Below, in pieces: positions 1 through 64,000 of a DNA stretch of 64,000 nt. Below the pieces are notes generated by a model. It saw only the letters and a list, made by a program, of their open reading frames with translations. It was not told where the DNA came from and did no database searches. Source of the DNA: a virus (lineage: Duplodnaviria; Heunggongvirae; Uroviricota; Caudoviricetes). How positions within the stretch are numbered: the first letter of the stretch is position 1; the number at the start of each line of letters is the position of its first letter. Made by a program: the position numbers and the translations under genes. Location of the stretch: the IMG/VR virus record IMGVR_UViG_3300042569_002502. One strand, 5' to 3'.

Positions 1-65
1 TACTAGAGTTCTCGCTGGAAGATGAAAAAAATCCTCCTATAAAATTAATAAACTTCTTTATCATA

Positions 66-257
66 CTATTTTCCTCCTGTTATTTTTTTAATTGATGCCA
101 CTGTTGCCCCAAATAATGAAGCCACGAAAGCTATTAATAATTCTCTATTAGATGTAGGAATTTCTTTATCCATTAATGTATAAAAAATGCTTAAAGACAT
201 TATTATAACAATAAGACTCCCTGTAAAATTCATCCAGTTTATATTTTTGTTTTCCAT
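66..257 (-). CDS. small membrane protein with two predicted TM helices; holin-like candidate
   Basis: 63-aa ORF with ATG start. Two hydrophobic stretches (LIVIIMSLSIFYTLM and LLIAFVASLFGATVA) and a charged C-terminus. It is the last gene of the minus-strand block, downstream of the terminators at 591-712. Confidence 0.4.
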   Translation of the reverse strand: MENKNINWMNFTGSLIVIIMSLSIFYTLMDKEIPTSNRELLIAFVASLFGATVASIKKITGGK

Positions 258-258
258 A

Positions 259-570
259 TTATTTTTTAAAATTTGAATATAAGTTTGTAATATATTGTAA
301 TATGGCCCCTATAGATACTAATATACCCACGGTCCACATAATTTTATTTTTAAACTCTTTTGTTTTTTCCTGCTCTTTCTCTAAATGCTCTATTTTGGCT
401 TTTAATAAATTTATATCATTTATAAACCCACCTTCCTTTGTTAAGGGGTTCCCTAATATTGCATCAACCACTTGATTCAATTTTTTATCAATTGAATCAA
501 TTTTTTCTTCCATTTCTGTTAATCTTTGGTCCATGTTTGTAAATTCTAACTTAATTTGTTCAGAATCCAT
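259..570 (-). CDS. coiled-coil protein with C-terminal TM anchor (lysis-associated or membrane protein candidate)
   Basis: 103 aa. Heptad-like charged N-terminal two thirds, then a single hydrophobic helix (IMWTVGILVSIGAILQYITNLY). ATG start. Stop is 1 nt from the next gene's start. Confidence 0.45.
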   Translation of the reverse strand: MDSEQIKLEFTNMDQRLTEMEEKIDSIDKKLNQVVDAILGNPLTKEGGFINDINLLKAKIEHLEKEQEKTKEFKNKIMWTVGILVSIGAILQYITNLYSNFKK

Positions 571-590
571 TAGAGTTTAAATTAATATAA

Positions 591-617
591 GTTAATAAAA
601 GTTCCTGGGGAAGGAAC
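591..617 (-). terminator. hairpin (GTTCCT/AGGAAC, 5-nt loop) followed on the minus strand by UUUUAUU
   Basis: Perfect 6-bp inverted repeat at 601-606/612-617. Its minus-strand downstream flank (591-600) is T-rich. It is the second of two tandem hairpins after the 742..1155 gene. Confidence 0.4.
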
Positions 618-677
618 AAAGAGGGAGGCCAAAGATATGTAATAAATATATAATAGCCAAATTTATTTTTGTACAAG

Positions 678-712
678 CAAAAAATGGCCAGGAGCTCATT
701 TATACAAGCTCC
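678..712 (-). terminator. rho-independent terminator (GGAGCT/AGCTCC stem, then UGGCCAUUUUUUGC on minus strand)
   Basis: 6-bp GC-rich inverted repeat at 691-696/707-712. A T6 run lies immediately downstream in minus orientation (681-686 on plus). It sits 30 nt after the stop of the 742..1155 ORF. Confidence 0.5.
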
Positions 713-741
713 TAACCATTTACGCTTAAAAAGCTATTTAA

Positions 742-1155
742 TTATTCTTGATCTACAAGCTTCATAAAAACAGGGTATATTTCCTCTGTTTCAATGGAAC
801 TAAGATCTTCTATAGTTAAATTAGAACTCCACAAAGTGGAAGGATTTATTTCTATCTCAGAAGCCAAAACCTCTTTATATTCTTTGTTAAATTCTTCTAT
901 CTTTTCTGTAGGAATTACAACTTCCCCATCTTTTTCCTCTCCAAAACTTTTAAATAGTTCCTTTTGAGCATCTTCAAAAATCTTCACTTCTCCTTGTACT
1001 AATTTATTTAGTCTTTGGAAGTAAAGCTTATTCTTCATCGAAGTTTTTTGCTTTAAAAGTCCTTTAGAAAGCTCTTCTTGTACACCATCTTTAGTTATGA
1101 CCATACCATTCAACTCATAATTAAGTTGAAGTATCTCTTCCATTTTTAATTTCAT
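742..1155 (-). CDS. hypothetical acidic protein
   Basis: 137-aa ORF with ATG start and E/K-rich composition. No recognisable motif. Confidence 0.5.
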   Translation of the reverse strand: MKLKMEEILQLNYELNGMVITKDGVQEELSKGLLKQKTSMKNKLYFQRLNKLVQGEVKIFEDAQKELFKSFGEEKDGEVVIPTEKIEEFNKEYKEVLASEIEINPSTLWSSNLTIEDLSSIETEEIYPVFMKLVDQE

Positions 1156-1202
1156 TGGTTTAAAATTTTAGTTATTTTACAAAAATAAGTATAATTTTCT
1201 AA

Positions 1203-1598
1203 TTATACAGGAATTTCTGTTGTTGTGGTGGTAGTAGTGGTGGGAGACTCTGTAGTAGTGGTAGTAGTTGTTTCCCAAGGCAACGGTAACACTATCAACG
1301 GTGGATTAACTATAAGGTTTAATTGGTTATATAGAGGTGTATCAATCATAGTCATATTCATAGACTCTTCTAACCAACCACATATTTGTTCATATGTTAA
1401 TTCATCATACGGTATAAAGTTTTCAGGATCTGGCTGAGTAAAATCTTGAATTCCAGGTATTGTTACGCTATATTCTATGCCATCTTTTGTAGCACTAGCC
1501 TTTCTTATCCAGTTTACTTTGATTACAACATCTGTTAACTCACCCTCTTGTTGTTTACATTGCATCTGTTCTATGATCCATGTATAAGTTGTTTCCAT
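1203..1598 (-). CDS. hypothetical protein with poly-Thr C-terminal tail
   Basis: 131-aa ORF ending in TTTTTTTESPTTTTTTTTEIPV, encoded by the ACC/ACT-rich stretch at 1205-1270. Confidence 0.5.
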   Translation of the reverse strand: METTYTWIIEQMQCKQQEGELTDVVIKVNWIRKASATKDGIEYSVTIPGIQDFTQPDPENFIPYDELTYEQICGWLEESMNMTMIDTPLYNQLNLIVNPPLIVLPLPWETTTTTTTESPTTTTTTTTEIPV

Positions 1599-1609
1599 AT
1601 TTTATTCTT

Positions 1610-4027
1610 TTATTTGTTAAGATTATTAATAATTAATTTAAGCTCATTTATTTCTTTTTGTTGCTCTTTTATCGCTTCTATAAATAGCCCAGCAAAATTA
1701 CCATAGGTTACACTATAACTATCATTCATATCGTCATAGTTTACTAGCTCTGGCATTATCTCTTTAACTTCTTGAGCAATTACACCTGTTTGTGTTTTTT
1801 TCTTCGGATCATCAATTCTGTTAAAATAAACTCCTCTTAATTTAGTTACTTTTTCCAATGAACTATCTATTGTAACTATATTTTCTTTTTTTCTAACATC
1901 TGACGCCCAATCCACTACACCCGTTGCATATATATTTCCTTCAACATATAATCTATAAGAAGCTGATACAGTACCACTTGGGCCTATAGCAAAAGATCCA
2001 TAGGTTCTATTATGAAGCCAAACCCAACCACTACCGTTTTGTTGATATAAACCCCCATTACCATTTTCAAACATAAAATTATTCCAATATCCACTAGGAT
2101 CTATAATATTTAATCCACCATATCCGCCTTTATTATAGCCAAACATTTCCCATGTACCAAAACTAGCTGATGTACTACGTCTAAAATGACAAGCATAATC
2201 TTGATTATATAACCCAGTATCTCCATAAGACCTAAACCAGTTAGTTGAATATACAGCACCGAATGTAGGATTAGTTTTATCAAATCCTGATAAGTTAGTT
2301 GCGGTTGTTGCAGTACCAGCGTTACCTGTAACGTTAATACTCCAAGTTCCACTAGCTCCTCCACCTGTTAATGTTGGTGAGTATAATGTGTAGTTTCCGT
2401 CATGTAAAATAGCTCTCCAAGGATTAAAAGTTCCAGCATCACCATTTCTAGTTCTAAATGCAATAGAATTTCCTCCTCCACTATAAGTAGCATTTAACCA
2501 CATATCATAACTTCCACCAGCACTAAATCTAACAATAGGACCTGTAAATGGTGCATTAGCTGAATATGTAAAACCTGTAGCATTAACATCCATTGTATTA
2601 GCGTCAAGAGTAAAACCTTGATAATACATTATGTGAGAAGGTTTGCTTGACACGTTACCCCAAGCTACACCGCCTGCAGTTCCAGTAACATTTATTCCCC
2701 AGGTTCCATCAGCAACTCCTCGAATAGTATTTTTAACATGAGCTACCGAGGCTTTACGTGACCATCCATCACCATTAGAAACAAAAAAACTATTAATAGT
2801 AGGATTCTCACTTTCAGATATATTAAAGTTAATATAATTAGCATAAATATATCCACTAGCATCACGTTGTACAATATGATTTACATTAACACCTGTAGTA
2901 ATATTTGCTGCAGAGATATTACCAGATAATGTTCCACCAGTTAATGGTAAAGCATAGGAACTATAGTTACCTGCATCTAAAATAATATTACCTAAAGATG
3001 TAGGTCTACTCCTAACAAAATTTACAATACCAGTTTCACCAATACTAATAGCAGTTTTTGCTCCTGTAGCAAAAGAATCTGTTGTTGCAATATACATCTT
3101 TGTACCATAATTTCCACTTGATTGTACATAAATACCTGCTTGTGCTGTATTTCCAGACCAAGCCCAAGTAATTCCAGAAGCGTTGTCTGAGATACTACTT
3201 CCAGCAAAGCTTATACCATAGGTTCCAGTACCAGGTGTGGTAGTATTAATTGTTGTAGAAAAACTTGAAACAATACCTGTTGTTGTAGAAGTAGAAACTG
3301 ATGCTGCTGTACCACCAATACTTAAACTTGATGCTGTTCCTGTTAAACCTGTTCCAGCACCACTAAATGATGTAGCTGTTACTGTACCTGTTACATCTAG
3401 TTTAGTCGAAGGTGAAGTAGTACCTATACCTACGTTACCTGATGAGGTGATGCGCATACGTTCGGTATCACTAGTTCCAAAAGCTAATGCGGATGCTGCT
3501 GCATTCCATATATAAGCATTATCTCTTAAATTGACATTTGCAACACTATTACCTCCAACACCAACATACATATTAGCTGTTGAGTTAGCATTTGTAATAT
3601 TTACAGTTGAATAAGATGTTGTGCCGTCATTATTTATTCTAACCTTATCAACACCAGTACTACTTGTAGTTCCAATTAATAACCTTCCACTTGCATCTAA
3701 GGTCATTACTTGTGTAAAGCTGATAGCGTTACCTGCTGTGCCTGAAGGGGCGGTGAACCATTGATGTTCCTGATTAGCTATTCTGTATTGAGCAGATGCA
3801 GAACTTTGTAAATATTTCCAGCCACCACTATCATAATAAGCATTGTTTGATAATATCGCAAATTTACCACTTGTATTTCCTGTTGAAAAACTTGATAATG
3901 AAGCCCCATTATCTGCTAATTGAATAGCTTTGACTAATGTTCCATCCCACGCACTCGGAGTAACTCCTATACCTACATTACCACTTGGAACTAAAAGACC
4001 TTTCCTTGCTACAAACTCTTGTGCCAT
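1610..4027 (-). CDS. tail fiber/tailspike with C-terminal peptidase-S74 intramolecular chaperone domain
   Basis: 805 aa. The N-terminus carries the fiber motif GNVGIGTTSPSTKLDV, and the protein is long and Gly/Thr/Ser/Asn-rich. The last 97 aa (SDVRKKENIVTIDSSLEKVTKLRGVYFNRIDDP...GVIAQEVKEIMPELV...EAIKEQQKEINELKLI) match the endosialidase-type chaperone domain. The putative cleavage Ser-709 codon is at 1901-1903. Confidence 0.85.
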   Translation of the reverse strand: MAQEFVARKGLLVPSGNVGIGVTPSAWDGTLVKAIQLADNGASLSSFSTGNTSGKFAILSNNAYYDSGGWKYLQSSASAQYRIANQEHQWFTAPSGTAGNAISFTQVMTLDASGRLLIGTTSSTGVDKVRINNDGTTSYSTVNITNANSTANMYVGVGGNSVANVNLRDNAYIWNAAASALAFGTSDTERMRITSSGNVGIGTTSPSTKLDVTGTVTATSFSGAGTGLTGTASSLSIGGTAASVSTSTTTGIVSSFSTTINTTTPGTGTYGISFAGSSISDNASGITWAWSGNTAQAGIYVQSSGNYGTKMYIATTDSFATGAKTAISIGETGIVNFVRSRPTSLGNIILDAGNYSSYALPLTGGTLSGNISAANITTGVNVNHIVQRDASGYIYANYINFNISESENPTINSFFVSNGDGWSRKASVAHVKNTIRGVADGTWGINVTGTAGGVAWGNVSSKPSHIMYYQGFTLDANTMDVNATGFTYSANAPFTGPIVRFSAGGSYDMWLNATYSGGGNSIAFRTRNGDAGTFNPWRAILHDGNYTLYSPTLTGGGASGTWSINVTGNAGTATTATNLSGFDKTNPTFGAVYSTNWFRSYGDTGLYNQDYACHFRRSTSASFGTWEMFGYNKGGYGGLNIIDPSGYWNNFMFENGNGGLYQQNGSGWVWLHNRTYGSFAIGPSGTVSASYRLYVEGNIYATGVVDWASDVRKKENIVTIDSSLEKVTKLRGVYFNRIDDPKKKTQTGVIAQEVKEIMPELVNYDDMNDSYSVTYGNFAGLFIEAIKEQQKEINELKLIINNLNK

Positions 4028-4149
4028 TTTTTATCCTATTTTCACTATCCAATAGGTAAAGTTTTTAAATTGTTATATGAATGTTTTGCCACTCTGGTGT
4101 ATCTAATTCTGTAACATCAAATATCATAAACTGTCTACTCTCATATTAT

Positions 4150-4863
4150 TTACAGTCCAAATCTTCCTTTTAATGCATTATAATTTTGTGTTACTTCGGC
4201 TAATGTAAGCCCTTTTCCTTTATAAAATTTAAACAAAGAAATTATACCAGATAAAGATCTAGTTGTACCAATTGTTTGACCTCCAATTATAGGTACTCCT
4301 CCTGCTGCATAATACAATGATGCTGCACTAGTAGTAATCAGACTTTGAACTGTGTTTAAATATAGATAAAAATTTGTCCCTATTCTTGAAATAACAACAT
4401 GATTGAATCGTCCTGCTGTTAAAGTACCTATTGTAGCATCATTTAAAACACCCCAACTACCATTTGCAGAAGCCATAGAAAATGATAATTGATCTTGGTT
4501 TGTCCCTTTTACAGCTAAACTAAATGCACTAAAAGTATCACCATTACTTAATTGAAAATATCTACCATAAGCTTGACTAGTGCCAGTCCTTCTAAACCAG
4601 AATTCAATAGTAAAATCAGCAGCACCAACATTCCAAAGTGTTGAAGCTTGCAAAGTGACTCCATCATTAGTACCATCAAATACAATACCACCAGCATTAG
4701 CTGAAGTGTACGCAGGACCATTAACTAGTGTAGCATTTGTTTTATAAGGACTTAAATCATTCCATACTGTTCCTGTTCCTGAATAAGAATTAATATTAGC
4801 TGCATCCAAATACATAACTAATCCATCTGTTATAATATTATTTGCTCCTATTAAACTGCTCAT
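4150..4863 (-). CDS. LamG/concanavalin-A-like lectin domain protein (receptor-binding candidate), paralog 2
   Basis: 237 aa. Starts GLVMYLDAANINSYSGTGTVWNDLS...VFDGTNDGV and ends LQNYNALKGRFGL, which is laminin-G_3-like. Its start overlaps the stop of the upstream paralog by 4 nt. Confidence 0.65.
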   Translation of the reverse strand: MSSLIGANNIITDGLVMYLDAANINSYSGTGTVWNDLSPYKTNATLVNGPAYTSANAGGIVFDGTNDGVTLQASTLWNVGAADFTIEFWFRRTGTSQAYGRYFQLSNGDTFSAFSLAVKGTNQDQLSFSMASANGSWGVLNDATIGTLTAGRFNHVVISRIGTNFYLYLNTVQSLITTSAASLYYAAGGVPIIGGQTIGTTRSLSGIISLFKFYKGKGLTLAEVTQNYNALKGRFGL

Positions 4864-5564
4864 AATCCAAACCTACTTTTTAAAGCATTATAATTTTGTA
4901 GTACTTCTGATGCTGATAAAGCACGATTGTATAATTTTGCTATTGCTATTCTACCAGCATAAGCATTAGAAGCATTTGTAGCAGCACCTATTGTTGTCTC
5001 AGTTGTTGGTGCTACAAAAGATTGATTTGCTGTACTAACAGCCACTCCATTTAAGTATAAAGTGTTAATATTACCTGGTGCATTAGTGAAAACAGCGTGA
5101 TACCATGTATTTATAGCTACTGTTGTTGATACGACATTACAAGCCACACCACCAAAAAGTATTCCTAATAATGTTGTAGGTGTACTACACACTCCTGTAT
5201 AAAATCCATATCCATTTGCACCACTATTTCCATTATAAAATAATCTATAGTTTAATCCTGTACCTGTTTTATAAAACCAAATTTCCATAGTTATATTGGA
5301 AGTTTGTGTTAATAAAGCCGCTCCACTTTTTAATAACACAAAATCGTTTGTTCCATCAAACACAATACTGCCCCCATTAGAAGGATTAAATGTTGGTCCA
5401 TTTGTTAATGTGCCGTTACTATTGTAACCACTTAAATCAGTCCATGTTGTACCTGTACCAGGATAACTTTTAGTATTAGCTGCATCTAAATATAAAACAA
5501 GCCCATCTGTTACAATAGGTTTAACTCCATAAACTGTTTGTCCTTTAATTGTTATCCTACTCAT
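4860..5564 (-). CDS. LamG/concanavalin-A-like lectin domain protein, paralog 1
   Basis: 234 aa. Same architecture as the 4150..4863 ORF: GLVLYLDAANTKSYPGTGTTWTDLS...IVFDGTNDFV and a C-terminal LQNYNALKSRFGL. Its start overlaps the preceding fiber gene by 4 nt. Confidence 0.65.
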   Translation of the reverse strand: MSRITIKGQTVYGVKPIVTDGLVLYLDAANTKSYPGTGTTWTDLSGYNSNGTLTNGPTFNPSNGGSIVFDGTNDFVLLKSGAALLTQTSNITMEIWFYKTGTGLNYRLFYNGNSGANGYGFYTGVCSTPTTLLGILFGGVACNVVSTTVAINTWYHAVFTNAPGNINTLYLNGVAVSTANQSFVAPTTETTIGAATNASNAYAGRIAIAKLYNRALSASEVLQNYNALKSRFGL

Positions 5565-8500
5565 ATCACTCTTGCTCCTATTTTAATATTCCATGTACCA
5601 GAAGTAATTGTTGCTATTAATTGAACACTTGTTCCACTTATACTTACAGACCATGAAAGGCCTGCTGTTGTTGCTGTAAGGTCTGCAGTGGAAGTGTCTG
5701 TAAATTCAACCACATTAGCTGTTGGATTCCAAACTGCCATCACTGTTCCTGCTCTCCATCCATTATTAACTGTATTTGTAACTCTGTAATCAAAATATGC
5801 GGCTGTTCCAGTTGATTCATCTATTGAATAAGCTGTTGTAGGTGAAGCTGTTATACCTGTTAATGTAGCTGAATACATATACATTGCTCCATTAGCATTT
5901 ACAGCCATTAAAGGAAGTCCTGAAACATCATTCACTTGTAATAAATTACCAGTGGTTATATCTGAAACAGTAAATAATTGACCTGTAGACCCTTGAACTG
6001 TTAAAACTGTTGCTCCAACTGTTGAAGTGTAGAAATTAGAAGTACCATTAACATCTAATCTATATCCAGCATCTGTTGCAGTAGCAGTACTATTTTGTAA
6101 AACTAAGTTACCTGTTCCAAACAATGTCATGTGTTCGTTAGTGCTTCCCCACCCAGTATTAGTAGGCGCAACTTTAAAAATTAAAGGTCTACTTGTTACA
6201 GCACTATTGTCTACAGCTATTACATGTTTATTAGTAGCCCCCGTTCCTGCTAAATTATTACCGCCAATAATTAATAAATTACTATTGTTAGAACTTGTTT
6301 GTGATGTACTAAATTGGAAATTATATCCATATCCAGATGGGTTGCCGTTAGGAGAAAAACTTGCTGCAATACCATTACCTGATGTCGCTGCACCCACTTG
6401 AAAGTAATTTAAGCCAAAAGCATTGGCTGTGGTTAAATTAACAAATGATCCTAAATTTAATGTACTAGACACTCTAACAGCACCATTTACATCTAATTTA
6501 TAAGAAACTGATGGAATGGTTGTATTTATACCTACTGTTGAGCCATTATCATATATAAGACTATCACCTAAAGTTGTTGAACCTGTAAATTTTGGTACAA
6601 AATTAGTTGTACCTGTACCTGTGATAGGATTTGTAAGAACAGCTTGATATTGAGGAATATTTAATGTACTTCCAATTAATGTAGCAGCTCCACTTGTTCC
6701 TGTTGTAGTGAGAGTAATGGTGTTTTGCTTACTATTAAAAGTTGTCCAGTCAGCTGAAGATAAGGCACCTCTGTTTATTGCACTTGCTGTCGGTAGGTTA
6801 AAAGTGTGAGAAGAACCAACGGAGCTTATACCAAAATCAGCTCCACTTGTACCTACACCTAAAGTTTGTGCTGCTGTCGTCAATCCATTTATTGAGGAAA
6901 TACCGTTTGCAAATGTTGTTGTTACGCTTGATATATTTCCATTCTCCGTGTATAAAGTTACTGTTTTACCATTAGGATTAACTATTTGAATCTCAATTAC
7001 AATTCTATCTGTAAGAGCTAATGTAACTCCGCTTGGTATACTAACTCCTAATGTATATAGGTCTTTAGTAGCACCATTAGTTAATTCTTCAATGGTACCA
7101 CTACTAATTAGAGTGAGTGAGGCTCCATCCCATTTCTTAACAACAGCTTGAATGGTTGCGGGACTTGCACCAATACCAGCTACAGAGAAATAACATTCAA
7201 ATACCCAAATACCTCCAGGAACACTTAATTGATTAGGGTCTCCTATGTCAGTAATAAACGAAGCAATTGTTCCTATTGTACTGCTTGTAAAATTAGCAGA
7301 TGTTCCACTGGCAGATAATTTACTTAACTGATACATTGTTGTACCTGCTATACTACCTTGGGATGTGTTTCCATTTAAATAATATACACTACCTCCACCA
7401 CCACCACCCACTGTTGGGAATACACCTAGTGTCCCATCACCACGTACATATTGACTTGATAATCCTGCGCCTGTTACAACAATACTTCCTGAGGAAGTTA
7501 TTGGAGATAAAGACACTGTAAATGCTGAAGGCATTGTAAGCCCAACTGATGTAACTGTACCTACACTCCAGCTTCTATCTGCTGATAAGTCATAAGTAGT
7601 TCCATTAATTGTCAATGTTCTTGATGTAGGAACATAAGTAGATAGATCACTTGTTAATGCCAAAGTTCCTGTTGCTGAAGGGAATGTATATGAATATGGT
7701 AATGCAGTATTAAATAGTAGATTATGTGCTACTCCAAATCCCCCACCTGTTACATTAATAATTAAACCATTTGTTTGAGAACCTATTCCTGTATATCCAT
7801 TAGCTATGGGGAAAGTTCCATTCTTAATATTTATACCTAAATCAAAATTCTTTACTCCTGTTATTGTTTGAGTATTTGCCAAAGTAACATACCCACTTAA
7901 ATCTGGTGTATAATTTGGTATGTTAAATATACCTGTTAATGGATCATAAGTGGAAGCACCACTTGTACCAGTAGTAGTAAGACTAATAGCAGTTCTTGCT
8001 CTTGAATTTGTAAAATATAATTGAGAAGGTCTACCTGGAAGACTACCAGCTCCCTCAAATACATCTCCTGTTACAAGACTAACTGGTCCTGTATATCCAT
8101 TTACAGAACTCACTGCATCTGTATTATCCACTTTATCCCACGCAGTACCGTTGAATATAGCCCAATCCCCCACCTTCCAGTCTGTAATACCATCAAGATT
8201 TGTACTACCTGCTGCATTTACAACATAATAATATCCTTTTGTTCCTACACCTGAAGTTAATGTAGGGGTATTAGTATTTGCGTTCCAAATTCCTTGGTAA
8301 CTAACACTACCTAATAAAGCACTTATTTGATTCTGCACTTTACCAAAAGCTTGTAAAATAGTATCAGTGGAGACTATTGTTCCTCCACCTGTTAAATTAA
8401 GGCCTGTTAACACTTTACCTATAACAGCAGAATTAACTAAAGATGGATTTGGATATGTTCCACTAAGCTCACCACCTGCTGCAATTCCTGAAATTGTGGA

Positions 8501-9475
8501 AAGTTTATTATTAAAAGTGTTCCAATCTGAAAAAGATAAATATCCATCTGTAGCAATATCAGCCTTTGAAATAGACACTGTAACAGTGCCTAATAAATTA
8601 GATGCAGATATAGGTGCTGTTCCCACTACACTAGAAACACCTGCTACAATAGACCAGCTTCTATTGGCTGAAAGATCGTATGTAACACCATTAATAGTGA
8701 GTGTTCTACTTTCTGGAACAGGAACAAATCCTAATGCAGAAGTGATGTCCCCATAAACCACTGGAGTGGCTGATGTGACTAATCCTTTACCATTTACAGC
8801 GAATTTTAAGAAAGTATTGCTCCCATAAACATTAGTGTTTACAGTTTTTAATGTAAGTGTTACAGGGGATCCTGTAGATCCAGATCCTGTTACATCTCCC
8901 ACAAAGCTTAATGAGGCTGATGGAAGTGCTATTAATTGAGGAGTGATATTAGTTACAAGTCCTTTTGCATTTACGGTGATTACAGGTACTGATATATCAG
9001 ACCCATAAATACCAGGATTGGTGTTCACGGTAGATAGCGTAAATTGACTATTACCTGGGCCAGAAGCCACTCCATCACCATAAAGATCAGTAATATAGTC
9101 TCCAGCTGGTTGGTAAGTGGTGCTATCTAAAGATCCATCTCCTTTTACAAAATCAGAAGATGTTCCCCCAGTTGTAATAAATTTAGATGCTTCTAAAAAT
9201 CCTGTAAAAGATAATGTATAATTACCACCAATAGTGGTGTCTTGTAATAAAGATCCGCCTAATTGTACTATATTTCCTGGGGAAAGTTGATAAATACCGT
9301 TATTAAAAGCATAGCCTGCTGTAATATCACCAAACTTAGCATCTATTTTTTGTAGAGCATCCTCTAACGTGTCATTTGTATTTATAGAAGTGTATATTAA
9401 ATTAGCACCTTCGTAAAAAACGCAGGTGCTAGATAGTATCACTGGACACACTTCAGCAGAACAAGTAACGTTCAT
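5561..9475 (-). CDS. large repeat-containing tail fiber protein
   Basis: About 1304 aa from the ATG at 9475. The ORF-track start at 9508 is a TTG that lies inside a TAnnTTTG promoter box. Internal peptide repeats are present: SRTLTING(V/T)TYDLSA(N/D)RSWS occurs twice, VNTN..YGS..NAKGLVT occurs twice, and the fiber-type motif GNVGI-like/KLDVNG occurs. Composition is Gly/Thr/Ser/Asn-rich. Confidence 0.7.
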   Translation of the reverse strand: MNVTCSAEVCPVILSSTCVFYEGANLIYTSINTNDTLEDALQKIDAKFGDITAGYAFNNGIYQLSPGNIVQLGGSLLQDTTIGGNYTLSFTGFLEASKFITTGGTSSDFVKGDGSLDSTTYQPAGDYITDLYGDGVASGPGNSQFTLSTVNTNPGIYGSDISVPVITVNAKGLVTNITPQLIALPSASLSFVGDVTGSGSTGSPVTLTLKTVNTNVYGSNTFLKFAVNGKGLVTSATPVVYGDITSALGFVPVPESRTLTINGVTYDLSANRSWSIVAGVSSVVGTAPISASNLLGTVTVSISKADIATDGYLSFSDWNTFNNKLSTISGIAAGGELSGTYPNPSLVNSAVIGKVLTGLNLTGGGTIVSTDTILQAFGKVQNQISALLGSVSYQGIWNANTNTPTLTSGVGTKGYYYVVNAAGSTNLDGITDWKVGDWAIFNGTAWDKVDNTDAVSSVNGYTGPVSLVTGDVFEGAGSLPGRPSQLYFTNSRARTAISLTTTGTSGASTYDPLTGIFNIPNYTPDLSGYVTLANTQTITGVKNFDLGINIKNGTFPIANGYTGIGSQTNGLIINVTGGGFGVAHNLLFNTALPYSYTFPSATGTLALTSDLSTYVPTSRTLTINGTTYDLSADRSWSVGTVTSVGLTMPSAFTVSLSPITSSGSIVVTGAGLSSQYVRGDGTLGVFPTVGGGGGGSVYYLNGNTSQGSIAGTTMYQLSKLSASGTSANFTSSTIGTIASFITDIGDPNQLSVPGGIWVFECYFSVAGIGASPATIQAVVKKWDGASLTLISSGTIEELTNGATKDLYTLGVSIPSGVTLALTDRIVIEIQIVNPNGKTVTLYTENGNISSVTTTFANGISSINGLTTAAQTLGVGTSGADFGISSVGSSHTFNLPTASAINRGALSSADWTTFNSKQNTITLTTTGTSGAATLIGSTLNIPQYQAVLTNPITGTGTTNFVPKFTGSTTLGDSLIYDNGSTVGINTTIPSVSYKLDVNGAVRVSSTLNLGSFVNLTTANAFGLNYFQVGAATSGNGIAASFSPNGNPSGYGYNFQFSTSQTSSNNSNLLIIGGNNLAGTGATNKHVIAVDNSAVTSRPLIFKVAPTNTGWGSTNEHMTLFGTGNLVLQNSTATATDAGYRLDVNGTSNFYTSTVGATVLTVQGSTGQLFTVSDITTGNLLQVNDVSGLPLMAVNANGAMYMYSATLTGITASPTTAYSIDESTGTAAYFDYRVTNTVNNGWRAGTVMAVWNPTANVVEFTDTSTADLTATTAGLSWSVSISGTSVQLIATITSGTWNIKIGARVI

Positions 9476-9506
9476 AATTAAATATATTAAGGCGAGATTA
9501 AGATGC

Positions 9507-9514
9507 AAAGATAC
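9507..9514 (-). promoter_or_regulatory. Bacteroidetes-type -7 promoter element TATCTTTG (TAnnTTTG) upstream of the large fiber gene
   Basis: Exact TAnnTTTG on the minus strand, 32 nt upstream of the ATG at 9475, in the 70-nt gap after the 2150-aa gene. Confidence 0.3.
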
Positions 9515-9578
9515 CTTTTTCTCTTTATTATCAATACATTACATAAAATATTCAGATATAATATAGCAATACAACTCC

Positions 9579-12500
9579 TTATTTCATACTACTTTCTTTT
9601 TGTATAGTTATATCAAATTCTTTGGCAAACTCATTATTTAAAATTGCTCCATATGTTAAAGCAGACTTTGCTACAGGTAAAGCTTTTGCAGCATATTTAA
9701 TAGGCATAGCTTTTTTCCTCACCTCTTCAGCAGATAATGTAGGATCTGTAATATCAAATCCTGTCACTTCTCTAACAAAGTGACTAGTAAACCTAGTATA
9801 ATCTGTTATAAGTCCTATAGCTGGGAACATACTTCCACTCAAAAGACTTTCAAAATTGACAGGATTATAGAAGAAAGAAAGCTCTCCAACAAATTTATCT
9901 ACCACTCTTTGTGAATACCTAAAGAAATTTTTGGTTGCTTTATCTTCTTCATCATCAGGAGCCATAAATCCTAGAGAAATCATCACACCTAATAAAGCCC
10001 CAAGAATAGCTAATTCTTTAATCTCGTTTCTTAGATTGGTTCTAATCATATCAGCAAAATCTTCTTTAGTCATGTTAAGAGTTTCACCTGTTCTTTTTTC
10101 GTATTTTTCAGCAAAATCCTCATACATTTTATCTATCAAAGCAATTCCCTTGTCATTCATTTGAATTAAATTCGTAATATTTGCTGATTTATCACGAATA
10201 GATGTTCCTAAAACATAAGCCAAAAGTCTAATTCTTCCTATATCATATTTCTCCCCTTTAACACCATCTTCATCCACTGTTACAGAAAAATCATCGCTCA
10301 CTTTTCTAAATTCTGAGAAACGTGTATCAGCAAGTTTTGGTATCCAGCTTTTAAATAGCATCATACTATTTGTCCAAACAGACATTGACATTCTGTTAAT
10401 ATCTCCGTCAGACATACCTCCTGTTGCATTTCTAGAAATTCTTCTAGTTAGTTCTGTCAATCTTTGTAACTCCCTTTGATTTGAAAGATCTAATCCAGGA
10501 ATTTCTAATTTACCGTTTACAAGTTTTTTAGTTACAGCTATAGACTTTGTTTTCTTAAGTTCTTCCACCTCTGCTTTTATAGCTTCTTTAGACTGTTTAT
10601 ATTCTGAAGAGGATTTATATCTATTTTTGTATTTGTTTTTTACAAAATCATTAATATTAACAATTCTACCATTATCCACCATCATGTTTTCCAAAAGTGT
10701 GACAAAAATAGACTTTTCAATAAGTTGTTCTGGTTTTCTCATAAAAACCATTAGCATATCCCCTAAATTTTTTCTAGTGAGAGCAGTCATCCCTGCTTCA
10801 TATTTATATATATCTGTAGATGGATCATCTTTTAGAGGCATGAATGTATTAACTAATTGTACAAATATTTCTCTATCTTCTTCATTATCAAATCTTTGTA
10901 CAGCTAATTTAGCTTGATTTTTAAGAAAGTCTCTTGCTTTAAAATAATCACCAGCTTGTGTAGCCACCTGTATATTACCTCCAAACATATTTACAGCTCC
11001 AGATATAAATTCAAACCCTAAAGCTTTTAATTGGAATGCTCTATTTGCTGCGTCCATAGTTTTTACTAAAGATGTAGCAGAAGGCTCCTCATCTATTTTA
11101 AATACTTCTCTGCCTGTAATAGTGTTTACACCATTTTTTACAAAGTTTAACACTTTACCTACATTTAAAGGAGTGTCTGTATCAGAAAGAACATACTTTT
11201 GTCCGTATAACAACACTCTTAAAAAGTCATCATACATTTTAGTGTTTTCTTCATTTCCTGGTATTTCTATTATTTTACCACCTTGTTTAACAACATTTGC
11301 TGATCTATCTGTAGCTAAATGCCCTTTAAATTGCTCTACAGTTTTTACTAATTGTAATTGTCCTTCTACAGCAGAAAGATATTTATACTTTTCCATTTGT
11401 TGGATGTATAAAATCATATTCTTAAAAAGATCTTCGCTTACGTCAGAATAATCATTTACACCATCTTTTCTAGTAAAATCATATGTGTAATACTTAGGAA
11501 CAGAATTTTCTAGTTCACCTGTAAGCTCATTAAAACTTCCAAATCCTACATCATCTGTTTGCATTTTAAGACTCTCTGAAAAATTCTTTAAAGGAGAAAT
11601 ACTATGATCCCAAGCTAGTTCTTCAGCAGCTCCTTTCCTAACAAACGGTAGGAATGTTTTCATCACTTTATTAGTGATATATCCAGCCTCTTTAGCTTCT
11701 TCATTTATACTACCTATGAAATTATAAAGTTCTAAAAGAATTGGATTTTTAAGAATGTTTTTGTATTCTTCTGAATACCATTTTGGGAGAGGATGTCTTT
11801 TAATGATATAGTTATTCCAACCATTAAAGTTTTTATTATCAATATCCCACATCTCTTGAGCTTCTTTAATATTTTTAACTCTTATAGCCTCATTCTCATT
11901 TTTATCACTTGTATATATCTGTCTTTCTATTTTTTTAATTTGATCTTCAAGACGTTTATTAGCTTCTTTTTTATACTCCTCTACATCAATATTGTCTAAA
12001 AGCCATTGTTTATCTCCACCTTCTTTAGCTTTTGCATCCACTTCTTCATGGAATTTTCTGCTATATCTATGAATAAGTTTATTAACAATACCTCCTTTAT
12101 CATCCTTTTGATATATCTGTTGCACTATTGTTCTAAGATCTCCCCCCTGTTCTGCTAATTTCTTCCTAATATCCATTAGTTTTTGTACTCTTTCTAACGA
12201 TGCTTTAGAAGCTTCTCCTTGGGCACCTCTCACCACTTTGTATAACAATTGTAATGCTTTAGAAGGAAGTTCTGATATACCTCTAAAATTAGAAGAAAGT
12301 CCTTTAATAACAGCTTCGGGGGATAGAAGTCCAAATACAAGGTTTCTTTGCCCTACATGTTTATCTGCAAAATCCTGAGCAGCTTTCGTTAATTGTTCTT
12401 TTGATCTGTAAATAGCATTAGATTGGGCCATCAACTGATCATGTATATCTTTTCTTCTTGCTACATCTTCTCTTTCTTCTTCTGTCTTAGCATTTTCCAA

Positions 12501-15500
12501 CATATCCTTTGTATACACAAGGTGGCCTATGTCTCTTCCTATATTTTCAAAAACATCAATAATTCTTAAGTGCACTCTCATCTTCTCTGCAAAATCTGAA
12601 AGTTCTTTATTATTTGAATCGTTAGAAGAAGCTGGTCTATTTTTATAAATAGTGTTATAATCATTTAATAGCTGGTCACCCTCTTCTCTCATAATACCTA
12701 CAACATCAATTAAAGAAGCAATATTATTTTGTCCCTGTAAAAGACGAACAGCTTTTCTAATAGTGTTTAAACGCTCTATTTTAAATAAACGCTCATCATC
12801 ATCTGTTACTTCTTCCTTGCCTATTTGTTTAAGCATGGAATTTAGTTTTTTAATAATATTATCAAGATCTTCATATCCTGTAGATTCTGTTTGTTCAGAA
12901 ACAGGCACAAGTCTAAGATCTTGTATTTTAGTTTTATCTATAGAACCTATAGCTATTCCTTTTAATTCAAGGCCAGAACTCTTATTGCCTTTTTCTTTAT
13001 ACCCAAAATCCATAGCTATTGGAATAGCTCTATTCATTCCAAATTCTTTTATTCCATAAAAGTCTTTAAGAATATTTTTATATGTACCAAGCTGAATATC
13101 AAAGGCTCCTTGTTTAAACCATGCAACATCTTCACCGTTTATTTGCATAAACTTCCAATCAAGAATATGTCCTTTCCCCGAAGGATCTACAGCTAAGAAG
13201 TCTATTGTACCAGCTCTTTTATCTTTAGGATTGTAAACTATAACTTCCGAGAAAACTAATGCATCTTTATCTAATGTTTGTAAAAGACTTACATAATAGT
13301 TTTCCAACATATTATACATTTCTTCAGAAGGAAGATTGAATTTTACAGGTCTTGGATCAGGAGTGGTCTTTTTTGTACCATCTTTATTATAATATCTATT
13401 ATGTATTTCTTCAAAATCAGCATGCCCCTCCACCCCATATTTTCTTTTCATCTCGTTAAAAGCCTTTTCTTCTGGAGTGAATTTTTTATCTTTAAATCTT
13501 TTCTTATACCACTCTTTAACAAGATCTGTCACCCTTTTGGTTATTTTTTGTTTTGTACCATCAGGAAGAGATATTTCATACCAGTTGGTAGACTCATCTG
13601 AATCTGCTAACACTTCATCAGACTTTTCATCACTAACCACTTTGTTAATAGAATTTCTTGTTTCCTGTATTTTTTCTTGCACTTTCTTTTGTGCATCAGA
13701 TAGTTGGTAAAATATTCCTCCTTCAGAAATATCAGAAATGGTTCCTCCCACCTCACCTTCAATCACTCTAGCTCCCACTTCTTCAAATATAGATATGTTG
13801 GATTTTCTATATACACCTCTTATAAGATCTAATATTTTATTCCAAAAGTTTCTAAATAATGATTGAGTGGCTTCCTCCATTAATTCAGGATAGGCTTCTG
13901 TAGCTCCTGCTTTATTAATAATTACTTCCACTAAAAGTTTATCTACAGCTTCTTTCTTTATTTTACGTATATCTGGTTTTCCATTAGGAAGTTTATATAC
14001 ATCTTTATATTGATCATAGACTTGTTTATATATCTTAAATCTATCTATTTTAGAAATCATTTCTGTAACAAGTCTTGGGTCCATTTGTTCTAAAATAGCT
14101 GTTGCTACGTGTACCATTTCTTCTGTGAGAGCAACATCTTCTTTCCCCTCTGCTACAGCAATTATCCCTCTAACAAGATCTGCCAGTCCATTTATTCCTT
14201 TTGTTGTTACGTCTTTATTACCTTTTAAATAATCAGAAAGCTGCTGAATACTAATACCCATTTTTTTAGCAGCTTCCTTCACCTTAGAAAGTGTTTCAGC
14301 AGAAGCCTTAGAAGCAGGCATTCCTTCTTTTTGTAAAAGAATTTGTTTCTGTTCTCTTTCAGGAACAATTTCTACTTCATTCCATGTATTACCATATTCA
14401 TCTGTAATTTGTTTTACATTATCCTTTCCGTATTGTTTATTTAAAATATTCTTTACAGTGTTCTCATAGAAGTTGTATATAGGTTTTAAAGCACCAAAAC
14501 CATTTTTTTCAACATCTTCAAGCTCTTTTTTAAGTTGATTTATTTCATTTTTAGTTTCTTCTGAAAACTTACTTTTTAAAGATTCAATTTCTTCTTTAGT
14601 AGCTGTTTTTTCTCTACCTGTTTCATTGCTTACTTTTCTCCAAGTTAAAACCTCATTACCATTTTCATCTTCTAAATATCTTTGAATATAATAAAATCCA
14701 TCAACATTTTTATTTTTTAAAATACTAGATTCTTCAAGTTCTTTAATTCTATTTTCTTTTTGTTTCTTAAACTCTTCTAATGTTGTATGTCCTTCTACTT
14801 TACTAGCTGTATTACCAGAAGGGAATAACACTTTCTCATATCCTTTTTTAGCACTATCTTGTAGAATAGATTTAATAAAGAATGTAACCCAGTTAGAGTT
14901 TTTGTTTAGAAGTTGGAGGAATTGATTATCTGAACTATTATCTCCTCTTTCATCAAATCTTTTTTCTAACGCACTTCTTCTTAAAGTAGCTGTTTTACCT
15001 TCTTGATTTGAAATTGTAATTAATTCATAAAGATTAGAATCTGTGTCAATATTTGTAACTGTAAACTTTTCACCATTAGATATAAATGTATCTCCTACTT
15101 TTTTAATATCAAGCTTTTTAGAAAGAACTTTACTATCTCTACCCTTCTGAAAAAGATCAGATTGTACTTCTAGTATTCTACGAGTTGTAGTAGGTGTACC
15201 TCCAACACCAGGAATGCCATTTTTTTCTAATTCTTTAGCTGCTTGAGCACCTTCAGTATCTCTAACTTCTTCTATTTCTTGAGGTAGTGCTTTTCTATTT
15301 TGAATACCAACTATAGAATCATCACTTCTAAACCAACCAATACCTTGATCTGTAGCAAACTGAGCATGTCCTTTAATAGAAGGAGTAATAGCTGGTGTAG
15401 CTATTTCATTTTCTGTATAATTGGTTCCTCCTGGAACTGTTAGGTTAGAATATACAGAACTATTATTAGCAGCTCTTTGAGTATTAAAAGCTCTGTTAGC

Positions 15501-16031
15501 CTCTTCTAATGTTTTAAAAATTGCTATATCAGGATCCCCATCTTCTGTAATATATTCAATAAAATAATCCCCAACTTCAGCTCCTAAAGCCATAGCAGAA
15601 TTTTCATCGGTTATTTGTTTAGGTTCAGAACTTTTACCATAAATATCAGAACCTATTTTATTTTTAGCAACATTAATCTCAATAGCATAACTATAATTAG
15701 CTAACATGTTGGTAATCAACTCATTACGATCTGTTGTATTAAATGATTTGAGAAGTTCTATTTGGTCTTTAGGAATACTAAGATCAGATTGTACCTTGTT
15801 CCAAAAAGCATCTCCTTTCACTCTATTCTTTTCTAAGGAAGAAAAAAGTTTAATAGCCTTCTCAGATTGTAAAGCATCTACAGATTTTAATCCAGCTTTA
15901 ACAATAGAACTTTTACTCTCACTTTCAGGAACATTTCCTTCATAAAGATCCCATAAAGCATAAGCAACATTCTCTCCTCTAGCTGCTACTAACAATTTCC
16001 AAGAATCAAGATTTATATTAGGACATGCCAT
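9579..16031 (-). CDS. giant virion (ejected cargo-type) protein, 2150 aa, with C-terminal hydrophobic segments
   Basis: Uninterrupted 6.45 kb ORF with ATG start. Extensive coiled-coil/charged regions. The C-terminal approx. 150 aa contain hydrophobic helices (LAILGALLGVMISLGF, FPAIGLIT). It begins 3 nt after the 4157-aa gene stop. Confidence 0.65.
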   Translation of the reverse strand: MACPNINLDSWKLLVAARGENVAYALWDLYEGNVPESESKSSIVKAGLKSVDALQSEKAIKLFSSLEKNRVKGDAFWNKVQSDLSIPKDQIELLKSFNTTDRNELITNMLANYSYAIEINVAKNKIGSDIYGKSSEPKQITDENSAMALGAEVGDYFIEYITEDGDPDIAIFKTLEEANRAFNTQRAANNSSVYSNLTVPGGTNYTENEIATPAITPSIKGHAQFATDQGIGWFRSDDSIVGIQNRKALPQEIEEVRDTEGAQAAKELEKNGIPGVGGTPTTTRRILEVQSDLFQKGRDSKVLSKKLDIKKVGDTFISNGEKFTVTNIDTDSNLYELITISNQEGKTATLRRSALEKRFDERGDNSSDNQFLQLLNKNSNWVTFFIKSILQDSAKKGYEKVLFPSGNTASKVEGHTTLEEFKKQKENRIKELEESSILKNKNVDGFYYIQRYLEDENGNEVLTWRKVSNETGREKTATKEEIESLKSKFSEETKNEINQLKKELEDVEKNGFGALKPIYNFYENTVKNILNKQYGKDNVKQITDEYGNTWNEVEIVPEREQKQILLQKEGMPASKASAETLSKVKEAAKKMGISIQQLSDYLKGNKDVTTKGINGLADLVRGIIAVAEGKEDVALTEEMVHVATAILEQMDPRLVTEMISKIDRFKIYKQVYDQYKDVYKLPNGKPDIRKIKKEAVDKLLVEVIINKAGATEAYPELMEEATQSLFRNFWNKILDLIRGVYRKSNISIFEEVGARVIEGEVGGTISDISEGGIFYQLSDAQKKVQEKIQETRNSINKVVSDEKSDEVLADSDESTNWYEISLPDGTKQKITKRVTDLVKEWYKKRFKDKKFTPEEKAFNEMKRKYGVEGHADFEEIHNRYYNKDGTKKTTPDPRPVKFNLPSEEMYNMLENYYVSLLQTLDKDALVFSEVIVYNPKDKRAGTIDFLAVDPSGKGHILDWKFMQINGEDVAWFKQGAFDIQLGTYKNILKDFYGIKEFGMNRAIPIAMDFGYKEKGNKSSGLELKGIAIGSIDKTKIQDLRLVPVSEQTESTGYEDLDNIIKKLNSMLKQIGKEEVTDDDERLFKIERLNTIRKAVRLLQGQNNIASLIDVVGIMREEGDQLLNDYNTIYKNRPASSNDSNNKELSDFAEKMRVHLRIIDVFENIGRDIGHLVYTKDMLENAKTEEEREDVARRKDIHDQLMAQSNAIYRSKEQLTKAAQDFADKHVGQRNLVFGLLSPEAVIKGLSSNFRGISELPSKALQLLYKVVRGAQGEASKASLERVQKLMDIRKKLAEQGGDLRTIVQQIYQKDDKGGIVNKLIHRYSRKFHEEVDAKAKEGGDKQWLLDNIDVEEYKKEANKRLEDQIKKIERQIYTSDKNENEAIRVKNIKEAQEMWDIDNKNFNGWNNYIIKRHPLPKWYSEEYKNILKNPILLELYNFIGSINEEAKEAGYITNKVMKTFLPFVRKGAAEELAWDHSISPLKNFSESLKMQTDDVGFGSFNELTGELENSVPKYYTYDFTRKDGVNDYSDVSEDLFKNMILYIQQMEKYKYLSAVEGQLQLVKTVEQFKGHLATDRSANVVKQGGKIIEIPGNEENTKMYDDFLRVLLYGQKYVLSDTDTPLNVGKVLNFVKNGVNTITGREVFKIDEEPSATSLVKTMDAANRAFQLKALGFEFISGAVNMFGGNIQVATQAGDYFKARDFLKNQAKLAVQRFDNEEDREIFVQLVNTFMPLKDDPSTDIYKYEAGMTALTRKNLGDMLMVFMRKPEQLIEKSIFVTLLENMMVDNGRIVNINDFVKNKYKNRYKSSSEYKQSKEAIKAEVEELKKTKSIAVTKKLVNGKLEIPGLDLSNQRELQRLTELTRRISRNATGGMSDGDINRMSMSVWTNSMMLFKSWIPKLADTRFSEFRKVSDDFSVTVDEDGVKGEKYDIGRIRLLAYVLGTSIRDKSANITNLIQMNDKGIALIDKMYEDFAEKYEKRTGETLNMTKEDFADMIRTNLRNEIKELAILGALLGVMISLGFMAPDDEEDKATKNFFRYSQRVVDKFVGELSFFYNPVNFESLLSGSMFPAIGLITDYTRFTSHFVREVTGFDITDPTLSAEEVRKKAMPIKYAAKALPVAKSALTYGAILNNEFAKEFDITIQKESSMK

Positions 16032-16034
16032 ATT

Positions 16035-19000
16035 TTAACATTTATTATTTTTAATTATTGTTCCTGCTTCAGCCAATGTGTAGCCCATGTCTACAAGCAT
16101 TTTTGTGTTTAATTGCTCAGATGAATATGTTTTTCCATCTTTAAGAGACACTGTTTTTTCAGTAGTTGTAGACTCCAAAGATACTAAATTTTCATCTAAA
16201 TATGATAAAATTTCATCATCTTCTTTTTCTTGTTCCACTTTTAAAAATCCATTATCTATCTTAGATTTTTTAGCTACATCATACATTTCTACAGCCCTGA
16301 AAGAGTCTCCCCAAGCATTAACCATTTTATAAATATATTCAGTAATAACAATATTTTGTCCATCTTTATTCATTGTATATTCATTAGTAAATGGTATATC
16401 TCCGCTATATATTTTTTTGAAAAGTCCTTTTTTAATATAAGAATAATCACCCTTCTTTCTCATAGCTTCTTTCTCATATTTATTTCCCACTTCCCATGTA
16501 AACACAACATAGTCAGAGTCTGCTTCCCTGGATTTTGTATTAAACTTAATCAATTGAGGAATATCTCCAGTTTCCATAGGTTTATTAAACCCAGATAAAT
16601 TTCTAAAAAAATCAAAATTTTTATATCTCCAATTACCAAATTGATCTTGTTTTTTAACTAGTCTTCTACTAGGAACAACATCTCCATCATTCCAATTATT
16701 TCTTTGAAAAACTCCTAATTTATAAAAATCATTAAGATTTGGAATTGTCTCAAGCTTTGATAGGGTCTTATTGTAGATTTCTTTAAAATCTTCATAAGGA
16801 ATAAGAGATGTAAATGATATTGGAGACCTATTTAATCCAGATTGCAAAACAGCGAGCCTAACTAAGTTTCCATATAAAGGACTTTTTATACCTTTAAAGT
16901 ATTGTTTTAGTTCTTCAAAAGCATAGATAATTTGATTTTGATCATACACTTTATTATCTCTACCAACAATCTTTAAATTGTTTGTTCCGTTTTCTAGTTT
17001 TTGAGAAAATACAGGAACAAGACTATTTATTAAAATATTATCTTTTAAAGGATGTTTGCTAGATTTTTTAACATCTACAATAAAATCTGACATTTGTTTA
17101 GCCACATTGTTATTTTCTAAAAGAATTCTTTGTACCATTGTATTAAGATCTCTATCATTCTGCACTGCCCAATCAAAAAGATCATTCACTGCCTTTTGAG
17201 AAATTTTAACAAAATCCCTATCCGATTCATTTATATACGGAAGTAACACTTTTTCCATAACTCCTCTAACATTAGTTTGGTCAGAAACAAGTATTGTAGA
17301 AAGAGCATTTCTTAATTTAAGCAATAAATCACTTAAATTTCCTATGAAAGAATTTTCTAATATATCATCTACAGAAGATATAATAGATGTTTTTGCTTTT
17401 TTAAGTTGTTCCATTTTCTTAAATACTAAAAATGGATCATTAAAAGAAGCTGTATCAAAATTAGAACCCTGTGTAACTAAGTATAGCTGATTAGCCATCT
17501 TAGCATACTTAACAAACTCAGATAGGATAAATCTTTGATCTGCTTTCTGCTCTGGAGATAAATTTTCTCCTTCTCCAATCATATCCCATAATTTACTCTT
17601 GCTAGGTATTTTAGTGGGCTTTGTAATAGATGAATCATATTTAGAAATAACATCTTCAAATATGTCCCCAATAAATAACCAAGAATACCCAGACCTTTCT
17701 ATGGATTTTAAATAATCTCTCACAATGGGTTGGTTCATGAAATAAGCAATAGTGTCGATTGGTACACCTATCTTAGCTAAAAACAACCATGTACTAGCTA
17801 CATTAGGAGTGGCTCCTAATTCCATAATCCAGGGTCCTTTAGATATATCCACATATCCATCAATAAACTGTCCATTTATATCTGATATATCTTGGCCTTC
17901 TGCATTTTCTATCATAGAAAGTGTAGGAACTTTTTCTCCATCCACTTCTATACTGTTATACTGTTCAAAGTTAATTTCTGCATCACCCAACCACTCTCTG
18001 TCAGCAGCATCCTGTATTGCTAATTTATTTTTATCTATGTAAATAGGAGATCTCTGATTTAATGAGTGATTAGTTTGACTTACAGCAGCAATACCAATAG
18101 CATATTTACCACTAACAAATGCTTGTCTAAGTCTTGACATAAACACCCTGTTTAGCATGTTTCCTGTAGAATCATAGTTAAAAGCCCCCACTCCTAATTT
18201 ATCAGAGATTTTTTTAGATAAATCTTTAAGTTGATCTGCGGAGTTTGGAGAAGTAAGTCTTTTGAAATTTTTAGGATGAGAAACAAGTTTTTCACAAGAC
18301 TCTATATATTCATTTTCTAAAGACTCTTTGTACATTTTGTCTTTAAACTCTTCTAATAAAATCTGCTGTACATCCCAATTAGTTAATTCAGAAAGTTTTT
18401 TACCAAGTTTTTCTAATCTTTTTATAAAAATTTCCTCAATATCAGCAACTAATAATTTACCGTCTTCAGTTTCTTTTTCAAACATTTGTTTAAAAATAGG
18501 AATCCATTTATTAGCTGTTTTGTCACTAGATATTCCCAAAGAAATATCACTGAATAAAGACTGTAAATCAGCTGTAGATATTTTTTTAGCTTCTGCTTTA
18601 TCTATTTTGCTTTGTAAAATATCAAAGAAAATATCTTCATATTTATTTTTGTTATTAGGATCTATACCAAAAAATGGTACAATCTCTATATTTCCTTTAG
18701 CATTTTTAAATACGTTTTTAAAGTATATAGAAAGTTTATCTATATCAAAGTCAGATCCCACTTTCTGAACCAATGCTGAGGGAATTACAACAGAGTCTCC
18801 AAATTCCTTAGGAAGAAATCTTTTAATTTTAAAAACATCAATAGAGTTTTGCTTTTGTGTAGGAATACGGTATGCAAGTCCAGATAGAATTTTTTGTCCT
18901 TCTGGAGTTTCATTTAAATATTTTAAAAGCTCTTCGTCAGACAAATCACTCTTAAACCATCTACCCACCATTATTTCACACACACGTTTACCATCCTCAT

Positions 19001-22000
19001 CCTTATAAAACTCAAGAGTGTCAGATGTATATCCTAGTTTTCCGTTAATTTCTCTTAATTCTGTTTTTGTAGATTCTAATAAAGCAGCAGGAATTTGTAC
19101 TTTTAATCCACCAGAAATTTTAGGAGAAATTACTTCCTTATCTGCTATGGAATATAAAATATTTCTTATTTGTTGGTAGGCAGGTGTGGCCTCTAATATT
19201 ACAGAACCTTGTGCATAATTTCTTACAGCCTCACTTATATTATCATTAACCTCTCTTTTTAATAACTCTTGTCTTAAAAACTCTGCAACTTTTTCAACAT
19301 TATCTGGTTCAATAACATATCCATCAGTAGTTTCTGTTATATGCAATTTATTCAATAAAGAGTTATATCCTTCTGTAGCAATAGCTTCTAAAAGATTTTG
19401 ATTGTTTTTTATTTCTTTATAAAGAGTAGATTCTTTTATTCTACCTTCTTCGTCTAATGCATACCAAGCTTTATACCTTTCTGGAAATGTTTTTGTTTCT
19501 TCAAAGTCTACAGGAACTCCTGCTTCCATATAATCCATAGTGATGAGTTTTGTCACCTGGGATCCTCTAGTTACCAAAGGAGTGTCTTTAGAAGGCACTT
19601 CAGATTGAACACTCATTATGTCAAAAGGAACATTGAACACTCCTTCAAACTCATTAGTGTTAAAACTACCATCCTCGTTATATACAGAATTAGTTTTTTC
19701 AGCTCCCACTTTTCTAGCACTCTTAAACACTACATAATCAATGTTTTCTTCCTGCATTTTATCATAAAGCTTTAATGCGTTGGAAGAAGCATTTATCTCA
19801 TACATCACTCTATATGATAATGGATATAATGCAAACTTGTCTAGCATTACATCATTGTAATTTTTACCATTATCTTTATTTCCAGCTACAATAGGTTTAA
19901 CTGGTGTATAAGCACTCTTTGCAGCAGGATTCTTATTAAGAAGCTTTTGTAACTCTTCCTTAGAGGCTCCTGATTTAGCAGCTTCTTCAAATTTAATATC
20001 AAACTTATATTGAAGCTCTTCGTTTTCATTCCATTCTCCAGAACGAATTCTAAAATTTCTATACGCTTTAAAAGAAATTATACCACTACCATCCGTTTCT
20101 TCATATTCTTTATATCCAGGAAGATCAATCACTCCTACAATATCAGCTAGTGTTGTGGTCTTAAAGTAATTTTTATTAAAATCTGTATACCCTAAATCTC
20201 CTTTTTTAAAGCCTTTATTCCAAACATTATTTAATAGTGAATTTATATTGTCTGATCCTAATAAACGTTGTCTAGGAGAGAGAAAGTTTTTAATACGTTT
20301 TAATTCATCGCTGTATTGATAAGGATCTGAATATAATAACTTATGAAGTTCTATATTGTTAATCATAAAGTTGATATTCAAAGCTGTCAACTCTCTGTTT
20401 AAATCATCAATATTTTCAAACACAGACTCTGAAAGTGCTATGTTTTCCACTTCCCAGCCTAAATCTGTTTTATTTATAATACCATAAGAAAGTAAATTAT
20501 TTCTAAATTTATTTACATCTTCCTCAATAAAACTCTTTAGAGCAGCATTAATTTTTGACTCATATTTTTTATAAACTTCTTCTGGAGTTCCAGTTTCTTT
20601 CACAATATCATTATGCAACTTCTCTCCAAGAATAGGTTTAAAGAATCTAAGATCTGTACTTTTTCTAGTTTTTGTCTCTTTTGTGTTTCTATTTACATCT
20701 CTAGATAATAGTAATTCTGAAATAAAATATCCTTTAAATATTTTATTAACATCTTCCATTCCTGTAGCTCTTAATCTTTTTACAGAAACATGATTACCCA
20801 TATATGCCATCCATTCCATAGAAGCATCTCCAGGGACAAGATTCATATAATATCCATTAAGATTTAAATTAATTTCTTGTATTAATCTTTCTCTATAGGT
20901 TAACTTAGAAGATTCTTTTTTCTTACCACTCTGTTCATTAATTGTACCATCTACATATCCTATAGATAAATAGTTTTCAATATCTTCTCTTTTTTCCCCT
21001 GTCTCTAAATTAAACATTTTGTTTAATATAACAGAATTCTTAACAAAAGAATCTGTTAATAAATACTGATATTGAGCGGGAACATCATTTAAATTGTTAA
21101 CCTGAGAAAGTACATCGTAAAGATCACTACCAGGATTGGTTCCTATAAAAGACTGCACTCTTTCTCCATTAAGATTGAAATATGTACTGTCAAATTCTGG
21201 AGTGGTAATTATTGCTTTTATTGTAGCTAGTTTTAATAGCTGGCCCTCAATATCTAACACCTTACCAGATATAGTGGCTATTTCTTTAGCTTGCTCAATA
21301 CTTGTTCTAATACCATCTACAGCTGTGTTAAATACTTTTAATTTATCACTGTTAAGAGATTTTAATTCTTCCTCTGTAAAAGATATTCCTAATTTTTCTA
21401 AAAACGCTATTCTTGCTGATGCACTTAAAAGAGTTTTAGGAACAGATTTAGGCTCTCCTTTAAATCTTCTAGTCTTATCATCATATACAAAATAAGAACT
21501 TTTCTTAGTTTTTATTGCATCAACTATTTGAGAAATAAAATCTGATCTTAATTGTCTTGCTGCAGAAGAAAGATTTGAATCTCCTATTACAACATCATCA
21601 TTAGAAAGAATAAACACTGCTTTTACATCAGCATTCATTTTCTTAAATGTTTTCCAGAATGAAGCAAGTAATTGGGCCTCATGTGGTTCTGTTAAATTAG
21701 AATAATCAATTCCTTTAACAGTTATAGCAGATTTAGTAAGTCTTTCATATAATGTTTTATAATTATTATCTTTTAAACCTAATTCTTTAAGTCCTTGTAA
21801 CATTTCTTCTATAGTCTTGGCACTATGAACTTGGTTCATTACTTTCATAAAAACCTCACTAGTAGGAATTAACTTAGCACCATTCACTGTAGAACGGTCC
21901 ATATTACCATCTCTATCCACTCTAGCAACAGTGGATAATAACATTTTTATAGCTGCATTAGCCTTTTTAAAATTGTCAATTTTTCTAGCATCTTGATAAT

Positions 22001-25000
22001 CTGATTTTCCAGAATTGTTCTCATCTGTTAATGTTGCATTATCATTCTCATCAAATTCTATTGAATATCCTCTTAAATATTCCTCGTGTTTAAATTTAAA
22101 CTCATCCCAATTATCTTCTACAGCCTTCCATAAAGCAAGAGATTTTTCTATGTGAGGAGCCCCTTGTTTTTCTGTAAATGTACCTTTCTCAATTAAAGCT
22201 TTTGTAGAACTTACAGTTTTAAGAATGTCTTTTTGAACTTGGTCTTTTAATTTTATATATAATTCCGTTTTGTTAATATTTGGAATAGTAAAAAAGCTTT
22301 TATTATCTCTGAAAATATTCTTTAAAGTGAGGTAGGTCATGTTTTGTATAACATCATGTCTTTCCTGACCATTCATTCCAATTATACTAAACTCTGCCCC
22401 AGCATTTGCAATAGCTTCTTCTATATCAATCACTCCTTCTTTAGCGAAAGAAAGTGCTGAGTGATATGGAGAATATTGTTTGTAATATCCATTTCCTATT
22501 TTAGAGAATAGTTTTTCTGTATTACTTCCAGCCTTATTTCCTGTAAAAAATTCCTTAATAAAACTAACGAGGTCTGCAAATAATTTTAATATAAATGGTC
22601 TTCCAGAAGTTGGTTTACCTGGAATTTTTTTATACATTACATAATCTCTAAACTCTTCTGCTAGTTGTTCTTTAGCTTCTTGATTAGTGGCCTCAGAATA
22701 TTTAACTTCTTTTCCTGTAGGTCTGTCTATAAAAGAACCTTTTCTAGCTTTAAACTCAGCTAATACATTAGCTTGTTCTTCAGCATCAGAAAACATTTTC
22801 CATACAGCTTCAAAAACCTCATGGTAAACAGTGCCCACTTCCGCATTCTCATATATGTATATAGCACCGTCTTGAAACATACCCCAAGCTTGTCTACCAT
22901 TAGTAGCTTGTATTACATTCTTCACTCTATATACAGGAACATTTGGAAAGTTTTCTTTTAACCACTTTTCCACCTTCTGCCAATTCTCTCCCTCAAATTT
23001 TTCTATTTCTTTAGCAATTTTCTCTCTAAACACAGGACCATCTTCATCAGAAGATTCCATCATTTGTCTTCTTATTTTGTCAAGATCTGACTCTGTCATT
23101 CCTTCAGATGCAATTTCTGTTTTAGCTTCCTCACTTATAATTTCTGCTGCTACAGGAGCTGTTTGTTCAGCCACTTTCTTTTTATATTCTTCTATCTGTG
23201 GAGCTAAAGTTTTTACAATTGATCCTGCAAAAGCATCTTTAATTTGTTCTTCTGGTGCGTTAAGATCAGCTATTGCTTTTTCGATACCATCTCCAGACAG
23301 TTCTCCTTGAAACACTCCTTTTATAGCATCATATGAAAAATTAATATTATATTTACCTAAAAGGGTAATGTTATTTTTTGCCTCTCCATCAAATGTATAG
23401 CCATCAACAACTATTTTAGCTGCTGGTGTAGGAGCTACAGGAGCTGCTGGGGCTGTTGGGGTTAGCACCTTCGGTGTTGTTACCACTGTTTTTGGAATAA
23501 CAAACTTATCCGCATTATCAGTGATTGTAAAATAAACCCCTTCTCTATTAACATCTTCCTCATTTTTTAAAGGACGAGCTATTGTTGTAAGAGGAATATT
23601 CTCTGCATTTCTTTTATTACCATCCGCATCTTTATTAGATAGTAGATAAGATTGGTAGTTAGGCCATGTTTTTATTTCTAAAGATCCATCTTTTTTAACA
23701 CCAATAATTTCAGAATAAGGTTCATTCCAAGATTTATTTATAATAGTGGCATTAACATTATTATACATGTCCTGTATAAGAGACATTAAATTATCTTGGT
23801 TTTCTTGAATGGATAATGGACCAAAAGGAATGTTTCCTCCTTTTCCAGATAAGAATAATTTTAATATTCCATCTGCATCTTTTTCAAACCATATACTGTT
23901 ATATCCTGGATTCTTTCTGTTACCATCAACCACTTTAGGAACTCCCCAATATACAACAGATTTGAGCCAATCTAATATAACTAAAGAATCTGCTGATTTA
24001 GCATTACCATCTTTTTCTACATTTCTAGAAAGTCTTAAAATCATATTATATATTAAAGAAGCTTCTTTCTCATTAAACTTTCTATTGTTTAGTTTAACAA
24101 GACCATTTGCTGTCTTTAATAATGGTCTACCTTTAGCATTAGTAAATGTAACGCTACCATTTTCTTCCGCACCTTCTGTAGTACGAAGAACAATTACATT
24201 ATTGTTTTCTAATCCTTTTGGAACAAGTCCAGCCTCTTCTACAGAGTTTTTAGCTCGGTAGTTAGTCTGTTCAACTCCTTTATCATCTGTATATTTTTCA
24301 TTTTGTAAAATACCAAATGAAGCGTCTATTCTATATTGTACAAGGTCAACAGTTGATAATATACCATCTCTCCATGTTTTATACTGCTCTATTAATGCCT
24401 TTTTAACATTATCTGGAGTGGTACTTCTAAACATAGAAGATGGCTTACCACTCTTACTATATTCAGCACTCCATTCTAATCCCTCATCAGGCATCACCTG
24501 ATATATTGCATTATCTAATTTATCTACTCCTTCAGGAATAACTTCTCCATTAACATCAACAAGTTCTCCATCTGTATTAACCATAACAAGAGCTATCACT
24601 CCTGCTTTTTGCTCTGGTGTGCCTTCTCCAAAAAGTCTATCTATTAATCCAGGTATAAGACTAGCTTGGTTGTTAATTGTAACTAATACACCACGGATAT
24701 TTGCTTTATTAGGAAGAGTGGGGAAATTGTTACCAAACTTATTAGCTCTTATATGATGAGGCTTGTCTGACTTTGAAGGCACCTTTGTACTAGTGACAAT
24801 AGAAATGTCATCCTTTTTAGCATCAGGCTCATAAGTTTCATCATACTGAAGAGTTTGTTGATCAGCTACCATTGTTCCTAAAATAGCTTGTTTAAACTCT
24901 TCATTTTTAGCCAGTCTAGCTTCCTGTTCTTTTTGTTGTTTATGTTTTTTAGCTACTTCCTCAAATGTATTTAAAATTAATTCTTTTGCTTTAATTTCTT

Positions 25001-28000
25001 TTTCTACCTCTTTAAGCTGATTTTGTAACCCCTCCATTTCTTTCCTAAGTTCTTCTAAAGATCTTTCATTAGGAATGACGTCAAGTTCATCTATATCAGC
25101 AATATCTCTTTCAAATTCAGAAAGATCTGATAATAGATTTGGGTTTGCCTGTAAGTAAGATTGATAATCTGGATAGACACCTTTAGCAGAAAGATCTTTA
25201 TTTAAAAACTCTACAAGTCCTAATGGTGTATATGGAAGATTTGGATATTTTGCTTCAAACTTTTTAATAAGATCTAATGCAAAATCAACAGCTGTTTTTA
25301 ATGCACCGTCCACTTGATCCATTAATTTAGACAAAGCATTAATTTGTTTTCCTACACTTTCTTGTAATAGGTTTAAATTTAAAGCTTGCTCATTAAGATC
25401 TTCTAATAAATCTTTTCCTTCCTCAGGAAACTCATCAATATTTTGAGCCATATCAGCTACATAAGACTGATTAAACTCTATCTCATCTCTTTCAGCTTCT
25501 AATGCTTCTATTTCTAAACGAAGGTCTTCCTTCATTCTAGAAAGTCTATTAGCAGCTTTAATTGCTTTATTTGTAGAAGATTTAAAATTGTTTTTCTTAG
25601 TGATAGCACCACTACTAATTTTTTCTTCTAATACTTTCATCTCCTCAACAATCCTATCCACTTGCTCTTTTTTCTGAGCAATAAGTGTATTAGTTTTGTC
25701 TAGCTTAGCAGAAAGATTGTCAAATAAATTAGTAAGTATTTCAAGTCTACTAGCTCTTCTTGCTTCTATTCTTGCGTCTCTTTCAGCAGCAAACTCTTCT
25801 TCTGATTTTTGTTGAACAGCTGTAAGAGTACCAAAAGCTTTTATCATTCCATGTTGGTAGCCTTCTTTAGCTTTAAAGTCTTGTCCTACAATTTCTTTTG
25901 TTCTTATTTTTCCTTTTGCATCTTTGTATACAAATAATAAAATTCCTTCTTTAGGAGAATATTGAAGTCTTCCTTTTGCAGGCTGTCCATTCACTTTAAT
26001 ACCGTAATGTTCATATACGGTATTAATATTATCCATGTAAAACTTAGCTTTTTTATTTTTTTCTGTATCACTCACCTTCCCCAACTTATAACTAGCCAGT
26101 TCTTCCTTAGATATATTTTTAATAATTCCTGTAGACCCTTTTATTCTTATTGTGCCATCCTCATTTTCACCAAGAATTGTTAACTTAGGAAAGTTATGAA
26201 CTTCTTTACCATCTTTACTATAAGAGACAACACTACCTAAATAATACTCTGTACCCACTTCAATATCTTCTTCCCCATCTTTTGTCTTAATTTTAACAAT
26301 CTGCTTTTCTTTAATTTTTGTATCAGGAGCAAATTCTTCTTCTTCCTCTTCTGTATATTTCTCTGGATTGTTTTTAATATCATTATATTCATCTAAAAAC
26401 TTAGCTCTACGTGCAGATAATTCAGCCACATCTTCTAAAGCTATTTTAAGATCTGCCACTTTTTCTGGTAATAAATTTTTACCAAGAGCATCAATTTCTG
26501 CCATAGCAGCATTAAAAGAATCACTACTTCCAGCTACAACATCATTAATAACTGTATCAACATCTATATTTATAGCCTCCAAAGAACCAGATAGTTGTGG
26601 TATTCTTTTATCATAATCTGCCACTTTAGTAGCAGCATAAATCATTTTATTTATTGTCTCTGGAGAGTATACAGGTTTACCATCTTTGGTGATAAGATTA
26701 CCATATCTTAAATTAATAGATTGGTATAAAGATTTTATGCTATCAGCAGTTTGTTCAAGATTTTCTATTCTCTGTAAATATTGCTCTCTAGTGTCTCCCT
26801 CTAATGCTTTACCCTCCGCCTTTAATTGTGCAAATCCTTCTTCAGTCATTGCTAATTTTCTATAATCTTCTATGTCAGAACGAACAAGATCCATTCTGCC
26901 ATATTTAATTCTAGGTGTTAGGTAGTTGATAATATAATCTTGTTCAAGATCTTTACTCTCTAAAACATCTCCTTGTCTTAAAGCTTTTTCTCTATCCTCT
27001 TGAATAGCAGTGCCTCTATTAACAGCAGATATTGTTTCCTTTGTAAAATCAGAGAATTTCCATTCATTGGCTTTTTTAATAAATTCTGCTGTATCTTTTG
27101 CTTTTTCTCTACTCTCTTGTATTTTCCCTTTAGCCATCATTAAGGCCCCAGATAAACCACCAATAAGGACATTTTCCATTCCCTCGTTAGTAGTGAGGGT
27201 TTGTTTAACTCCTTCTTTAAGACTATCAATAAAATCAGCTGAAGCTCCTCTGTATTTTTTATTATAATAATCTTGTGTGCCTGATTGAATAGCAAATTGT
27301 GCGCCTTCTTCAAAAGCTTCAGATATAGAAAATGTGTAAGGCCTTATATTATTTAATGTAGATAAAACTCTGTTTTTAAAGAATGAAGGGGCCTTTACTA
27401 AATTACCAGCAGCATCTTTAGTAACATCTGCCACTTCTTTTGTAAGACCATTAACAATCCCTTTTTCAGCCTTATACGAAGCTCCTAGTATTTTAGGAAA
27501 CTGAATATAGTTAGTAGCTGTTAATAGAGCAGTGTTAAGAAGGAAAGAAGATGTACCTACATTTTCTGCCTCATTATTAATTTTTTCAAGATCTTCACCT
27601 GTTGGAGCAAGTCCAAAGTTTTGTGCTTTATATTCCTCTATTTTCTTTTTTCTAAATTCATTAGAATTATTATAAGCTTCAAATCCTGCCTCTCCTGTTG
27701 TAGCAAGTCCTGCAACAACAGCTCTACCACCAGCATTAAGACTATTATATGTAGATAGGTATTTATCAGAAATACTTTTTATCTTACCAAACATGCTAGC
27801 TCCTTTATCAGCAGCAAGAAGAGCCTCTTCTGTAGCCACTAAAGCTTCTGCAGATTTACCTGCTGCAAATAGTTTTGATGTAAGAGGAAGAGCTTTTAAA
27901 ACAGAAGCATACACACCTCCAGATAAAGCAGCTCCTGCTGAAAATCCCATATTTTTAATAATGCCATCCCAGAAGAAATTAGCTGTAAACCATTTCTTAG

Positions 28001-28508
28001 GAGAGTACCAATCTGCGTCTTTTTCTTCTTTTGTATAATAGTTAGCCCATTTATCTTCAAGATCTTGATTAAATTCATCTAGACTTCTATTAAAATCATT
28101 ATCATAAAATGATGAAAACTTTCCTGTTTGGGCCCAATTAGCCACACCATTAACCAATCCAGCTGTAGACTGTAAAAATGTGGTTCCTGTTAAAGCAAGT
28201 CCTTTGCCTACACCATTAATCATTTTGTTTGTCCAAGCTTGTCCTTGGGCATATAACTCTTCATTATCAACATTCCTAAATGTTTTAGGGTATCTCTTGG
28301 AAGTTTCTTGGGTGGAATAAGCATATTTGCTTGTATCTTCCATACCGAAAGCTTCCATTCTAGCTCTCTGAAGATCTTCTAAAGGATTGTTTCTATTCTC
28401 TCCACCAGACCCACTAGGTCCCACTCCTTGAGGAATACCCTCATCCAATCTAGCTAGACCTTCATTTTTAATATTATTTGCCCAATCTAAGAAGTTTTGA
28501 TCACTCAT
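16035..28508 (-). CDS. giant virion protein (4157 aa) containing an RNAP beta-prime-like DFDID double-psi beta-barrel motif; candidate virion-packaged RNA polymerase fusion
   Basis: 12.47 kb ORF with ATG start. Motif VGSDFDIDKLSIY (DFDID codons at 18738-18752, residues about 3253-3257) parallels bacterial NADFDGDQMAVH. Size and genomic position match the giant RNAP-containing genes of crAss-like phages. Confidence 0.75.
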   Translation of the reverse strand: MSDQNFLDWANNIKNEGLARLDEGIPQGVGPSGSGGENRNNPLEDLQRARMEAFGMEDTSKYAYSTQETSKRYPKTFRNVDNEELYAQGQAWTNKMINGVGKGLALTGTTFLQSTAGLVNGVANWAQTGKFSSFYDNDFNRSLDEFNQDLEDKWANYYTKEEKDADWYSPKKWFTANFFWDGIIKNMGFSAGAALSGGVYASVLKALPLTSKLFAAGKSAEALVATEEALLAADKGASMFGKIKSISDKYLSTYNSLNAGGRAVVAGLATTGEAGFEAYNNSNEFRKKKIEEYKAQNFGLAPTGEDLEKINNEAENVGTSSFLLNTALLTATNYIQFPKILGASYKAEKGIVNGLTKEVADVTKDAAGNLVKAPSFFKNRVLSTLNNIRPYTFSISEAFEEGAQFAIQSGTQDYYNKKYRGASADFIDSLKEGVKQTLTTNEGMENVLIGGLSGALMMAKGKIQESREKAKDTAEFIKKANEWKFSDFTKETISAVNRGTAIQEDREKALRQGDVLESKDLEQDYIINYLTPRIKYGRMDLVRSDIEDYRKLAMTEEGFAQLKAEGKALEGDTREQYLQRIENLEQTADSIKSLYQSINLRYGNLITKDGKPVYSPETINKMIYAATKVADYDKRIPQLSGSLEAINIDVDTVINDVVAGSSDSFNAAMAEIDALGKNLLPEKVADLKIALEDVAELSARRAKFLDEYNDIKNNPEKYTEEEEEEFAPDTKIKEKQIVKIKTKDGEEDIEVGTEYYLGSVVSYSKDGKEVHNFPKLTILGENEDGTIRIKGSTGIIKNISKEELASYKLGKVSDTEKNKKAKFYMDNINTVYEHYGIKVNGQPAKGRLQYSPKEGILLFVYKDAKGKIRTKEIVGQDFKAKEGYQHGMIKAFGTLTAVQQKSEEEFAAERDARIEARRASRLEILTNLFDNLSAKLDKTNTLIAQKKEQVDRIVEEMKVLEEKISSGAITKKNNFKSSTNKAIKAANRLSRMKEDLRLEIEALEAERDEIEFNQSYVADMAQNIDEFPEEGKDLLEDLNEQALNLNLLQESVGKQINALSKLMDQVDGALKTAVDFALDLIKKFEAKYPNLPYTPLGLVEFLNKDLSAKGVYPDYQSYLQANPNLLSDLSEFERDIADIDELDVIPNERSLEELRKEMEGLQNQLKEVEKEIKAKELILNTFEEVAKKHKQQKEQEARLAKNEEFKQAILGTMVADQQTLQYDETYEPDAKKDDISIVTSTKVPSKSDKPHHIRANKFGNNFPTLPNKANIRGVLVTINNQASLIPGLIDRLFGEGTPEQKAGVIALVMVNTDGELVDVNGEVIPEGVDKLDNAIYQVMPDEGLEWSAEYSKSGKPSSMFRSTTPDNVKKALIEQYKTWRDGILSTVDLVQYRIDASFGILQNEKYTDDKGVEQTNYRAKNSVEEAGLVPKGLENNNVIVLRTTEGAEENGSVTFTNAKGRPLLKTANGLVKLNNRKFNEKEASLIYNMILRLSRNVEKDGNAKSADSLVILDWLKSVVYWGVPKVVDGNRKNPGYNSIWFEKDADGILKLFLSGKGGNIPFGPLSIQENQDNLMSLIQDMYNNVNATIINKSWNEPYSEIIGVKKDGSLEIKTWPNYQSYLLSNKDADGNKRNAENIPLTTIARPLKNEEDVNREGVYFTITDNADKFVIPKTVVTTPKVLTPTAPAAPVAPTPAAKIVVDGYTFDGEAKNNITLLGKYNINFSYDAIKGVFQGELSGDGIEKAIADLNAPEEQIKDAFAGSIVKTLAPQIEEYKKKVAEQTAPVAAEIISEEAKTEIASEGMTESDLDKIRRQMMESSDEDGPVFREKIAKEIEKFEGENWQKVEKWLKENFPNVPVYRVKNVIQATNGRQAWGMFQDGAIYIYENAEVGTVYHEVFEAVWKMFSDAEEQANVLAEFKARKGSFIDRPTGKEVKYSEATNQEAKEQLAEEFRDYVMYKKIPGKPTSGRPFILKLFADLVSFIKEFFTGNKAGSNTEKLFSKIGNGYYKQYSPYHSALSFAKEGVIDIEEAIANAGAEFSIIGMNGQERHDVIQNMTYLTLKNIFRDNKSFFTIPNINKTELYIKLKDQVQKDILKTVSSTKALIEKGTFTEKQGAPHIEKSLALWKAVEDNWDEFKFKHEEYLRGYSIEFDENDNATLTDENNSGKSDYQDARKIDNFKKANAAIKMLLSTVARVDRDGNMDRSTVNGAKLIPTSEVFMKVMNQVHSAKTIEEMLQGLKELGLKDNNYKTLYERLTKSAITVKGIDYSNLTEPHEAQLLASFWKTFKKMNADVKAVFILSNDDVVIGDSNLSSAARQLRSDFISQIVDAIKTKKSSYFVYDDKTRRFKGEPKSVPKTLLSASARIAFLEKLGISFTEEELKSLNSDKLKVFNTAVDGIRTSIEQAKEIATISGKVLDIEGQLLKLATIKAIITTPEFDSTYFNLNGERVQSFIGTNPGSDLYDVLSQVNNLNDVPAQYQYLLTDSFVKNSVILNKMFNLETGEKREDIENYLSIGYVDGTINEQSGKKKESSKLTYRERLIQEINLNLNGYYMNLVPGDASMEWMAYMGNHVSVKRLRATGMEDVNKIFKGYFISELLLSRDVNRNTKETKTRKSTDLRFFKPILGEKLHNDIVKETGTPEEVYKKYESKINAALKSFIEEDVNKFRNNLLSYGIINKTDLGWEVENIALSESVFENIDDLNRELTALNINFMINNIELHKLLYSDPYQYSDELKRIKNFLSPRQRLLGSDNINSLLNNVWNKGFKKGDLGYTDFNKNYFKTTTLADIVGVIDLPGYKEYEETDGSGIISFKAYRNFRIRSGEWNENEELQYKFDIKFEEAAKSGASKEELQKLLNKNPAAKSAYTPVKPIVAGNKDNGKNYNDVMLDKFALYPLSYRVMYEINASSNALKLYDKMQEENIDYVVFKSARKVGAEKTNSVYNEDGSFNTNEFEGVFNVPFDIMSVQSEVPSKDTPLVTRGSQVTKLITMDYMEAGVPVDFEETKTFPERYKAWYALDEEGRIKESTLYKEIKNNQNLLEAIATEGYNSLLNKLHITETTDGYVIEPDNVEKVAEFLRQELLKREVNDNISEAVRNYAQGSVILEATPAYQQIRNILYSIADKEVISPKISGGLKVQIPAALLESTKTELREINGKLGYTSDTLEFYKDEDGKRVCEIMVGRWFKSDLSDEELLKYLNETPEGQKILSGLAYRIPTQKQNSIDVFKIKRFLPKEFGDSVVIPSALVQKVGSDFDIDKLSIYFKNVFKNAKGNIEIVPFFGIDPNNKNKYEDIFFDILQSKIDKAEAKKISTADLQSLFSDISLGISSDKTANKWIPIFKQMFEKETEDGKLLVADIEEIFIKRLEKLGKKLSELTNWDVQQILLEEFKDKMYKESLENEYIESCEKLVSHPKNFKRLTSPNSADQLKDLSKKISDKLGVGAFNYDSTGNMLNRVFMSRLRQAFVSGKYAIGIAAVSQTNHSLNQRSPIYIDKNKLAIQDAADREWLGDAEINFEQYNSIEVDGEKVPTLSMIENAEGQDISDINGQFIDGYVDISKGPWIMELGATPNVASTWLFLAKIGVPIDTIAYFMNQPIVRDYLKSIERSGYSWLFIGDIFEDVISKYDSSITKPTKIPSKSKLWDMIGEGENLSPEQKADQRFILSEFVKYAKMANQLYLVTQGSNFDTASFNDPFLVFKKMEQLKKAKTSIISSVDDILENSFIGNLSDLLLKLRNALSTILVSDQTNVRGVMEKVLLPYINESDRDFVKISQKAVNDLFDWAVQNDRDLNTMVQRILLENNNVAKQMSDFIVDVKKSSKHPLKDNILINSLVPVFSQKLENGTNNLKIVGRDNKVYDQNQIIYAFEELKQYFKGIKSPLYGNLVRLAVLQSGLNRSPISFTSLIPYEDFKEIYNKTLSKLETIPNLNDFYKLGVFQRNNWNDGDVVPSRRLVKKQDQFGNWRYKNFDFFRNLSGFNKPMETGDIPQLIKFNTKSREADSDYVVFTWEVGNKYEKEAMRKKGDYSYIKKGLFKKIYSGDIPFTNEYTMNKDGQNIVITEYIYKMVNAWGDSFRAVEMYDVAKKSKIDNGFLKVEQEKEDDEILSYLDENLVSLESTTTEKTVSLKDGKTYSSEQLNTKMLVDMGYTLAEAGTIIKNNKC

Positions 28509-31264
28509 TTTTTAAAGTTTAATCCACTAAGTGTTTTAATTGTTTGAAGTCTACCTGGAGTTAAGCTATTTATAAAAGACTGTGCTGCATCAGCAGATGG
28601 ATATGCAACAGGGTATATATCTCCTGGATTTTTATCAGCAATACCTCTTACATTACCTTCTCCATCTTTTATATAAAAGTAAATATTATGTTGACCAAGA
28701 TCATTAACTTTTATATCTGCTCCTAAAATATCTGTTTCTTGTCTTTGATGAAAGAATGATGGTGGATAATAAGCACCTGTATATGCAACAGGGTTGTTTG
28801 GATCTCCTGTTATAGAATTTGTTGTTCTGTTGTTTTCACTCCATGCAATTTTTCTATTAACATCTGAAACAGGGGCAGGAAGATTAATAACTGCTCCTTT
28901 TATATAATTTGCTGATCTTTTATCAATAGGTAATTGTTGTACTAAAGTGTTTCCATCATAAAGGTCTAATGTAAAAGTTTCTCCATAACTTCCAGGAGTT
29001 CCTCTATCAACACCAATAGAAACATTATACTTGTCTCTATCTTTTCCTGCTAAAAAGTTAGTAAATTTGTCAACATCTATTGTTCCTTTATAATTATCAA
29101 TCACTTCATTAAGTCGTTGATTGACAGATTTAATTTGGGGCTCCTTAGCATCCTCAGGATATAACGAAACAACTAGAGGCTCATTGCCTAACATTTTTTG
29201 TTTTAACACTTTTGCTTTAGCAGATAAAACATTTTGACCTACACTAGATGTAATTAATTTACTAGTATTAAAAATCCTTTCTATCCCTTCTTCACTAACC
29301 CCCGCATCTTTTGCATAAAGTCTAACAACAGGAGAACCAATTAAACCAGGTATTCTATACGCTTGGCTACCAAATTTTTTTTCTAATTCTTCTTTAGCCT
29401 GTTTAGCAAATGCAGAATATTCCTGATTTTTTAAAAAATCATTATTATAAACCAAACTAGCATTAAGAATATCTTTAGGTGTTATTTGAAAATTAAAATG
29501 TTTTTTCTCTTGAAAAGGCATCCTAGTTCCTCCTAATAAAACATCATCTTCACTTAATGATATATTAAAAGAAGGTAGGCCTTTCCCTAATTTAGTAAAA
29601 TCTAAATTTTCTCCAGAACCTGCACTTAAAACATCGGGATGTTTATTCAAGTCTTTCACTTCATTTGAATAATCACTTAAAGCTCTTTGATTAGCTTCTG
29701 CTACAGGTAATTGTGTAAGAAGAGGTGTATAATATGGATTTTTGGGATTTTTTTGAATATCATCTTTAGCCCTATCATAAGTCCTATCTATATATCCAGG
29801 AGCATTTTTTTCCCACTCAGTAATATTTTTTCTTATATCTTCATCAGAAACAGATTTACCATTTGCAAAATTTATTGCTTTAACATAATTAAAGACAAAT
29901 TGATCTTTTGTTTTCTTAGCACTTTCTTCTATTTTTTGTCCTTTTTCTATCCAATTAGAAAAAACTTCTACATCATTTAATGATTTTGTTAAATAGTCTG
30001 AACCAGGGGTTAAAGGTTTATCTGGATTATTAGGATCGTTTTTCCATTTTTCTTTATCTAAAGCAAGTTGTTGTTTAGAAATATCTATTCTAGACCATCC
30101 CTGTTTAATATTTTGTTGGTCTGCCCACCAATCTCTTTCATCTTTAATACGTTGTCTTTCAGCTTTCCAAGGAGCACTTTCAACATATTTTCTACTTATT
30201 GTTTCTGTTGTATAAGCTTCTGTGAATTTATTTTTTAATCCTTGTTCGTACACTAATGATTTCCATGTATCAAGATCACCCACTTGTCTGGCTCTCTGTA
30301 TTTTTTCATCGCCATATTGTTTTAAAGTGGAAATATCATTATCTGTTTTGTCTATAAGACTTTGTATTAATTTTTTCTTTTCAGGATCTGTTTCAGAAGC
30401 TCCTTTAGATAGAAGATCTAATCTCTTAGATTCTAAAATAGAAACTCCTTTGTTCTTTTCTTCCTCATATTGGCGAACAAAATCATCTAATTTATTATAT
30501 CCTCTATAATTATAAACACCACGCATAGCCATTTCTTGCTTAGCTTCTGGTCTACTCAAAACAGTGTCAATAGCTGCAGCAATTTTTTCACTGAACTTCC
30601 CTTGTTTTATTTCTTCTACAGCATATTCAGAAAGTATAGGAGCTCCTGCTTTATCGTATAATATTTTACCAGCAGGATCTGTTTTAAATACCTGCTGTGC
30701 TTCATATTTACTATCCCCTACAGCCTTTACAGCCTCTATAAGATTTTTTTCAATATCCCAAGAAGGTGTATATTGCCCTGAAAATTTTATTGGTTTTCCA
30801 GACTGATCTTTTAAATTGGGGTTTGATAAATAAGCATTCCTTTTAAGGTCATAATAATATCTTGCTTGTGGGGTTAGTTTACCAGCTTTTTCATCAGCTT
30901 CCATTTGTTTGTTCTGTTCTCTGTCATTAGCTGTTGAATATACAGCTGCTTGAACAAATGGATCTTTAACAATTTGTGTAGCCATTCCCCCTACAGAATT
31001 AACCAATTGTTGGTTAGAAAAATCCCCCGAAGCTACGGTTCTTAATTTTCCACCAAGTTCATTTAACTTAGACTTTAAATGTTCTTTATCTACATCCCTA
31101 GAAACGTCCATACCAGCAATATTATCAATATATCCCTGGATTTTTTGTACTCCTTGGTCATATTGTTGCTGTTTAGCCATGCCCACTTTAACCATAGCAT
31201 CAACAGGAAGTTGTTGCACATAGGGGTTAAATGGTTGTATCTGTGTATCGGTAAATGAGGCCAT
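28505..31264 (-). CDS. large virion protein (919 aa), function unknown
   Basis: ATG start. ATGA overlap with the 4157-aa gene. No recognisable catalytic motif. Confidence 0.6.
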   Translation of the reverse strand: MASFTDTQIQPFNPYVQQLPVDAMVKVGMAKQQQYDQGVQKIQGYIDNIAGMDVSRDVDKEHLKSKLNELGGKLRTVASGDFSNQQLVNSVGGMATQIVKDPFVQAAVYSTANDREQNKQMEADEKAGKLTPQARYYYDLKRNAYLSNPNLKDQSGKPIKFSGQYTPSWDIEKNLIEAVKAVGDSKYEAQQVFKTDPAGKILYDKAGAPILSEYAVEEIKQGKFSEKIAAAIDTVLSRPEAKQEMAMRGVYNYRGYNKLDDFVRQYEEEKNKGVSILESKRLDLLSKGASETDPEKKKLIQSLIDKTDNDISTLKQYGDEKIQRARQVGDLDTWKSLVYEQGLKNKFTEAYTTETISRKYVESAPWKAERQRIKDERDWWADQQNIKQGWSRIDISKQQLALDKEKWKNDPNNPDKPLTPGSDYLTKSLNDVEVFSNWIEKGQKIEESAKKTKDQFVFNYVKAINFANGKSVSDEDIRKNITEWEKNAPGYIDRTYDRAKDDIQKNPKNPYYTPLLTQLPVAEANQRALSDYSNEVKDLNKHPDVLSAGSGENLDFTKLGKGLPSFNISLSEDDVLLGGTRMPFQEKKHFNFQITPKDILNASLVYNNDFLKNQEYSAFAKQAKEELEKKFGSQAYRIPGLIGSPVVRLYAKDAGVSEEGIERIFNTSKLITSSVGQNVLSAKAKVLKQKMLGNEPLVVSLYPEDAKEPQIKSVNQRLNEVIDNYKGTIDVDKFTNFLAGKDRDKYNVSIGVDRGTPGSYGETFTLDLYDGNTLVQQLPIDKRSANYIKGAVINLPAPVSDVNRKIAWSENNRTTNSITGDPNNPVAYTGAYYPPSFFHQRQETDILGADIKVNDLGQHNIYFYIKDGEGNVRGIADKNPGDIYPVAYPSADAAQSFINSLTPGRLQTIKTLSGLNFKK

Positions 31265-31350
31265 ATTATAAGAATTAACAAAAGTAATTTAAAATATTTT
31301 ATATACCAAAAGATATAACAGTTTTTATTAATCTGGTATAATCGAATTAA

Positions 31351-34300
31351 TTATAGGTTTTTAATAGCTTTTACAATAGATCCATTTCTAGATTTTATTT
31401 TAGCCCCATATTTCCCAGTGTCCTCTTTTGAAGATTTTTTAGTGTCCACAGTAGTGGGTCTAGCAAAAGGGTTTCCTTCTAAATTAAACTGTGCAGGATC
31501 ATTGTAATTAATAGCCTGCCCTTTAGGTCCAAATCTATAATTATATAGATTTTCGTATATGCCTAATGTTTTGTTTTCTAATCTGTTTTTAGCCATTTTG
31601 TCAGAAATAGAACTAAGAGCTGCTTGAGCTTGTTGTTTTGTATTTGTTTTTGCTTGAGCTTGTCTAGTGTATTGTTGATCGTAAAGAGTTAGATTTTTTA
31701 ACTGAGCATCATTTAGTGTTCCTCTGTTCCTATTATAAACACCTGCTCTTTCCGCTTGGTTCATTCTAAATTGATTGCCTAATACACCAGAATTAGCTCC
31801 GTATTTTTGAGCAGCTAAAGCTGATAGAGCAGCTGGATTATTTCTCACTGTCCTTTGAATTGCATTAAAATCTGCTTGATTAGCATTTAATTGATCCTGT
31901 AGAGAAATATCAAATGGTTGTTCTAGTAGTGGTTTGTAAGACTGGGCCTGAACAGGTTCTAATTGATTTGTTGCTAAAGCATATTGCTCTGCCATTAATT
32001 GAGAAGGATCTAATGGTTCTTGGTCTGTTGGTCTAAACAAAGGATTTAAATTAGATATTGCTGACTCTGCCAACCCTCTCCAGTTAAATTTTCCTTTTTG
32101 CTTTTCTTCAGGAACTGCTTTTCTAAAATCTATTGGTCCTCCTTTTGGTTCAAACCCTCCTAATGTTGGTCTTTGTCTATCAATAATAGTTTCTGCAGGA
32201 GTTCTTTTTATATCAATAAGATCGTTCATTATTTTATGATATGGGCCCACTTTCTTATCAGTAGCCAATCTCATAGCAATATTCTTTTTTTCCTCAAAAG
32301 TTTTGCCTTTTTTCAAAGCATTTTTTACATCCTCTGCATCTTGTCCACCATAGTTTTCTAAACGAGAAATAAGATCTCTAGCTTTAGTAGGGTTGTTAAA
32401 AGCTTCTTTTACTTTAGGAATCCATTTAGAAGAATAACTATCTTTATTCCAAAGCTCATTTCCAGAAACAGGCATTGCATTATAATCAATATATCCTGGT
32501 TGTTTTGCTCTTATTAAAAACTCTTCTGTACCATCTTGAGCTGTCTGTAGTTTAGCTCCAAACTTAGCTTTTTTAATTTGTCCTTTAGCAAGAGCATCAG
32601 ACTCCAGTCCTAATTCTTCTGCTGTATCAAGAATTGCATTTTGCACTTGAGCTGCTGTTTGTTTTTTCTGAGCTATATTTTTTAATTTCATATCTGCACC
32701 AATTAAATTTGCTTGTAAAGCATTCATTTCTAATCCGTCAAAAGGAGTGTAAACATCTAAATTGTTCACTCTTTCTGTAGACTTATCTATAATTTTATTT
32801 TGTTTAGCTTCTGTTTTGGAAATATCATTAATGTAATTCTTAAACTTCTTCCCTTTAGCTTTTGGATCTTGTAAAGCTTCTACACCATATTTAGGGATTT
32901 GCATATTTCCATATACCACCATGCTTTGTTCACCACCATCTTCCATCTTAATAGCTGGTTCACCTCTTTCCACTTCTACAGGGTTATCGCCATATGTCAC
33001 CCCTATACCAGATTGTCCTTTTCCATTTGTTTCCTCATGTGATTGTCCTCTGAACATCACAGTTTCTCCTGTTCCAGGGAGATATGGATTTTGAGAAATG
33101 GGTTCTGCATACCCACCCCAATGGGTTTGAAGCTCACCTCCCATTTGAAACTGATCTTGAGGGAATGTATAATTTTGTGTAATATGTCCTCCAGAGCGTA
33201 ATGTATTCATTGTTCTATCTGGAGCAAAAAGATCTTTAACATCATATTCACCAAATTTAGCTAAGACTTGTGGTTGCCAATCATTTGATACATATCCTCC
33301 ATCTTCCATGAAAGAAGAATATTGGTTTTGAATATTTTGTCCTGTTTGTTGGTAAGCAGCTCTTAGTGTATTATCTTCAGCTTGTTTTTGAAATCCTCTA
33401 AGTTTTTCTGCATCTTGTGCTCCACCTAAAGCATTTCCAGCAACACCTCCTAAAAGTCCCCCCACCATTCCACCAACGGGCCCAAAAAACGCTGTTCCTA
33501 TTGCAGATCCTACACCTTTACCTATAGAAGCTTGGCCAGAACTTTGGAAATAATCTCCAAACTCTGCTGTAGGAATATGTCCACCATGTCTAAATTGTTT
33601 TACATCTGTATCATTTAAAGGCTCATATCCAAGATCATCATAAAGAGTACCAGGATTGTACATGTTTTGTATCTCTGTTTGGTTACCACCAATTTGTGCA
33701 CCAAACTCAGCCGCTAAGAAATTACTTCCGCCACCATAACTAGGAGCCATTTGTTCTGGTTGTAAAATAGTATCTTCAGGTCTAACATATTTACGTCTCA
33801 CTTTTTCTGGACGCATTTCAGCAGCTTGTGCTGTAAGACCTGTCACTTGAGCATATTGATCAGCTTTTTTAATATTTTGTTTCTGCTGTTTCATTTCACC
33901 AAAACCTTTCATTATATCTCCTGCAGAATCAACAAGGCCAAGCCCTGCTGCACCAAGCCCTTTTGCAAATCCTGCGCCACCTTTTCCTAAAGCTCCTGCA
34001 GGTCCTACATTCATAATTTTTCCAGCTGTTCCAGATCCTCCAAAAAGATCTAATGCTTGACTACCCAATTGATTACCACTCATTCCACCAAAATTTCCAG
34101 ACCCTCCTGTAAATATACTACCAAGTCCACCTAGAATATTTCCTATTTGACCTGCTTGTTGATTATCAGTTCCTCCTTTAGCTCCTAATAAAGAACTTCC
34201 TATACCTGTTAAGGCATTCATTCCCATTTGGGCTTTTTTTATTTTCTTACCTGTTTTAGCCTTGGCCATATCATTATAATTTGTAAAGTTTGTTAATTGG

Positions 34301-35517
34301 TCTAATTTTTTTAGTTGACCTCTGTCTTGAATAGATCCACCGTCTTCCATTTTCTTTTTAGAATTCTTTTGTATAAATTCTTTTCCATAATAAGGAACAC
34401 CCATTCTTCCATAATCTTCTGGTTTAATAAATACAGTGTCTCCTTGAGGTGTTTCATATCCAACAAAAGCTCCAGGACCATTAGCATAAGGTGTTGAGGC
34501 ATATACAGGAGTTCCTTGATTATAATTAGTTTGGGGAGTAGAAATTGTTGATTGAACAACTGGTAAAGACTCTTGTTTAGTTTCTTCCTTTTTAATGTCT
34601 TTTTTTGGTTCAGATTTTTTATAGATAATAGGTTGTAATGGTTTTTTATAGATTAAGTTAGGGTCTTCTCTTTGAGGATATATCATATTTGTAGGATATA
34701 TACCAGTATTCAATGATTTGTTTAAAAGATTAACTCTTTCTTTAAAGTTCTTAGGAGAACCATATGAATACCCAGACATCTCCTTAGTACTATTTATAGC
34801 TTCTATTATATCTTTTTTAGAGACTTTTGTCTTTCCCCAATTTTTATCAGGTTTATAATCTTTTACATCATACTCATCACTATTATACTCAACAAAAGCT
34901 TTTTTACCTCTATTATATAGATTTAAACTATCAGTATAAGCTCTAAGTCTTGAATCATTAGGATTGTCTGTAAATATAGGAGTGCGACCTCCTTTTTGCA
35001 TCATTGGATATTCTATTACAGAATCTCCTTCATATACATAATCTTGGTTTGGATACATCATTTGTGTATCTCCTGTATTGCTTACACCTAAAACAGGATA
35101 GTTTACACCTTGCATGGTTATTTCATTGGAAGGTATTTCTGTTATTTTTCCTGGATGAGCCCATTGTCCTCTTGGGTCTTTTATTATTTTAGAGCCTTTC
35201 TTGCTTATAGTTTTTGGTCTGAAATCAAGACCTTCTTGATAGAATTTCATTTCCTTACCATTCTGCGCACTAGCTTTTGTTTTCTTAGCATAAGGACCAT
35301 TACTAGGAGCAGGACTATTTGTACGTGCATACATCATTCCTACAGAACCAGGAAGATTGCCACCCATTTGAAACTGTCCCCCCCATGCAGGAGAATAATT
35401 ACGTCCAATAGTGTTATACCCATCTCCTACAAAATTTGGAGATAGGTTAATAGAATAATCGTTATAGTTTAACTCTTTATCCTTTTTTACTTTCTTTTGT
35501 ATAGGTTTCTTTGCCAT
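31351..35517 (-). CDS. large Gly/Gln-rich virion protein (1388 aa) with repeated M(E/Q)xGG motifs
   Basis: ATG start. Low-complexity glycine-rich stretch (GGTDNQQAGQIGNILGGLGSIFTGGSGNFGG...GAGFAKGLGAAGLG). Recurring FQMGG/MEDGG/MQKGG motifs. This is typical of internal/ejection or tape-measure-like proteins. Confidence 0.6.
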   Translation of the reverse strand: MAKKPIQKKVKKDKELNYNDYSINLSPNFVGDGYNTIGRNYSPAWGGQFQMGGNLPGSVGMMYARTNSPAPSNGPYAKKTKASAQNGKEMKFYQEGLDFRPKTISKKGSKIIKDPRGQWAHPGKITEIPSNEITMQGVNYPVLGVSNTGDTQMMYPNQDYVYEGDSVIEYPMMQKGGRTPIFTDNPNDSRLRAYTDSLNLYNRGKKAFVEYNSDEYDVKDYKPDKNWGKTKVSKKDIIEAINSTKEMSGYSYGSPKNFKERVNLLNKSLNTGIYPTNMIYPQREDPNLIYKKPLQPIIYKKSEPKKDIKKEETKQESLPVVQSTISTPQTNYNQGTPVYASTPYANGPGAFVGYETPQGDTVFIKPEDYGRMGVPYYGKEFIQKNSKKKMEDGGSIQDRGQLKKLDQLTNFTNYNDMAKAKTGKKIKKAQMGMNALTGIGSSLLGAKGGTDNQQAGQIGNILGGLGSIFTGGSGNFGGMSGNQLGSQALDLFGGSGTAGKIMNVGPAGALGKGGAGFAKGLGAAGLGLVDSAGDIMKGFGEMKQQKQNIKKADQYAQVTGLTAQAAEMRPEKVRRKYVRPEDTILQPEQMAPSYGGGSNFLAAEFGAQIGGNQTEIQNMYNPGTLYDDLGYEPLNDTDVKQFRHGGHIPTAEFGDYFQSSGQASIGKGVGSAIGTAFFGPVGGMVGGLLGGVAGNALGGAQDAEKLRGFQKQAEDNTLRAAYQQTGQNIQNQYSSFMEDGGYVSNDWQPQVLAKFGEYDVKDLFAPDRTMNTLRSGGHITQNYTFPQDQFQMGGELQTHWGGYAEPISQNPYLPGTGETVMFRGQSHEETNGKGQSGIGVTYGDNPVEVERGEPAIKMEDGGEQSMVVYGNMQIPKYGVEALQDPKAKGKKFKNYINDISKTEAKQNKIIDKSTERVNNLDVYTPFDGLEMNALQANLIGADMKLKNIAQKKQTAAQVQNAILDTAEELGLESDALAKGQIKKAKFGAKLQTAQDGTEEFLIRAKQPGYIDYNAMPVSGNELWNKDSYSSKWIPKVKEAFNNPTKARDLISRLENYGGQDAEDVKNALKKGKTFEEKKNIAMRLATDKKVGPYHKIMNDLIDIKRTPAETIIDRQRPTLGGFEPKGGPIDFRKAVPEEKQKGKFNWRGLAESAISNLNPLFRPTDQEPLDPSQLMAEQYALATNQLEPVQAQSYKPLLEQPFDISLQDQLNANQADFNAIQRTVRNNPAALSALAAQKYGANSGVLGNQFRMNQAERAGVYNRNRGTLNDAQLKNLTLYDQQYTRQAQAKTNTKQQAQAALSSISDKMAKNRLENKTLGIYENLYNYRFGPKGQAINYNDPAQFNLEGNPFARPTTVDTKKSSKEDTGKYGAKIKSRNGSIVKAIKNL

Positions 35518-36383
35518 TATTTATAACTAATTTGAGCAGGTGCCACAATAAATTGAGAGATTAAATGAGCATCAGCTCTATCATCTAATATATGTCTTAT
35601 TTTTAATTCTTTAGCTCTTAATGGTTCCTTTTTAAAGCTTCTCTTAGAATAGTCCATATTAGGTTGGTTAATTATTTTATCCACTGATAAAGACTCACAT
35701 CCTGTTGAGAACAAAGGTATAGATTTATTCTTCACTAAAGACCAAAATGTATTGTATTGGTAGAAGTTATCAGACTTAGTAAAAGTTATAGTTTTACTTT
35801 CTGCATTATATAAAGGATATTTTAAATACTCTTTTAAGTTGTTTTTTGGTTTAGGCACTAGTTCTAAAAGTCCTGTGCTCTGTTGACCATTGTATAAAAC
35901 AGCTTTATTAAAATAAATATTGTTTATTTCTATTTTAGCATTGTTATTAAACACCCCATCTGGAATAGGAAGATATTGATACACTTTTGTATAATCCTTA
36001 ACATTCTGTAATATCTCATCTTGAAATTGATAAGAAAATGGATATTCAATTACATACGGTTGTATATCTCCGTAGTAAATATTATAAATTAATGTATTAG
36101 TTAAATGTCTCCATAAAGAAGCTGTGTTTGTATTTGTAAATTTTATATTAGCCACCTCATCCAAATAAAGCTGTTTAACAGGAATATTAATTCTTGCTTT
36201 ACATTTTCCTGTGGATTGTATTACAATAACAGTAACAGCATCATCAACACTTGCTGGAAACCCTGCAATAAGATTGTCCTTAGAAACATCAGTTCCCAAT
36301 ACATTCCCATAGTTATCTGAGATTGTAAAAGGACCTGTTCTAGTACCAGCCTTTGTTAATTTTATGAGTATTGTTTTAGACAT
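35517..36383 (-). CDS. structural protein, 288 aa
   Basis: ATG start. Its stop shares 1 nt with the start of the 1388-aa gene. No motif. Confidence 0.55.
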   Translation of the reverse strand: MSKTILIKLTKAGTRTGPFTISDNYGNVLGTDVSKDNLIAGFPASVDDAVTVIVIQSTGKCKARINIPVKQLYLDEVANIKFTNTNTASLWRHLTNTLIYNIYYGDIQPYVIEYPFSYQFQDEILQNVKDYTKVYQYLPIPDGVFNNNAKIEINNIYFNKAVLYNGQQSTGLLELVPKPKNNLKEYLKYPLYNAESKTITFTKSDNFYQYNTFWSLVKNKSIPLFSTGCESLSVDKIINQPNMDYSKRSFKKEPLRAKELKIRHILDDRADAHLISQFIVAPAQISYK

Positions 36384-36409
36384 TTATATATATTAAACTT
36401 TTATTTAAA

Positions 36410-37545
36410 TTAAGGGGCAACATTTAAATGTAAGACTGCCACTCTTTGTCTAGTTTGTCCGTTAAACTGTGTAAAAGAACCTACAACGTACACTAAATTC
36501 TGTGCTTCATTTATTTTTATACTCCTAACAAAAGTTGAAGAATCTGTGTAAAATCCAGTGGAAATAGGCCAAGAGTTATCATATGTTCCGTTTGAATTTA
36601 TTTTTACAATTCCTCCAGAAGTGTTGCCATTGTAACTTGTAAACTTACCTCCTATAACTATTTTACCATTAGACTCCCCACTTAATGCATATCCTAAATT
36701 AGAAGTGGATAGATAAGAACCAAATCCAGATCCAGCATTAGTTTTAAATGTATTATTAATTGTGTTATCTGTATTAATTTTAACAGGAACAATCCAATAA
36801 TTTGGGGAGCCAGTATTATTTTCTCCTACCGTTATCACTGAATTATCAATAGTTTGATGTGTAACTGTTGGGTAAGCACTTGTACTAGGGTCTAAATTAT
36901 AATTCACTATAAAACTTCCTGTGGAACTTATCTTAAATATTTTTGATATTACTGTTCCATTATAGTTATTAATATTGGCCCCAGTAATTATAATATCTCC
37001 ATTATTTAAAACTTCTACTGAACCAGCCTCGTTATTAATCCCAGTGCCTGTTACTAAAGTGGTATCTATACCTCCATTTGTATCCACTCTAACAATACGA
37101 TTGGCAGAAGAACCATTATAATTAGTAAATGCTCCTACTATTACTATTTTACCGTCAGTTTGAATATCAATATCTCTCACTTGTCCTGTAAATCCTGTAC
37201 CATATACAAAAGAAGAATCTATTGTACCGTCAGAATTTAATCTAATTATACTATTGGCAACAGTACCATTATAACTTGTAAAAGCTCCTCCAACTAAAAT
37301 TTTATTATCTGATTGTATTTTAACTTTATACACTCTTCCATTAAATCCACTTGTTAATCCAGTGAATGTTGGGTCAGGAACCCCTGAAGAATTAAATCTA
37401 ATTATTCTATTATATGTAACACCATTGTAAGCAGTGAAATCTCCACCAACAACATAATTATTATTAGAATCATAATCCACTGTCCATGCGTCATTATTTA
37501 ATCCTGTACCACTGTTAAAACTAGTGAGTATTTCAGCTGGTAATG
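36410..37545 (-). repeat. tandem delta-60-type beta-propeller repeats (protein level) at C-terminus of tail protein
   Basis: Repeats DFTAYNGVTYNRIIRFNSSGVPDPTF, AFTSYNGTVANSIIRLNSDGTIDSSF, AFTNYNGSSANRIVRVDTNGGIDTTL, NINNYNGTVISKIFKISSTGSF and KFTSYNGNTSGGIVKINSNGTYDNSW, spaced about 48-60 aa apart. Confidence 0.6.
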
Positions 37546-40500
37546 TAGTGGTAGTAGTTGTAGTGCAACTTCCTTCACCATCTATTACAGTGTCTGGGCC
37601 AACATGCCAGCAAGTAGTTCCGTCATATATCCATTTATTATTAAATAGCAATACAGGAAATTCTAATGCTGGATCATAATAAACTGTACATCCTATTCCA
37701 AAACTACTTCCACAACTACTATAAACAGTTAATGATGAACCATAACATCCAGGATCTGGAATACAACCTTCATTATATCCAGCTATTGCTTCACAACAAG
37801 TGTCCTGTCCACCATAACCAACACAAATACAGTTACTAAGATCTGTTACAACCACTGAAGTAGTTGCTGCAACTGTATAAACACCGCTTAATACAGTGGT
37901 TACAGGAGCTGCTGTAGCTGTTATTATTGAAAAATCAGTAATTGTTCCACCGCTAACATTTGTAGATATACCATCAACTGTTATTGTAATAGTTGAACTA
38001 TCAACAGGAACATTAAAACCCCTAAAATTTGAAGTATTCCACGCAGTGAATGTAGTATTCTCTTTCACTGCTAAACTACCACTTGATGGTGTATCAACAT
38101 CTAAAGTTTGAAGGTTACCACTAACATCTGTGTAATCTATGTATAAACGACCATCAACAAAATATTCCCCTGCTAAATCTGCTTCAGATAAAGACCAATT
38201 TATTGTAGAAGGAGGAGGACATGTAAAGAAATTATACAACATTCCTTCTGGTCCAATTAAATAATAATTTGTACCATCGCTATAATATAATGTACCACCG
38301 TTAAAAGGAATTGTACATGCTGGATCAGTATAAAAAATAGTGAGATCTACTGTTAAACTAGATGTAGTGGTATAATATGTTGTTGTTGGGCCTTCAGGAT
38401 ATAAAGAACAAGCTTCAAACTCTGTTCCACCTGAAGGTCCTAATACTACAGGATAGTTACTACAATTAATTTCTATAGATTTTACCGTTATGTTAGAAGG
38501 ATTGTTATGGTCTCTAACAGCAATATACCAAGTTCCATTATCCACCTCATCGTTTTGTAAATGAGTGACATTAAGACTAAACACTCCATTTATTGCTCCA
38601 CTTTCACTAGAATAAGGGAAAGAGTTTATATCATATTCTCCACTACCGCCAGTAATATATCCTTCTGGATAAACTCCTGTAGGGCCCACTGAGATTCTTC
38701 CACAACCATTTCCTACACATATACAAGTGTAAACAAAAGAAAAATCAATTGGTATTGGAACTGTTGTAGTAGTAGTGGTTGTAGGAGGAAGTTCTTCAAA
38801 AGCAAGAGCTTCAAGATCGCATCCTCCATTTATTCCTGAATAAAAGAAATTATTTTCTGCTATGTAAAAGTTTGGAATATAACTGTGAAAGCTTACCCAA
38901 CTTTTGGTGTTCATGTTAAAAGAAAGTGTCCAAGATTTATTACAGAAATAATTTGTATCAGACAGACTCACTACATCTTTAAATGTAACACCATTTACAA
39001 CTCTTTCTACATAAAAATCTTTTGTTGCTTCGTCATATTTAATATTTGAACTTTGAGGAATATAATCAAATTTTGATATAATCACTCTATCAAACTTACT
39101 ATCATACACTCCATGTAACCCAATTCCATTAAAGTGATTGTCTGTGTCTACTGTTGGATAGTATCTGAGTATTTCAAAAGCTAAATGATCCGTAAAAAAC
39201 TTATTCATTCCAAGCCCAAAAGCAGAAAGATCTGATGCCTGGTTACCAGTAATTAAAAATATTTGTCCTCTTTTAGCATCAACAGTAATTTGTCCTTGAG
39301 GAATTTTTAATAAAAATTTATTTTGACTTCCTACATATCCAAGATCTGTTTCAGCAAAATCAATTGGAGGAGCTGATTTAAATAATGTATCATTACCTAA
39401 ATAAGCTGCTTGTGGATTGCTTGTTTGTACAGTAAGCATTGTATTGTAAAGCAAAGACTTGTTTTCAAATCTTGCTAATACAGCTTTATTTTGAATACCA
39501 TCTAATGATGTTAGTTTACCAAAATTTTGTGGAAAATCAAAATAAGAAGTTGCACTATAGTTCAACCAGTTATTCACTCCTGAGTTTGTAAAACTCTCCT
39601 GTTGATCAGAATATATTGCCCTGAAAGGAAAAGTTGTAAAACACACTTTAGGTTCCCAGTTATTAGGAAGATGCGAAAAAAGATTTTCCTTGTTTTGTTT
39701 TGAATATGTTACGTTGTAATAATATGTATTATCTTGAGCAATAGGTACAACTGACTCTTGTAGCCAGTTATCAGGAATACCTGTACTTACATGTGGATAA
39801 AAATCTCCTTCTTGGTTGTTAAATGCTTGTCTAAGGTCTACGTTAATAGAAGATTCCACATAAAAGTATGGAATACCATAAGCATATAAATACATTTTTC
39901 CATCATAATAAGTTCTATTAGGATTTACAACAACAGGAGGCCCAGGTGTTGGTGCAGGAAGTTGACTATTAGGGCAATCAAAATTGTGAGCTTTAATAGA
40001 TATAATATTCTTCATTACAGTGCCTCCTGTTGGAGTGTAGTCACTAAGAATAGATCTAGAAGAAAACCAATATTTAGGGTAGGCTATATTTCCCACCTCA
40101 TCATAAAATATATCTGAATCATCTGGAGCATTCACTCTATCATCTATAAATAAAGGAAGTTTAGTTTTAAAAGCAAACTTTCCTATAAAAGTGTCCCCAC
40201 CAAAAACTGTATCTATTGAAGGCTGCCCATTAAGAATATTATCTATTTCTATATTTCTTTGGAAACCTGTATCAATTGTGTCATATGAATATATTTGTCC
40301 CCATTGGTTAACAAATATATTTTTCATTGATCCGTAATAAGAGATAACATCAATATGCCTTTCCTCGCTAGGAGTGGAACATTTATCATCATCAGAAGCT
40401 ACAAATCTAGAATTATCTGTAAAAAGACTCACCCCTACAGGAGCAATAGAAGGACTTTTATCTGGAAATGGAAGAGGTGTTACAACATTACCATTTCTAG

Positions 40501-43099
40501 TTTCTATAGTTTTTAAAAATACAGAAGACTCTCTATTATAATTATTTATATTTATACCATTAGTTTCTCCTATAGCCTGTACTCCCTCAAAAATATACTG
40601 AGCAACCGCCAGAGGTCTTTGTTTCACTCCTACATTATTGATTATATCAGCACTATAATCATAGCTAGCAATAGAGTTAAAAGAATATGCGTAATTTCTT
40701 CTTGTAATACCGTTAATATAAATTTGTAGATAAGCCTGATAAGCAGTGAATAAAACTAAAGGATCTAATGTTCCTGTTATAGAAGCTATTTCTGTACTAG
40801 AGTTTAATGCATCCTTTTGAGCCTCTTTTGTTAATAATTTATATAAAGCATGTTCTCTAACTTGTACAAAATGAGCCTTTCCGCCACCAAGAATAATATT
40901 TTCTAATTTAAGGACATTCCCTAAATAAGGTTGTCCAAATAAAGTTTCTGGAGAATTAAACACATGTCTGTATTTAGAATCATCAGAAGAAAATCCCTCT
41001 AATTCAGGTGTAATGTAATAATCTGATAATGGTATAGTGGTAGACTCTGTAAATGTTACAGTGCCTGTTAAAGCTATTGGGGTGGATAGAGATGTAATTG
41101 TAATAAGAGTACCAGCAGTCATGTTAGCTGTAATAGGTGTATTTGTGTAACAATCTGTATATTGATATGTACCACTTACACTAGGTGTGCCTGTATACAC
41201 CTTACACTCATCTTTGTAGGCATTACTTTTTGAAAGTATAAAAGGATCTTTTCTAAGATCGTTATATGGGTAGTTTGGATAATAATAGTCTGTCCCCTCT
41301 CTATTGTATTTCCCTACATTCCTTAATATCCCTTTAGATATAATGGATTTGTTTGTACTTCTATCTCCTCTAACAATTTTAAAAGCAACAATACTTTCTT
41401 TTTGTTCTTTTGTTAAATTAGATGTATATATTAATTGAGAAACTTGTTGAATATCTATCCTCACTCCTATTGGGAATATAGCATCATTTTGCATCACTGG
41501 TGAAAAACCTGGTCCTAATGAATAAACAGGACTTTCAAATATAGGACTAACTAATACATCAGGAAACTTATGGTGCCTAATTGGTTGATCTGCTAATTCA
41601 CCCCATACATCTATATTACAAGGATATTTTTCTGTAGATTCCCAATAAGCAAACTCTCCATATTGATATGGACCTTTATATGTAATTTTATTTAAAGCTG
41701 CTAAGTATTCAGGATTAAAACCTGTAACAGATGCTGTATTATAAATTTTCCAATAAGCACTATATCCTACACCACCAGATTCAAATTCAGGGTCTCCAAC
41801 AAAATCAGGGTTTGTTGTAGGCACTAATGGTTCAGAAGTTTCATTAAATGTAATAGCTCTTCCAGGAATATGAAACCCATCTGTTTGTTTTCCATTTTTT
41901 AATAAAAAAACAATTTCAAATGCATACACTTCATCCCTTAAATATCCTCTATAATTAGTGGCATTTAACTCATCAGCGTATGTTTCAGTGTTAGGAATTC
42001 TATAAGATTGCCATTTAAGATCTATTTGATTAGCAATTTGTTGATAGTTAATTCTATCAATAGATGTAAGACCGTCCCACACTAGTACATCCTGCACTGT
42101 TGTAAGATCTTCTGCTATTTCATAATAAGGAAATTTTTCAAAAATGTCATTAATTGTAAGTCTAATTTGTGTTACATTTTGACCAGTGTAGGTAATCTCT
42201 CTACTAACATTATTTATAAAATATGTTCCAACTAATTCTACGGAAGAAATAGCATTAACGGTTTTTATCACTGCTAAATTAAAATATTTAAACAGTCCTG
42301 ATATATCTAAATTAGAGACATTAATTACAATAGATCTTCCCACCGTATAGTTAAAATTTAATGTAGTTTTAGCTGCATCAAAAATAGGTGTTGGATTAGT
42401 AACAGAATAATATGATGTATATGAATTCCCATTAGCATCACAATATTGTATTGCAAATTGATATGTTCCAGCTTGCAACTCTCCACCTGTATTAATATCC
42501 ACCACTTCTAGTTGTGGAATTTCAAAGTTGGGTTGAACATTTAATTTATTACAATCTAGTTCTTTTGTTTCTGTTATTCCACATAAATTAATATTTCCAC
42601 CTAAAGCTATTGGGTAGGATAAAATATATGGTATGTTTTCAATATCTAAATATCTTCTTGGATTTAAACCATCCGTCCAATAAATTTCAGTGGTACAATT
42701 AGTTATTTTATGTACCACTTTATGAATAGGGTTGTCTATATTAAAATTTAGACAAGTGGCAGATACTAATGTATGGTAGGTACAATCATTATTATTCATA
42801 TACCCAATCTCAGAAGCTCCTGAAGATGGATTTGTAAGAAAGAATATATGTTTATTTTTTTCTGGAATAAAATGTGTCCCAATAAGATGATAGTCTTGGG
42901 GAAAGTTTAAGCATAGTTCATTTCCTGGTTCATTTTGATAGTTAACACTGTCACTATCAAAATTCTCTATAGTAGCATTAAGAGCATAAGAAAGCTTACC
43001 CTTTGCTATTTGATTAGCAGAGCTATCCATATCAAGACCAATTCTTGCTAAGTTATACTCTTCTCTTATATTACCAGCGGATTGATTATTTTCAGCCAT
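36410..43099 (-). CDS. giant modular tail protein (2229 aa) with C-terminal delta-60-repeat beta-propeller
   Basis: ATG start. N-terminal approx. 1300 aa is a structural core. Then comes a poly-Thr linker (TTTTTTTVPIP), a Cys-rich module bounded by two CICVG.G motifs, a second poly-Thr linker (37545-37570), and 5-6 repeats of G.FT.YNG...IIRLNSDGTIDSSF (delta-60 repeat). Confidence 0.75.
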   Translation of the reverse strand: MAENNQSAGNIREEYNLARIGLDMDSSANQIAKGKLSYALNATIENFDSDSVNYQNEPGNELCLNFPQDYHLIGTHFIPEKNKHIFFLTNPSSGASEIGYMNNNDCTYHTLVSATCLNFNIDNPIHKVVHKITNCTTEIYWTDGLNPRRYLDIENIPYILSYPIALGGNINLCGITETKELDCNKLNVQPNFEIPQLEVVDINTGGELQAGTYQFAIQYCDANGNSYTSYYSVTNPTPIFDAAKTTLNFNYTVGRSIVINVSNLDISGLFKYFNLAVIKTVNAISSVELVGTYFINNVSREITYTGQNVTQIRLTINDIFEKFPYYEIAEDLTTVQDVLVWDGLTSIDRINYQQIANQIDLKWQSYRIPNTETYADELNATNYRGYLRDEVYAFEIVFLLKNGKQTDGFHIPGRAITFNETSEPLVPTTNPDFVGDPEFESGGVGYSAYWKIYNTASVTGFNPEYLAALNKITYKGPYQYGEFAYWESTEKYPCNIDVWGELADQPIRHHKFPDVLVSPIFESPVYSLGPGFSPVMQNDAIFPIGVRIDIQQVSQLIYTSNLTKEQKESIVAFKIVRGDRSTNKSIISKGILRNVGKYNREGTDYYYPNYPYNDLRKDPFILSKSNAYKDECKVYTGTPSVSGTYQYTDCYTNTPITANMTAGTLITITSLSTPIALTGTVTFTESTTIPLSDYYITPELEGFSSDDSKYRHVFNSPETLFGQPYLGNVLKLENIILGGGKAHFVQVREHALYKLLTKEAQKDALNSSTEIASITGTLDPLVLFTAYQAYLQIYINGITRRNYAYSFNSIASYDYSADIINNVGVKQRPLAVAQYIFEGVQAIGETNGININNYNRESSVFLKTIETRNGNVVTPLPFPDKSPSIAPVGVSLFTDNSRFVASDDDKCSTPSEERHIDVISYYGSMKNIFVNQWGQIYSYDTIDTGFQRNIEIDNILNGQPSIDTVFGGDTFIGKFAFKTKLPLFIDDRVNAPDDSDIFYDEVGNIAYPKYWFSSRSILSDYTPTGGTVMKNIISIKAHNFDCPNSQLPAPTPGPPVVVNPNRTYYDGKMYLYAYGIPYFYVESSINVDLRQAFNNQEGDFYPHVSTGIPDNWLQESVVPIAQDNTYYYNVTYSKQNKENLFSHLPNNWEPKVCFTTFPFRAIYSDQQESFTNSGVNNWLNYSATSYFDFPQNFGKLTSLDGIQNKAVLARFENKSLLYNTMLTVQTSNPQAAYLGNDTLFKSAPPIDFAETDLGYVGSQNKFLLKIPQGQITVDAKRGQIFLITGNQASDLSAFGLGMNKFFTDHLAFEILRYYPTVDTDNHFNGIGLHGVYDSKFDRVIISKFDYIPQSSNIKYDEATKDFYVERVVNGVTFKDVVSLSDTNYFCNKSWTLSFNMNTKSWVSFHSYIPNFYIAENNFFYSGINGGCDLEALAFEELPPTTTTTTTVPIPIDFSFVYTCICVGNGCGRISVGPTGVYPEGYITGGSGEYDINSFPYSSESGAINGVFSLNVTHLQNDEVDNGTWYIAVRDHNNPSNITVKSIEINCSNYPVVLGPSGGTEFEACSLYPEGPTTTYYTTTSSLTVDLTIFYTDPACTIPFNGGTLYYSDGTNYYLIGPEGMLYNFFTCPPPSTINWSLSEADLAGEYFVDGRLYIDYTDVSGNLQTLDVDTPSSGSLAVKENTTFTAWNTSNFRGFNVPVDSSTITITVDGISTNVSGGTITDFSIITATAAPVTTVLSGVYTVAATTSVVVTDLSNCICVGYGGQDTCCEAIAGYNEGCIPDPGCYGSSLTVYSSCGSSFGIGCTVYYDPALEFPVLLFNNKWIYDGTTCWHVGPDTVIDGEGSCTTTTTTTLPAEILTSFNSGTGLNNDAWTVDYDSNNNYVVGGDFTAYNGVTYNRIIRFNSSGVPDPTFTGLTSGFNGRVYKVKIQSDNKILVGGAFTSYNGTVANSIIRLNSDGTIDSSFVYGTGFTGQVRDIDIQTDGKIVIVGAFTNYNGSSANRIVRVDTNGGIDTTLVTGTGINNEAGSVEVLNNGDIIITGANINNYNGTVISKIFKISSTGSFIVNYNLDPSTSAYPTVTHQTIDNSVITVGENNTGSPNYWIVPVKINTDNTINNTFKTNAGSGFGSYLSTSNLGYALSGESNGKIVIGGKFTSYNGNTSGGIVKINSNGTYDNSWPISTGFYTDSSTFVRSIKINEAQNLVYVVGSFTQFNGQTRQRVAVLHLNVAP

Positions 43100-43124
43100 T
43101 TATTAAACTTTTCTGTTTAGATTT

Positions 43125-44054
43125 TTACCCATTTCTTCTCCAACCATATCTAGTCACCCTATTAGGTAACTCATACATATTGAATCTATTTAAATCTTGT
43201 TTTATTCTTCTCTGTTTAGCATAAACATCTTGCTTTTTTATTTCAATATCTGCCATTATAAATGCTTCATCAGACAGTTGTTTGTAATAAACAAGTTTAG
43301 ATTGAATCTGTTGGAATGTTTCATCGGTTAACTGATTAGATAACATTTCAAACACTTTGTATTTAATAAAAGCCTCAACGTATTCTAATATACGATAGTT
43401 ATCTGGAATCATTTGATTTCCATTATTATCATATTCTGTTGCATAAAACAATAAATAAACTACACCATTTCTAAAATTGGTAACAAATTTGTTATCCCTA
43501 ATATCAAACGAATCTGCAGAAGAAGCCCCAATATTTCTACAATCCAGAGAACAATGTTCTTTAACAGAGATATTTCCTGGTTTTAATAAATATTGTTTGT
43601 GGTAGGAAACAGCCACCTGATTATTTGTTTTGTATACAGCTTGAATTAATTCAGGCATGCACTCTCCTGTACAATCTTGATTATTACAATCAACATTTGT
43701 ACAACCAGCTCCTCCGTGTGTAACAGGACTCACTTGAATAGTGGTTTGAGAAGCAGCTTGAGAATAGAATGAATTAGCTGATTGATAAGGGTAGCCAGGA
43801 ATTTCTGTACATAACCAAGCTTCTCTAACAGCATAAAAATTATCAGGTAGTCTTGTCTCAAAATCATGTATATGTAATAGTTGAGGAGTTATTACATAAG
43901 TTGTTCTTCCTAATTTTCTTAGACATTTATCTAAATATGTAGGAAATAAAAGATCATCTACAGCCCCAGTATCAAAATAACTTTTTAATTCCTCTTTTAC
44001 AGTGGAATAAACAGATTCTGGAGATATAAAATTATATTTATAATAATAAGACAT
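43125..44054 (-). CDS. hypothetical Cys-containing structural protein (309 aa)
   Basis: ATG start. Cys clusters (GCTNVDCNNQDCTGEC, CSLDCRN). Basic C-terminus. Confidence 0.5.
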   Translation of the reverse strand: MSYYYKYNFISPESVYSTVKEELKSYFDTGAVDDLLFPTYLDKCLRKLGRTTYVITPQLLHIHDFETRLPDNFYAVREAWLCTEIPGYPYQSANSFYSQAASQTTIQVSPVTHGGAGCTNVDCNNQDCTGECMPELIQAVYKTNNQVAVSYHKQYLLKPGNISVKEHCSLDCRNIGASSADSFDIRDNKFVTNFRNGVVYLLFYATEYDNNGNQMIPDNYRILEYVEAFIKYKVFEMLSNQLTDETFQQIQSKLVYYKQLSDEAFIMADIEIKKQDVYAKQRRIKQDLNRFNMYELPNRVTRYGWRRNG

Positions 44055-44059
44055 TTATT

Positions 44060-44539
44060 TTAAATTTTCCATGATTTGTAAATATGTTGATATTTTTCGT
44101 CAGTTTTTAAGTAATGAGACAACAATCTTGAGGTGACTCTTGTGGGTTTGAAATACCAGAGATATGAATGTTTTAGTCTTGTCGATTCTTTAAACCACAC
44201 CCATCCAAAAAAATAACCTTCTGTGTGATAATTAAAATTATAAATTTTCTTCCCTTTTTCTTTTGTCTTTTGCCAATCAATAGGAAGATTTATATATTCT
44301 TTACCATTATAAATACTAACCTTTTTTCTTTTCTTTTTGTTAATTGAGAATTCACCAAATCCTGAAGGAAGTCTCCCTTTATCCCCTGTTTCTAAAATAT
44401 ATATTTTAAAAGACTCGTTAAAAGAATAAATAATATTCCTCCATTTATCAAAAGATATTTTTATGTCAGAGTTTTTTTTACAAAAATCAACATAATTTTC
44501 TTTACTAGCACTTCTCCATTCTACTTTTACTCTTGGCAT
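44060..44539 (-). CDS. hypothetical basic protein (159 aa)
   Basis: ATG start sharing 1 nt with the upstream stop (TAATG). Lys-rich. Confidence 0.45.
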   Translation of the reverse strand: MPRVKVEWRSASKENYVDFCKKNSDIKISFDKWRNIIYSFNESFKIYILETGDKGRLPSGFGEFSINKKKRKKVSIYNGKEYINLPIDWQKTKEKGKKIYNFNYHTEGYFFGWVWFKESTRLKHSYLWYFKPTRVTSRLLSHYLKTDEKYQHIYKSWKI

Positions 44540-45264
44540 TATTTTCCATTTGGTGCATTAACTGCTTGGCCATCTACATTATCATCTGTAAGATCTGTTT
44601 TAATTCTAAAGTATGTACCTAATAATTTTTGAGACGTAAGTTCTAGTACTTGTTTTTCCAAATAACCAGGACAACCATATTCTTTATCTAATGGATTTTT
44701 ACAGAAATCTTCTGTGTTAATGTTATTTCTACAAGCACATTCGGAAAACATTATTTCATTTGGAACATCTTCTTCAAAAAAAGCAGCAATTCTTATAGCC
44801 TCTAAAAGAGGATTGTTTATATATAAATAACCGTTAGCTATCCAATAATATTGTTCATTTTTAACAATACGTAGTTTTAATAGATTTAAATATCTATTTA
44901 TAGTTATCTCTTTAAATCTTTTTCCTTTTCCTCCCAAAGCATTTATAGACCAAACTCCTTGAATTAAATATTGATAATTTCCTTCAGAAATACGAGGAAG
45001 TTTAAATTTTGTTCTAGCTACGGTGCAAGGATCTTGGAAATCACAACATTCAGAAATGGGCACCTCCACTAACTCTAAACAAGGAATAGTGGTGAATAGT
45101 GTATCTGTAGCCCAAAGTTTTCTAAGATTAGTCTCTCTTTTAACAAGAAGAATAGTGTTGTTTTTTATCTCAGAAGCAATAGCACGATCTGTTATCAAAC
45201 TATCCGTTGATAACAATCTGTGCATACTTCTTACGTCAGAAACTAATTTTCTTAATGTAGCCAT
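44539..45264 (-). CDS. hypothetical Cys-rich protein (241 aa)
   Basis: ATG start. Tightly coupled to its neighbours. Motifs CCDFQDPC and CACRNN...CKNP...GCPGY. Confidence 0.5.
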   Translation of the reverse strand: MATLRKLVSDVRSMHRLLSTDSLITDRAIASEIKNNTILLVKRETNLRKLWATDTLFTTIPCLELVEVPISECCDFQDPCTVARTKFKLPRISEGNYQYLIQGVWSINALGGKGKRFKEITINRYLNLLKLRIVKNEQYYWIANGYLYINNPLLEAIRIAAFFEEDVPNEIMFSECACRNNINTEDFCKNPLDKEYGCPGYLEKQVLELTSQKLLGTYFRIKTDLTDDNVDGQAVNAPNGK

Positions 45265-45266
45265 TT

Positions 45267-46490
45267 TTATATTCTTTCTTCAAATTCACCTATTCTACCT
45301 GTTTCAGTGTCATACATGGTAGCAATAGCAGATCTGATATTGTTTACATAATTATTGTCAGCATGCCATCTATCTGCTCCAGATAAAGAAGGCATTTGTT
45401 GTATTCTCACTCCTTTAATTTCTTTAGCCATATAGAAGTGTTTATCTCCTGTATGAACCTCTCTATATTTAGCATTTCCAAAACTGTAAGCATCTTTTCC
45501 TGTAGCAAATAACAAAGGAAGATCATCTATCTTACAATTTCCATGATGGTATCCTATAAATGTGTTTCCTAAAACAATACTTTTTGTTGTTGAGTGGTTT
45601 CTTTGAAAATGTATATTAGAGTCTTTTTTAAAAAATACTTCTAGTGCGTGGGCAAGATAAAAATCTTTAGTTCTATCATGGTTCCCTTGAACAAGAACAA
45701 CATGCACTTCCTTCGCATTTTCATTTAAAAAAGATATTGCTTCTACAAGAACATCAAATCCAGCCTCATATTCACTAGCATAATCTGCTATCACATCTTG
45801 GGGAGTACCGTTTGTAGTTTGGTTTTGATAATTATCTGTGTGGAAAAAATCATTACCAATAGGAAGTACTATTCTATCTATAGTTGAAACTGCTCTCACT
45901 TTCCCTATCAAATTCTTTACCATTCTTAAAAAAAGATTTTTTCTCTCTTTTAAACAATTTGGACCATCTATCACTTGTTTGGCCAAATGAAAATCTGCAA
46001 TAGAAATTTCTACATCAATATCAAAAAGATGTACATGATTAGATTTATCTAAAGGAACGTAAGATGGTTTATAATTATTTAAAAACTTTGCAAAATCTTC
46101 TGGAGTGTAATCTTTTGGTGCTTTTATTTTGGAAAAAACAGAAGATGTAAATTTTCCATTAGGAAGTCTTTTAGACCAATAGTTGGTTATTACATATTTG
46201 TCTAGATTAATTTTATGTAATTTGGCAAGTTCTATATCATTCTTAGGCTCAAAATCTACAACTATTGTACTTTCTGCTGTCCCTTTTTCTATATTAACCT
46301 TTCTAAAAGCCTCATATTTTTCATTAGCGTCTGTCAAAACTTGAGGAACAGACTCTTTTTCTTTTAATTCTTTTAACAATTCTGCCACTTCTTCTTCTGT
46401 AATTCCTAGTTTATCCGCATAAAAAGCTTTGGATTTTTTCCAACTTAAAAGTTTTTCTAATTGAAATAACAGATTTTGATTTTCTATCAT
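45267..46490 (-). CDS. calcineurin-like metallophosphoesterase
   Basis: 407 aa. MPP signature motifs are present in canonical order: DIDVEISIADFH, GNDFFHTD, LVQGNHDR, GYHHGN and HTGDKH. Confidence 0.7.
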   Translation of the reverse strand: MIENQNLLFQLEKLLSWKKSKAFYADKLGITEEEVAELLKELKEKESVPQVLTDANEKYEAFRKVNIEKGTAESTIVVDFEPKNDIELAKLHKINLDKYVITNYWSKRLPNGKFTSSVFSKIKAPKDYTPEDFAKFLNNYKPSYVPLDKSNHVHLFDIDVEISIADFHLAKQVIDGPNCLKERKNLFLRMVKNLIGKVRAVSTIDRIVLPIGNDFFHTDNYQNQTTNGTPQDVIADYASEYEAGFDVLVEAISFLNENAKEVHVVLVQGNHDRTKDFYLAHALEVFFKKDSNIHFQRNHSTTKSIVLGNTFIGYHHGNCKIDDLPLLFATGKDAYSFGNAKYREVHTGDKHFYMAKEIKGVRIQQMPSLSGADRWHADNNYVNNIRSAIATMYDTETGRIGEFEERI

Positions 46491-46590
46491 AAGTAATAAT
46501 TAGTTAAAATTAGTGTAAAGATAGGGATTTATTTTTATATTTACCAAATTAATTTAACTAATCTAGTTATATAGTTTAACTAAAATGGTT

Positions 46591-46626
46591 ATAAAATAAA
46601 ACCCCCCAAGAAAAATCTTGAGGGGA
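46591..46626 (-). terminator. rho-independent terminator after the 108-aa gene
   Basis: On the minus strand, CCCCUCAAGA-UUUU-UCUUGGGGGG (10-bp stem with one G-U pair) followed by UUUAUUUUAU. It sits 35 nt downstream of the stop at 46661. Confidence 0.6.
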
Positions 46627-46660
46627 GTCCCGAAAACCAATAAACGAGACTTTTAACAAT

Positions 46661-46987
46661 TTATAATGGAAGGGTTGTAGATGTGGTAGTTGTAGGTACA
46701 CAAAATCCTGTTAATGTACAAAAACTCTCTATAAGATCTGTATTTTGAAAAATCATATATAAAGTTTGTCGTGCTATTGTATAAGGATCTAAGGTATTAT
46801 CTAGTTTTTCCAAAGCTACAACAAGACTATCTCCTGTATCCACCCCTGAATTTGGTAAATTAGGGCCATTATATTTAACATCAGTGGCAGCTATTGGATA
46901 GCCTTTAAACCATCCATTATCACATTTTTTTGGATAGAAAGCATTCACTGTATTTTCAAAACAAGGTGTGCCTGGTAAACAAGACAT
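46661..46987 (-). CDS. hypothetical protein with poly-Thr C-terminus (108 aa)
   Basis: ATG start. N-terminus MSCLPGTPC..C. Ends VPTTTTSTTLPL. Confidence 0.5.
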   Translation of the reverse strand: MSCLPGTPCFENTVNAFYPKKCDNGWFKGYPIAATDVKYNGPNLPNSGVDTGDSLVVALEKLDNTLDPYTIARQTLYMIFQNTDLIESFCTLTGFCVPTTTTSTTLPL

Positions 46988-47006
46988 ATATTAATAATTT
47001 AAAATA

Positions 47007-48146
47007 TTAAGGAATGTACATAATATAATAACAAGCTCTTACAGGCTGAATATTTCTATGCCCATTTCCACTTCCTGTATTTCCTACTGATACAGTTGTT
47101 TCAACTTCAATATCTGTATAAGCTTTTTGAGTGGTGGTAGCTGTAGATAAAATAGAACCAGTTCCTTGAACATTTTCTACTCTTGTAATAGGTCTTCCCT
47201 CGTTTGTACTATTGTCATCCCATTGTGTGTAATCAGACACACCCACTTTAATATCTGTAAAGTGGCCTGGATCTGTTACCACTGTATTAACAGTAGTAGA
47301 ATGAGTATGGATAGGAAGCTGTGATGTAGAAAGTGCAATAGTGTTATCACCTGTTGCGTCTCCTAAACCATAATTTGGATTATCTGGATAAGCAGGGCTT
47401 ACAGCAGGATCTAAAGCACCTCCAGGAACTAAGGCAATTGCTCCAACAGGAACTCTTCCTCTCATATCTGGTGTACCATTTAATCCATTACATAAATACA
47501 CTTTATCCCACCCTTGTGCTTCAAAACCAGCTCCTGTAGAATCGAAATAGCTTAGTGGCCCAAAATACTGCATCATAGTATAAGGAACCATTTTTACATA
47601 TTGCTGTGTACTTCCAGTTTGGCTGGCTAGATAAGCAGCTATAAGACTATTAAGATCTGCAAGTTTTACATAATTTGTATCTACGTCAAGAGCTAATGCT
47701 TCAAGATCAACACCGAATTCACATAGTTTTGTTATTACAGCTTGTAACACTTGAGCAGTGGTTGAACTAGAAGTCACTCCAGATAAACAATCTACATCAT
47801 ATGTAGGGGGAATAAGTGCTGTATTAATTACATCCACCTGAGATTGTAAGTCACATGCTGCTTTTACTAAAGCTGTAAAAAGATCTACAATAGTAGGAGT
47901 ACCGCATTCTGGGAAACAAGGGGCTAAATACTTAGTGACTAAGATGCAATAAGCACTTGGATCCACTGTAATATTTATACCTGTTCCATCTAAAAAAGAT
48001 ATTATTTTATCAATTAAAATTTGTTCTACAGAAAGAAGTGTATCTCCTGTTTCTATAGCTAAAATAGGAACATTTTCTCCTGTGTATCTAACACATCTGT
48101 CGGAAATTGTTTCTACACAACCGTTATAACAATTTGAGCAACTCAT
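47007..48146 (-). CDS. tail fiber protein with phage tail-collar domain
   Basis: 379 aa. C-terminal half matches the collar domain consensus: DMRGRVPVG...ALSTSQLPIHTHS...GNGHRNIQPVRACYYIMYI. Confidence 0.75.
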   Translation of the reverse strand: MSCSNCYNGCVETISDRCVRYTGENVPILAIETGDTLLSVEQILIDKIISFLDGTGINITVDPSAYCILVTKYLAPCFPECGTPTIVDLFTALVKAACDLQSQVDVINTALIPPTYDVDCLSGVTSSSTTAQVLQAVITKLCEFGVDLEALALDVDTNYVKLADLNSLIAAYLASQTGSTQQYVKMVPYTMMQYFGPLSYFDSTGAGFEAQGWDKVYLCNGLNGTPDMRGRVPVGAIALVPGGALDPAVSPAYPDNPNYGLGDATGDNTIALSTSQLPIHTHSTTVNTVVTDPGHFTDIKVGVSDYTQWDDNSTNEGRPITRVENVQGTGSILSTATTTQKAYTDIEVETTVSVGNTGSGNGHRNIQPVRACYYIMYIP

Positions 48147-48154
48147 TATTTGAT

Positions 48155-48421
48155 TTATTTATGAATTAATATTTTTATTTTACTAGCTATCATAGCCACT
48201 GTATATTTGCTTGCATAATCAGGATTGCAAAACTTATATGTTAAAATTCTTTTATAATTTAAAAGATCCCCTATAGCAACTTCTGGGATACTATTGTTTA
48301 AAGAAAAAACAATATTATTATATTGATCTTTTGCTAAATCTGTTAGTTTACAATCAATATCAGTTAAAAGTACTGGTATAGTTGTACAATCAATACAATT
48401 GGTTAATCTTGGAGATAACAT
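48155..48421 (-). CDS. hypothetical small protein (88 aa)
   Basis: ATG start. N-terminal C.DC..IPVLL motif resembles the N-terminus of the 379-aa collar protein. Confidence 0.45.
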   Translation of the reverse strand: MLSPRLTNCIDCTTIPVLLTDIDCKLTDLAKDQYNNIVFSLNNSIPEVAIGDLLNYKRILTYKFCNPDYASKYTVAMIASKIKILIHK

Positions 48422-48533
48422 TTTTTATTCTTTTAGTGACTGTTTTAAGTTTATTGTTACAGGCTGAACACAATCCATTTATTAATTGACAGCCACACCC
48501 CACTTTTAATCCACAATTACGACAATTAGCCAT
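48390..48533 (-). CDS. unlisted 47-aa Cys-rich (zinc-ribbon-like) small ORF
   Basis: ATG at 48533, 2 nt after the upstream stop. Translation is MANCRNCGLKVGCGCQLINGLCSACNNKLKTVTKRIKNVISKINQLY, with paired CxxC...CxC...CxxC. It fills the otherwise empty 113-nt gap and overlaps the next gene start by 32 nt. Confidence 0.3.
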   Translation of the reverse strand: MANCRNCGLKVGCGCQLINGLCSACNNKLKTVTKRIKNVISKINQLY

Positions 48534-48534
48534 T

Positions 48535-49140
48535 TTAATAAAAATTATTTATGTAATTATTACCAGAACAACCACAATTTGATTTAATAAAATTGTTTAA
48601 CATTTTGTCAGCCTGACGATATAATTTATTTGCTACATCTACAGCACAATTGTTAGCAGCAGCTATAGCCCCCTGTATAAAATAATATATACTATTTAAT
48701 TGCACTTTTGATTGTGTTTTAATAGCAAGATCACATTCCATCATATCCAACTTCATAAAAGCACTATCAAATTTCTCCTGTAACTGTTCTACACGAATAA
48801 TTGTTCTTGTGACATTGTTTTCATACGCAGGAGCCACCGAATATGTTAAAGTGTAAATACCATCAGGAATAGGTAAAAGAGGATCTCCTACAACGCTAAG
48901 TCCTAAAGAAGCTGAATTAAATACATTAAAATCATTTACATTAAACGGTAAAGAAACTATACCAAACCCAGGCACTGTTATTTCAATAGTGGGTGCAGTT
49001 ACATTAGGAGGATCGGTGGGATATGTTGAAGCATCCGCAACACCAAGAGTTAGTGTATTGTATGTTGGAATAACTAATATATCTAATTTTAAATCTGGCA
49101 TATTCTTAAAATAAATAGTGCCAGAGGATTTGAGATTCAT
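48535..49140 (-). CDS. hypothetical structural protein (about 201 aa)
   Basis: The ORF-track start at 49158 is GTG. The first ATG is at 49140 (MNLKSSGTIYF...). C-terminal CGCSG. Confidence 0.5.
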   Translation of the reverse strand: MNLKSSGTIYFKNMPDLKLDILVIPTYNTLTLGVADASTYPTDPPNVTAPTIEITVPGFGIVSLPFNVNDFNVFNSASLGLSVVGDPLLPIPDGIYTLTYSVAPAYENNVTRTIIRVEQLQEKFDSAFMKLDMMECDLAIKTQSKVQLNSIYYFIQGAIAAANNCAVDVANKLYRQADKMLNNFIKSNCGCSGNNYINNFY

Positions 49141-49178
49141 CCTCTCACCCTCTGGCACAGGTTATATGATTCTACTTA

Positions 49179-50330
49179 CTAAGGAGTTAAAGTGGTAGTA
49201 GTTGTAGTTGTTGAAGGAGCTACAGTGGTAGTACTTGTAGTTGTGATACAAGTGTTGTTATCTACAACAAGTCCTAAAGCAGCTTCAAGAATTGTTTCGA
49301 TTCCAGCACTTTCACCAGGACCAGCAGCAATTATTACCATGTTATCTTCATGGATGTAATCACCCCAAGTGTATCCTGATTTATCAAACTCATTAAACTT
49401 AATGTAGTAGGTATTATAGTTTGTACCATCTACAACCCAGCTTTCAAAGTTTTCGTTGTAACCAACCATTCTGTATAAATGCTTCAAGTATCCAGCTTGG
49501 TAGCTATAGAAATTCTTTTCAAGTTGTTTAATCTCTTCAGAAGTTCCTGTAGCGTAAGAAGCACGTTGAACAACAACAGCATTTGCTACAATGTTACAAT
49601 TGTCTGCAACAATAAAGTCAGCAGTGGTAGCAGGACCAGAATAAACGAAAGTACGGAAGTACATTCTGTCATATTCAAAAGGAAATGCAGCAACATCACA
49701 AGGCTGGCCATACTTAGTAAGAGGCTTAGCAGAGATGCGTAAAACAGTTCCACCTACATTCTCAAATGTGTAGAAAGTGTTGAAGCTAATGTTATCAGGG
49801 TTGATACCAGGAGCAGATGCAGTTAATTTCACAATAAACTGATCAATTAAAGCTGATGTATCCACTGTATCACAAGGATCAGCACCACAATCACAACAAG
49901 GAGCTTGTACAGTCACTGAACGAGTGAAACCATTGAAATATAATGTATCAATGTAGCTAGAATGTGCACGCAATGTAAGCGTTACAACATCACCACATTT
50001 TACATTAAAATCAGTAACATCAGTGATCTGAGTTGCTGGAGTAGGACATCCTGATACTTTGTACCATTCTGTTACATTGGTTCTACAAGAACCTTCTAAG
50101 CAACCAGCAATTTTGTCTGAACGTTTACTGCCCTGAAGGTAAGTATTCACTCTACCTTGAGCTAGATAAAAATAAGGTTTATCAGCAATATTTCCAGCAT
50201 TTGCAACACTGTAATCGCTTCTAAAGATACCAAATTGACCTGCGGTCAAATCTTGTGTGGATGTACCAGGGCTAGGTAGTGTATTTCCTACTGGAACCAC
50301 AAAGAGCGTAGTTAATGAAAAATCCGCCAT
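49179..50330 (-). CDS. structural protein (383 aa) with poly-Thr C-terminus; head fiber/auxiliary capsid candidate
   Basis: ATG start. Ends TTTSTTTVAPSTTTTTTTLTP. Position is downstream of the capsid genes. Confidence 0.55.
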   Translation of the reverse strand: MADFSLTTLFVVPVGNTLPSPGTSTQDLTAGQFGIFRSDYSVANAGNIADKPYFYLAQGRVNTYLQGSKRSDKIAGCLEGSCRTNVTEWYKVSGCPTPATQITDVTDFNVKCGDVVTLTLRAHSSYIDTLYFNGFTRSVTVQAPCCDCGADPCDTVDTSALIDQFIVKLTASAPGINPDNISFNTFYTFENVGGTVLRISAKPLTKYGQPCDVAAFPFEYDRMYFRTFVYSGPATTADFIVADNCNIVANAVVVQRASYATGTSEEIKQLEKNFYSYQAGYLKHLYRMVGYNENFESWVVDGTNYNTYYIKFNEFDKSGYTWGDYIHEDNMVIIAAGPGESAGIETILEAALGLVVDNNTCITTTSTTTVAPSTTTTTTTLTP

Positions 50331-50353
50331 TTTATTTTAATTTAAATTGTTGA

Positions 50354-51085
50354 CTATTCGTTTGTTTGTATTCTATATTGAGCACTCTGCATTGCTGCAG
50401 CATTTTCTGTGTACATAGCAAGATTTTGTACTGTAAGATCTAGAAGTTCATCCTCCAGATAAGTCTCAAGTTCGCAATCTTGATTTATTGATTCTTGGCC
50501 ATCAAATTTTATATATCCTTCTTTATCAATATACACTGGGTATCTCATATAAGAAATGTATATATCCTTTGGTGTAAATGTTCCGTCTGTGAATATAGAA
50601 ATCTCATCAGAGGATAAAAAATTAAAAGTTTCCTGATATTCAAAAGATGGTTTATAGTGATCATTGTTTAAAATTAAAGAAAGGTCTCCGTGTTTAGCAA
50701 GATCTCTATTAATCCATATTTTTCTATCTTTACATATTCCCTTGTCAGCTATGACATAACTATCAACATAGAACATGTATTTTGGATCTAATTTATGAAT
50801 ATCAGCTGACCATTGATTTAGTTCAATATTTTTGATTTTTACATCAAGTTTGCCCTTGTTATAAGGTACTATAAGACTCTGTAAATCTTCATATCTCTTT
50901 TTAAAAGAATCTAATCCAAGTCCAGAAACAGTACTAAATCCATCAACCTTTTGTTTAATCAGCTTTATTTGAGCTTCATTTAAAGCTAATATTTTATCTT
51001 CTAAAGGAATCTCCTGATGATCATTTGTTGATAGTTTATTTAGTTTCTGATCAATTTTATATAATAAACTATCTACGGGTATCAT
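50354..51085 (-). CDS. hypothetical head/connector-region protein (243 aa)
   Basis: ATG start. 4-nt overlap with the upstream gene. Confidence 0.5.
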   Translation of the reverse strand: MIPVDSLLYKIDQKLNKLSTNDHQEIPLEDKILALNEAQIKLIKQKVDGFSTVSGLGLDSFKKRYEDLQSLIVPYNKGKLDVKIKNIELNQWSADIHKLDPKYMFYVDSYVIADKGICKDRKIWINRDLAKHGDLSLILNNDHYKPSFEYQETFNFLSSDEISIFTDGTFTPKDIYISYMRYPVYIDKEGYIKFDGQESINQDCELETYLEDELLDLTVQNLAMYTENAAAMQSAQYRIQTNE

Positions 51086-52050
51086 ACAGAAGCTAATTTT
51101 TTAGTTTTTACTTTTTGTTCTAGTGTAATCAATTCATCTTGATTATCGTCATCAGCAAGGAATTTAACTAAATCGTCTTCATCTTTTGCCACCTCAAATT
51201 CACCTTCGTAAATTTTTCCATTTGCCTTTGCTCTATAAATCGAATGGGTAAGGGCCTGTTTAACAAGATCTTTAATGTGAAGAAGATTTTCCTTCATATC
51301 TGCAAATCTATTAAAAACTTCAACTGGTGTTAATCCTTGGTATTTACCTGTTTTGAACTCTGTTTGTTTTAAAACATTATCTACAAGATTATATACCACT
51401 TCTTCTTTGGTATCATCTGTAACTGGAAGTCCTAACAATCTAGCCACCTTTTTCTTTTTATCTGGTGTCATAGAGTCAAACTTAACAATTGCTTTGTTGA
51501 TAAGTTGTTTCTTTTTGAATATAACAGCATTTTCAATCTCATCATCTGCTACATAAAATTGTGTTTCTGCAGCAAATTCTCCTCTTTCCCATGCTTGATA
51601 AGAGGATGCAATTGTAGGATGTACTCTTAACCATGAGAAAGCTAATTCTTGTAAAGGTTGTGCTAAATCAAAATAGTTATCTCCATCTAACAATTTTACA
51701 GGTTGAACATGTAAAGTGTCATCTGTAGATGTAGACAATCCATAGTTCCAGAAACTAGATCTAGACCCTAGATTAACATCTCCAAGAGCTGCTTCAAGTT
51801 TTGTCTTAAGAGCTGTTACACGTTCAACTTCCATCTCTCTTTCTAAAGGATCAGAAATTCTACGAATATAAGCAGCATTAGGATCAAGCCCTGTTCTATA
51901 TTGTCCATCAAGTTCCTTATAAGGATACTTAAATACACCTGTACCAGGAATCCTTGTCATACCTTTTTGAGAAAGCCCTCCCTGCATTGTTTGCAATTGA
52001 GAGTTGTTGTAGTCTTTCTTAATAGTTGAAATTTTGCCTATCTTACCCAT
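51082..52050 (-). CDS. hypothetical head-region protein (322 aa)
   Basis: ATG start. First gene after the post-capsid terminator. Confidence 0.5.
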   Translation of the reverse strand: MGKIGKISTIKKDYNNSQLQTMQGGLSQKGMTRIPGTGVFKYPYKELDGQYRTGLDPNAAYIRRISDPLEREMEVERVTALKTKLEAALGDVNLGSRSSFWNYGLSTSTDDTLHVQPVKLLDGDNYFDLAQPLQELAFSWLRVHPTIASSYQAWERGEFAAETQFYVADDEIENAVIFKKKQLINKAIVKFDSMTPDKKKKVARLLGLPVTDDTKEEVVYNLVDNVLKQTEFKTGKYQGLTPVEVFNRFADMKENLLHIKDLVKQALTHSIYRAKANGKIYEGEFEVAKDEDDLVKFLADDDNQDELITLEQKVKTKKLASV

Positions 52051-52127
52051 ATGTAGTTTTTATTTGGTTTTTTAGCAGATGGTTCTCATCGAAGAGTATG
52101 CTGCTGGGAGACACCCCAACACATCCA

Positions 52128-52170
52128 TCTGTATTTTAAGAAGAGCTCCCCCACCCTGAAGTGGGGGGCA
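52128..52170 (-). terminator. GC-rich hairpin terminator after putative major capsid gene
   Basis: CCCCCAC/GTGGGGG 7-8 bp stem at 52147-52168 with a 6-nt loop. It is the only strongly GC-rich element in the 186-nt gap. Flanks are U-rich on both strands. Confidence 0.5.
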
Positions 52171-52236
52171 TTCTCTTCTTGAATTTATGAGCTTCTTTTG
52201 GAAGCGGTCTAAGAATACTATTCTTAGAGGAGGAAT

Positions 52237-53790
52237 CTAGAATTGTGGTATTTCCTCAATTAAAACGGTACGAGATAAATCTTCGATGAATACATCACAA
52301 CGATCTTTCATCCAGATTTCGTAACCAGGGAATTTGTTTGCAGAACTCATACCTTGAGACTTAGCAAAACCTAAGTGGTGACGAGTACCATCAATATATC
52401 CCCAAGTCATAGAAGGTGCACCCTTCATTCTCACTTCACGAATATTATTAATCATAGAACCATCAGACATTGGAGACACATCAAACACCATGAATACTGG
52501 AGTGCTCTTTTTGTTCTGACCAAATTCTAAGTTTGATTGAGGAAGATCTAACTCTTTTAAGTGAATTAGTTCAACACGACCAGTCTCACGAGTAACCATT
52601 GCATCGAAAGCAAAGTTGTAAGTGATGTGTTGACCTTCTCCTTGCATATAACGATTTCCAGAATCAGCCATGAAAGTAAGACCACTATTCAAAGCGTCAT
52701 TCTTTAAAGCTTGTTGGAATACATCAAAACCAGCTTCGTTAGTGTACATTTTAACCTTACGGTCTTTAACATCCACACGTCTGTAGAAAAGATCTCCAAA
52801 AACTGAACGGATTAAGTTAGCAGAGAACTCACCACGGTTGTATTGTACTAAGTTACCGTTGTTACGCATTCTGTGGTAAACACCTGCAGATGTACGCTTC
52901 AACTCTTGCTTAGAACCGTTTGTTTTCACTGTACCTGGTTTGCTCCAAATCATACGCTTAACTTTCAACTCAAGCATAGATTTACGCATCCAGAATTCAA
53001 TAAATGGTTCCCATTTAACATCATTACGAGTTAAAGGAAGTTGATTTCTACGTTGAGGAGCATATACTAAAATGTCTAGAGGCTTACCAGAAGCATCTCT
53101 CATCATTTTGTCATCAGCCCACTCAGTGATTTTGTGCTCATAACCATATGCAGAACCTAAAGATTCAAACATAGTGATTTGCTCACCTAAACGAGGAAGA
53201 CCTAAAAGATCTTGATCAAATTCACCAATAGCTGCATCAACTAATTCCAATTCAATACCAGTCTGTAAGAAGGTAGAGCTTACGAAATCAACTGTTGGGT
53301 TGTCAGTTACTAAAGTGAAAGTGTAAAGGTAGCCCATGTTCCAAGGAACAGGATCTTTAATTACGTAGAAACGAGGTCCATACTGACGAGATCCTACAGA
53401 AACAATAGCGTTCTTAGAGAACTCATTTGTGTCTAATACAAGAGAAAACTCTTGGCCATCAATACCAGGCTTGCTCAAATTGATTGTGCTATCTGGAACA
53501 TCAATGATTTTAGGAAATTTGTAAGGAACTTGTACTTGCCACTTCCAAGCATCACTGTTATTGTCGATGTAATAAGGAGTGCTCTTATTAATCATATCCA
53601 AAAAGTCATTGCTGTACAATGAGCTCTGAGTGTATAAGCTGATGATTTTTTTATCATAATCAGCAGGCTCAGTTGAGTGAAAGCTTTCCAAGTGGTTAGA
53701 ATCTGTTAATTTACCAACAGCACGTTTGTCCATAGAGGCCACACGAGCATAAGTAAATCCAGTTAAACCTGGAATAGTTTGAATTGCCAT
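52237..53790 (-). CDS. putative major capsid protein (517 aa)
   Basis: Size and position: downstream of the portal/scaffold-like gene, followed by a terminator. It has the longest preceding intergenic leader. No motif-level confirmation is possible by eye. Confidence 0.5.
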   Translation of the reverse strand: MAIQTIPGLTGFTYARVASMDKRAVGKLTDSNHLESFHSTEPADYDKKIISLYTQSSLYSNDFLDMINKSTPYYIDNNSDAWKWQVQVPYKFPKIIDVPDSTINLSKPGIDGQEFSLVLDTNEFSKNAIVSVGSRQYGPRFYVIKDPVPWNMGYLYTFTLVTDNPTVDFVSSTFLQTGIELELVDAAIGEFDQDLLGLPRLGEQITMFESLGSAYGYEHKITEWADDKMMRDASGKPLDILVYAPQRRNQLPLTRNDVKWEPFIEFWMRKSMLELKVKRMIWSKPGTVKTNGSKQELKRTSAGVYHRMRNNGNLVQYNRGEFSANLIRSVFGDLFYRRVDVKDRKVKMYTNEAGFDVFQQALKNDALNSGLTFMADSGNRYMQGEGQHITYNFAFDAMVTRETGRVELIHLKELDLPQSNLEFGQNKKSTPVFMVFDVSPMSDGSMINNIREVRMKGAPSMTWGYIDGTRHHLGFAKSQGMSSANKFPGYEIWMKDRCDVFIEDLSRTVLIEEIPQF

Positions 53791-53824
53791 TTGTGTTATT
53801 TTTTAATTTAAATGTATAAATTGT

Positions 53825-55075
53825 TTATTGAAACCATGATGTTGTAGCACTGGCTGATTTCCCTGTTTTAACAGCAGATTTTGTCACCTGTCTAGCCACT
53901 TCACCAAACAATTCATTAGACTTTTTGGTGAGGCCTGTTTTTTGTATTGTAGATAACATAGGATCTTTTTCTAAAATTTTTAATAAAAGACCCACTTTAA
54001 CTTTCATTTCGTGGTTTTCTGGTCTTTTTAATTCTAGAATTGTTCTGTCAAAATCTGTTAAAGTTTCGCCAGAAGTTGTTTTATACTTATCTACTAATAG
54101 GAAATCTTGTAGTTCACCAGCCAGTTTTGGGTTAATTGGAATACCGTCAAACTCTTTTGTTTTCACTTTATCTTGCAAAATAGTTTGAACGTTATTATAA
54201 TATTGTTGTTTAACCGCTTGTTGTTGTTGTAATCTTTTTTCGTTCTCTTGCTCCATTTGTTGAAGCTTTGCTGATTCTTTTTTTACTAGTACTTTGTGGT
54301 GTTTTGCAGCTACAGTCTCAAGATCACCATAGTTCTTTAAACGCTCCACTTCTGTTGTAACATCTTCAGGATCAAATCCTTGATCAGCTAATGCTTGTTT
54401 AATCACTGCCACTTGATTAGCTTCCTCTGAAAGATCTAGTTCAGCAAAATTTTGTATATTATTATAAACACCAAAATATTCTTTAGGATCCACTCCTTTT
54501 ACAAATATGGCATCAAATGCTTGTTGATAGTCTTCACCAAATTGACCAATGAAGTTATTTACCACTTCAATAGCACCTTTCTTTTTCTCTGCATTAAACC
54601 TTTCTAAGAATTCTTCTGGGGTAGAAATTGTTACATCATCATCTTCTCCATCTTCCTTAGTAAATACACCAAGTTTGAATAAGTCATTAGATAATGCTGT
54701 AAATTGACTAACCTCTTCAGACTCTTCTCCATCATTGTTGTCAGCCTCTTCTGGTTTTGCAGGAGCCTTAGTAGGAGGCTCATCACTATCTGTTTCTTCT
54801 TCATCATCATCTCCACCTAATAAAAAATCCTGTAAAGACTTTTTAGTCTTTTCTTCTGTGTCTTCTTTAGGAGATTCTTGTTTAGGTTTATCTACAGTAG
54901 TTTTGGGGGAAGCAGGTTTTGGATCTTCCTCTTTAATATCTTTAATATCATCAGGATTACTAGTGGAAGTTTCTGCACCCATAAGATCATTAAGTAATTC
55001 TGCATTACCCAATCCCATTTCCATAGTGTTCTCAATCCCAAAATTAAAAGATGGACTATCTAGATTTTCAGCCAT
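53825..55075 (-). CDS. acidic low-complexity protein, scaffold-like (416 aa)
   Basis: D/E/K-rich N-terminal half (DDDEEETDSDEPP...EEADNNDGEESEE), coiled-coil Q-rich middle, and position between the portal and capsid genes. Confidence 0.5.
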   Translation of the reverse strand: MAENLDSPSFNFGIENTMEMGLGNAELLNDLMGAETSTSNPDDIKDIKEEDPKPASPKTTVDKPKQESPKEDTEEKTKKSLQDFLLGGDDDEEETDSDEPPTKAPAKPEEADNNDGEESEEVSQFTALSNDLFKLGVFTKEDGEDDDVTISTPEEFLERFNAEKKKGAIEVVNNFIGQFGEDYQQAFDAIFVKGVDPKEYFGVYNNIQNFAELDLSEEANQVAVIKQALADQGFDPEDVTTEVERLKNYGDLETVAAKHHKVLVKKESAKLQQMEQENEKRLQQQQAVKQQYYNNVQTILQDKVKTKEFDGIPINPKLAGELQDFLLVDKYKTTSGETLTDFDRTILELKRPENHEMKVKVGLLLKILEKDPMLSTIQKTGLTKKSNELFGEVARQVTKSAVKTGKSASATTSWFQ

Positions 55076-55192
55076 ATGTAGTTTTTTAGTTGGTTTTCAG
55101 ATGTAAAAGTATATTATATAAACTTAATATCAAAGACTATATGATGTATATGGACCATTTTTGCTGATAATATAGCATTAATCATTTTTACT

Positions 55193-55723
55193 CTAATCAA
55201 GTTTATTTGTTATTGTATCATTTAATATTCTAAAACTTCTGATAGGAGCAAGGTCTGTTAGTGTCACTTGTTGTATTTCCACTCCCCACTTCTTTGCTTC
55301 CACTCTCATTTTTTTAGTGAGAATATTATCTAATTCAACATCTGTGCATTCATCAAGAGTCATAGACATAATAACATTTTTTATAATACTTTGTGACATA
55401 TCTGCTATAGCATCTTGAGCATCAAACACTTCTAATAAAAATGTCTTTACATCTGCTATTTTATATTTAATCACCCCCTTGACAACAATGTTTTGTTTGT
55501 CCTTAGTATATAAAGACTGGGCAGAGAGGCTTAATGTGGTGACAACAACATGCTGTACAATCACTTCATCCACTATAGGTATTTTAAAATAAAATCCTGG
55601 ATATAGATTTTTTCTATATTTACCAAGTCTTAAAAGGACAGCTTCTTCATAGTCCCTAATAATGATGGCTGGGGATATTTCCAGCCACCATTGTGTAAGA
55701 AGGTCTATTAATTTATCAAACAT
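55193..55723 (-). CDS. SPFH/band-7 (stomatin/prohibitin/HflK/C-like) domain protein
   Basis: 176 aa. LLRLGKYRKNLYPGFYFKIPIVDEV...TKDKQNIVVKGVIKYKIADVKTFLLEV...IADMSQSIIKNVIMSMTLDEC...KKWGVEIQQVTLTDLAP follows the SPFH consensus closely. ATG overlaps the portal stop. Confidence 0.65.
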   Translation of the reverse strand: MFDKLIDLLTQWWLEISPAIIIRDYEEAVLLRLGKYRKNLYPGFYFKIPIVDEVIVQHVVVTTLSLSAQSLYTKDKQNIVVKGVIKYKIADVKTFLLEVFDAQDAIADMSQSIIKNVIMSMTLDECTDVELDNILTKKMRVEAKKWGVEIQQVTLTDLAPIRSFRILNDTITNKLD

Positions 55724-58308
55724 TATTTTTTAGTTTTTGCTCTACCTTTTGCATTTTCTTTTGCAATAGCAAGATCGTTTGCTTGATTTTCCCTGGCCAC
55801 TTGAAGTTTTTCTCTTTCCACTTGAAGTTTTTGGTTAGCCAATCTGTTCTTAGCATTTATATCTGCCATTTTAGTTTCGTAGTCTTTAGTGGTTCTCACT
55901 TGTTCTGCAGCCAGTCTACTCATCTCTAAAACATCTGGTACAGCATTTTGATTTACATCTTCGCTCTCCACTTTACCATATCCTGTAGCAGAAATGATAG
56001 CAATTTTCTCTTTAGATAGTCTATCAAGTTCTTTTTGGTAATCATCGTGAGCAAGTTTTTCTTCATGCTGCTGTTGGGCCTGTTGAAGGGCAGCTTGAGC
56101 TTGTTCTTGCTGTTGTTCCATTTGCTGCTGCTGCTGTTGCATTTGTTGGTCTTGCATTTGTTCCTGTCTTTCTTTAAGCGTCTTAAACACTTTCTTCATC
56201 TGTCTAACAGAGTTTGTAGAATACAACTCAATAACATCATGAAGACTGGCACCATTTTGAAGAGCAGCTTGAGAAAGACTTCTAATCTCATTAAACAACT
56301 TCTGATCTTCTGGTCTGTTAGTTAAAAACACTTTAATATCTCTAAACTTAAGATCGGATCCATTCACCTGAACAAAAGCAGATTCTCCTTCAGAAGTGAT
56401 GTATGATAGGGTGGATTGTGGTTTTTTACTTTCTACATATAAAGCTGCGTCAATGATTGCTTGATATAGTTGGCCCAATACATATTCATGGGCTACAAAT
56501 AATGGCTCTGTCTGGGAATAAGATTGAGTAAGTGCTGCATTAGTTCCTGTAGCAGATTCACTTGCAGATATAGAACCCATTCTTTGTCTAGACATACCGA
56601 TTAATTCCCAACACTCAGTTTTAAGTTGCATAGCAAGCTGATAACGAGATTGAATTTCCTGTGTACGTGTAAGATCTATATCTCTAAACTGGTTAAAAGA
56701 GCTAGGAGATTTTAAATTCTCAGGACTATCATCTATAAAAACTATACCCCTGTTTCTTGCTTCCATTTCCCAAACATCTAAAGCATCCTGCGCATCCCCA
56801 TCTTTTGGAATAGGAACGTGTCTTATGGATGTTAAATACACTTTACCCACTTCCTTTTCAAGAAGTTTATAAAGCTGGTTCATACAAACATTGTACAGCA
56901 CTTGGAAAGGTTTCATAAGGTCTACTAAAGATTTAGCCTCTGTATTTTTCACCTCATGAATAGTTCCTATTATAGGACAATAATTTAATAATTTGTAAGG
57001 TTTTATATGGTAGATGTCTGGTCCTATCTTTATTCCTTGATACCATTGATTAATCCATCCCCATTCTAAAGACTGCTGTGTAGGAATTGTGTTTGATTTA
57101 TAATTTTCGTCTACAAGCATAGATTGCTCATTTCCCATCTCATCCAAATAAATCAACTTACCTATTTTCTTTTTAGAAATCCAATATGCCCTAACCACCA
57201 CATATTTGTATCCAAAAGAAGACACATTTGATGTAAGGCCTAAGAAATCTTTTAATCCATCATTGTTTTCTTTCATTTCACTTTCTATAATCATACGTGT
57301 CTGAAGAACAGCAGGATCATAAGTGTCATATTGAACAGAATCTATACCTGGAGCAGCATCAGGATTTCCAAGGTTGGATTCACGCACATTAATTAATCCG
57401 TAATCTTGGAGAGATGAACGTAAATGATCTATCTCTTCCTTAGTAAGATCTGGAATACTTTCAATTATTTCGGAGAGTTCCATCACCTGCACTATACCAG
57501 CAGCATATGCTCCCTGCGCTCTTCCTGTAGGATCTGATATATATTTTCTATCTGGAGTGGTAAGAAACCATGTATTTTTAGGATTGGCCACTTCTATATT
57601 AAACCCAAGTTTTGAATTATCCTCATATATATGATAGAATTCTCTAGCAGATATAAGCATATCTCTAAAAGCATCTTCACTTTTTTCTTTTAGAACAAAC
57701 TCGGCTTTTTGGCATGTAAGAATATGATTGGCCCATTTTTCAGCTATAGATGTGTAATTATCAAGTTCATCCTTTACATCATCCATTGTCATTTGTTGAA
57801 GCTCCTCTTCCCCAAGTTCTTGTCCTTGGAGGGAGGCTTGTTCCATTATCTTTTGTTTAGCCTGACTAATTACAAAATCTTGTAATATCTTAGTTTTAAA
57901 TTCTAACTCTTCAGACTGACTATCTTCATCAAAAGCTTTCACTCTAAATGCATCTGGTCTTTTAGAAATTTCTCCTACAAGCTCATTAATTGGTGTAGTG
58001 AGAATAGAATAATGTTTTACATATGCAGGAAGTTCAAGATCTGTTGTTAGCATTTCTGTAAAACTCTTCACCTGAGGCTCCTGATAAAAATCTTCCATTC
58101 TTAAAATACCCTTAATAAGATCGTAGTTTTTAACAAATGTATCTCTGTTTTTTACATATTCAGCATAGGCCTTGTTAGCAAAATAGTCCATTGTGTTTTT
58201 CACCCAACTTTCATCTTCCTTCTCTTTATCAGTTTTAAACTGATCTGGAAATATGTTTAAATAGGCATACCTTATGGTAGCATCTTTTGTATATCTTATT
58301 ATTGCCAT
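55723..58308 (-). CDS. portal protein candidate (861 aa)
   Basis: Immediately downstream of TerL, overlapping it (ATG/TAA). Large size. C-terminal Gln-rich coiled coil (QQMQQQQQQMEQQQEQAQAALQQAQQQ). Confidence 0.6.
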   Translation of the reverse strand: MAIIRYTKDATIRYAYLNIFPDQFKTDKEKEDESWVKNTMDYFANKAYAEYVKNRDTFVKNYDLIKGILRMEDFYQEPQVKSFTEMLTTDLELPAYVKHYSILTTPINELVGEISKRPDAFRVKAFDEDSQSEELEFKTKILQDFVISQAKQKIMEQASLQGQELGEEELQQMTMDDVKDELDNYTSIAEKWANHILTCQKAEFVLKEKSEDAFRDMLISAREFYHIYEDNSKLGFNIEVANPKNTWFLTTPDRKYISDPTGRAQGAYAAGIVQVMELSEIIESIPDLTKEEIDHLRSSLQDYGLINVRESNLGNPDAAPGIDSVQYDTYDPAVLQTRMIIESEMKENNDGLKDFLGLTSNVSSFGYKYVVVRAYWISKKKIGKLIYLDEMGNEQSMLVDENYKSNTIPTQQSLEWGWINQWYQGIKIGPDIYHIKPYKLLNYCPIIGTIHEVKNTEAKSLVDLMKPFQVLYNVCMNQLYKLLEKEVGKVYLTSIRHVPIPKDGDAQDALDVWEMEARNRGIVFIDDSPENLKSPSSFNQFRDIDLTRTQEIQSRYQLAMQLKTECWELIGMSRQRMGSISASESATGTNAALTQSYSQTEPLFVAHEYVLGQLYQAIIDAALYVESKKPQSTLSYITSEGESAFVQVNGSDLKFRDIKVFLTNRPEDQKLFNEIRSLSQAALQNGASLHDVIELYSTNSVRQMKKVFKTLKERQEQMQDQQMQQQQQQMEQQQEQAQAALQQAQQQHEEKLAHDDYQKELDRLSKEKIAIISATGYGKVESEDVNQNAVPDVLEMSRLAAEQVRTTKDYETKMADINAKNRLANQKLQVEREKLQVARENQANDLAIAKENAKGRAKTKK

Positions 58309-60329
58309 TATGTAAACAATTTACGTTTTTTAGTATTAAACAATCCATTAGATTGTGAAAATAATGTATTCTTTGGTTTTTTAGAATATAATGCTTGCAC
58401 TCTATCATCTCCTGATCCGCCTATTTTTCCCATTATAGGATCCATTTTCATAGCTTGTGCTATGGCTAGTTCTGCAGCAATAATTCGGTCAAAGTTTCCT
58501 GAATCATTATATTGTATCATTTCTTCTAACAAGACAGGATCAAATATCTTACTTATTCCCAGCACTTCCTTTATAACATCTCCCTGTTCATTGGTTTCTT
58601 TGTATATAACACTTTCTGTGTATTTTTTTAAACAGTTGTGCAAATAGTCAATTATCTTTTCACTGGAACGGTGTATTCCATAGTCTCTCTTCACTGTTGT
58701 ATTAGGAACAATCTCTTTTAACCATTCGGGCTGCTTCTCTAAATAATGAGCATCTCCCTTAGCTTTCATATACTCAATAAATGATATATCATCATTCTCA
58801 CACAACGTACGAGCATTATAGAATTTAATCAACATCCTGGCCTGCTCTTCCCATATTTCCTTTTTATCAGGACGTGCACAATAGGAAGCAACAAACATAT
58901 CTTGATATTTTTCCCCTGTAAGATCGTGCATTCTTTTATAAACATATACAGATCCTAAAGAAGAACTGTATGCTGATTTACCTTGTCTATATGGGTCCAC
59001 CCCAGCAACATACAATCCATAAGGAGGATTTTCTACAGGAAACTCATATATCACTACAGGAGCGTCTTTAAGATCACTATTCTTTAATGGAAAATTTGAA
59101 ATAGGTCTTTTATCTGTAAATTCATGGGCTATTTTTTCTCCGTCATTAAATAATATGACAGGAGTGCCTGTTCTTTCTTGCTGTAAAAGTCTGGCCTTTT
59201 GTCTTTTAGCCCCCTCTATATCAAATATATTTGTATCTTCATTTAAGAATATATCATCCACTTCCTGGGGATAGTACATCTTTTCTTTTAAATAGGCAAT
59301 TCTGTCTCCTGCCTTTTTAAGCTTTTCTAAGTTTGAGTTGGTAATCTCTGTAGCTTTCTCCTCATTAGACACTAACATCTGTATATTATGGAGATCACTT
59401 GATGCAGGCTGTTCCAAAAAAGCTCCTAATGTAGAAGACTCTTTTGCTTCCATTCTATATTTATGGGAAATAAACAACCCATGAATACGTTTATCATCCT
59501 TACTATTATTATATGTAAGGAAGTTAAAATTATCTACATCAAACATTAGAGATTTAGCATCAAGAAATTTCTTCATATCTCCCCCTGTTCCTGTAAGAAT
59601 TGGAGAACATCCCCAACCAAATGGTGTTGTAAAACCAGGAACAGCTGCCTGCAGTCCTCTAAGAAAAGATCCTTTTCCTATCTCATCAATAATTAGTTTA
59701 CGGGGTTTTGTACCAGCAATTGCTTCTTCATTATTACCCTCATCTAAGTTACGAATAAGAATAGAAGAAAAAGGAATACGTTCTCCACTCTTAGTTTTGA
59801 TACCGAGGGTCACTTGATTTTTCCAATTATCCTCAATCCTCTGCCATCTCCAATATTCAGGAATAAAATTTAACCCCTTATCAATCTTATCTGTAATCAG
59901 TTTTATATCTGGAGCGTTCAATCCAGCAATAATATTTTGAGAATTCTCATCAAATGTAGCACCCCATGCAATATAACTTGCCTCTAAAACACTCTTGGCA
60001 AAACGTCTAATTCCTAAAATAACCAGGCCTTTCTTTTCTCCTTGGGCTCTATCAATTTCATTAGACACCAACCACTCATTATCTCTTAAGAATGGATTGG
60101 CATATTTTTGAGCTATTCTTCCATAGCTATCAATTACATCCACTTCTGTATGCCAGATGTTTAAGTGCCAATATAAAAAGGGGTTGATATACACCCCATC
60201 CATCATAGCTCCATTTAAACAAACATCTTTATGGAAATCAAAGAATTGTTTACATTCTACAGAATCTCTGTCTGGAATTCGTTTTTGATTTATAAACCAA
60301 TCTTTATAATCTATATTTTGTAATTCCAT
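58308..60329 (-). CDS. terL: terminase large subunit
   Basis: 673 aa. ATPase Walker B (KLIIDEIGKG) and deviant Walker A (LGIRRFAKS). C-terminal RNaseH-like nuclease signature VAGVDPYRQGKSAYSSSLGSVYVY. Confidence 0.8.
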   Translation of the reverse strand: MELQNIDYKDWFINQKRIPDRDSVECKQFFDFHKDVCLNGAMMDGVYINPFLYWHLNIWHTEVDVIDSYGRIAQKYANPFLRDNEWLVSNEIDRAQGEKKGLVILGIRRFAKSVLEASYIAWGATFDENSQNIIAGLNAPDIKLITDKIDKGLNFIPEYWRWQRIEDNWKNQVTLGIKTKSGERIPFSSILIRNLDEGNNEEAIAGTKPRKLIIDEIGKGSFLRGLQAAVPGFTTPFGWGCSPILTGTGGDMKKFLDAKSLMFDVDNFNFLTYNNSKDDKRIHGLFISHKYRMEAKESSTLGAFLEQPASSDLHNIQMLVSNEEKATEITNSNLEKLKKAGDRIAYLKEKMYYPQEVDDIFLNEDTNIFDIEGAKRQKARLLQQERTGTPVILFNDGEKIAHEFTDKRPISNFPLKNSDLKDAPVVIYEFPVENPPYGLYVAGVDPYRQGKSAYSSSLGSVYVYKRMHDLTGEKYQDMFVASYCARPDKKEIWEEQARMLIKFYNARTLCENDDISFIEYMKAKGDAHYLEKQPEWLKEIVPNTTVKRDYGIHRSSEKIIDYLHNCLKKYTESVIYKETNEQGDVIKEVLGISKIFDPVLLEEMIQYNDSGNFDRIIAAELAIAQAMKMDPIMGKIGGSGDDRVQALYSKKPKNTLFSQSNGLFNTKKRKLFT

Positions 60330-60661
60330 TATTTTCTATTTGCTAGGAATTCAGCAGCAGCTCCAGAGAGTTCTCCTTTCCCCCTCACTTCCACTTTAGC
60401 CTCTTCTTTTTCTCTCAGCTTCTCCACCACTTCTAATAAAGCTAAATAATTCTTCATTGTTTCTTGGATGAATTTTCCCTGGGCCTCAATAGAGGCTATC
60501 ACCATAGGAAGCATTCCTCCTTTTGATGTTGGTTTCCACTCAATCCTATCTTTAAGCTCATGCAAAGGATTTGCATCCACATAAGCTTTCCAAGACTGCA
60601 GCTGCTGTTCAGACCAATCTAACTCAGCATTTATGTATGTAGTTTTTTTAAGTGTAGCCAT
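60329..60661 (-). CDS. small protein translationally coupled to terL (terminase small subunit candidate)
   Basis: 110 aa. Stop overlaps the terL ATG. No motif, so the assignment is positional only. Confidence 0.45.
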   Translation of the reverse strand: MATLKKTTYINAELDWSEQQLQSWKAYVDANPLHELKDRIEWKPTSKGGMLPMVIASIEAQGKFIQETMKNYLALLEVVEKLREKEEAKVEVRGKGELSGAAAEFLANRK

Positions 60662-60670
60662 ATTTTTTAT

Positions 60671-60958
60671 TTACGTCTCTTCTTCATACTCTTCTCCTCT
60701 AAACAAGAGGCCAAGATCCATTCCTTCTTTAATTATCCTATCTATCTCTGACTCTTCTGTATGAGGAACATCCATCTCTATTTGTTCCTTATATTTCTCT
60801 AGAGCATAGACAAGCTCTTTATCTGTTATTCCCCACATATCACCATATCCTTCTAAGGCTGTTGAAAGATGTCTTCCCATATTATACATGGGAAACTCTT
60901 TATGTAATTCCTGTAGAATATGAATAGCCTGGAAATAATGGTTTTTCTTTACACTCAT
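60671..60958 (-). CDS. hypothetical acidic small protein (95 aa)
   Basis: ATG start. Acidic C-terminus. Confidence 0.45.
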   Translation of the reverse strand: MSVKKNHYFQAIHILQELHKEFPMYNMGRHLSTALEGYGDMWGITDKELVYALEKYKEQIEMDVPHTEESEIDRIIKEGMDLGLLFRGEEYEEET

Positions 60959-60964
60959 ATTACG

Positions 60965-61147
60965 TTATTTTGTAATAATACCAGAAGCTGAAGCTGTTAG
61001 CTTTGCTAGTCCTGGAGATACAACATCTTTTAATAATTTCTCAATTTGCTCGTTTGCAACTTTCTGTACATCCGCAGATATTCCTGGGGTGGCACACAAT
61101 GCTCCTAATTTTTCTATTACAATCCACGCTTCTACTGTTGGGTTCAT
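60965..61147 (-). CDS. hypothetical small protein (60 aa)
   Basis: ATG start. 4-nt overlap with the upstream ORF. Confidence 0.35.
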   Translation of the reverse strand: MNPTVEAWIVIEKLGALCATPGISADVQKVANEQIEKLLKDVVSPGLAKLTASASGIITK

Positions 61148-61380
61148 GTTAATTCATTTAAGTCCTCATCGGACAATTTTATATTGGTTATTGGTTTCTC
61201 TTCCTCTGTATTAATATAATCATCATTATAAGCAATACCTATCTGATCTTGTTTCCCGTCTAACACCCCTATTACATCAACAAAATCCACTCCTCTATTA
61301 TAAATAGAAATTAATGTATTCACTAATTCTAATAAAGGCACTTTTCTTAATACAAATTGGTTATTCTCCTGGGACATCAT
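61144..61380 (-). CDS. hypothetical small protein (about 78 aa)
   Basis: The track start is TTG. The adjacent ATG ATG is at 61380/61377. Confidence 0.4.
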   Translation of the reverse strand: MMSQENNQFVLRKVPLLELVNTLISIYNRGVDFVDVIGVLDGKQDQIGIAYNDDYINTEEEKPITNIKLSDEDLNELT

Positions 61381-61666
61381 CAAAAGATTTTAATATTTCA
61401 GATTCTTTGTCTTCATCCATCAAGGCCATCCACTTTTTCAAGGGACATTCACAGGACAGACACTTTGTTTTTTTAGCTAAAGGACATCCACAAGCTGTAC
61501 AATGAACATCCTTTCTTATTGTTTTATGATGCTTAGAATGTGCTGGGCACTGCTCACATATATTTATTCGCTCCTCACTAACACTCAAAATTATGCTCTT
61601 AAGCTCTTCGGGAGGAAAAAGATCGTTTCTCCATCCTTCAAATATCTGGGAAAAATTAAGCTTCAT
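61361..61666 (-). CDS. Cys/His-rich zinc-binding small protein
   Basis: About 101 aa from the ATG at 61666. CEQCPAHSKHHKTIRKDVHCTACGCPLAKKTKCLSCECPLKKW. Confidence 0.5.
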   Translation of the reverse strand: MKLNFSQIFEGWRNDLFPPEELKSIILSVSEERINICEQCPAHSKHHKTIRKDVHCTACGCPLAKKTKCLSCECPLKKWMALMDEDKESEILKSFDDVPGE

Positions 61667-62015
61667 CACCCTCTTTTAATTTGTCTTTTATTAATTGTAC
61701 AGAATTCTGTACATCATTTAAAATCCTCATTGCCTTTTGTTTCTTTGCTTCTGTAGCGGCCTCATCTGCCAACACTGCATTTTGTATCCGTTGTACATTT
61801 GCAAACATCTCTAGCTTTTTATTTGCTTTATTTACATTAAATATAAATTTTCCAAACCCAGAAATCTCCACTGTATTGTTTTTTTGCAAAGCCTCATTAG
61901 CAGATTGAAATTGATGTGCTACAACAGCCTCTATCACTTTTTCAGACGTCATTGACTTCACTGCTAATATTCTAATTAAATAGTCTTTGACAGACATTGA
62001 AACTGGCTTATCCAT
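61656..62015 (-). CDS. HU/IHF-like DNA-binding protein (divergent, shortened arm)
   Basis: 119 aa. VKDYLIRILAV...EKVIEAVVAHQFQSANEALQKNNTVEISGFGKFIFNV matches the HU N-terminal helices and the GFGxF signature. The R.GRNP arm is absent. Confidence 0.5.
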   Translation of the reverse strand: MDKPVSMSVKDYLIRILAVKSMTSEKVIEAVVAHQFQSANEALQKNNTVEISGFGKFIFNVNKANKKLEMFANVQRIQNAVLADEAATEAKKQKAMRILNDVQNSVQLIKDKLKEGDEA

Positions 62016-62361
62016 TTATTAGTTTTATTTCTAATGTAATATCATTATCAAACTTAAGAACAATAGCTGGATTCACCTTCACCTTTGTTCCCTCTTTAAC
62101 TAACACCCCCACCTTCTTCAATTTAGAAATAATATTGTTTATTGTAGGAGCTGTTGTATTATACTTTGTACAAAATTCCTCTCGTATATTAGCATAAGAA
62201 ATATTCCCCTTAATAGCTGTAAAAGCTACAAGCTGTATTTCCCTTTCTGTCAATCCTAACTTATTAAGACTTGATATAAAATTATAATACATCTCTGCCT
62301 TTTCGTACTCGTCCTTAAAAGACTTTCTCAACTTCTGTAATATAAACTTATTGTTTTCCAT
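62008..62361 (-). CDS. small DNA-binding (winged-helix-like) protein candidate
   Basis: 117 aa. LTEREIQLVAFTAIKGNISYANIREEF followed by a basic beta-hairpin-like segment SKLKKVGVLVKEG. Assignment is by composition only. Confidence 0.45.
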   Translation of the reverse strand: MENNKFILQKLRKSFKDEYEKAEMYYNFISSLNKLGLTEREIQLVAFTAIKGNISYANIREEFCTKYNTTAPTINNIISKLKKVGVLVKEGTKVKVNPAIVLKFDNDITLEIKLING

Positions 62362-62440
62362 ATTTAATTAATGCAAAGATAGAACATGTTCATCCAACAT
62401 CAAATAATAATTATTATTATTTGTTATACGTATTGCTATA

Positions 62441-62686
62441 TTATACCCCACTTTCTTCTCCATCCTTATAAAATATAAGAGAAATATTTATAAAAAATAG
62501 CCCTATTAACAATTCTTGTTCTATATATTCAGGAACGTAATACTCATTAAAAGAAACACCTAAATTAAAACAAGGAGAAGTGAAAAGATTAAATTCTATA
62601 GCTAGTTCTAACCTTCTCATATTATGTATTCCACTAATAATAGATCCTATTATTATTACTAACACAAAAAGACCAATGTATTCCAT
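62441..62686 (-). CDS. small membrane protein, first ORF of the minus-strand block
   Basis: 81 aa. N-terminal TM (IGLFVLVIIIGSIISGI). ATG start. Confidence 0.35.
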   Translation of the reverse strand: MEYIGLFVLVIIIGSIISGIHNMRRLELAIEFNLFTSPCFNLGVSFNEYYVPEYIEQELLIGLFFINISLIFYKDGEESGV

Positions 62687-62865
62687 ATTTATTTGTTTTG
62701 TTTATGAAGGAACCTTTATCTAGGAATGTTTATACATCCTTCCCCACCCAATCCACCCCAAAGATAGACAAGAATTTATATATATTCCAAATATTATATT
62801 ACACAGGGGTGTGTAAAAAACACAATTTTGCTTTAAACAGGGTGATAAAAAATTTTTTTCGTGGA

Positions 62866-62874
62866 GGGGGGGGG
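62866..62874. repeat. G9 homopolymer tract in the divergent intergenic region
   Basis: Read directly: GGAGGGGGGGGGC. C6/C4 tracts lie at 62741-62761 and 62912-62978. These are striking in roughly 31% GC DNA. Confidence 0.9.
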
Positions 62875-63005
62875 CTAAAATTTTTTTCAAAATCAAAAAA
62901 CTTATAATATGCCCCCCTGAGGAGACCACTCCCCATCAGCCACCCCACCTATAATTGGGGAAACCGACATACCTCCCCATCATTATTAATCTTAAATCAA
63001 AAATC

Positions 63006-63386
63006 ATGTCAGTAAAATTTGAAGAAATTGTTTGGAGAGATGAACTTACCTCTAATGGAAATCTTAACACCTTAGGCACTGTAAAAGAACTATTTCACGA
63101 TTGTGAACTTTTACCTGTTACCAAGAACCTTGACAAGCGTGCCACTTTAATGTTCAAGAAAGACGGAAAGGTTGCTAACGTTGTAATGTCCAAAAGTGTT
63201 AATGAGCTTTTTAGAGCTGGAAAGCTTACCATCCCACAAGTGATGGGGTTCCAAGTAATCAAAGCAGAAAATGGTGGCTTCTATGCTGCATTACCTGCTT
63301 CTGGCTGGATTGAAGTGAAGACCATTAAGGTGCAGGATTTCAAACCGTCTGGTTTGAGCTTGGAAGACCTTATTAAGGCAAGCTAA
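63006..63386 (+). CDS. hypothetical protein, sole plus-strand gene in window (126 aa)
   Basis: ATG at 63006 (MSVKFEEIVW...). The track's upstream start is a TTG. Followed by a strong terminator. Confidence 0.5.
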   Translation: MSVKFEEIVWRDELTSNGNLNTLGTVKELFHDCELLPVTKNLDKRATLMFKKDGKVANVVMSKSVNELFRAGKLTIPQVMGFQVIKAENGGFYAALPASGWIEVKTIKVQDFKPSGLSLEDLIKAS

Positions 63387-63392
63387 AGAATA

Positions 63393-63420
63393 AGAGCCTT
63401 CGGGCTCTCTTCTTTTATAT
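63393..63420 (+). terminator. rho-independent terminator
   Basis: AGAGCC-TTCG-GGCTCT stem-loop followed by CTCTTCTTTTATAT. It sits 7 nt after the stop codon. Confidence 0.65.
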
Positions 63421-63570
63421 ATAGGGTGGGGGAAAAGAATTAAAGGGTGGGCTTAGATAAAAACTTTTTTGTCTATATATATAAAGAAATTTATTTCCTA
63501 TATATACAGAAGAAAATATTTTTGTTACATATATATATGTATGAAAAAGTTTTACGGCTAATATATATAA
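63414..63570. promoter_or_regulatory. array of five TATATATA-type elements plus GGGTGGG direct repeat; candidate promoter cluster / replication-origin-like region
   Basis: TATATATA-type elements at 63415, 63474, 63500, 63530 and 63561. Two AGGGTGGG copies at 63423-63450. Exact TAnnTTTG box at 63517-63524. Palindrome TTGATAATCAA at 63589-63599. No ORF of 60 aa or more lies between 63390 and 63930. Confidence 0.5.
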
Positions 63571-63932
63571 ATTTATCATAATGTTCTATTGATAATCAAT
63601 GAGTTATGAAAGATTTATATGTTTTTTTGGAGTGTGAGGAATGGTGTGTAACCCTCTTTTGGTTTTATTTGTTCTTTTTGAAAGCCTATTTTAATGGTTG
63701 TATTGATTATTTATAGCATTAATATAGATATTATTCTCTCTCTTATATATATATTATATTCCTTTGTATAGGATATTAATGTTTTGTTTTTAGCAAGGTG
63801 GTGTTAGGCCTTGTGCGTTCTATGTATACCAGGAAATATGCAGTCTCAGTAATGAGAGTTAGTCCATACCATGTGAAGTGCAAAAATATCAGGTTGGTAA
63901 TACATAGAGGTCACCAATTAAAATCAATTATA

Positions 63933-64000
63933 TGAGTAACTTAAAATTCGCTAAAGAAATGATTTCTTATCATTCAGATGCAATTTTACACACAGAGGGT
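63933..64000 (+). CDS. 5' end of a plus-strand gene continuing beyond the window
   Basis: ATG at 63933 opens MSNLKFAKEMISYHSDAILHTEG with no stop before the window end. Confidence 0.3.

Follow-up and report, generated by a model that had tools for sequence, protein, structure and literature searches.

The locus raises the question of whether a single ORF of 4157 codons, found in the 64,000-nucleotide virus stretch analysed here (the window), encodes a virion RNA polymerase (RNAP) fused to a second protein, or whether its catalytic-looking motif is a coincidence and its length the product of an assembly or sequencing error. From the evidence below we consider it highly probable (roughly 0.9) that the ORF is the virion RNAP of a crAss-like phage fused to a cargo protein of the gp67/gp47 type.

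Giant ORF and catalytic motif

16035..28508, minus strand: giant ORF, 4157 aa, with an ATG start; stop codon at 16035-16037.
18738..18752, minus strand: DFDID, predicted Mg-binding catalytic Asp residues, from alignment to gp66 and conservation.

The translation of the giant ORF, which includes ...VQKVGSDFDIDKLSIY..., carries DFDID at residues 3253-3257, and the ORF list and translation place its codons exactly where the preliminary description had put them. It is the only occurrence of the pattern D.D.D in the protein. The chance expectation from the composition of the protein is about 1.1 for D.D.D, 0.009 for DFD[IVG]D and 0.0035 for DFDID, and the motif by itself is weak to moderate evidence for an RNAP. 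A chance motif or degenerate pseudo-enzyme, with DFDID arising by coincidence in a large protein of structural or ejection function, would be in keeping with one D.D.D being expected in a protein this large and with Ile standing instead of the universal Gly at the fourth position. It would also be in keeping with the lack of any Pfam or PHROGs match for the giant ORF. However, DFDID exceeds chance because it is embedded in homology to phi14:2 gp66. A blastp alignment of 1100 residues (E ~1e-25) sets D3253, D3255 and D3257 opposite gp66 D1361, D1363 and D1365, in an active enzyme which also has Ile at this position and in which mutation of any one of the three Asp abolishes RNA synthesis (Drobysheva et al.). 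The size of gp66 (2180 aa) and its DFDID, both given in the preliminary description, agree with that paper. GSDFDIDK is unchanged throughout an alignment of 50 homologous sequences and D[FY]D[IV]D is kept in 118 of 120 giant homologues, which, together with the alignment to gp66, upholds the earlier view of DFDID as a variant of the beta-prime-type Mg loop.

A phmmer search of PDB sequences with the whole protein returned only noise (e.g. actin, E 0.03). Because the Pfam, PHROGs and plain PDB searches were empty, the RNAP assignment is drawn from predicted structure and from homology in pairwise and tblastn comparisons, where identity is 21-24%. A hydrophobicity scan found no transmembrane helices in the giant ORF.

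Polymerase module

16038..22376, minus strand: virion RNA polymerase module, residues 2045-4157, counterpart of the entire phi14:2 gp66.
19569..19895, minus strand: first (beta-like) barrel, residues ~2872-2980, a strand cluster at AlphaFold segment positions 273-381; limits approximate.
19128..19487, minus strand: helical connector between the barrels, residues ~3008-3127, helices at segment positions 409-528.
18681..19121, minus strand: second (beta-prime-like) barrel with the catalytic loop, residues ~3130-3276, a strand cluster at segment positions 531-677.
18060..18152, minus strand: bridge helix counterpart (gp66 1529-1559), residues 3453-3483, by blastp landmark mapping; helical in the model.
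17775..17927, minus strand: trigger loop counterpart (gp66 1598-1636), residues 3528-3578, by blastp landmark mapping.

That the C-terminal half is RNAP-like, as had been proposed, is borne out by blastp, tblastn and AlphaFold combined with Foldseek. In a tblastn search of 50,697 phage records (2.3 Gb), the catalytic core matched phi14:2 g066 ('catalytic RNA polymerase subunit', E 2e-17) and crAss001 gp50 (E 9e-13), and all 111 records matching the polymerase core were crAss-like phages. The AlphaFold model of residues 2600-3780 has a pLDDT of 83.9 and a pTM of 0.85, and a second model has a pLDDT of 79. The sole strong structural match of both is gp66 (PDB 6VR4), and in one case QDE-1 ranks next; for the model of residues 2600-3780 Foldseek gave 6vr4_A with E 5.3e-29 and TM 0.65, then QDE-1 with E 0.011.

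Barrel limits were set from the predicted model and the gp66 alignment. The elements of the gp66 fold are all predicted here: two barrels in one chain, a connector, a bridge helix and a trigger loop. The preliminary description had asked whether a second, beta-like barrel lies N-terminal to the motif, and one is seen both in the AlphaFold model and inside the gp66-aligned region (blastp). This barrel is rich in invariant residues (among them P273, G277, K292, Y326, K334 and G336 in segment numbering) and, with a helical connector of roughly 120-140 residues, precedes the DFDID barrel in the model and the alignment. The gp66 connector comprises residues 1095-1238 (Drobysheva et al.), and the alignment maps its end, gp66 residue 1238, to residue 3136 of the giant protein. 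The beta-prime-like barrel has the conserved context YRIPTQKQNSID...GDSVV...GSDFDIDK. Dozens of invariant residues of the 50-sequence alignment are concentrated in the two barrels; this clustering and the fold matches to 6VR4 and QDE-1 argue further against a coincidental motif, a reading that we regard as very improbable. Homology and model thus support the assignment of residues 2045-4157 as a predicted crAss-type virion RNAP whose beta-prime Mg loop is of the DFDID type.

Two other polymerase classes were considered and rejected. A multisubunit beta-prime subunit fits neither the Ile at the fourth motif position (Gly in NADFDGDQM) nor the presence of both barrels in one chain, and beta-prime chains gave weak Foldseek matches only (E above 0.2). 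For an N4-type (T7-like) right-hand polymerase, the Foldseek match to 3c46_A had E 0.5 and probability 0.06.

Cargo module and linker

26274..28373, minus strand: N-terminal conserved gp47/gp67 cargo domain, residues 46-745, from blastp.
23073..26273, minus strand: poorly conserved, E/K/Q-rich middle region, residues 746-1812, from a composition scan.
22524..23072, minus strand: domain with HEVFE, residues 1813-1995, from alignment to crAss001 gp47 and cr108_1.
22809..22823, minus strand: HEVFE motif, residues 1896-1900, aligned with HEAFH (crAss001 gp47) and HESFH (cr108_1).
22386..22469, minus strand: predicted disordered linker, residues 2014-2041, pLDDT below 50 at segment positions 225-252 of AlphaFold model 2.

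The N-terminal half had been taken for a second cargo-sized polypeptide, and blastp and tblastn now place it in the gp67/gp47 family. By sequence comparison, phi14:2 gp67 and crAss001 gp47, virion cargo proteins encoded by genes of their own, are homologues of residues 1 to ~2000; this family was detected by mass spectrometry in phi14:2 and crAss001 virions. The tblastn search of phage records likewise matched the N-terminal half to crAss001 gp47. The blastp matches of the N-terminal domain cover crAss001 gp47 residues 53-847 (E 6.5e-35) and phi14:2 gp67 residues 45-416 (E 4e-10). Residues ~50-220 are also present in structural proteins of the non-crAss Cellulophaga phages phi4:1 and phi17:2, and residues 86-613 match a hypothetical protein of Leptolyngbya phage Lbo-JY46 (tblastn). 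Conservation of the middle region, which has an Ala/Pro-rich stretch near residue 1650, is restricted to closer relatives; one of these, IMG/VR contig L012, carries an additional insertion of ~217 aa at residues 1683-1697.

In the domain of residues 1813-1995, H1896, E1897, E1947 and E1951 are invariant, and HEVFE stands in place of the canonical zincin HExxH; 81 of the 120 giant homologues have E as the fifth residue of the motif and 35 have H. The domain is possibly a zincin-like metal site. The linker that follows it coincides with the gp67/gp66 gene boundary of separate-gene relatives. In one of these, L008, the RNAP gene has a projected start at about residue 1985 of the giant protein and aligns from residue 2045.

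This arrangement would also suit a 4157-aa precursor cut near the linker, at about 2014-2041, into a protein resembling gp67 and a polymerase the size of gp66, for which the adjacent HExx[H/E] domain might be a candidate cutter in cis. Drobysheva et al. suggested that fused forms are 'likely cleaved'; the linker, modelled with low confidence, falls precisely on the canonical gene boundary, with the metal-site-like domain and its four invariant residues immediately upstream, and His or Glu, both metal ligands, occupies the fifth HExx position in 116 of the 120 homologues. However, the canonical HExxH is missing here, and crAss001 gp47, encoded by a separate gene, retains the domain though no cut is needed there. 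We hold such processing to be conceivable but rather doubtful, and it would be a variant of the fusion of RNAP and cargo protein, not another identity for the product.

Fused and separate forms among relatives

The possibility that two adjacent genes were joined by an assembly or sequencing error is brought up by three relatives in which two ORFs are seen. In L008 these have 2110 and 2155 aa and abut by 1 nt, in L010 translation would restart at TAAATG between ORFs of 2821 and 1852 aa, and in L006 the reading frame shifts by -1 at a GTAAAAACG run between ORFs of 2413 and 1872 aa. A programmed -1 frameshift in L006 is unsupported because GTAAAAACG does not match the X XXY YYZ heptamer, and the frame change may be an indel at the A5 run. 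A word-indexed search seemed to point the same way, all relatives having 2180 aa or less, but most of its matches end at contig ends or scaffold gaps and the result was overturned by an exhaustive search. Of the 150 best-ranking cluster representatives in the latter, 120 are 3500-5167 aa long, and their polymerase core lies around residues 2600-4000. Also against an error, the independent IMG/VR contigs L012 (93-96% nucleotide identity to the window) and L013 (~50% amino-acid identity) contain single uninterrupted ORFs of 4414 and 4809 aa, respectively, without N runs. Finally, the window has neither the 'MxxCPN' head nor the boundary Cys pair typical of separate genes, so that the gene boundary is truly gone and not just read through. 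The artefact is extremely improbable and, so far as sequence data permit, already refuted. The single ORF as a fusion of RNAP and cargo protein, as first proposed, stands, with homologues for both halves and uninterrupted ORFs in the two contigs.

Judged from these comparisons, the fusion is real and neither rare nor new: it is in the literature, in the RefSeq genome cr108_1, and dominant in the clade. RNAP and cargo proteins are fused in some crAss-like phages according to Drobysheva et al.; when we looked in IAS virus for the 'single huge polyprotein' that they cite, the genes were separate there. Since fused and separate forms both occur among relatives and the position of the boundary is variable, the two modules tolerate either state.

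Neighbouring genes

9579..16031, minus strand: downstream ORF, 2150 aa, orthologue of phi14:2 gp65/crAss001 gp49 (RNAP-associated cargo), from a blastp chain.
28505..31264, minus strand: upstream ORF, 919 aa, in the crAss001 gp46/phi14:2 gp68 position (cargo protein 2), by gene order only.
31351..35517, minus strand: ORF of 1388 aa in the crAss001 gp45 position (cargo protein 1), by gene order only.

The preliminary description placed the giant ORF in a 26 kb block of giant ORFs specifying an ejected transcription machine. Three further large ORFs are indeed present, the block spanning 9579-35517 (~25.9 kb), while for the 919-aa and 1388-aa ORFs the tie to cargo gp46 and gp45 is one of gene order only. 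The 2150-aa ORF matches cr108_1 gp_22608 in blastp, which leads on to gp49 and then gp65, and it shares 47-52% identity with the gene that follows the RNAP in L006-L008. It has a sub-threshold HTH_3 match in the Pfam/PHROG scans, and the HExxH of gp65 and L006 was not found in it. The 919-aa ORF overlaps the giant ORF start by ATGA and is homologous to the same-position gene in L006 and L008; PHROG and blastp comparison detected no similarity to gp46 or gp68. The 1388-aa ORF has no Cys and a Gly-rich hydrophobic stretch near residue 672.

The order gp67-like, gp66-like, gp65-like is that of phi14:2, and the polymerase lies in a cargo/'transcription' block beside gp67-type and gp65-type genes. 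The window also encodes a terminase, a portal, a major capsid protein, a muzzle-type giant structural protein and a 1315-aa ORF with tail-protein matches (Pfam/PHROG scans). The phage is probably marine and its host probably belongs to the Bacteroidota.

Terminal cysteines

16038..16040, minus strand: Cys4157, last residue, conserved C-terminal Cys, from homologue comparison.
16023..16025, minus strand: sole Cys of the 2150-aa ORF, residue 3, in the head motif MACPNINLDSWKLLVAARGE...

The giant cargo proteins are nearly Cys-free save for one Cys per end, facing the product of the adjacent gene: there are 4 Cys in 8614 cargo residues of the window versus 32 in the 2229-aa muzzle-type protein. 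The polymerase ends in ...MGYTLAEAGTIIKNNKC, and the 2150-aa protein begins with MACPNINLDSWKLLVAARGENVAYALWDLYEGNVPESE. A Cys occurs in the last 9 residues in 117 of the 120 giant homologues, 44 of these having no other Cys, and the tail sequences carrying it are unrelated among these homologues. Among 101 gp65-like proteins, the first 8 residues include a Cys in 94, and 92 have exactly one Cys in all. Separate-gene polymerases have two Cys only, one per terminus, and in fused ORFs the internal junction is without the Cys pair. The pattern may be a new observation.

It is possible, though we think it unlikely, that crAss-like ejected cargo proteins are linked head to tail by disulfides between these single Cys, as the sequence pattern would suggest. 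The C-end of gp67 would then be joined to the N-end of gp66, and the C-end of gp66 to the N-end of gp65, giving one covalent thread that would exit the capsid in fixed order and dissociate once in the reducing cytoplasm; the fused gene of the window would be a hard-wired form of the first (gp67-gp66) link. If true, this would provide a simple model for the ordered capsid exit of giant unfolded proteins and for their release inside the cell. The terminal thiols may instead have other roles, such as anchoring to the portal or tail or metal binding.

Proposed function and significance

In the preferred reading, the fusion of RNAP and cargo protein, the modules would follow in the order cargo domain (46-745), variable middle, HExx[H/E] domain (1813-1995), linker (2014-2041) and polymerase (2045-4157). 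By analogy with phi14:2, the gene would be expressed by the host RNA polymerase in the middle or late period, and the protein would be stored in the capsid alongside the other cargo proteins, pass through the tail into the cell before or with the DNA, and transcribe phage early genes without the host polymerase. Virion presence, ejection and Mg-dependent, rifampicin-resistant early-gene transcription are established for phi14:2 only.

With this analysis, a 12.5-kb gene left blank by Pfam and PHROGs is firmly identified and its domains are mapped. The comparisons also describe a large, mostly marine crAss-like branch in which polymerase and gp67-type cargo are normally one chain of 4000-5000 residues. 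Fused genes beside genes split at ~1985 or ~2300 form a natural experiment, revealing which parts of the ejected transcription machinery need physical linkage.

Comparison with known systems

The phage N4 virion RNAP (Schitoviridae) is likewise a giant, capsid-stored and ejected polymerase for early genes, but it has an unrelated T7-like single-subunit fold. Neurospora QDE-1, the second-best structural match (E 0.011), has both barrels in one chain like the giant protein. In Thermus phage P23-45, a virion two-barrel RNAP is also fused to a giant structural protein, although there the polymerase is the N-terminal part of the tape measure protein. Sequence similarity of RNAPs of the QDE-1/P23-45 type to the giant protein is undetectable, and the partner modules differ.

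The closest likeness is to phi14:2 gp66, which has the same DFDID loop residue for residue, two barrels with a connector, bridge helix and trigger loop, a C-terminal Cys, and a gp65-type gene next to it. Identity over the core is ~21%. Whereas gp66 stands alone, at 2180 aa and with an N-terminus of its own (MAC...), the polymerase here continues from the gp67-like module without a start, an N-terminal Cys or a gene boundary. The proteins homologous to the N-terminal domain (46-745), phi14:2 gp67 and crAss001 gp47 ('putative RNA-polymerase subunit', capsid cargo), are free-standing, with 1797 and 2341 aa, respectively, and a Cys at the end. Like the cargo module here, gp67 is directly upstream of the polymerase, whereas in crAss001 the gp47 gene is on the strand opposite gp50. 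The HExxH-type domain of gp47 is homologous to residues 1813-1995, with HEAFH for HEVFE.

The same fused order is found in cr108_1 (Pipoluvirus rarus, NC_055878), a gut phage in which gp_22606 and gp_22607 comprise a gp47-like N-terminus, an HESFH domain and the polymerase, with ~24% similarity to the window protein. They are annotated as two hypothetical proteins, and a group I intron (Rfam RF00028, 80 bits) splits the ORF within its catalytic motif (GSD / YDIDK). Given this shared order, cr108_1 is a deposited precedent for the fusion, and the giant protein is a further case of the already known fused crAss-like virion RNAP.

Polymerase module

The ORF listing and the translation both gave a single reading frame without interruption at 16035-28508, and the peptide GSDFDIDKLSIY was found in its product. 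This confirmed the size of the ORF and the position of the DFDID motif from which the preliminary description had proposed a virion RNA polymerase.

16035-28508, minus strand: giant ORF, 4157 aa
18738-18752: DFDID, residues 3253-3257, the sole D.D.D of the protein

Given the composition of the giant ORF, about 1.1 occurrences of D.D.D, 0.009 of DFD[IVG]D and 0.0035 of DFDID are expected by chance. Because of these expectations, the motif taken alone is suggestive, a pointer to RNA polymerase and not proof.

Pfam and PHROGs scans and a PDB sequence search returned no match for the giant ORF. We used tblastn to compare residues 2000-4157 with 50,697 phage records. Matches were obtained in 110 records, every one crAss-like, including g066 of Cellulophaga phage phi14:2, annotated 'Catalytic RNA polymerase subunit' (E 2e-17), and gp50 of crAss001, annotated 'putative RNA polymerase' (E 9e-13). 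A 700-residue core query of the same records gave 111 matching records, again all crAss-like. The phi14:2 protein gp66 is a Mg-dependent RNA polymerase of 2180 residues that is packaged in the virion, changing any Asp of its 1361-DFDID-1365 abolishes activity, and the fourth motif position is Ile or Val across all crAss-like phages (Drobysheva et al., bioRxiv 10.1101/2020.03.07.982082); the size and motif of gp66 given in the preliminary description agree with that report. Pairwise blastp aligned gp66 817-1788 with residues 2658-3760 of the window protein (E about 1e-25) and placed D1361/D1363/D1365 opposite D3253/D3255/D3257. The landmarks of gp66 map to residues 3453-3483 (bridge helix), 3528-3578 (trigger loop) and 3136 (connector end). 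Across 50 aligned homologues (31-62% identity), G-S-D-F-D-I-D-K does not vary, and many positions in the flanking strands are likewise invariant.

Residues 2600-3780 were modelled with AlphaFold2 (mean pLDDT 83.9, pTM 0.85), and the model contains the following elements.

Residues about 2872-2980: first strand cluster (beta-like barrel)
Residues about 3008-3127: helical connector
Residues about 3130-3276: second strand cluster, containing DFDID

The double-psi beta-barrel (DPBB) that the preliminary description had proposed to check for around the motif is thus predicted to be present, together with the second, beta-like barrel. Foldseek comparison of the model to the PDB gave 6vr4_A (gp66) with E 5.3e-29, probability 1.00 and TM 0.65 over 1251 columns. 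The runner-up was QDE-1 (7y7q, E 0.011), and the matches to beta-prime chains (E >0.2) and N4 mini-vRNAP (E 0.5) were weak.

Some polymerase homologues (P0006, P0018, P0023, P0024, P0026, P0044, P0053, P0057 and P0077) have extra Pfam domains, namely PF08719 (DUF1768/NADAR-like), PF00300 (histidine phosphatase) or PF25176. Since the projected ends of these homologues pass the C-terminus of the window protein, the domains are C-terminal add-ons that it lacks.

Cargo module

Residues 46-745 match crAss001 gp47 53-847 (E 6.5e-35) and phi14:2 gp67 45-416 (E 4e-10), and residues 1813-1995 match gp47 2069-2236. The gene for gp67 lies directly upstream of g066 in phi14:2, and gp67 was found in the virion by mass spectrometry; capsid cargo of crAss001 includes gp47, gp49 and gp50 (PMC10172136). 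Because each half matches these proteins, the giant ORF is, as judged from homology, a gp67/gp47-like protein joined to a gp66/gp50-like one. The lengths of phi14:2 gp67 and gp66 (1797 + 2180 = 3977 aa) come near to 4157. The opening part of the N-terminal domain, residues about 50-220 (window about 27850-28360), recurs in structural proteins of phages that are not crAss-like, namely phi4:1 and phi17:2 of Cellulophaga (145 kb) and 'csAssE-Sib' (151 kb). Over a longer segment, residues 86-613, the match is to a protein annotated as hypothetical in Leptolyngbya phage Lbo-JY46 (125 kb).

22809-22823: HEVFE, residues 1896-1900, aligned with HEAFH of gp47 and HESFH of cr108_1

In the HExx[H/E] domain, H1896, E1897 and the downstream E1947 and E1951 are invariant. 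The fifth motif position among 120 homologues is E (81) or H (35), with N/T in just 3, a pattern suggesting that a metal ligand has been retained. The domain lies just upstream of a segment (residues 2014-2041, pLDDT <50) predicted to be a disordered linker, which falls exactly at the canonical gene boundary. This arrangement would fit a precursor whose 4157-aa chain is cut between cargo and polymerase modules. We consider such cleavage possible but somewhat doubtful: the window carries HEVFE at this site, searches with residues 1813-1995 revealed neither a protease family nor a protease fold, and phages whose genes are already separate still keep the domain. The reading of the giant ORF as a fusion of the two modules holds for either fate of the chain.

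The closely related contig L012 (IMGVR_UViG_3300017917_001220), compared with window 23400-28400, has 91% protein identity at residues 1698-4157 and only 70% at 58-1682; at 1683-1697 a further stretch of about 217 aa is inserted. By these identities the divergence is mosaic, and the polymerase module evolves slower than the cargo module.

Extent of the fusion

The initial homologue search yielded no protein longer than 2180 aa, and two genes are present in three long contigs of relatives (L008, L006 and L010).

L008: 2110 + 2155 aa, abutting; boundary at 10001, about residue 1985 of the window protein
L006: 2413 + 1872 aa; -1 frame change at GTAAAAACG, 9890-9905, about residue 2297, within conserved sequence
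L010: 2821 + 1852 aa; +1 change with TAAATG restart, 9995-10030, about residue 2325
L007: open throughout except a 100-N scaffold gap, 9736-9835, residues 2320-2443

The splits near residue 2300 (L006, L010) may be real, may be errors or may be translated via frameshifting. Mapping the hits on the window protein showed that most of the short ones are truncated and that many fragments span residues 1985-2045. The IMG/VR scan gave L012 with one ORF of 4414 aa (93-96% nucleotide identity to the window) and L013, a 99.7-kb contig, with one of 4809 aa (about 50% amino-acid identity); both have DFDID and HEVFE and are free of N runs. When 1.84 billion cluster representatives were searched exhaustively with phmmer, 1895 matched at E <=1e-3. 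Among the best 150 of these, 120 are 3500-5167 aa long (median 4365) and have their polymerase core near residues 2600-4000; their motif is DFDID in 108, DFDVD in 8 and DYDID in 2. The fused order is also kept in cr108_1 (RefSeq NC_055878/MT774385, locus L005). Its fused polymerase gene, about 3760 aa in length, is split within the catalytic motif, between GSD and YDIDK, by a group I intron (L005 20444-20762; Rfam RF00028, 80 bits, E 1e-20), and the two parts are each annotated as a hypothetical protein. Drobysheva et al. state that such proteins are fused in some crAss-like phages and suggest that the fused forms are probably cleaved. Yutin et al. 2021 reported that the transcription block encodes giant multidomain proteins and that DxDxD can contain introns or frameshifts. 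In view of L012, L013, the exhaustive search, cr108_1 and the published accounts, we conclude from sequence comparison that the fusion is genuine, widespread and already known. The earlier proposal of an RNA polymerase fused to a cargo-sized polypeptide is supported by homology, predicted fold and the single ORF.

Neighbouring genes and terminal cysteines

9579-16031: gp65-like ORF, 2150 aa
1610-9508: tail-fibre-type genes adjoining the cargo block on its downstream side, including a 1315-aa ORF with a minor-tail-protein match, a pair of paralogous ORFs (about 235 aa each), and an ORF of 805 aa whose C-terminus is of the long-tail-fibre distal type

The 2150-aa ORF matches cr108_1 gp_22608, which matches crAss001 gp49, which in turn matches phi14:2 gp65; by this chain of matches the order gp67, gp66, gp65 is preserved in the window. 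The remaining part of the window encodes a structural module of crAss type, with large terminase, portal and major capsid protein as well as tail fibres and a muzzle-type protein of 2229 aa. HExxH is absent from the gp65-like ORF, whereas phi14:2 gp65 has HEIMH at 245 and the L006 counterpart HELTH at 368. Over residues 42-562 it bears no relation to the L006 counterpart, and its single strongly hydrophobic segment (2007-2025) is close to the C-terminus.

The cargo proteins of the window contain 4 Cys in 8614 residues, compared to 32 in 2229 for the muzzle-type protein.

16038-16040: Cys4157, the last residue of the giant ORF
16023-16025: Cys3, the only Cys of the gp65-like ORF
15915-16031: conserved head motif M-x(1-2)-CPNxNLxxWxxLVxxRGExxAYxLWDxYxGNVPESE, first 39 residues of the gp65-like ORF

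The phi14:2 proteins gp67 and gp65 contain one Cys each, the last residue of gp67 and C3 of gp65, and gp66 contains two (C3, C2179). The same rule holds in crAss001, IAS virus, L006-L009, L012-L014 and cr108_1; relatives' loci showing the pattern besides the window are L001, L003 and L005-L014. A Cys occurs within the last 9 residues of 117 of the 120 giant homologues, whose tails are otherwise unrelated, and 44 have no other Cys. Of 101 gp65-like proteins (about 2050 residues), 92 contain a single Cys and 94 have a Cys at one of positions 1-8; those that deviate appear to be truncated at the N-terminus. The separate-gene polymerases P0225, P0288 and P0297 have two terminal Cys and none besides. 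The Cys pair is absent from the internal junction of fused ORFs, and the first Cys of the window protein is residue 3177. A nucleotide-level artefact of gene junctions is ruled out as the cause, because crAss001 gp47, on the strand opposite gp50, still ends in Cys. Neither the key papers nor a literature search yielded mention of the pattern.

The single Cys at each protein end next to a neighbouring gene product, in cargo proteins that otherwise have almost no cysteine, and the missing pair at the fused junction suggest an attractive model in which cargo proteins would be linked head-to-tail by disulfides, gene fusion swapping one link for a peptide bond. In L008, a common 40-residue head (MxxCPNxxLxxW...GE..AY.LW) opens both the polymerase and the gp65-like protein (10001-10120 and 16468-16590), and a similar tail (...EQ..EI...KCKG) is found in the gp67-like protein and the polymerase, which is consistent with cognate tail-head docking. 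Intermolecular disulfides are documented at other places in the crAss001 virion (Bayfield et al.). The fusion itself is of modest interest, and we regard the terminal cysteines as the part of this study most worth pursuing.

Comparison with phi14:2 and crAss001

The window protein typifies a large crAss-like clade in which the virion RNA polymerase is fused to gp67-type cargo. Module identities, catalytic-site conservation, predicted fold, gene order and the reality of the single ORF are established directly. By analogy with phi14:2 and crAss001, the host polymerase would express the giant ORF at the middle or late stage, and the product would be stored in the cargo zone of the capsid and would traverse the tail at least partly unfolded, after which the ejected polymerase would transcribe the early genes.

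What the first reader, a model, noticed from the sequence alone, without database searches (positions are those of the whole stretch)
36410..38790. Tail protein with two poly-Thr-linked add-on modules: a Cys-rich domain bracketed by CICVG.G motifs and a delta-60-repeat beta-propeller
The C-terminal approx. 900 aa of the 2229-aa protein are organised as polyT, then a roughly 420-aa Cys-rich module (CICVGNGCGRISVG ... CICVGYGGQDTCCEA), then polyT, then 5-6 delta-60 repeats (G.FT.YNG....I.RLN.DG.ID..F). The delta-60 repeat is a hallmark of secreted Bacteroidetes proteins. Here it is apparently grafted onto a phage tail protein as a likely receptor-binding propeller.
Basis: partly seen in the sequence, partly recalled or inferred. 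Interest (0 to 1): 0.55.

Follow-up and report, generated by a model that had tools for sequence, protein, structure and literature searches.

The report
Split phage muzzle with swappable adhesin arm
The tail-tip "muzzle" protein of an uncultured crAss-like phage carries a 790-residue, threonine-tethered chain of small domains ending in a seven-bladed delta-60 propeller, attached where the muzzle gene has split in two; related phages swap and resize this appendage, as expected for a host-binding device.

Summary
ORF 36410-43099 (-) encodes 2229 aa with Thr7 tracts at aa 1440-1446 and 1846-1852, two CICVG motifs and a C-terminal delta-60 region.

- **Identity:** it is a crAss-type muzzle protein (PF25731), next to ring proteins R1 and R2.
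- **Propeller:** the last 377 aa pass both delta-60 profiles and model confidently as a seven-bladed propeller.
- **"Cys-rich module":** this is four separate small domains with no Pfam match.

1. The muzzle gene is split. The 288-aa ORF 26 nt downstream carries the ancestral muzzle C-terminus. It is fused in one polypeptide in FpV4, Lbo-JY46 and L048, as crAss001 gp44 carries both muzzle Pfam domains. It is separate in 67 of 68 clade loci.
2. The add-on sits at that break and is hypervariable, 10-790 aa in 67 proteins. Only this phage and one relative carry delta-60.
3. Near-identical phages differ by module-level changes: an in-frame 189-aa deletion, and a swap of the propeller's central blades.

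An accessory host-surface adhesin is the best reading, but binding is inferred, not shown. No close bacterial donor was found. Delta-60 proteins already occur in uncultured phages. I rate it a new variant of a known kind.

The parts
38783..43099 (-). Muz-N core (aa 1-1439): the conserved crAss-type muzzle body, ending ...NFFYSGINGGCDLEALAFEELPP
   Evidence: PF25731 crAss_MUZ scores 129.5 bits, and phrog_37948 and phrog_15100 (virion structural protein) also hit. IMG/VR holds 291 relatives that match aa 1-1439 at 46-91% identity. tblastn matches to Lbo-JY46 and Cellulophaga phages end at aa 1376-1424.
38762..38782 (-). Poly-Thr linker 1 (aa 1440-1446)
   Evidence: Position; mixed Thr codons. 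T/S-rich runs occur in the tails of 64 of 67 clade Muz-N proteins.
38462..38761 (-). Domain 1a (aa 1447-1546). It is about 100 aa with the pattern PIDF..C..G.I.V..GG.G.Y...NGTWY.AVRD.NNPSN...C and 4 Cys, and it starts with the first CICVG.
   Evidence: Homologues P0125-P0128, P0130 and P0132-P0141 are 31-58% identical. P0127 and P0128 carry it as tandem copies separated by T-rich linkers. No Pfam match, SprB repeat included.
38219..38461 (-). Domain 1b (aa 1547-1627). It is a small Cys-bounded domain with the pattern ..FYTDPA...G.LYYSDGTNYY..G..G......C and 3 Cys.
   Evidence: It is shared with L002 (85% identical over 1a+1b) and with P0004. The same pattern recurs in many clade tails and satellite proteins. 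No Pfam match. Domains 1a and 1b plus linker 1 are exactly what the natural variant L161 lacks.
37832..38218 (-). Domain 1c (aa 1628-1756). It is Cys-free, starts TINWSLSEADL..., and is probably rich in beta strands (not modelled).
   Evidence: It is 54-58% identical to P0001, which lies after a Peptidase_S74 fibre gene in another phage contig. It also matches P0002 (the L001 816-aa ORF) and P0129. No Pfam match.
37565..37831 (-). Domain 1d (aa 1757-1845). It is a 10-Cys knot that starts with the second CICVG, and its second half resembles 1b.
   Evidence: Homologues are in P0001, P0002 and P0131. In P0131 it stands alone between two poly-Thr tracts. No Pfam match.
37544..37564 (-). Poly-Thr linker 2 (aa 1846-1852)
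   Evidence: In L001 the equivalent position holds a long Pro/Thr linker.
36413..37543 (-). Delta-60 / DUF5122 seven-bladed beta-propeller (aa 1853-2229); the stop codon is at 36410-36412
   Evidence: TIGR02608 scores 76.7 bits (cutoff 76.5) and PF17164 scores 153.4 bits. There are 2472 homologues. The AlphaFold2 model has pLDDT 88.8 and pTM 0.90, with seven strand groups. The top Foldseek PDB hits are all propellers: CylK, BT4673/BT4663 and RACK1, at E 2e-11 to 1e-8. The central blades are replaced in variant L184.
35517..36383 (-). Muz-C (288 aa), a separate gene 26 nt downstream in another reading frame. It has an N-terminal ND domain (aa 1-77, window 36153-36383) followed by the ancestral muzzle C-terminal segment (aa 78-288, window 35520-36152).
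   Evidence: phrog_15100 positions 1587-1781 of 1783 match. Its aa 88-288 align to the C-terminal end of single-polypeptide muzzles: Lbo-JY46 CDS 82844-87808 and FpV4 gp29. The FpV4 region contains PF25729 crAss_MUZ_C. In L048 the segment lies inside the muzzle ORF in the same frame, while in 67 other loci it is a separate gene. The family has 2652 members. The ND part models at pLDDT 77-92.
43125..44054 (-). Context: tail ring protein R1 homologue, immediately upstream of the muzzle gene
   Evidence: PF24228 CrAss_Ring_1, E 9.6e-10
44539..45264 (-). Context: tail ring protein R2 homologue
   Evidence: PF25702 CrAss_Ring_2, E 1.2e-18

Best explanation
The 2229-aa ORF is the N-terminal piece (Muz-N) of a crAss-type tail muzzle protein whose gene has split in this phage clade. 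The ancestral C-terminal segment is now the 288-aa protein encoded 26 nt downstream (Muz-C).

The free C-terminus created at the break carries a tethered array: Thr7, four small domains (1a, 1b, 1c, 1d, three of them Cys-rich), Thr7, then a seven-bladed delta-60 propeller. The muzzle is a hexamer at the distal tail tip in crAss001. By inference each virion would therefore display six flexible arms of about 790 residues around the tail tip.

I propose the arms are accessory adhesins. The propeller, and perhaps the small domains, would bind a host-surface component and hold the muzzle against the cell. They would act alongside the phage's conventional fibre (Peptidase_S74) and ConA-like lectin proteins.

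The array is built from cassettes that are exchanged, deleted and resized at domain boundaries.

Shown: protein identity, domain architecture, propeller fold, gene split, hypervariability and mosaicism.

Inferred: hexameric display, non-covalent reassembly of Muz-N with Muz-C, and ligand binding.
For: **Identity and context.** PF25731, ring proteins, capsid and portal.

**Propeller.** Profile scores, confident AlphaFold2 model, and only propeller hits in PDB and BFVD.

**Gene split.**
- phrog_15100 covers the N-terminus of Muz-N and the C-terminus of the 288-aa protein.
- The two parts are contiguous in single CDSs of Lbo-JY46 and FpV4, and in the single muzzle ORF of L048.
- PF25729 lies in that region of FpV4 and of crAss001 gp44.
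- The break point reads FYSGING|AISSIWEHN in L048, against FYSGINGG...polyT in Muz-N and ...TASLWRHL in Muz-C.

**Variability.**
- Tails after aa 1439 range from 10 to 790 aa (median 130) on cores 46-91% identical.
- L002 has a 91% identical core and keeps 1a+1b at 85%. After the 'FFTCP' boundary it carries an unrelated middle domain and a propeller only about 30% identical.
- L161 is 99.9% identical in DNA but lacks 567 nt (aa 1440-1628), in frame, between TCCTCCT direct repeats.
- L184-L186, from three or more samples, are 97-100% identical in the flanks but 45-85% across about 900 nt of the central blades.

**Cassette mobility.**
- 1c+1d occur after a tail-fibre gene in another phage contig.
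- 1c+1d+propeller occur in a stand-alone ND-headed protein in L001.
- One variable domain is fused to Muz-N in L056 but carried on a separate ND protein in L013 and L052.

**Literature.** Bayfield et al. 2023 (PMC10172136) place the muzzle hexamer at the tail tip. They propose that it contacts the cell surface, and they note length variation through insertions.
Against: - No binding data exist, and the ligand of any delta-60 or DUF5122 protein is unknown. A literature search found nothing on its function.
- The host is unidentified, and the window holds no tRNA genes.
- The phage already encodes a Peptidase_S74 fibre, two ConA-like lectin proteins and another fibre-like protein, so the arm is not needed as the primary receptor binder.
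- The small domains of module 1 have no family or fold assignment.
- The Muz-C model was unusable outside ND (pLDDT below 50), so the exit point of the arm on the muzzle is not mapped.
- Direct profile evidence linking Muz-C to crAss001 gp44 is weak (hhalign probability 6.9%). No Pfam hit on Muz-C itself was found. The link rests on transitive homology through FpV4.
Confidence: 0.6

Rival explanations
1. The arms are general adherence decorations, like Ig-like capsid decorations in the 'bacteriophage adherence to mucus' idea. They would stick virions to particles, exopolysaccharide or biofilm matrix where hosts live, rather than recognise a host receptor.
For: The domains are small, tethered and of adhesin type. 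Several other virion proteins in this phage end in bare poly-Thr tails, and relatives attach modules to those tails, which suggests display all over the particle. Bacterial delta-60 homologues are often T9SS-exported surface proteins.
Against: The largest and most variable array sits on the tail tip, the part that must meet the cell. Swapping of only the central blades between near-identical phages resembles host-range arms-race variation more than generic stickiness.
Confidence: 0.2
2. The propeller is an enzyme, for example a lyase or depolymerase that clears capsule or exopolysaccharide in front of the muzzle.
For: The top Foldseek PDB hits include catalytic propellers: CylK and virginiamycin B lyase.
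Against: Sequence identity to those is only 13-17%. The conserved columns across 74 homologues are repeat-framework residues (G, D, K, F, R, L, N, Q) repeated in every blade, with no unique catalytic set. No enzyme family matched.
Confidence: 0.07
3. The tail is mainly structural. It would help the two halves of the split muzzle assemble, or stabilise the tail tip, and its variability would be neutral drift in a permissive site.
For: The add-on sits exactly at the fission point. Some relatives have tails of only 10-40 aa, so a large array is dispensable. A variant lacking 189 aa is found in an independent metagenome sample.
Against: Neutral drift does not explain repeated acquisition of whole folded domains, in-frame module-level changes at domain boundaries, or sharing of the same cassettes with tail-fibre-associated proteins of other phages.
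Confidence: 0.1
4. The long ORF is an assembly or gene-calling artefact that joins a phage gene to bacterial delta-60 sequence.
For: None beyond the unusual architecture.
Against: The identical protein is indexed in 44 blocks of the collection, on contigs up to 112 kb from JGI and ENA samples, with 100% nucleotide identity to the window. Independent variant contigs span the junctions. L002 has the same layout.
Confidence: 0.01

Closest known systems
Muzzle protein gp44 of Bacteroides phage crAss001 (PF25731 + PF25729; Bayfield et al. 2023, PMC10172136)
   Same: It belongs to the same Pfam family and has the same gene neighbourhood (ring proteins upstream, large cargo-like ORFs downstream). By homology it forms the hexameric tail-tip assembly. 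The paper already notes length variation through insertions and a likely role in contacting the cell.
   Different: gp44 is one 1371-aa polypeptide with MUZ and MUZ_C together. Here the gene is split. The MUZ part carries a 790-aa poly-Thr-tethered array at the break, and the MUZ_C part has gained a 77-aa N-terminal domain. No sequence-level match to any PDB chain was found.
Single-polypeptide muzzle homologues of cultured environmental phages: Leptolyngbya phage Lbo-JY46 (1654 aa), Flavobacterium phage FpV4 gp29 (1961 aa), Cellulophaga phages phi17:2 and phi4:1
   Same: These are the closest cultured relatives of the core, at 24-34% identity. The first two contain both the Muz-N and the Muz-C parts.
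   Different: In Lbo-JY46 and FpV4 the two parts are contiguous in one CDS. None of these records matches module 1, and none was among the only two records matching the delta-60 region.
Bacterial delta-60 repeat / DUF5122 proteins (TIGR02608, PF17164), many with a T9SS C-terminal sorting domain
   Same: The repeat family and the propeller fold are the same, at 31-44% identity over the whole 377 aa.
   Different: The phage copy has no T9SS sorting domain and no secretion context. It is an internal fusion to a virion protein. No close donor was found: the best species-representative genome hit is 37% identical, in a Bacteroidales MAG.
Delta-60 proteins of uncultured Caudovirales (UniProt A0A6J5NBZ2 and A0A6J5M436 'Delta-60 repeat') and IMG/VR contigs
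   Same: The propeller fold is the same in phage-encoded proteins: Foldseek E 8e-21 and 3e-16 with TM 0.76 and 0.67, and at least 485 stretches lie in IMG/VR.
   Different: Those are other proteins, 18-22% (BFVD) or 32-48% (IMG/VR) identical. None was shown to be a muzzle. Among 67 muzzle tails examined, only this phage and L002 carry delta-60.
Modular receptor-binding proteins of tailed phages (tail-fibre and tailspike tip swapping)
   Same: A conserved virion-anchoring part is combined with an exchangeable distal binding module. Mosaic replacement occurs between near-identical genomes. This comparison rests on general knowledge of phage biology.
   Different: The anchor here is the tail-tip gatekeeper itself rather than a fibre. 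The modules are beads on low-complexity Thr linkers rather than trimeric fibre tips.

Membership tests
Crassvirus muzzle protein (PF25731 crAss_MUZ) | Profile match above the gathering score | tested here: met
   129.5 bits against a cutoff of 27, with three matched stretches, the best at aa 18-315. The PHROG virion structural families 37948 and 15100 also match.
Crassvirus muzzle protein (PF25731 crAss_MUZ) | Gene sits in the crAss-type tail module, next to the ring protein genes | tested here: met
   CrAss_Ring_1 lies at 43125-44054 and CrAss_Ring_2 at 44539-45264. Crass_capsid lies at 52237-53790 and a P22-like portal at 55723-58308.
Crassvirus muzzle protein (PF25731 crAss_MUZ) | One polypeptide that also contains the C-terminal domain (PF25729 crAss_MUZ_C), as in crAss001 gp44 | tested here: not met
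   gp44 and FpV4 gp29 carry both domains. Here the homologous segment is in the separate 288-aa ORF. That ORF does not itself reach PF25729, so the link runs through FpV4 and a weak hhalign match to gp44 aa 1230-1304.
Crassvirus muzzle protein (PF25731 crAss_MUZ) | Hexameric assembly at the distal end of the tail | not testable with these tools
   Known only for crAss001 from cryo-EM (PMC10172136).
Delta-60 repeat (TIGR02608) / DUF5122 propeller (PF17164) | Profile score at or above the curated cutoff | tested here: met
   TIGR02608 scores 76.7 against 76.5, which only just passes. PF17164 scores 153.4 against 27. Four stretches match in each.
Delta-60 repeat (TIGR02608) / DUF5122 propeller (PF17164) | Tandem repeats with a period of roughly 50-60 residues | tested here: met
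   G.F..YNG-type motifs lie at aa 1886, 1938, 1989, 2151 and 2207, with degenerate units near aa 2041 and 2095. The period is 51-57 aa.
Delta-60 repeat (TIGR02608) / DUF5122 propeller (PF17164) | Folds as a beta-propeller | tested here: met
   The AlphaFold2 model has pLDDT 88.8 and pTM 0.90 with seven strand groups. All top Foldseek hits in PDB and BFVD are propellers.
T9SS-secreted delta-60 surface proteins of Bacteroidota | C-terminal T9SS sorting domain (PF18962) | tested here: not met
   No PF18962 hit in the window protein. The domain is present in 23 of the 120 listed homologues.
SprB repeat (considered for domain 1a because of the ...GG.G.Y...Y.V.V.D.N..C pattern) | Match to the Pfam SprB repeat profile | tested here: not met
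   A Pfam scan of aa 1447-1550 at E up to 10 returned only noise hits, fn1 and DUF5707.
Phage receptor-binding / adhesin module | Conserved anchor with a hypervariable, recombining distal part | tested here: met
   Tail length ranges 10-790 aa on conserved cores. Cassette replacement occurs in L002, an in-frame deletion in L161, and a central-blade swap in L184.
Phage receptor-binding / adhesin module | Demonstrated binding to a host surface component | not testable with these tools

The most novel reading that the evidence does not exclude
This clade may run a plug-and-play display system on the tail tip. The 77-aa ND domain heads Muz-C. It also heads small 'satellite' proteins of the form ND, poly-Thr, variable domain. 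These satellites are encoded between Muz-N and Muz-C or about 4 kb upstream in most relatives. ND would be a docking module that attaches exchangeable binding domains non-covalently to the muzzle, perhaps on the short CxLxGxA peptide repeats in the Muz-N tail. That would be analogous to cohesin-dockerin assembly. The bare poly-Thr tails on other virion proteins would be further attachment or glycosylation sites.
Probability: 0.15. Interest if true: 0.8.

Novelty: new variant of a known kind. Interest (0 to 1): 0.55.

Why it matters
The crAss muzzle was described in 2023 as a conserved gatekeeper with a previously unseen fold. How it senses the cell is still open. This clade is abundant in metagenomes: 291 muzzle relatives in IMG/VR and 2652 Muz-C relatives in the protein database.

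In this clade the muzzle gene has split, and the break has become a hotspot where folded binding domains are attached, swapped and deleted. That gives three things:

- a natural map of a permissive, surface-exposed site on the muzzle;
- sets of near-isogenic variants (full-length, 189-aa deletion, propeller swap) suited to testing what the tail tip binds;
- a first biological context in which the function of the uncharacterised delta-60 / DUF5122 propeller could be measured.

It also shows that a phage structural protein can tolerate fission, apparently without loss of the complex.

Tried and rejected
1. **Solved structures.** phmmer of the whole protein gave no hit. A profile search with the Muz-C alignment gave only noise, coagulation factor V at E 0.04.
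2. **AlphaFold2 of the 288-aa Muz-C.** The 30-sequence alignment (57-93% identical to the window protein) gave mean pLDDT 54. Only ND (aa 1-80) was confident. Foldseek against PDB gave nothing significant (best E 0.4), so the split could not be mapped onto the crAss001 structure.
3. **Structure of module 1.** Not attempted. MAFFT misaligned the few homologues of 1c and 1d, and only one prediction job remained.
4. **First search with module 1.** The query included a Thr7 end and was probably swamped by T-rich candidates, giving 4 hits. The exhaustive HMMER search gave 25 hits.
5. **Pfam scans of the four sub-domains, P0001 and P0004** at E up to 10 returned only noise.
6. **Donor search in species-representative genomes.** The single-protein query found 18 loci, the best 37% identical, with no donor.
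7. **Paralogue idea.** The idea that the 288-aa ORF is a paralogue of part of the big ORF was rejected: BLASTP and phmmer found nothing.
8. **Docking idea.** The number of CxLxGxA motifs does not correlate with the number of ND proteins per locus (Spearman rho 0.17, p 0.20). The test was crude, and it gives no support.
9. **Second copies in the window.** There is no second copy of the modules or of ND elsewhere in the window.
10. **Literature.** Nothing on delta-60 function, and one modelling paper that mentions DUF5122.


Full report
**Observation.** ORF 36410..43099 on the minus strand encodes 2229 aa. Thr7 runs lie at aa 1440-1446 and 1846-1852. CICVG occurs at aa 1459 and 1757. Seventeen of the 32 cysteines fall in aa 1447-1845, and none falls in the last 377 aa. 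The Thr tracts use mixed codons.

- the add-on is 790 aa, not about 900;
- the Cys-rich stretch is 399 aa, not 420;
- the propeller is 377 aa, not 470.

The second CICVG opens the last sub-domain rather than closing the module. The exact protein is indexed in 44 blocks of the collection, on contigs up to 112 kb. Two of these contigs are 100% identical to the window in DNA, so it is not an assembly artefact.

**What the protein is.** Pfam gives crAss_MUZ (PF25731, 129.5 bits) and DUF5122 (PF17164, 153.4 bits). NCBIfam gives delta-60 (TIGR02608) at 76.7 bits against a cutoff of 76.5. Upstream lie CrAss_Ring_1 and CrAss_Ring_2. Further upstream lie the Crass major capsid protein and a P22-like portal.

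Downstream lie ORFs of 1388, 919, 4157 and 2150 aa, the position where crAss001 encodes its cargo and RNA polymerase proteins. The window is therefore the structural block of a crAss-like phage, and the ORF is its muzzle protein. In crAss001 the muzzle is a hexamer of about 1 MDa at the tail tip (PMC10172136).

**The propeller.** The last 377 aa have 2472 homologues at E <= 0.001. With a 74-sequence alignment, AlphaFold2 gives pLDDT 88.8 and pTM 0.90, with seven groups of strands. Foldseek returns only propellers:
- in PDB: CylK, the BT4673/BT4663 sensor domains and RACK1, at E 2e-11 to 1e-8;
- in BFVD: uncultured Caudovirales proteins, one already named 'Delta-60 repeat', at E 8e-21 and 3e-16.

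Five blades carry the G.F..YNG motif and two are degenerate.

The statement that delta-60 is a hallmark of secreted Bacteroidetes proteins is only partly right. Of the 120 listed hits, 23 carry the T9SS sorting domain, and named hits include Flavobacterium and Ginsengibacter. Genome hits also include Spirochaetota, Acidobacteriota and Undibacterium. IMG/VR holds at least 485 viral stretches. From my own recollection, the TIGRFAM name refers to Deltaproteobacteria. No donor was found: the best species-representative genome hit is 37% identical. In GenBank phages only two Stenotrophomonas jumbo phages match, at about 25%.

**The 'Cys-rich module' is four domains.** The exhaustive HMMER search of 1.84 billion representatives found only 25 relatives. 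They match separate pieces:

| Domain | Residues | Cys | Where else it occurs |
|---|---|---|---|
| 1a | 1447-1546 | 4 | alone, or in tandem with T-rich linkers (P0125-P0128, P0130) |
| 1b | 1547-1627 | 3 | L002 and P0004 |
| 1c | 1628-1756 | 0 | P0001, P0002, P0129 |
| 1d | 1757-1845 | 10 | stands between two poly-Thr tracts in P0131 |

None matches Pfam, SprB repeat included. The CICVG motif is not conserved in these homologues. P0001 lies just after a Peptidase_S74 fibre gene in another phage contig. In L001 an 816-aa ORF carries 1c+1d+propeller at 54% identity, joined by Pro/Thr linkers.

**The muzzle gene is split.** The 288-aa ORF 35517..36383 lies 26 nt downstream in another frame. It matches the last 195 positions of phrog_15100, the same family that matches the N-terminus of the big ORF. 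It is not a paralogue of any part of the big ORF.

Its aa 88-288 align to the extreme C-terminus of single-polypeptide muzzles:
- Lbo-JY46 CDS 82844-87808, where the Muz-N match ends 15 nt before the Muz-C match begins;
- FpV4 gp29 CDS 23933-29818.

That region of FpV4, and aa 1244-1333 of crAss001 gp44, carry PF25729 crAss_MUZ_C. hhalign places the Muz-C family at gp44 aa 1230-1304, but only weakly.

In IMG/VR locus L048 (46% identical core) the segment lies inside the muzzle ORF in the same frame. In the other 67 loci with downstream sequence it is a separate gene. The split is therefore derived and specific to this clade. The break lies between FYSGING and (T)ASLW.H. Muz-C also gained a 77-aa N-terminal domain, ND, which models confidently (pLDDT 77-92). 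The rest of that model is unusable, and no fold match was found.

**The break is a hypervariable display site.** In 67 complete Muz-N proteins the tail after aa 1439 ranges from 10 to 790 aa (median 130). Sixty-four have T/S runs and 56 have short CxLxGxA motifs. The small Cys-rich domains vary widely. Only the window and L002 carry delta-60.

In about 23 loci, one or two extra genes lie between Muz-N and Muz-C. Each encodes ND, a poly-Thr/Ser linker and a variable domain. Most loci also have an ND protein about 4 kb upstream. One variable domain is fused to Muz-N in L056 but sits on an ND protein in L013 and L052.

**Recent module-level changes.**
- L002 has a 91% identical core. It keeps linker 1, 1a and 1b at 85%. 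After the 'FFTCP' boundary it switches to an unrelated domain and a propeller only about 30% identical.
- L161 is 99.9% identical in DNA but lacks 567 nt, in frame, between TCCTCCT repeats. The deletion removes linker 1, 1a and 1b at the same boundary.
- L184-L186, from three or more samples, are 97-100% identical to the window at 37664-37365 and 36431-36034. They are only 45-85% identical over about 900 nt in between, which covers the central blades.

**Mechanism.** The best reading is six tethered adhesin arms at the tail tip, ending in a ligand-binding propeller. They would assist adsorption alongside the Peptidase_S74 fibre (1610-4027), two ConA-like lectin proteins (4150-5564) and a fibre-like protein (47007-48146).

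Architecture, fold, split and variability are shown. Hexameric display, reassembly of the two halves and binding are inferred. The rivals are generic environmental adherence, an enzymatic propeller and a purely structural role. An assembly artefact is excluded.

**Novelty.** Muzzle proteins, delta-60 propellers and modular exchange of binding domains are all known, and delta-60 proteins are already annotated in uncultured phages. The new elements are:
- fusion of a delta-60 propeller to the muzzle;
- fission of the muzzle gene;
- use of the break as a cassette display site, with ND-headed satellite proteins.

I found no paper describing these. I rate it a new variant of a known kind, with interest 0.55.

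Noticed in passing
window 35517-36383 (-); also L074, L013, L058 and about 20 other loci between the muzzle gene and Muz-C; L001:435-2885; P0128: A conserved N-terminal domain of about 75 aa, which I call ND (consensus M..TVLITLT.AG.DTGPF.LYS..D.....FE.GVSK..L..GY.S.VP..AT.IRV.S....C.NY.DL.I). It heads Muz-C and a family of small satellite proteins of the form ND, poly-Thr, variable Cys-rich domain. It has no Pfam match, and AlphaFold2 models it confidently as a small beta-rich domain.
   Followed up: partly
tails of Muz-N in L003-L081 (for example L013, L032, L058); window aa 1427-1437 (about window 38789-38821): Short repeats of about 12 aa with the pattern (D/N)CxLxG(T/E)A, present in 1 to 8 copies. 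They sit between poly-Thr tracts in most clade tails. The window has one degenerate copy (GGCDLEALAFEEL) at the end of the core. Their copy number does not correlate with the number of ND proteins (rho 0.17).
   Followed up: partly
window 1203-1598 (-), 49179-50330 (-), 46664-46990 (-): Three other proteins end in bare poly-Thr tails with no domain after them: a DUF7936 protein, a 383-aa protein and a 108-aa protein. P0131 is a homologue of the 108-aa protein in which the tail continues into a 1d-type Cys knot and a further domain. The bare tails may therefore be empty sockets, or possibly glycosylation sites.
   Followed up: partly
window 16035-28508 (-) and 9579-16031 (-): Very large ORFs of 4157 and 2150 aa lie downstream of the muzzle and have no significant Pfam family. 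They sit where crAss001 encodes its virion-packaged RNA polymerase and cargo proteins.
   Followed up: no
window 1610-4027 (-), 4150-4863 (-), 4860-5564 (-), 47007-48146 (-): Conventional receptor-binding candidates: an 805-aa fibre with a Peptidase_S74 chaperone and T4 long-tail-fibre-like PHROG hits, two adjacent ConA-like lectin (Laminin_G_3) proteins, and a fibre-like 379-aa protein.
   Followed up: partly
PP438436.1 82844-87808 (L162): The closest cultured relative of the muzzle core (34% identical) is in a phage of the cyanobacterium Leptolyngbya boryana, not of a Bacteroidota host. A Bacteroidota host for the window's phage should therefore not be taken for granted.
   Followed up: no
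window 55193-55723 (-): An SPFH / Band 7 domain protein (E 8.9e-25) is encoded between the portal gene and the next structural gene, which is an unusual item in a phage structural block.
   Followed up: no
L030:11415-13550 and L033:11295-12550: In two relatives the genes inserted between Muz-N and Muz-C do not start with ND. They start with a domain whose sequence pattern resembles an SprB repeat (...YQI.SG.PNFT....G.Y.L.V.D..GC; not tested against the profile). L033 additionally has an inserted ORF that looked lysozyme-like by eye.
   Followed up: no

Follow-up and report, generated by a model that had tools for sequence, protein, structure and literature searches.

SPFH domains are membrane-organising modules, and the cages formed by HflK/C, stomatin, prohibitin and flotillin have been structurally resolved only recently, with their opening and the regulation of their clients still debated. 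The locus described here raises the question of what such a domain is doing in a phage, and whether a gene for an SPFH (band-7) protein that lies directly behind a portal gene has anything to do with building the phage head. The gene occupies positions 55193 to 55723, on the minus strand, of a 64,000-nucleotide stretch of viral DNA, the whole of which is referred to below as the window.

The SPFH gene in its late array

The genes for the large terminase subunit (TerL), the portal, a Crass_capsid protein, and the ring and muzzle proteins mark the window as the late structural array of a phage of the crAss-like type. Reading along the minus strand, the TerL gene (673 aa, 58308 to 60329; phrog_6681, E=4.1e-85) is followed by the portal gene (861 aa, 55723 to 58308), which was recognised by Pfam P22_portal (E=2.8e-14) and by phrog_6547 (E=6.5e-101), and then by the SPFH gene, an ATG-started ORF with a Band_7 match and a TAG stop at 55193 to 55195. 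Beyond it lie a gene for an acidic 416-aa protein (53825 to 55075; pI 4.5, 86 D+E) and one for a crAss-type major capsid protein of 517 aa (52237 to 53790; Pfam Crass_capsid, E=1.5e-28; phrog_11589, E=9.9e-33), and further down the same strand come CrAss_Ring_2, CrAss_Ring_1 and the crAss_MUZ muzzle protein. Searches of Pfam, PHROG and other profiles gave the 416-aa protein no family with known function, just phrog_16294, whose function is unknown; it is a putative scaffold only by its composition and by where it lies, upstream of the capsid gene. No lysogeny genes were found in the window. The host probably belongs to the Bacteroidota, given the crAss-like gene set and a Por_Secre_tail gene on the contig of one relative (L083).

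The portal and SPFH genes have one base in common. At 55721 to 55725 the sequence TAATG holds both the portal stop and the SPFH start; the minus-strand junction reads ...AAAAAATAATGTTTGAT, and the A of the SPFH ATG is an A of the portal TAA. The original prediction had pointed to this overlap with a portal gene, and both the overlap and the portal identity are seen here. The same TAATG junction stands between TerL and portal (58306 to 58310), and in relatives the portal stop and the SPFH start either overlap by 1 nt or are parted by a spacer of a few bases. From the overlap, and from that only, we infer that translation of the SPFH gene may be coupled to that of the portal gene. The two genes also have nearly the same GC3 (0.249 for SPFH, 0.248 for portal), and that of TerL is likewise equal. 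Recoding of TAG, the stop codon of the SPFH gene, was considered and rejected, since read-through gains just five codons before a TAA and code 11 reads the long late ORFs normally.

Behind the SPFH gene lies an intergenic region of 117 nt (55076 to 55192) with two motifs that are conserved in an alignment of 12 clade members. The first is an invariant 15-mer, TTAATGCTATATTAT, at 55167 to 55181; the second, TTTG-N21-TACTTTTA at 55104 to 55134, resembles a Bacteroidota-type promoter. We suggest that the next two genes may be transcribed from an internal promoter in this spacer. The 15-mer does not recur in the window (16 near-matches, 12.8 expected) and so is not a general phage promoter motif, and a scan of 53700 to 60600 for sigma-70 promoters and terminators gave no excess over shuffled sequences. 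The SPFH gene would thus close a tightly packed TerL-portal-SPFH unit, the following genes presumably having a promoter of their own, and as the last gene of that unit it is probably expressed late.

Fold and architecture of the protein

The 176-aa product is a genuine SPFH1 plus SPFH2 module, with a likeness to known SPFH proteins that lies far beyond chance, and the proposed SPFH/band-7 identity is thereby borne out. Pfam Band_7 (PF01145) was matched with E=8.9e-25 and 88.2 bits, against a cutoff of 23.6, by residues 21 to 160 on profile positions 2 to 147 of 176. The stretches GK.R...PGFYFKIP and KWGVEI..V.L.DL, previously picked out by eye as the entry to and exit from a stomatin/HflC core, lie at the two ends of this match. 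A phmmer search against solved structures found stomatin (E=5e-12), QmcA (2e-11) and HflK/HflC (about 1e-6) over residues 21 to 162. An AlphaFold2 model built from 84 diverse family members reached a pLDDT of 94.5 and a pTM of 0.83; an earlier model from 25 close homologues, with a pLDDT of 56, was discarded. Foldseek searches with the 176-aa model returned stomatin, HflK, QmcA, prohibitin, erlin and flotillin, all with probability 1.00 and with E=8e-15 to 1e-8 (no weaker than 1e-10 for the first four), the top cellular match being human stomatin (E=8e-15, query TM-score 0.77).

The claimed resemblance to stomatin and HflC holds for the domain and fails for the architecture: there is no coiled coil and no clear anchor, and the protein scores far below the equivalog cutoffs for both HflK (NCBIfam TIGR01933, 67.4 bits against 159.4) and HflC (TIGR01932, 51 bits against 134.4). 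The automatic IMG annotation of the exact 176-aa protein, 'regulator of protease activity HflC', overstates present knowledge.

Three parts can be told apart. An N-terminal amphipathic helix, FDKLIDLLTQWWLEI (codons 2 to 16, 55676 to 55720), is predicted by the model with a pLDDT of about 95 and is conserved; its hydrophobic moment is 0.48. M1, F2, D3, K4, W12, W13 and P18 are invariant within the clade. With 1.6 taken as the transmembrane threshold for Kyte-Doolittle hydropathy in 19-residue windows, the N-terminal segment stays below 1.6 throughout the clade and is not transmembrane-like, and in about 25 of 145 family representatives the N-terminus is more hydrophobic, with values of 1.6 to 2.2. 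Neither a lipobox nor a signal peptide was found in the 176-aa protein. In the phmmer alignments, residue 20 of HflC and residue 25 of QmcA fall on query residues 19 to 23, which puts the helix at the site of the membrane-spanning helix in both of these proteins.

The SPFH body itself (codons 21 to 160, 55244 to 55663) is the part recognised by Pfam, phmmer, the model and Foldseek. In the AlphaFold2 model, SPFH1 is made of beta strands within residues 19 to 72 and SPFH2 of a strand (78 to 89), helices (92 to 146) and a further strand (148 to 160). A short, flexible tail follows (codons 161 to 176, 55196 to 55243), with a pLDDT of 58 to 75 and no long helix. It carries the motif IRSxRL, which is kept family-wide together with the N-terminal helix motif, and R165 is conserved in at least 90% of the 84 family members.

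It is at this tail that the protein departs from its solved relatives. The alignment with stomatin stops at residue 162, and the protein ends where the CC1 helix begins in other SPFH proteins. Only about 20 residues precede the Band_7 domain and 16 come after it, so that the full length is 176 aa against 250 to 420 aa in the solved relatives, which run 90 to 250 residues further; the CC1/CC2 coiled coil and the C-terminal cap are absent. According to the model, the protein is the membrane-proximal SPFH body alone, and it would not be expected to close a cage by itself, since the coiled coil of the cage wall is missing.

Conservation, relatives and genomic contexts

The 176-aa protein is encoded by 166 IMG/VR loci, and conservation of the ORF and of its surroundings, on which the original prediction had staked its case, is clear in the best 80 of these. 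In all 80 the protein is 176 aa long and 74 to 100% identical, and the gene order, as far as the contigs reach, is that of the window: TerL, portal, SPFH, 416-aa protein, capsid, 322-aa protein. Over the same loci, identity to the window proteins is 94 to 100% for the capsid, 80 to 97% for full-length portal matches and 62 to 89% for the 416-aa protein, except in one locus (L001) where the last is 100% identical. In L198, portal and SPFH are parted by the gene for a 140-aa HNH endonuclease. The exact 176-aa sequence is indexed in 120 blocks of the contig collection and occurs on contigs as long as about 112 kb. A megablast search of 50,697 deposited phage records gave no DNA match to the region, and the clade is thus without a cultured member.

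A trivial explanation would be that the ORF is spurious, or the decaying fragment of a captured host SPFH gene, and it is indeed shorter than any characterised SPFH protein. However, the length is invariant across more than 120 clusters, GC3 is like that of the neighbouring genes, and pairwise comparisons, in which synonymous sites are close to saturated, give a dN/dS of about 0.075, where the capsid gene has 0.058. Conservation also spans the full length of the protein in a family with 844 representatives. These data in effect refute the idea of a pseudogene, to which we give virtually no credence. To judge from the alignments, the SPFH gene is old in this lineage and strongly constrained.

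The family reaches far beyond the clade. When 1.84 billion cluster representatives were searched exhaustively, 4702 relatives came up at E<=1e-3, of which 844 reached E<=1e-10, and nearly all of the top 150 are 168 to 190 aa long and align end to end at 30 to 50% identity. On this evidence the window gene belongs to a large phage-borne family of SPFH-only proteins of about 170 to 185 aa. PHROGs has no dedicated family for them, the sole match being a weak one to phrog_200 (E=3.5e-8). Among viral proteins, the structure most like the model is that of a 173-aa 'HflK protein' from an uncultured Caudovirales phage (UniProt A0A6J7WFI0; TM-score 0.87). Two scans of 185,579 species genomes with narrow patterns, which are weak evidence of absence, found no bacterial or prophage copy, and one of them gave only a weak, partial match of 25% in a Phycisphaerae MAG. 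The truncated subfamily looks phage-specific.

Where these relatives lie in their genomes bears directly on the question of a head function. Homologues with 30 to 59% identity were found in at least 10 other kinds of neighbourhood, including three other late-operon positions in crAss-like phages. A sister lineage (L206; capsid 89%, portal 65%) has a 42 to 44% identical gene at the same site, in the order portal-SPFH-scaffold. In another crAss-like lineage (L190/L191; TerL 43%, portal 28%; SPFH 53 to 55%) the order is homing endonuclease, SPFH, a 104-aa protein, TerL and portal. In L185 and L202, also crAss-like (SPFH 49 to 55%), the gene stands between ring 1 and muzzle, with ring 2 further upstream. 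In L199 a 55% identical gene stands behind one that encodes a homologue of the phrog_704 protein of the window, and a 45-kb podovirus (MW202733) has a 24% identical one directly 3' of TerL. Other relatives precede a primase gene (L209 and L235, 36 to 39%; L209 with SbcCD as well), follow the exonuclease subunit gene of a DNA polymerase (L222, 40%), lie near an endonuclease VII gene (L207, 38 to 40%), precede QueE (L217, 35 to 37%), or sit downstream of a lysozyme gene, at a distance of four genes, and of an HNH gene (L083, 54 to 55%). Still others are in a cluster of small genes (L168 and L169, 36 to 37%), divergent from the head genes in L169. Family members often adjoin homing endonucleases.

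Altogether, 29 groups of loci outside the clade were retrieved with a 12-sequence alignment headed by a distant sequence, and they have no recurrent neighbour family. TerL lies within two genes clearly in three of the 29 (L191, L206 and L084); several TerL PHROG matches near family members may be repeat matches of the same proteins, and we claim no enrichment. Moreover, the gene is missing where it might be looked for. In the Leptolyngbya phage Lbo-JY46, which by its portal is the nearest cultured relative, TerL and portal are followed by a 407-aa protein and then the capsid, and the portal junction is without an SPFH gene; in crAss001 a head-fibre gene comes after the portal gene, and that junction likewise has no SPFH gene. 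SPFH genes from unrelated contexts (53 to 59% identity) are nearer to the window gene than is the same-site gene of L206 (42 to 44%), and a rough neighbour-joining tree, made without support values, has the same pattern, with L206 more distant. This indicates exchange or replacement. Given the varied contexts, the absence in Lbo-JY46 and crAss001, and the lack of a recurrent neighbour, we conclude from the comparison of loci that the SPFH gene is a mobile accessory gene that has landed at several sites, the portal junction among them. The original prediction had placed it in a head module; the placement is kept in the clade and in L206, and the family is not confined to such modules.

These contexts also weigh on the idea of a head-assembly factor, in which the SPFH protein would tether or chaperone the portal at the inner membrane and so nucleate the procapsid, or would be a minor component of the prohead, a reading that the original prediction implied. 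Such a role would be comparable in function to that of T4 gp40, a membrane-associated portal chaperone. The position behind the portal is kept in every locus of the clade and in L206, with the TAATG overlap in the window; selection on the gene is as strong as on structural genes; and other family members adjoin TerL or sit between tail ring and muzzle genes. Against this stand Lbo-JY46, which has the same TerL-portal-scaffold-capsid order without an SPFH gene, and the portal junction of crAss001. Family members also lie beside replication, repair, queuosine and lysis genes with no neighbour that recurs, the same-site allele of L206 is more divergent than alleles in unrelated contexts, and an HNH gene can part SPFH from portal (L198). 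We find a tethering, chaperoning or minor prohead role rather unlikely, and the SPFH protein most likely does not build the head. For an abundant environmental crAss-like lineage, the position in the head operon is a landing site and does not in itself argue for a head function.

In the four crAss-like lineages seen, the SPFH gene never lies outside the late structural array, although this takes up about half of such genomes. That position, common to all four, also fits a virion or assembly role and counts against a reading in which the protein acts on the host membrane. It bears as well on the possibility that the protein is packaged as virion cargo, ejected with the DNA and active on the host membrane at entry. 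The gene lies once directly upstream of the muzzle gene, zones around the portal crown of crAss001 are believed to hold cargo proteins ejected at infection (review, PMC10136315), and a full-length SPFH lipoprotein was detected, with a low count, in preparations of Vi01-like virions (PMC10892097). The latter, however, is of a different and longer family (phrog_200), and the present family also occurs in non-structural neighbourhoods. We regard packaging as very unlikely.

A further alternative is a late protein that stabilises or reorganises the inner membrane and needs no host SPFH cage as its target. It might delay holin triggering, guard against membrane-targeting abortive-infection effectors, or block superinfection. 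SPFH domains are known to organise membranes, the amphipathic N-terminal helix is conserved, a variable genome position would suit an autonomous membrane function, and the 55% identical relative in L083 has a phage lysozyme four genes upstream. However, a lysis gene is nearby in only one of the 29 context groups, and no holin or spanin is linked. The 176-aa protein matches no PADLOC defence model at E<=0.01, and there is no other defence association. Many relatives are in replication-type clusters, which suggests that not all of them are expressed late. A role in lysis timing, membrane integrity or exclusion is in our view unlikely, with a real chance nonetheless of being correct.

A possible role at the host membrane and comparison with known systems

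The reading that we prefer, and hold to be quite possible if not quite probable, is that the protein acts late at the inner membrane on host SPFH assemblies, on their clients or on membrane organisation. We infer late expression, membrane targeting, a host target and an effect on it, and the steps might be as follows. The N-terminal amphipathic helix and the SPFH1 face would bring the protein to the inner membrane of the host. The SPFH body and the first CC1 residues (IRSxRL) are kept and the cage-closing coiled coil is missing, so that the protein would form no cage of its own and would have to act via host SPFH assemblies or their clients. By binding these (FtsH- or NfeD-type proteases, or membrane microdomains) it could open, cap or mimic them, and the turnover of membrane proteins or the organisation of the membrane would be shifted in favour of late infection. 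Which host proteins it might meet would depend on topology. If there is no signal peptide, the domain would stay in the cytoplasm, where it would meet cytoplasm-facing SPFH proteins alone and not the periplasmic domains of HflK/C; a helix that serves as signal anchor, like that of HflC, would put the domain in the periplasm.

A bolder extension of this reading takes in the family as a whole. The coiled-coil-less SPFH proteins of about 175 aa could be widespread viral 'cage breakers' that insert into host rings of the stomatin, QmcA or HflK/C type by way of the N-terminal helix and the SPFH body and, having no wall-forming helices, open or cap the cage. They would in this way redirect proteolysis of the FtsH or NfeD type, or membrane microdomains, in the course of infection. 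We think this unlikely, though far from negligible; if true, it would describe a new kind of viral host-takeover factor.

Abundant natural SPFH modules that retain the membrane-proximal body and lack a cage wall, that are under strong selection and that occur in many unrelated phages suggest that viruses exploit the SPFH system. The short SPFH family could be a lead into how viruses manipulate such systems, and, should they indeed do so, these proteins would be ready-made dominant-negative probes of SPFH cage function.

A precedent for a phage acting on the FtsH/SPFH system is found in lambda. A passage in PMC4936722 cites HflK/C as modulating the degradation of lambda CII by FtsH. The comparison with lambda CIII and the HflK/C-FtsH axis is a functional analogy only; there is no homology, and for the window protein a link to FtsH is hypothetical. 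With the cellular SPFH proteins stomatin, QmcA (YbbK), HflK/HflC, prohibitin and flotillin, the phage protein has the SPFH1 plus SPFH2 fold and the sequence family in common. It differs from them in being phage-encoded, in having no clear transmembrane segment, hairpin or lipid anchor, in lacking CC1/CC2 and the cap, and in having no NfeD or FtsH partner gene. At the window locus the SPFH gene is flanked instead by the genes for the portal and the acidic 416-aa protein, and when the 113 neighbours of 29 relatives were listed by family, neither NfeD nor FtsH appeared in the top 25 of Pfam or of PHROG.

Phage SPFH genes as such have been annotated before and are not without precedent. Full-length genes are listed, with function unknown, in T4-like phages (PMC1524935), in Vi01-like phages (PMC10892097) and in an N4-like phage (PMC13239085); a prophage satellite is listed with an SPFH-superfamily protein (PMC4936722), and a match to the SPFH-related domain cd03408 is reported for a gut crassvirus (bioRxiv 10.64898/2026.08.21.746148). 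On function, these five reports offer speculation alone. In the literature outside subscription journals, we found no description of an SPFH gene adjoining a portal gene, nor of the short coiled-coil-less family.

The phrog_200 'lipoprotein' family, which includes Vi01-like gp200, the T4-like RB43ORF139c, 44RRORF098c and Aeh1ORF064c, and the N4-like GIB1, resembles the window protein in being phage-encoded SPFH of unknown function. Its members are longer, however (phage SPFH matches in BFVD are 260 to 320 aa), they are annotated as lipoprotein or membrane protein, and none is reported to adjoin a portal gene; the window protein matches only positions 106 to 258 of the 379-position phrog_200 profile. 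The closest counterparts are the short phage proteins of the A0A6J7WFI0 type, which are 29 to 59% identical to the window protein, are known by automatic annotation alone and are encoded at other genome positions. A0A6J7WFI0 itself and the 'prohibitin-like protein' of MW202733 align with the window protein end to end and match it in length, in the N-terminal helix and in the C-terminal RSxRL motif.

Gene junctions around the SPFH gene

Identical TAATG stop/start overlaps, each with a single shared base, join the terminase large subunit (TerL) gene to the portal gene (58306..58310) and the portal gene to the SPFH gene (55721..55725), and TerL, portal and SPFH thus form a tightly packed three-gene chain. 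In some members of the clade that shares the window's 176-aa SPFH gene (L198, at 6579..7001, and also L192), the portal/SPFH junction is split by a gene for a 140-aa HNH-type endonuclease, which lies exactly between the two. The SPFH genes of L083, L191 and L207, three loci with more distant SPFH homologues, likewise have homing endonucleases beside them.

The minus-strand spacer at 55076..55192, which separates SPFH from the gene for the acidic 416-aa protein, the putative scaffold, holds two conserved motifs. The first, the 15-mer TTAATGCTATATTAT (55167..55181), is unchanged in each of the 12 aligned, diverged members of the clade, and a motif scan of the window found no second copy anywhere in it. 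The other (55104..55134) reads TTTG-N21-TACTTTTA and resembles a Bacteroidota promoter.

SPFH alleles and a related annotation

The sister lineage L206 has an SPFH gene (L206 3358..3867) at the same portal/scaffold site as the window. Its capsid and portal are 89% and 65% identical to those of the window, whereas the SPFH proteins share only 42-44% identity. Because the window SPFH diverges less from SPFH genes of unrelated contexts than from this same-site counterpart, sequence comparison suggests that the SPFH allele was replaced at a fixed site.

In the 45-kb podovirus MW202733.1, homology of the "prohibitin-like protein" gene (6001..6546) begins 132 nt upstream of the deposited CDS start. 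Judging by this alignment, the annotated CDS is probably too short at its start, and the true ORF would start right behind the TerL stop.

Other proteins encoded in the window

All of the following genes lie on the minus strand. A 407-aa phrog_704 protein (45267..46490; E=1e-49), labelled "DNA repair exonuclease", is encoded within the structural array, immediately upstream of tail ring protein 2, and found no match in a Pfam search. Since its homologues in L199 and L202 also sit amid structural genes, the label may be misleading for this protein.

The 805-aa protein at 1610..4027 carries at its C-terminal end a Peptidase_S74 intramolecular chaperone domain (E=6.5e-15), of the kind typically seen in tail spikes or fibres that cleave themselves. 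The 2229-aa muzzle protein (36410..43099) is a fusion of an N-terminal crAss_MUZ part (E=2e-37) to DUF5122 beta-propeller repeats (E=2e-45). A single ORF of 4157 aa in the late operon (16035..28508) matched nothing in the Pfam search and is bordered by further giant ORFs, of 2150, 1315, 1388 and 919 aa, which likewise have no assignment. Possible identities for these unusually large products are crAss-type cargo, virion RNA polymerase or tail proteins.
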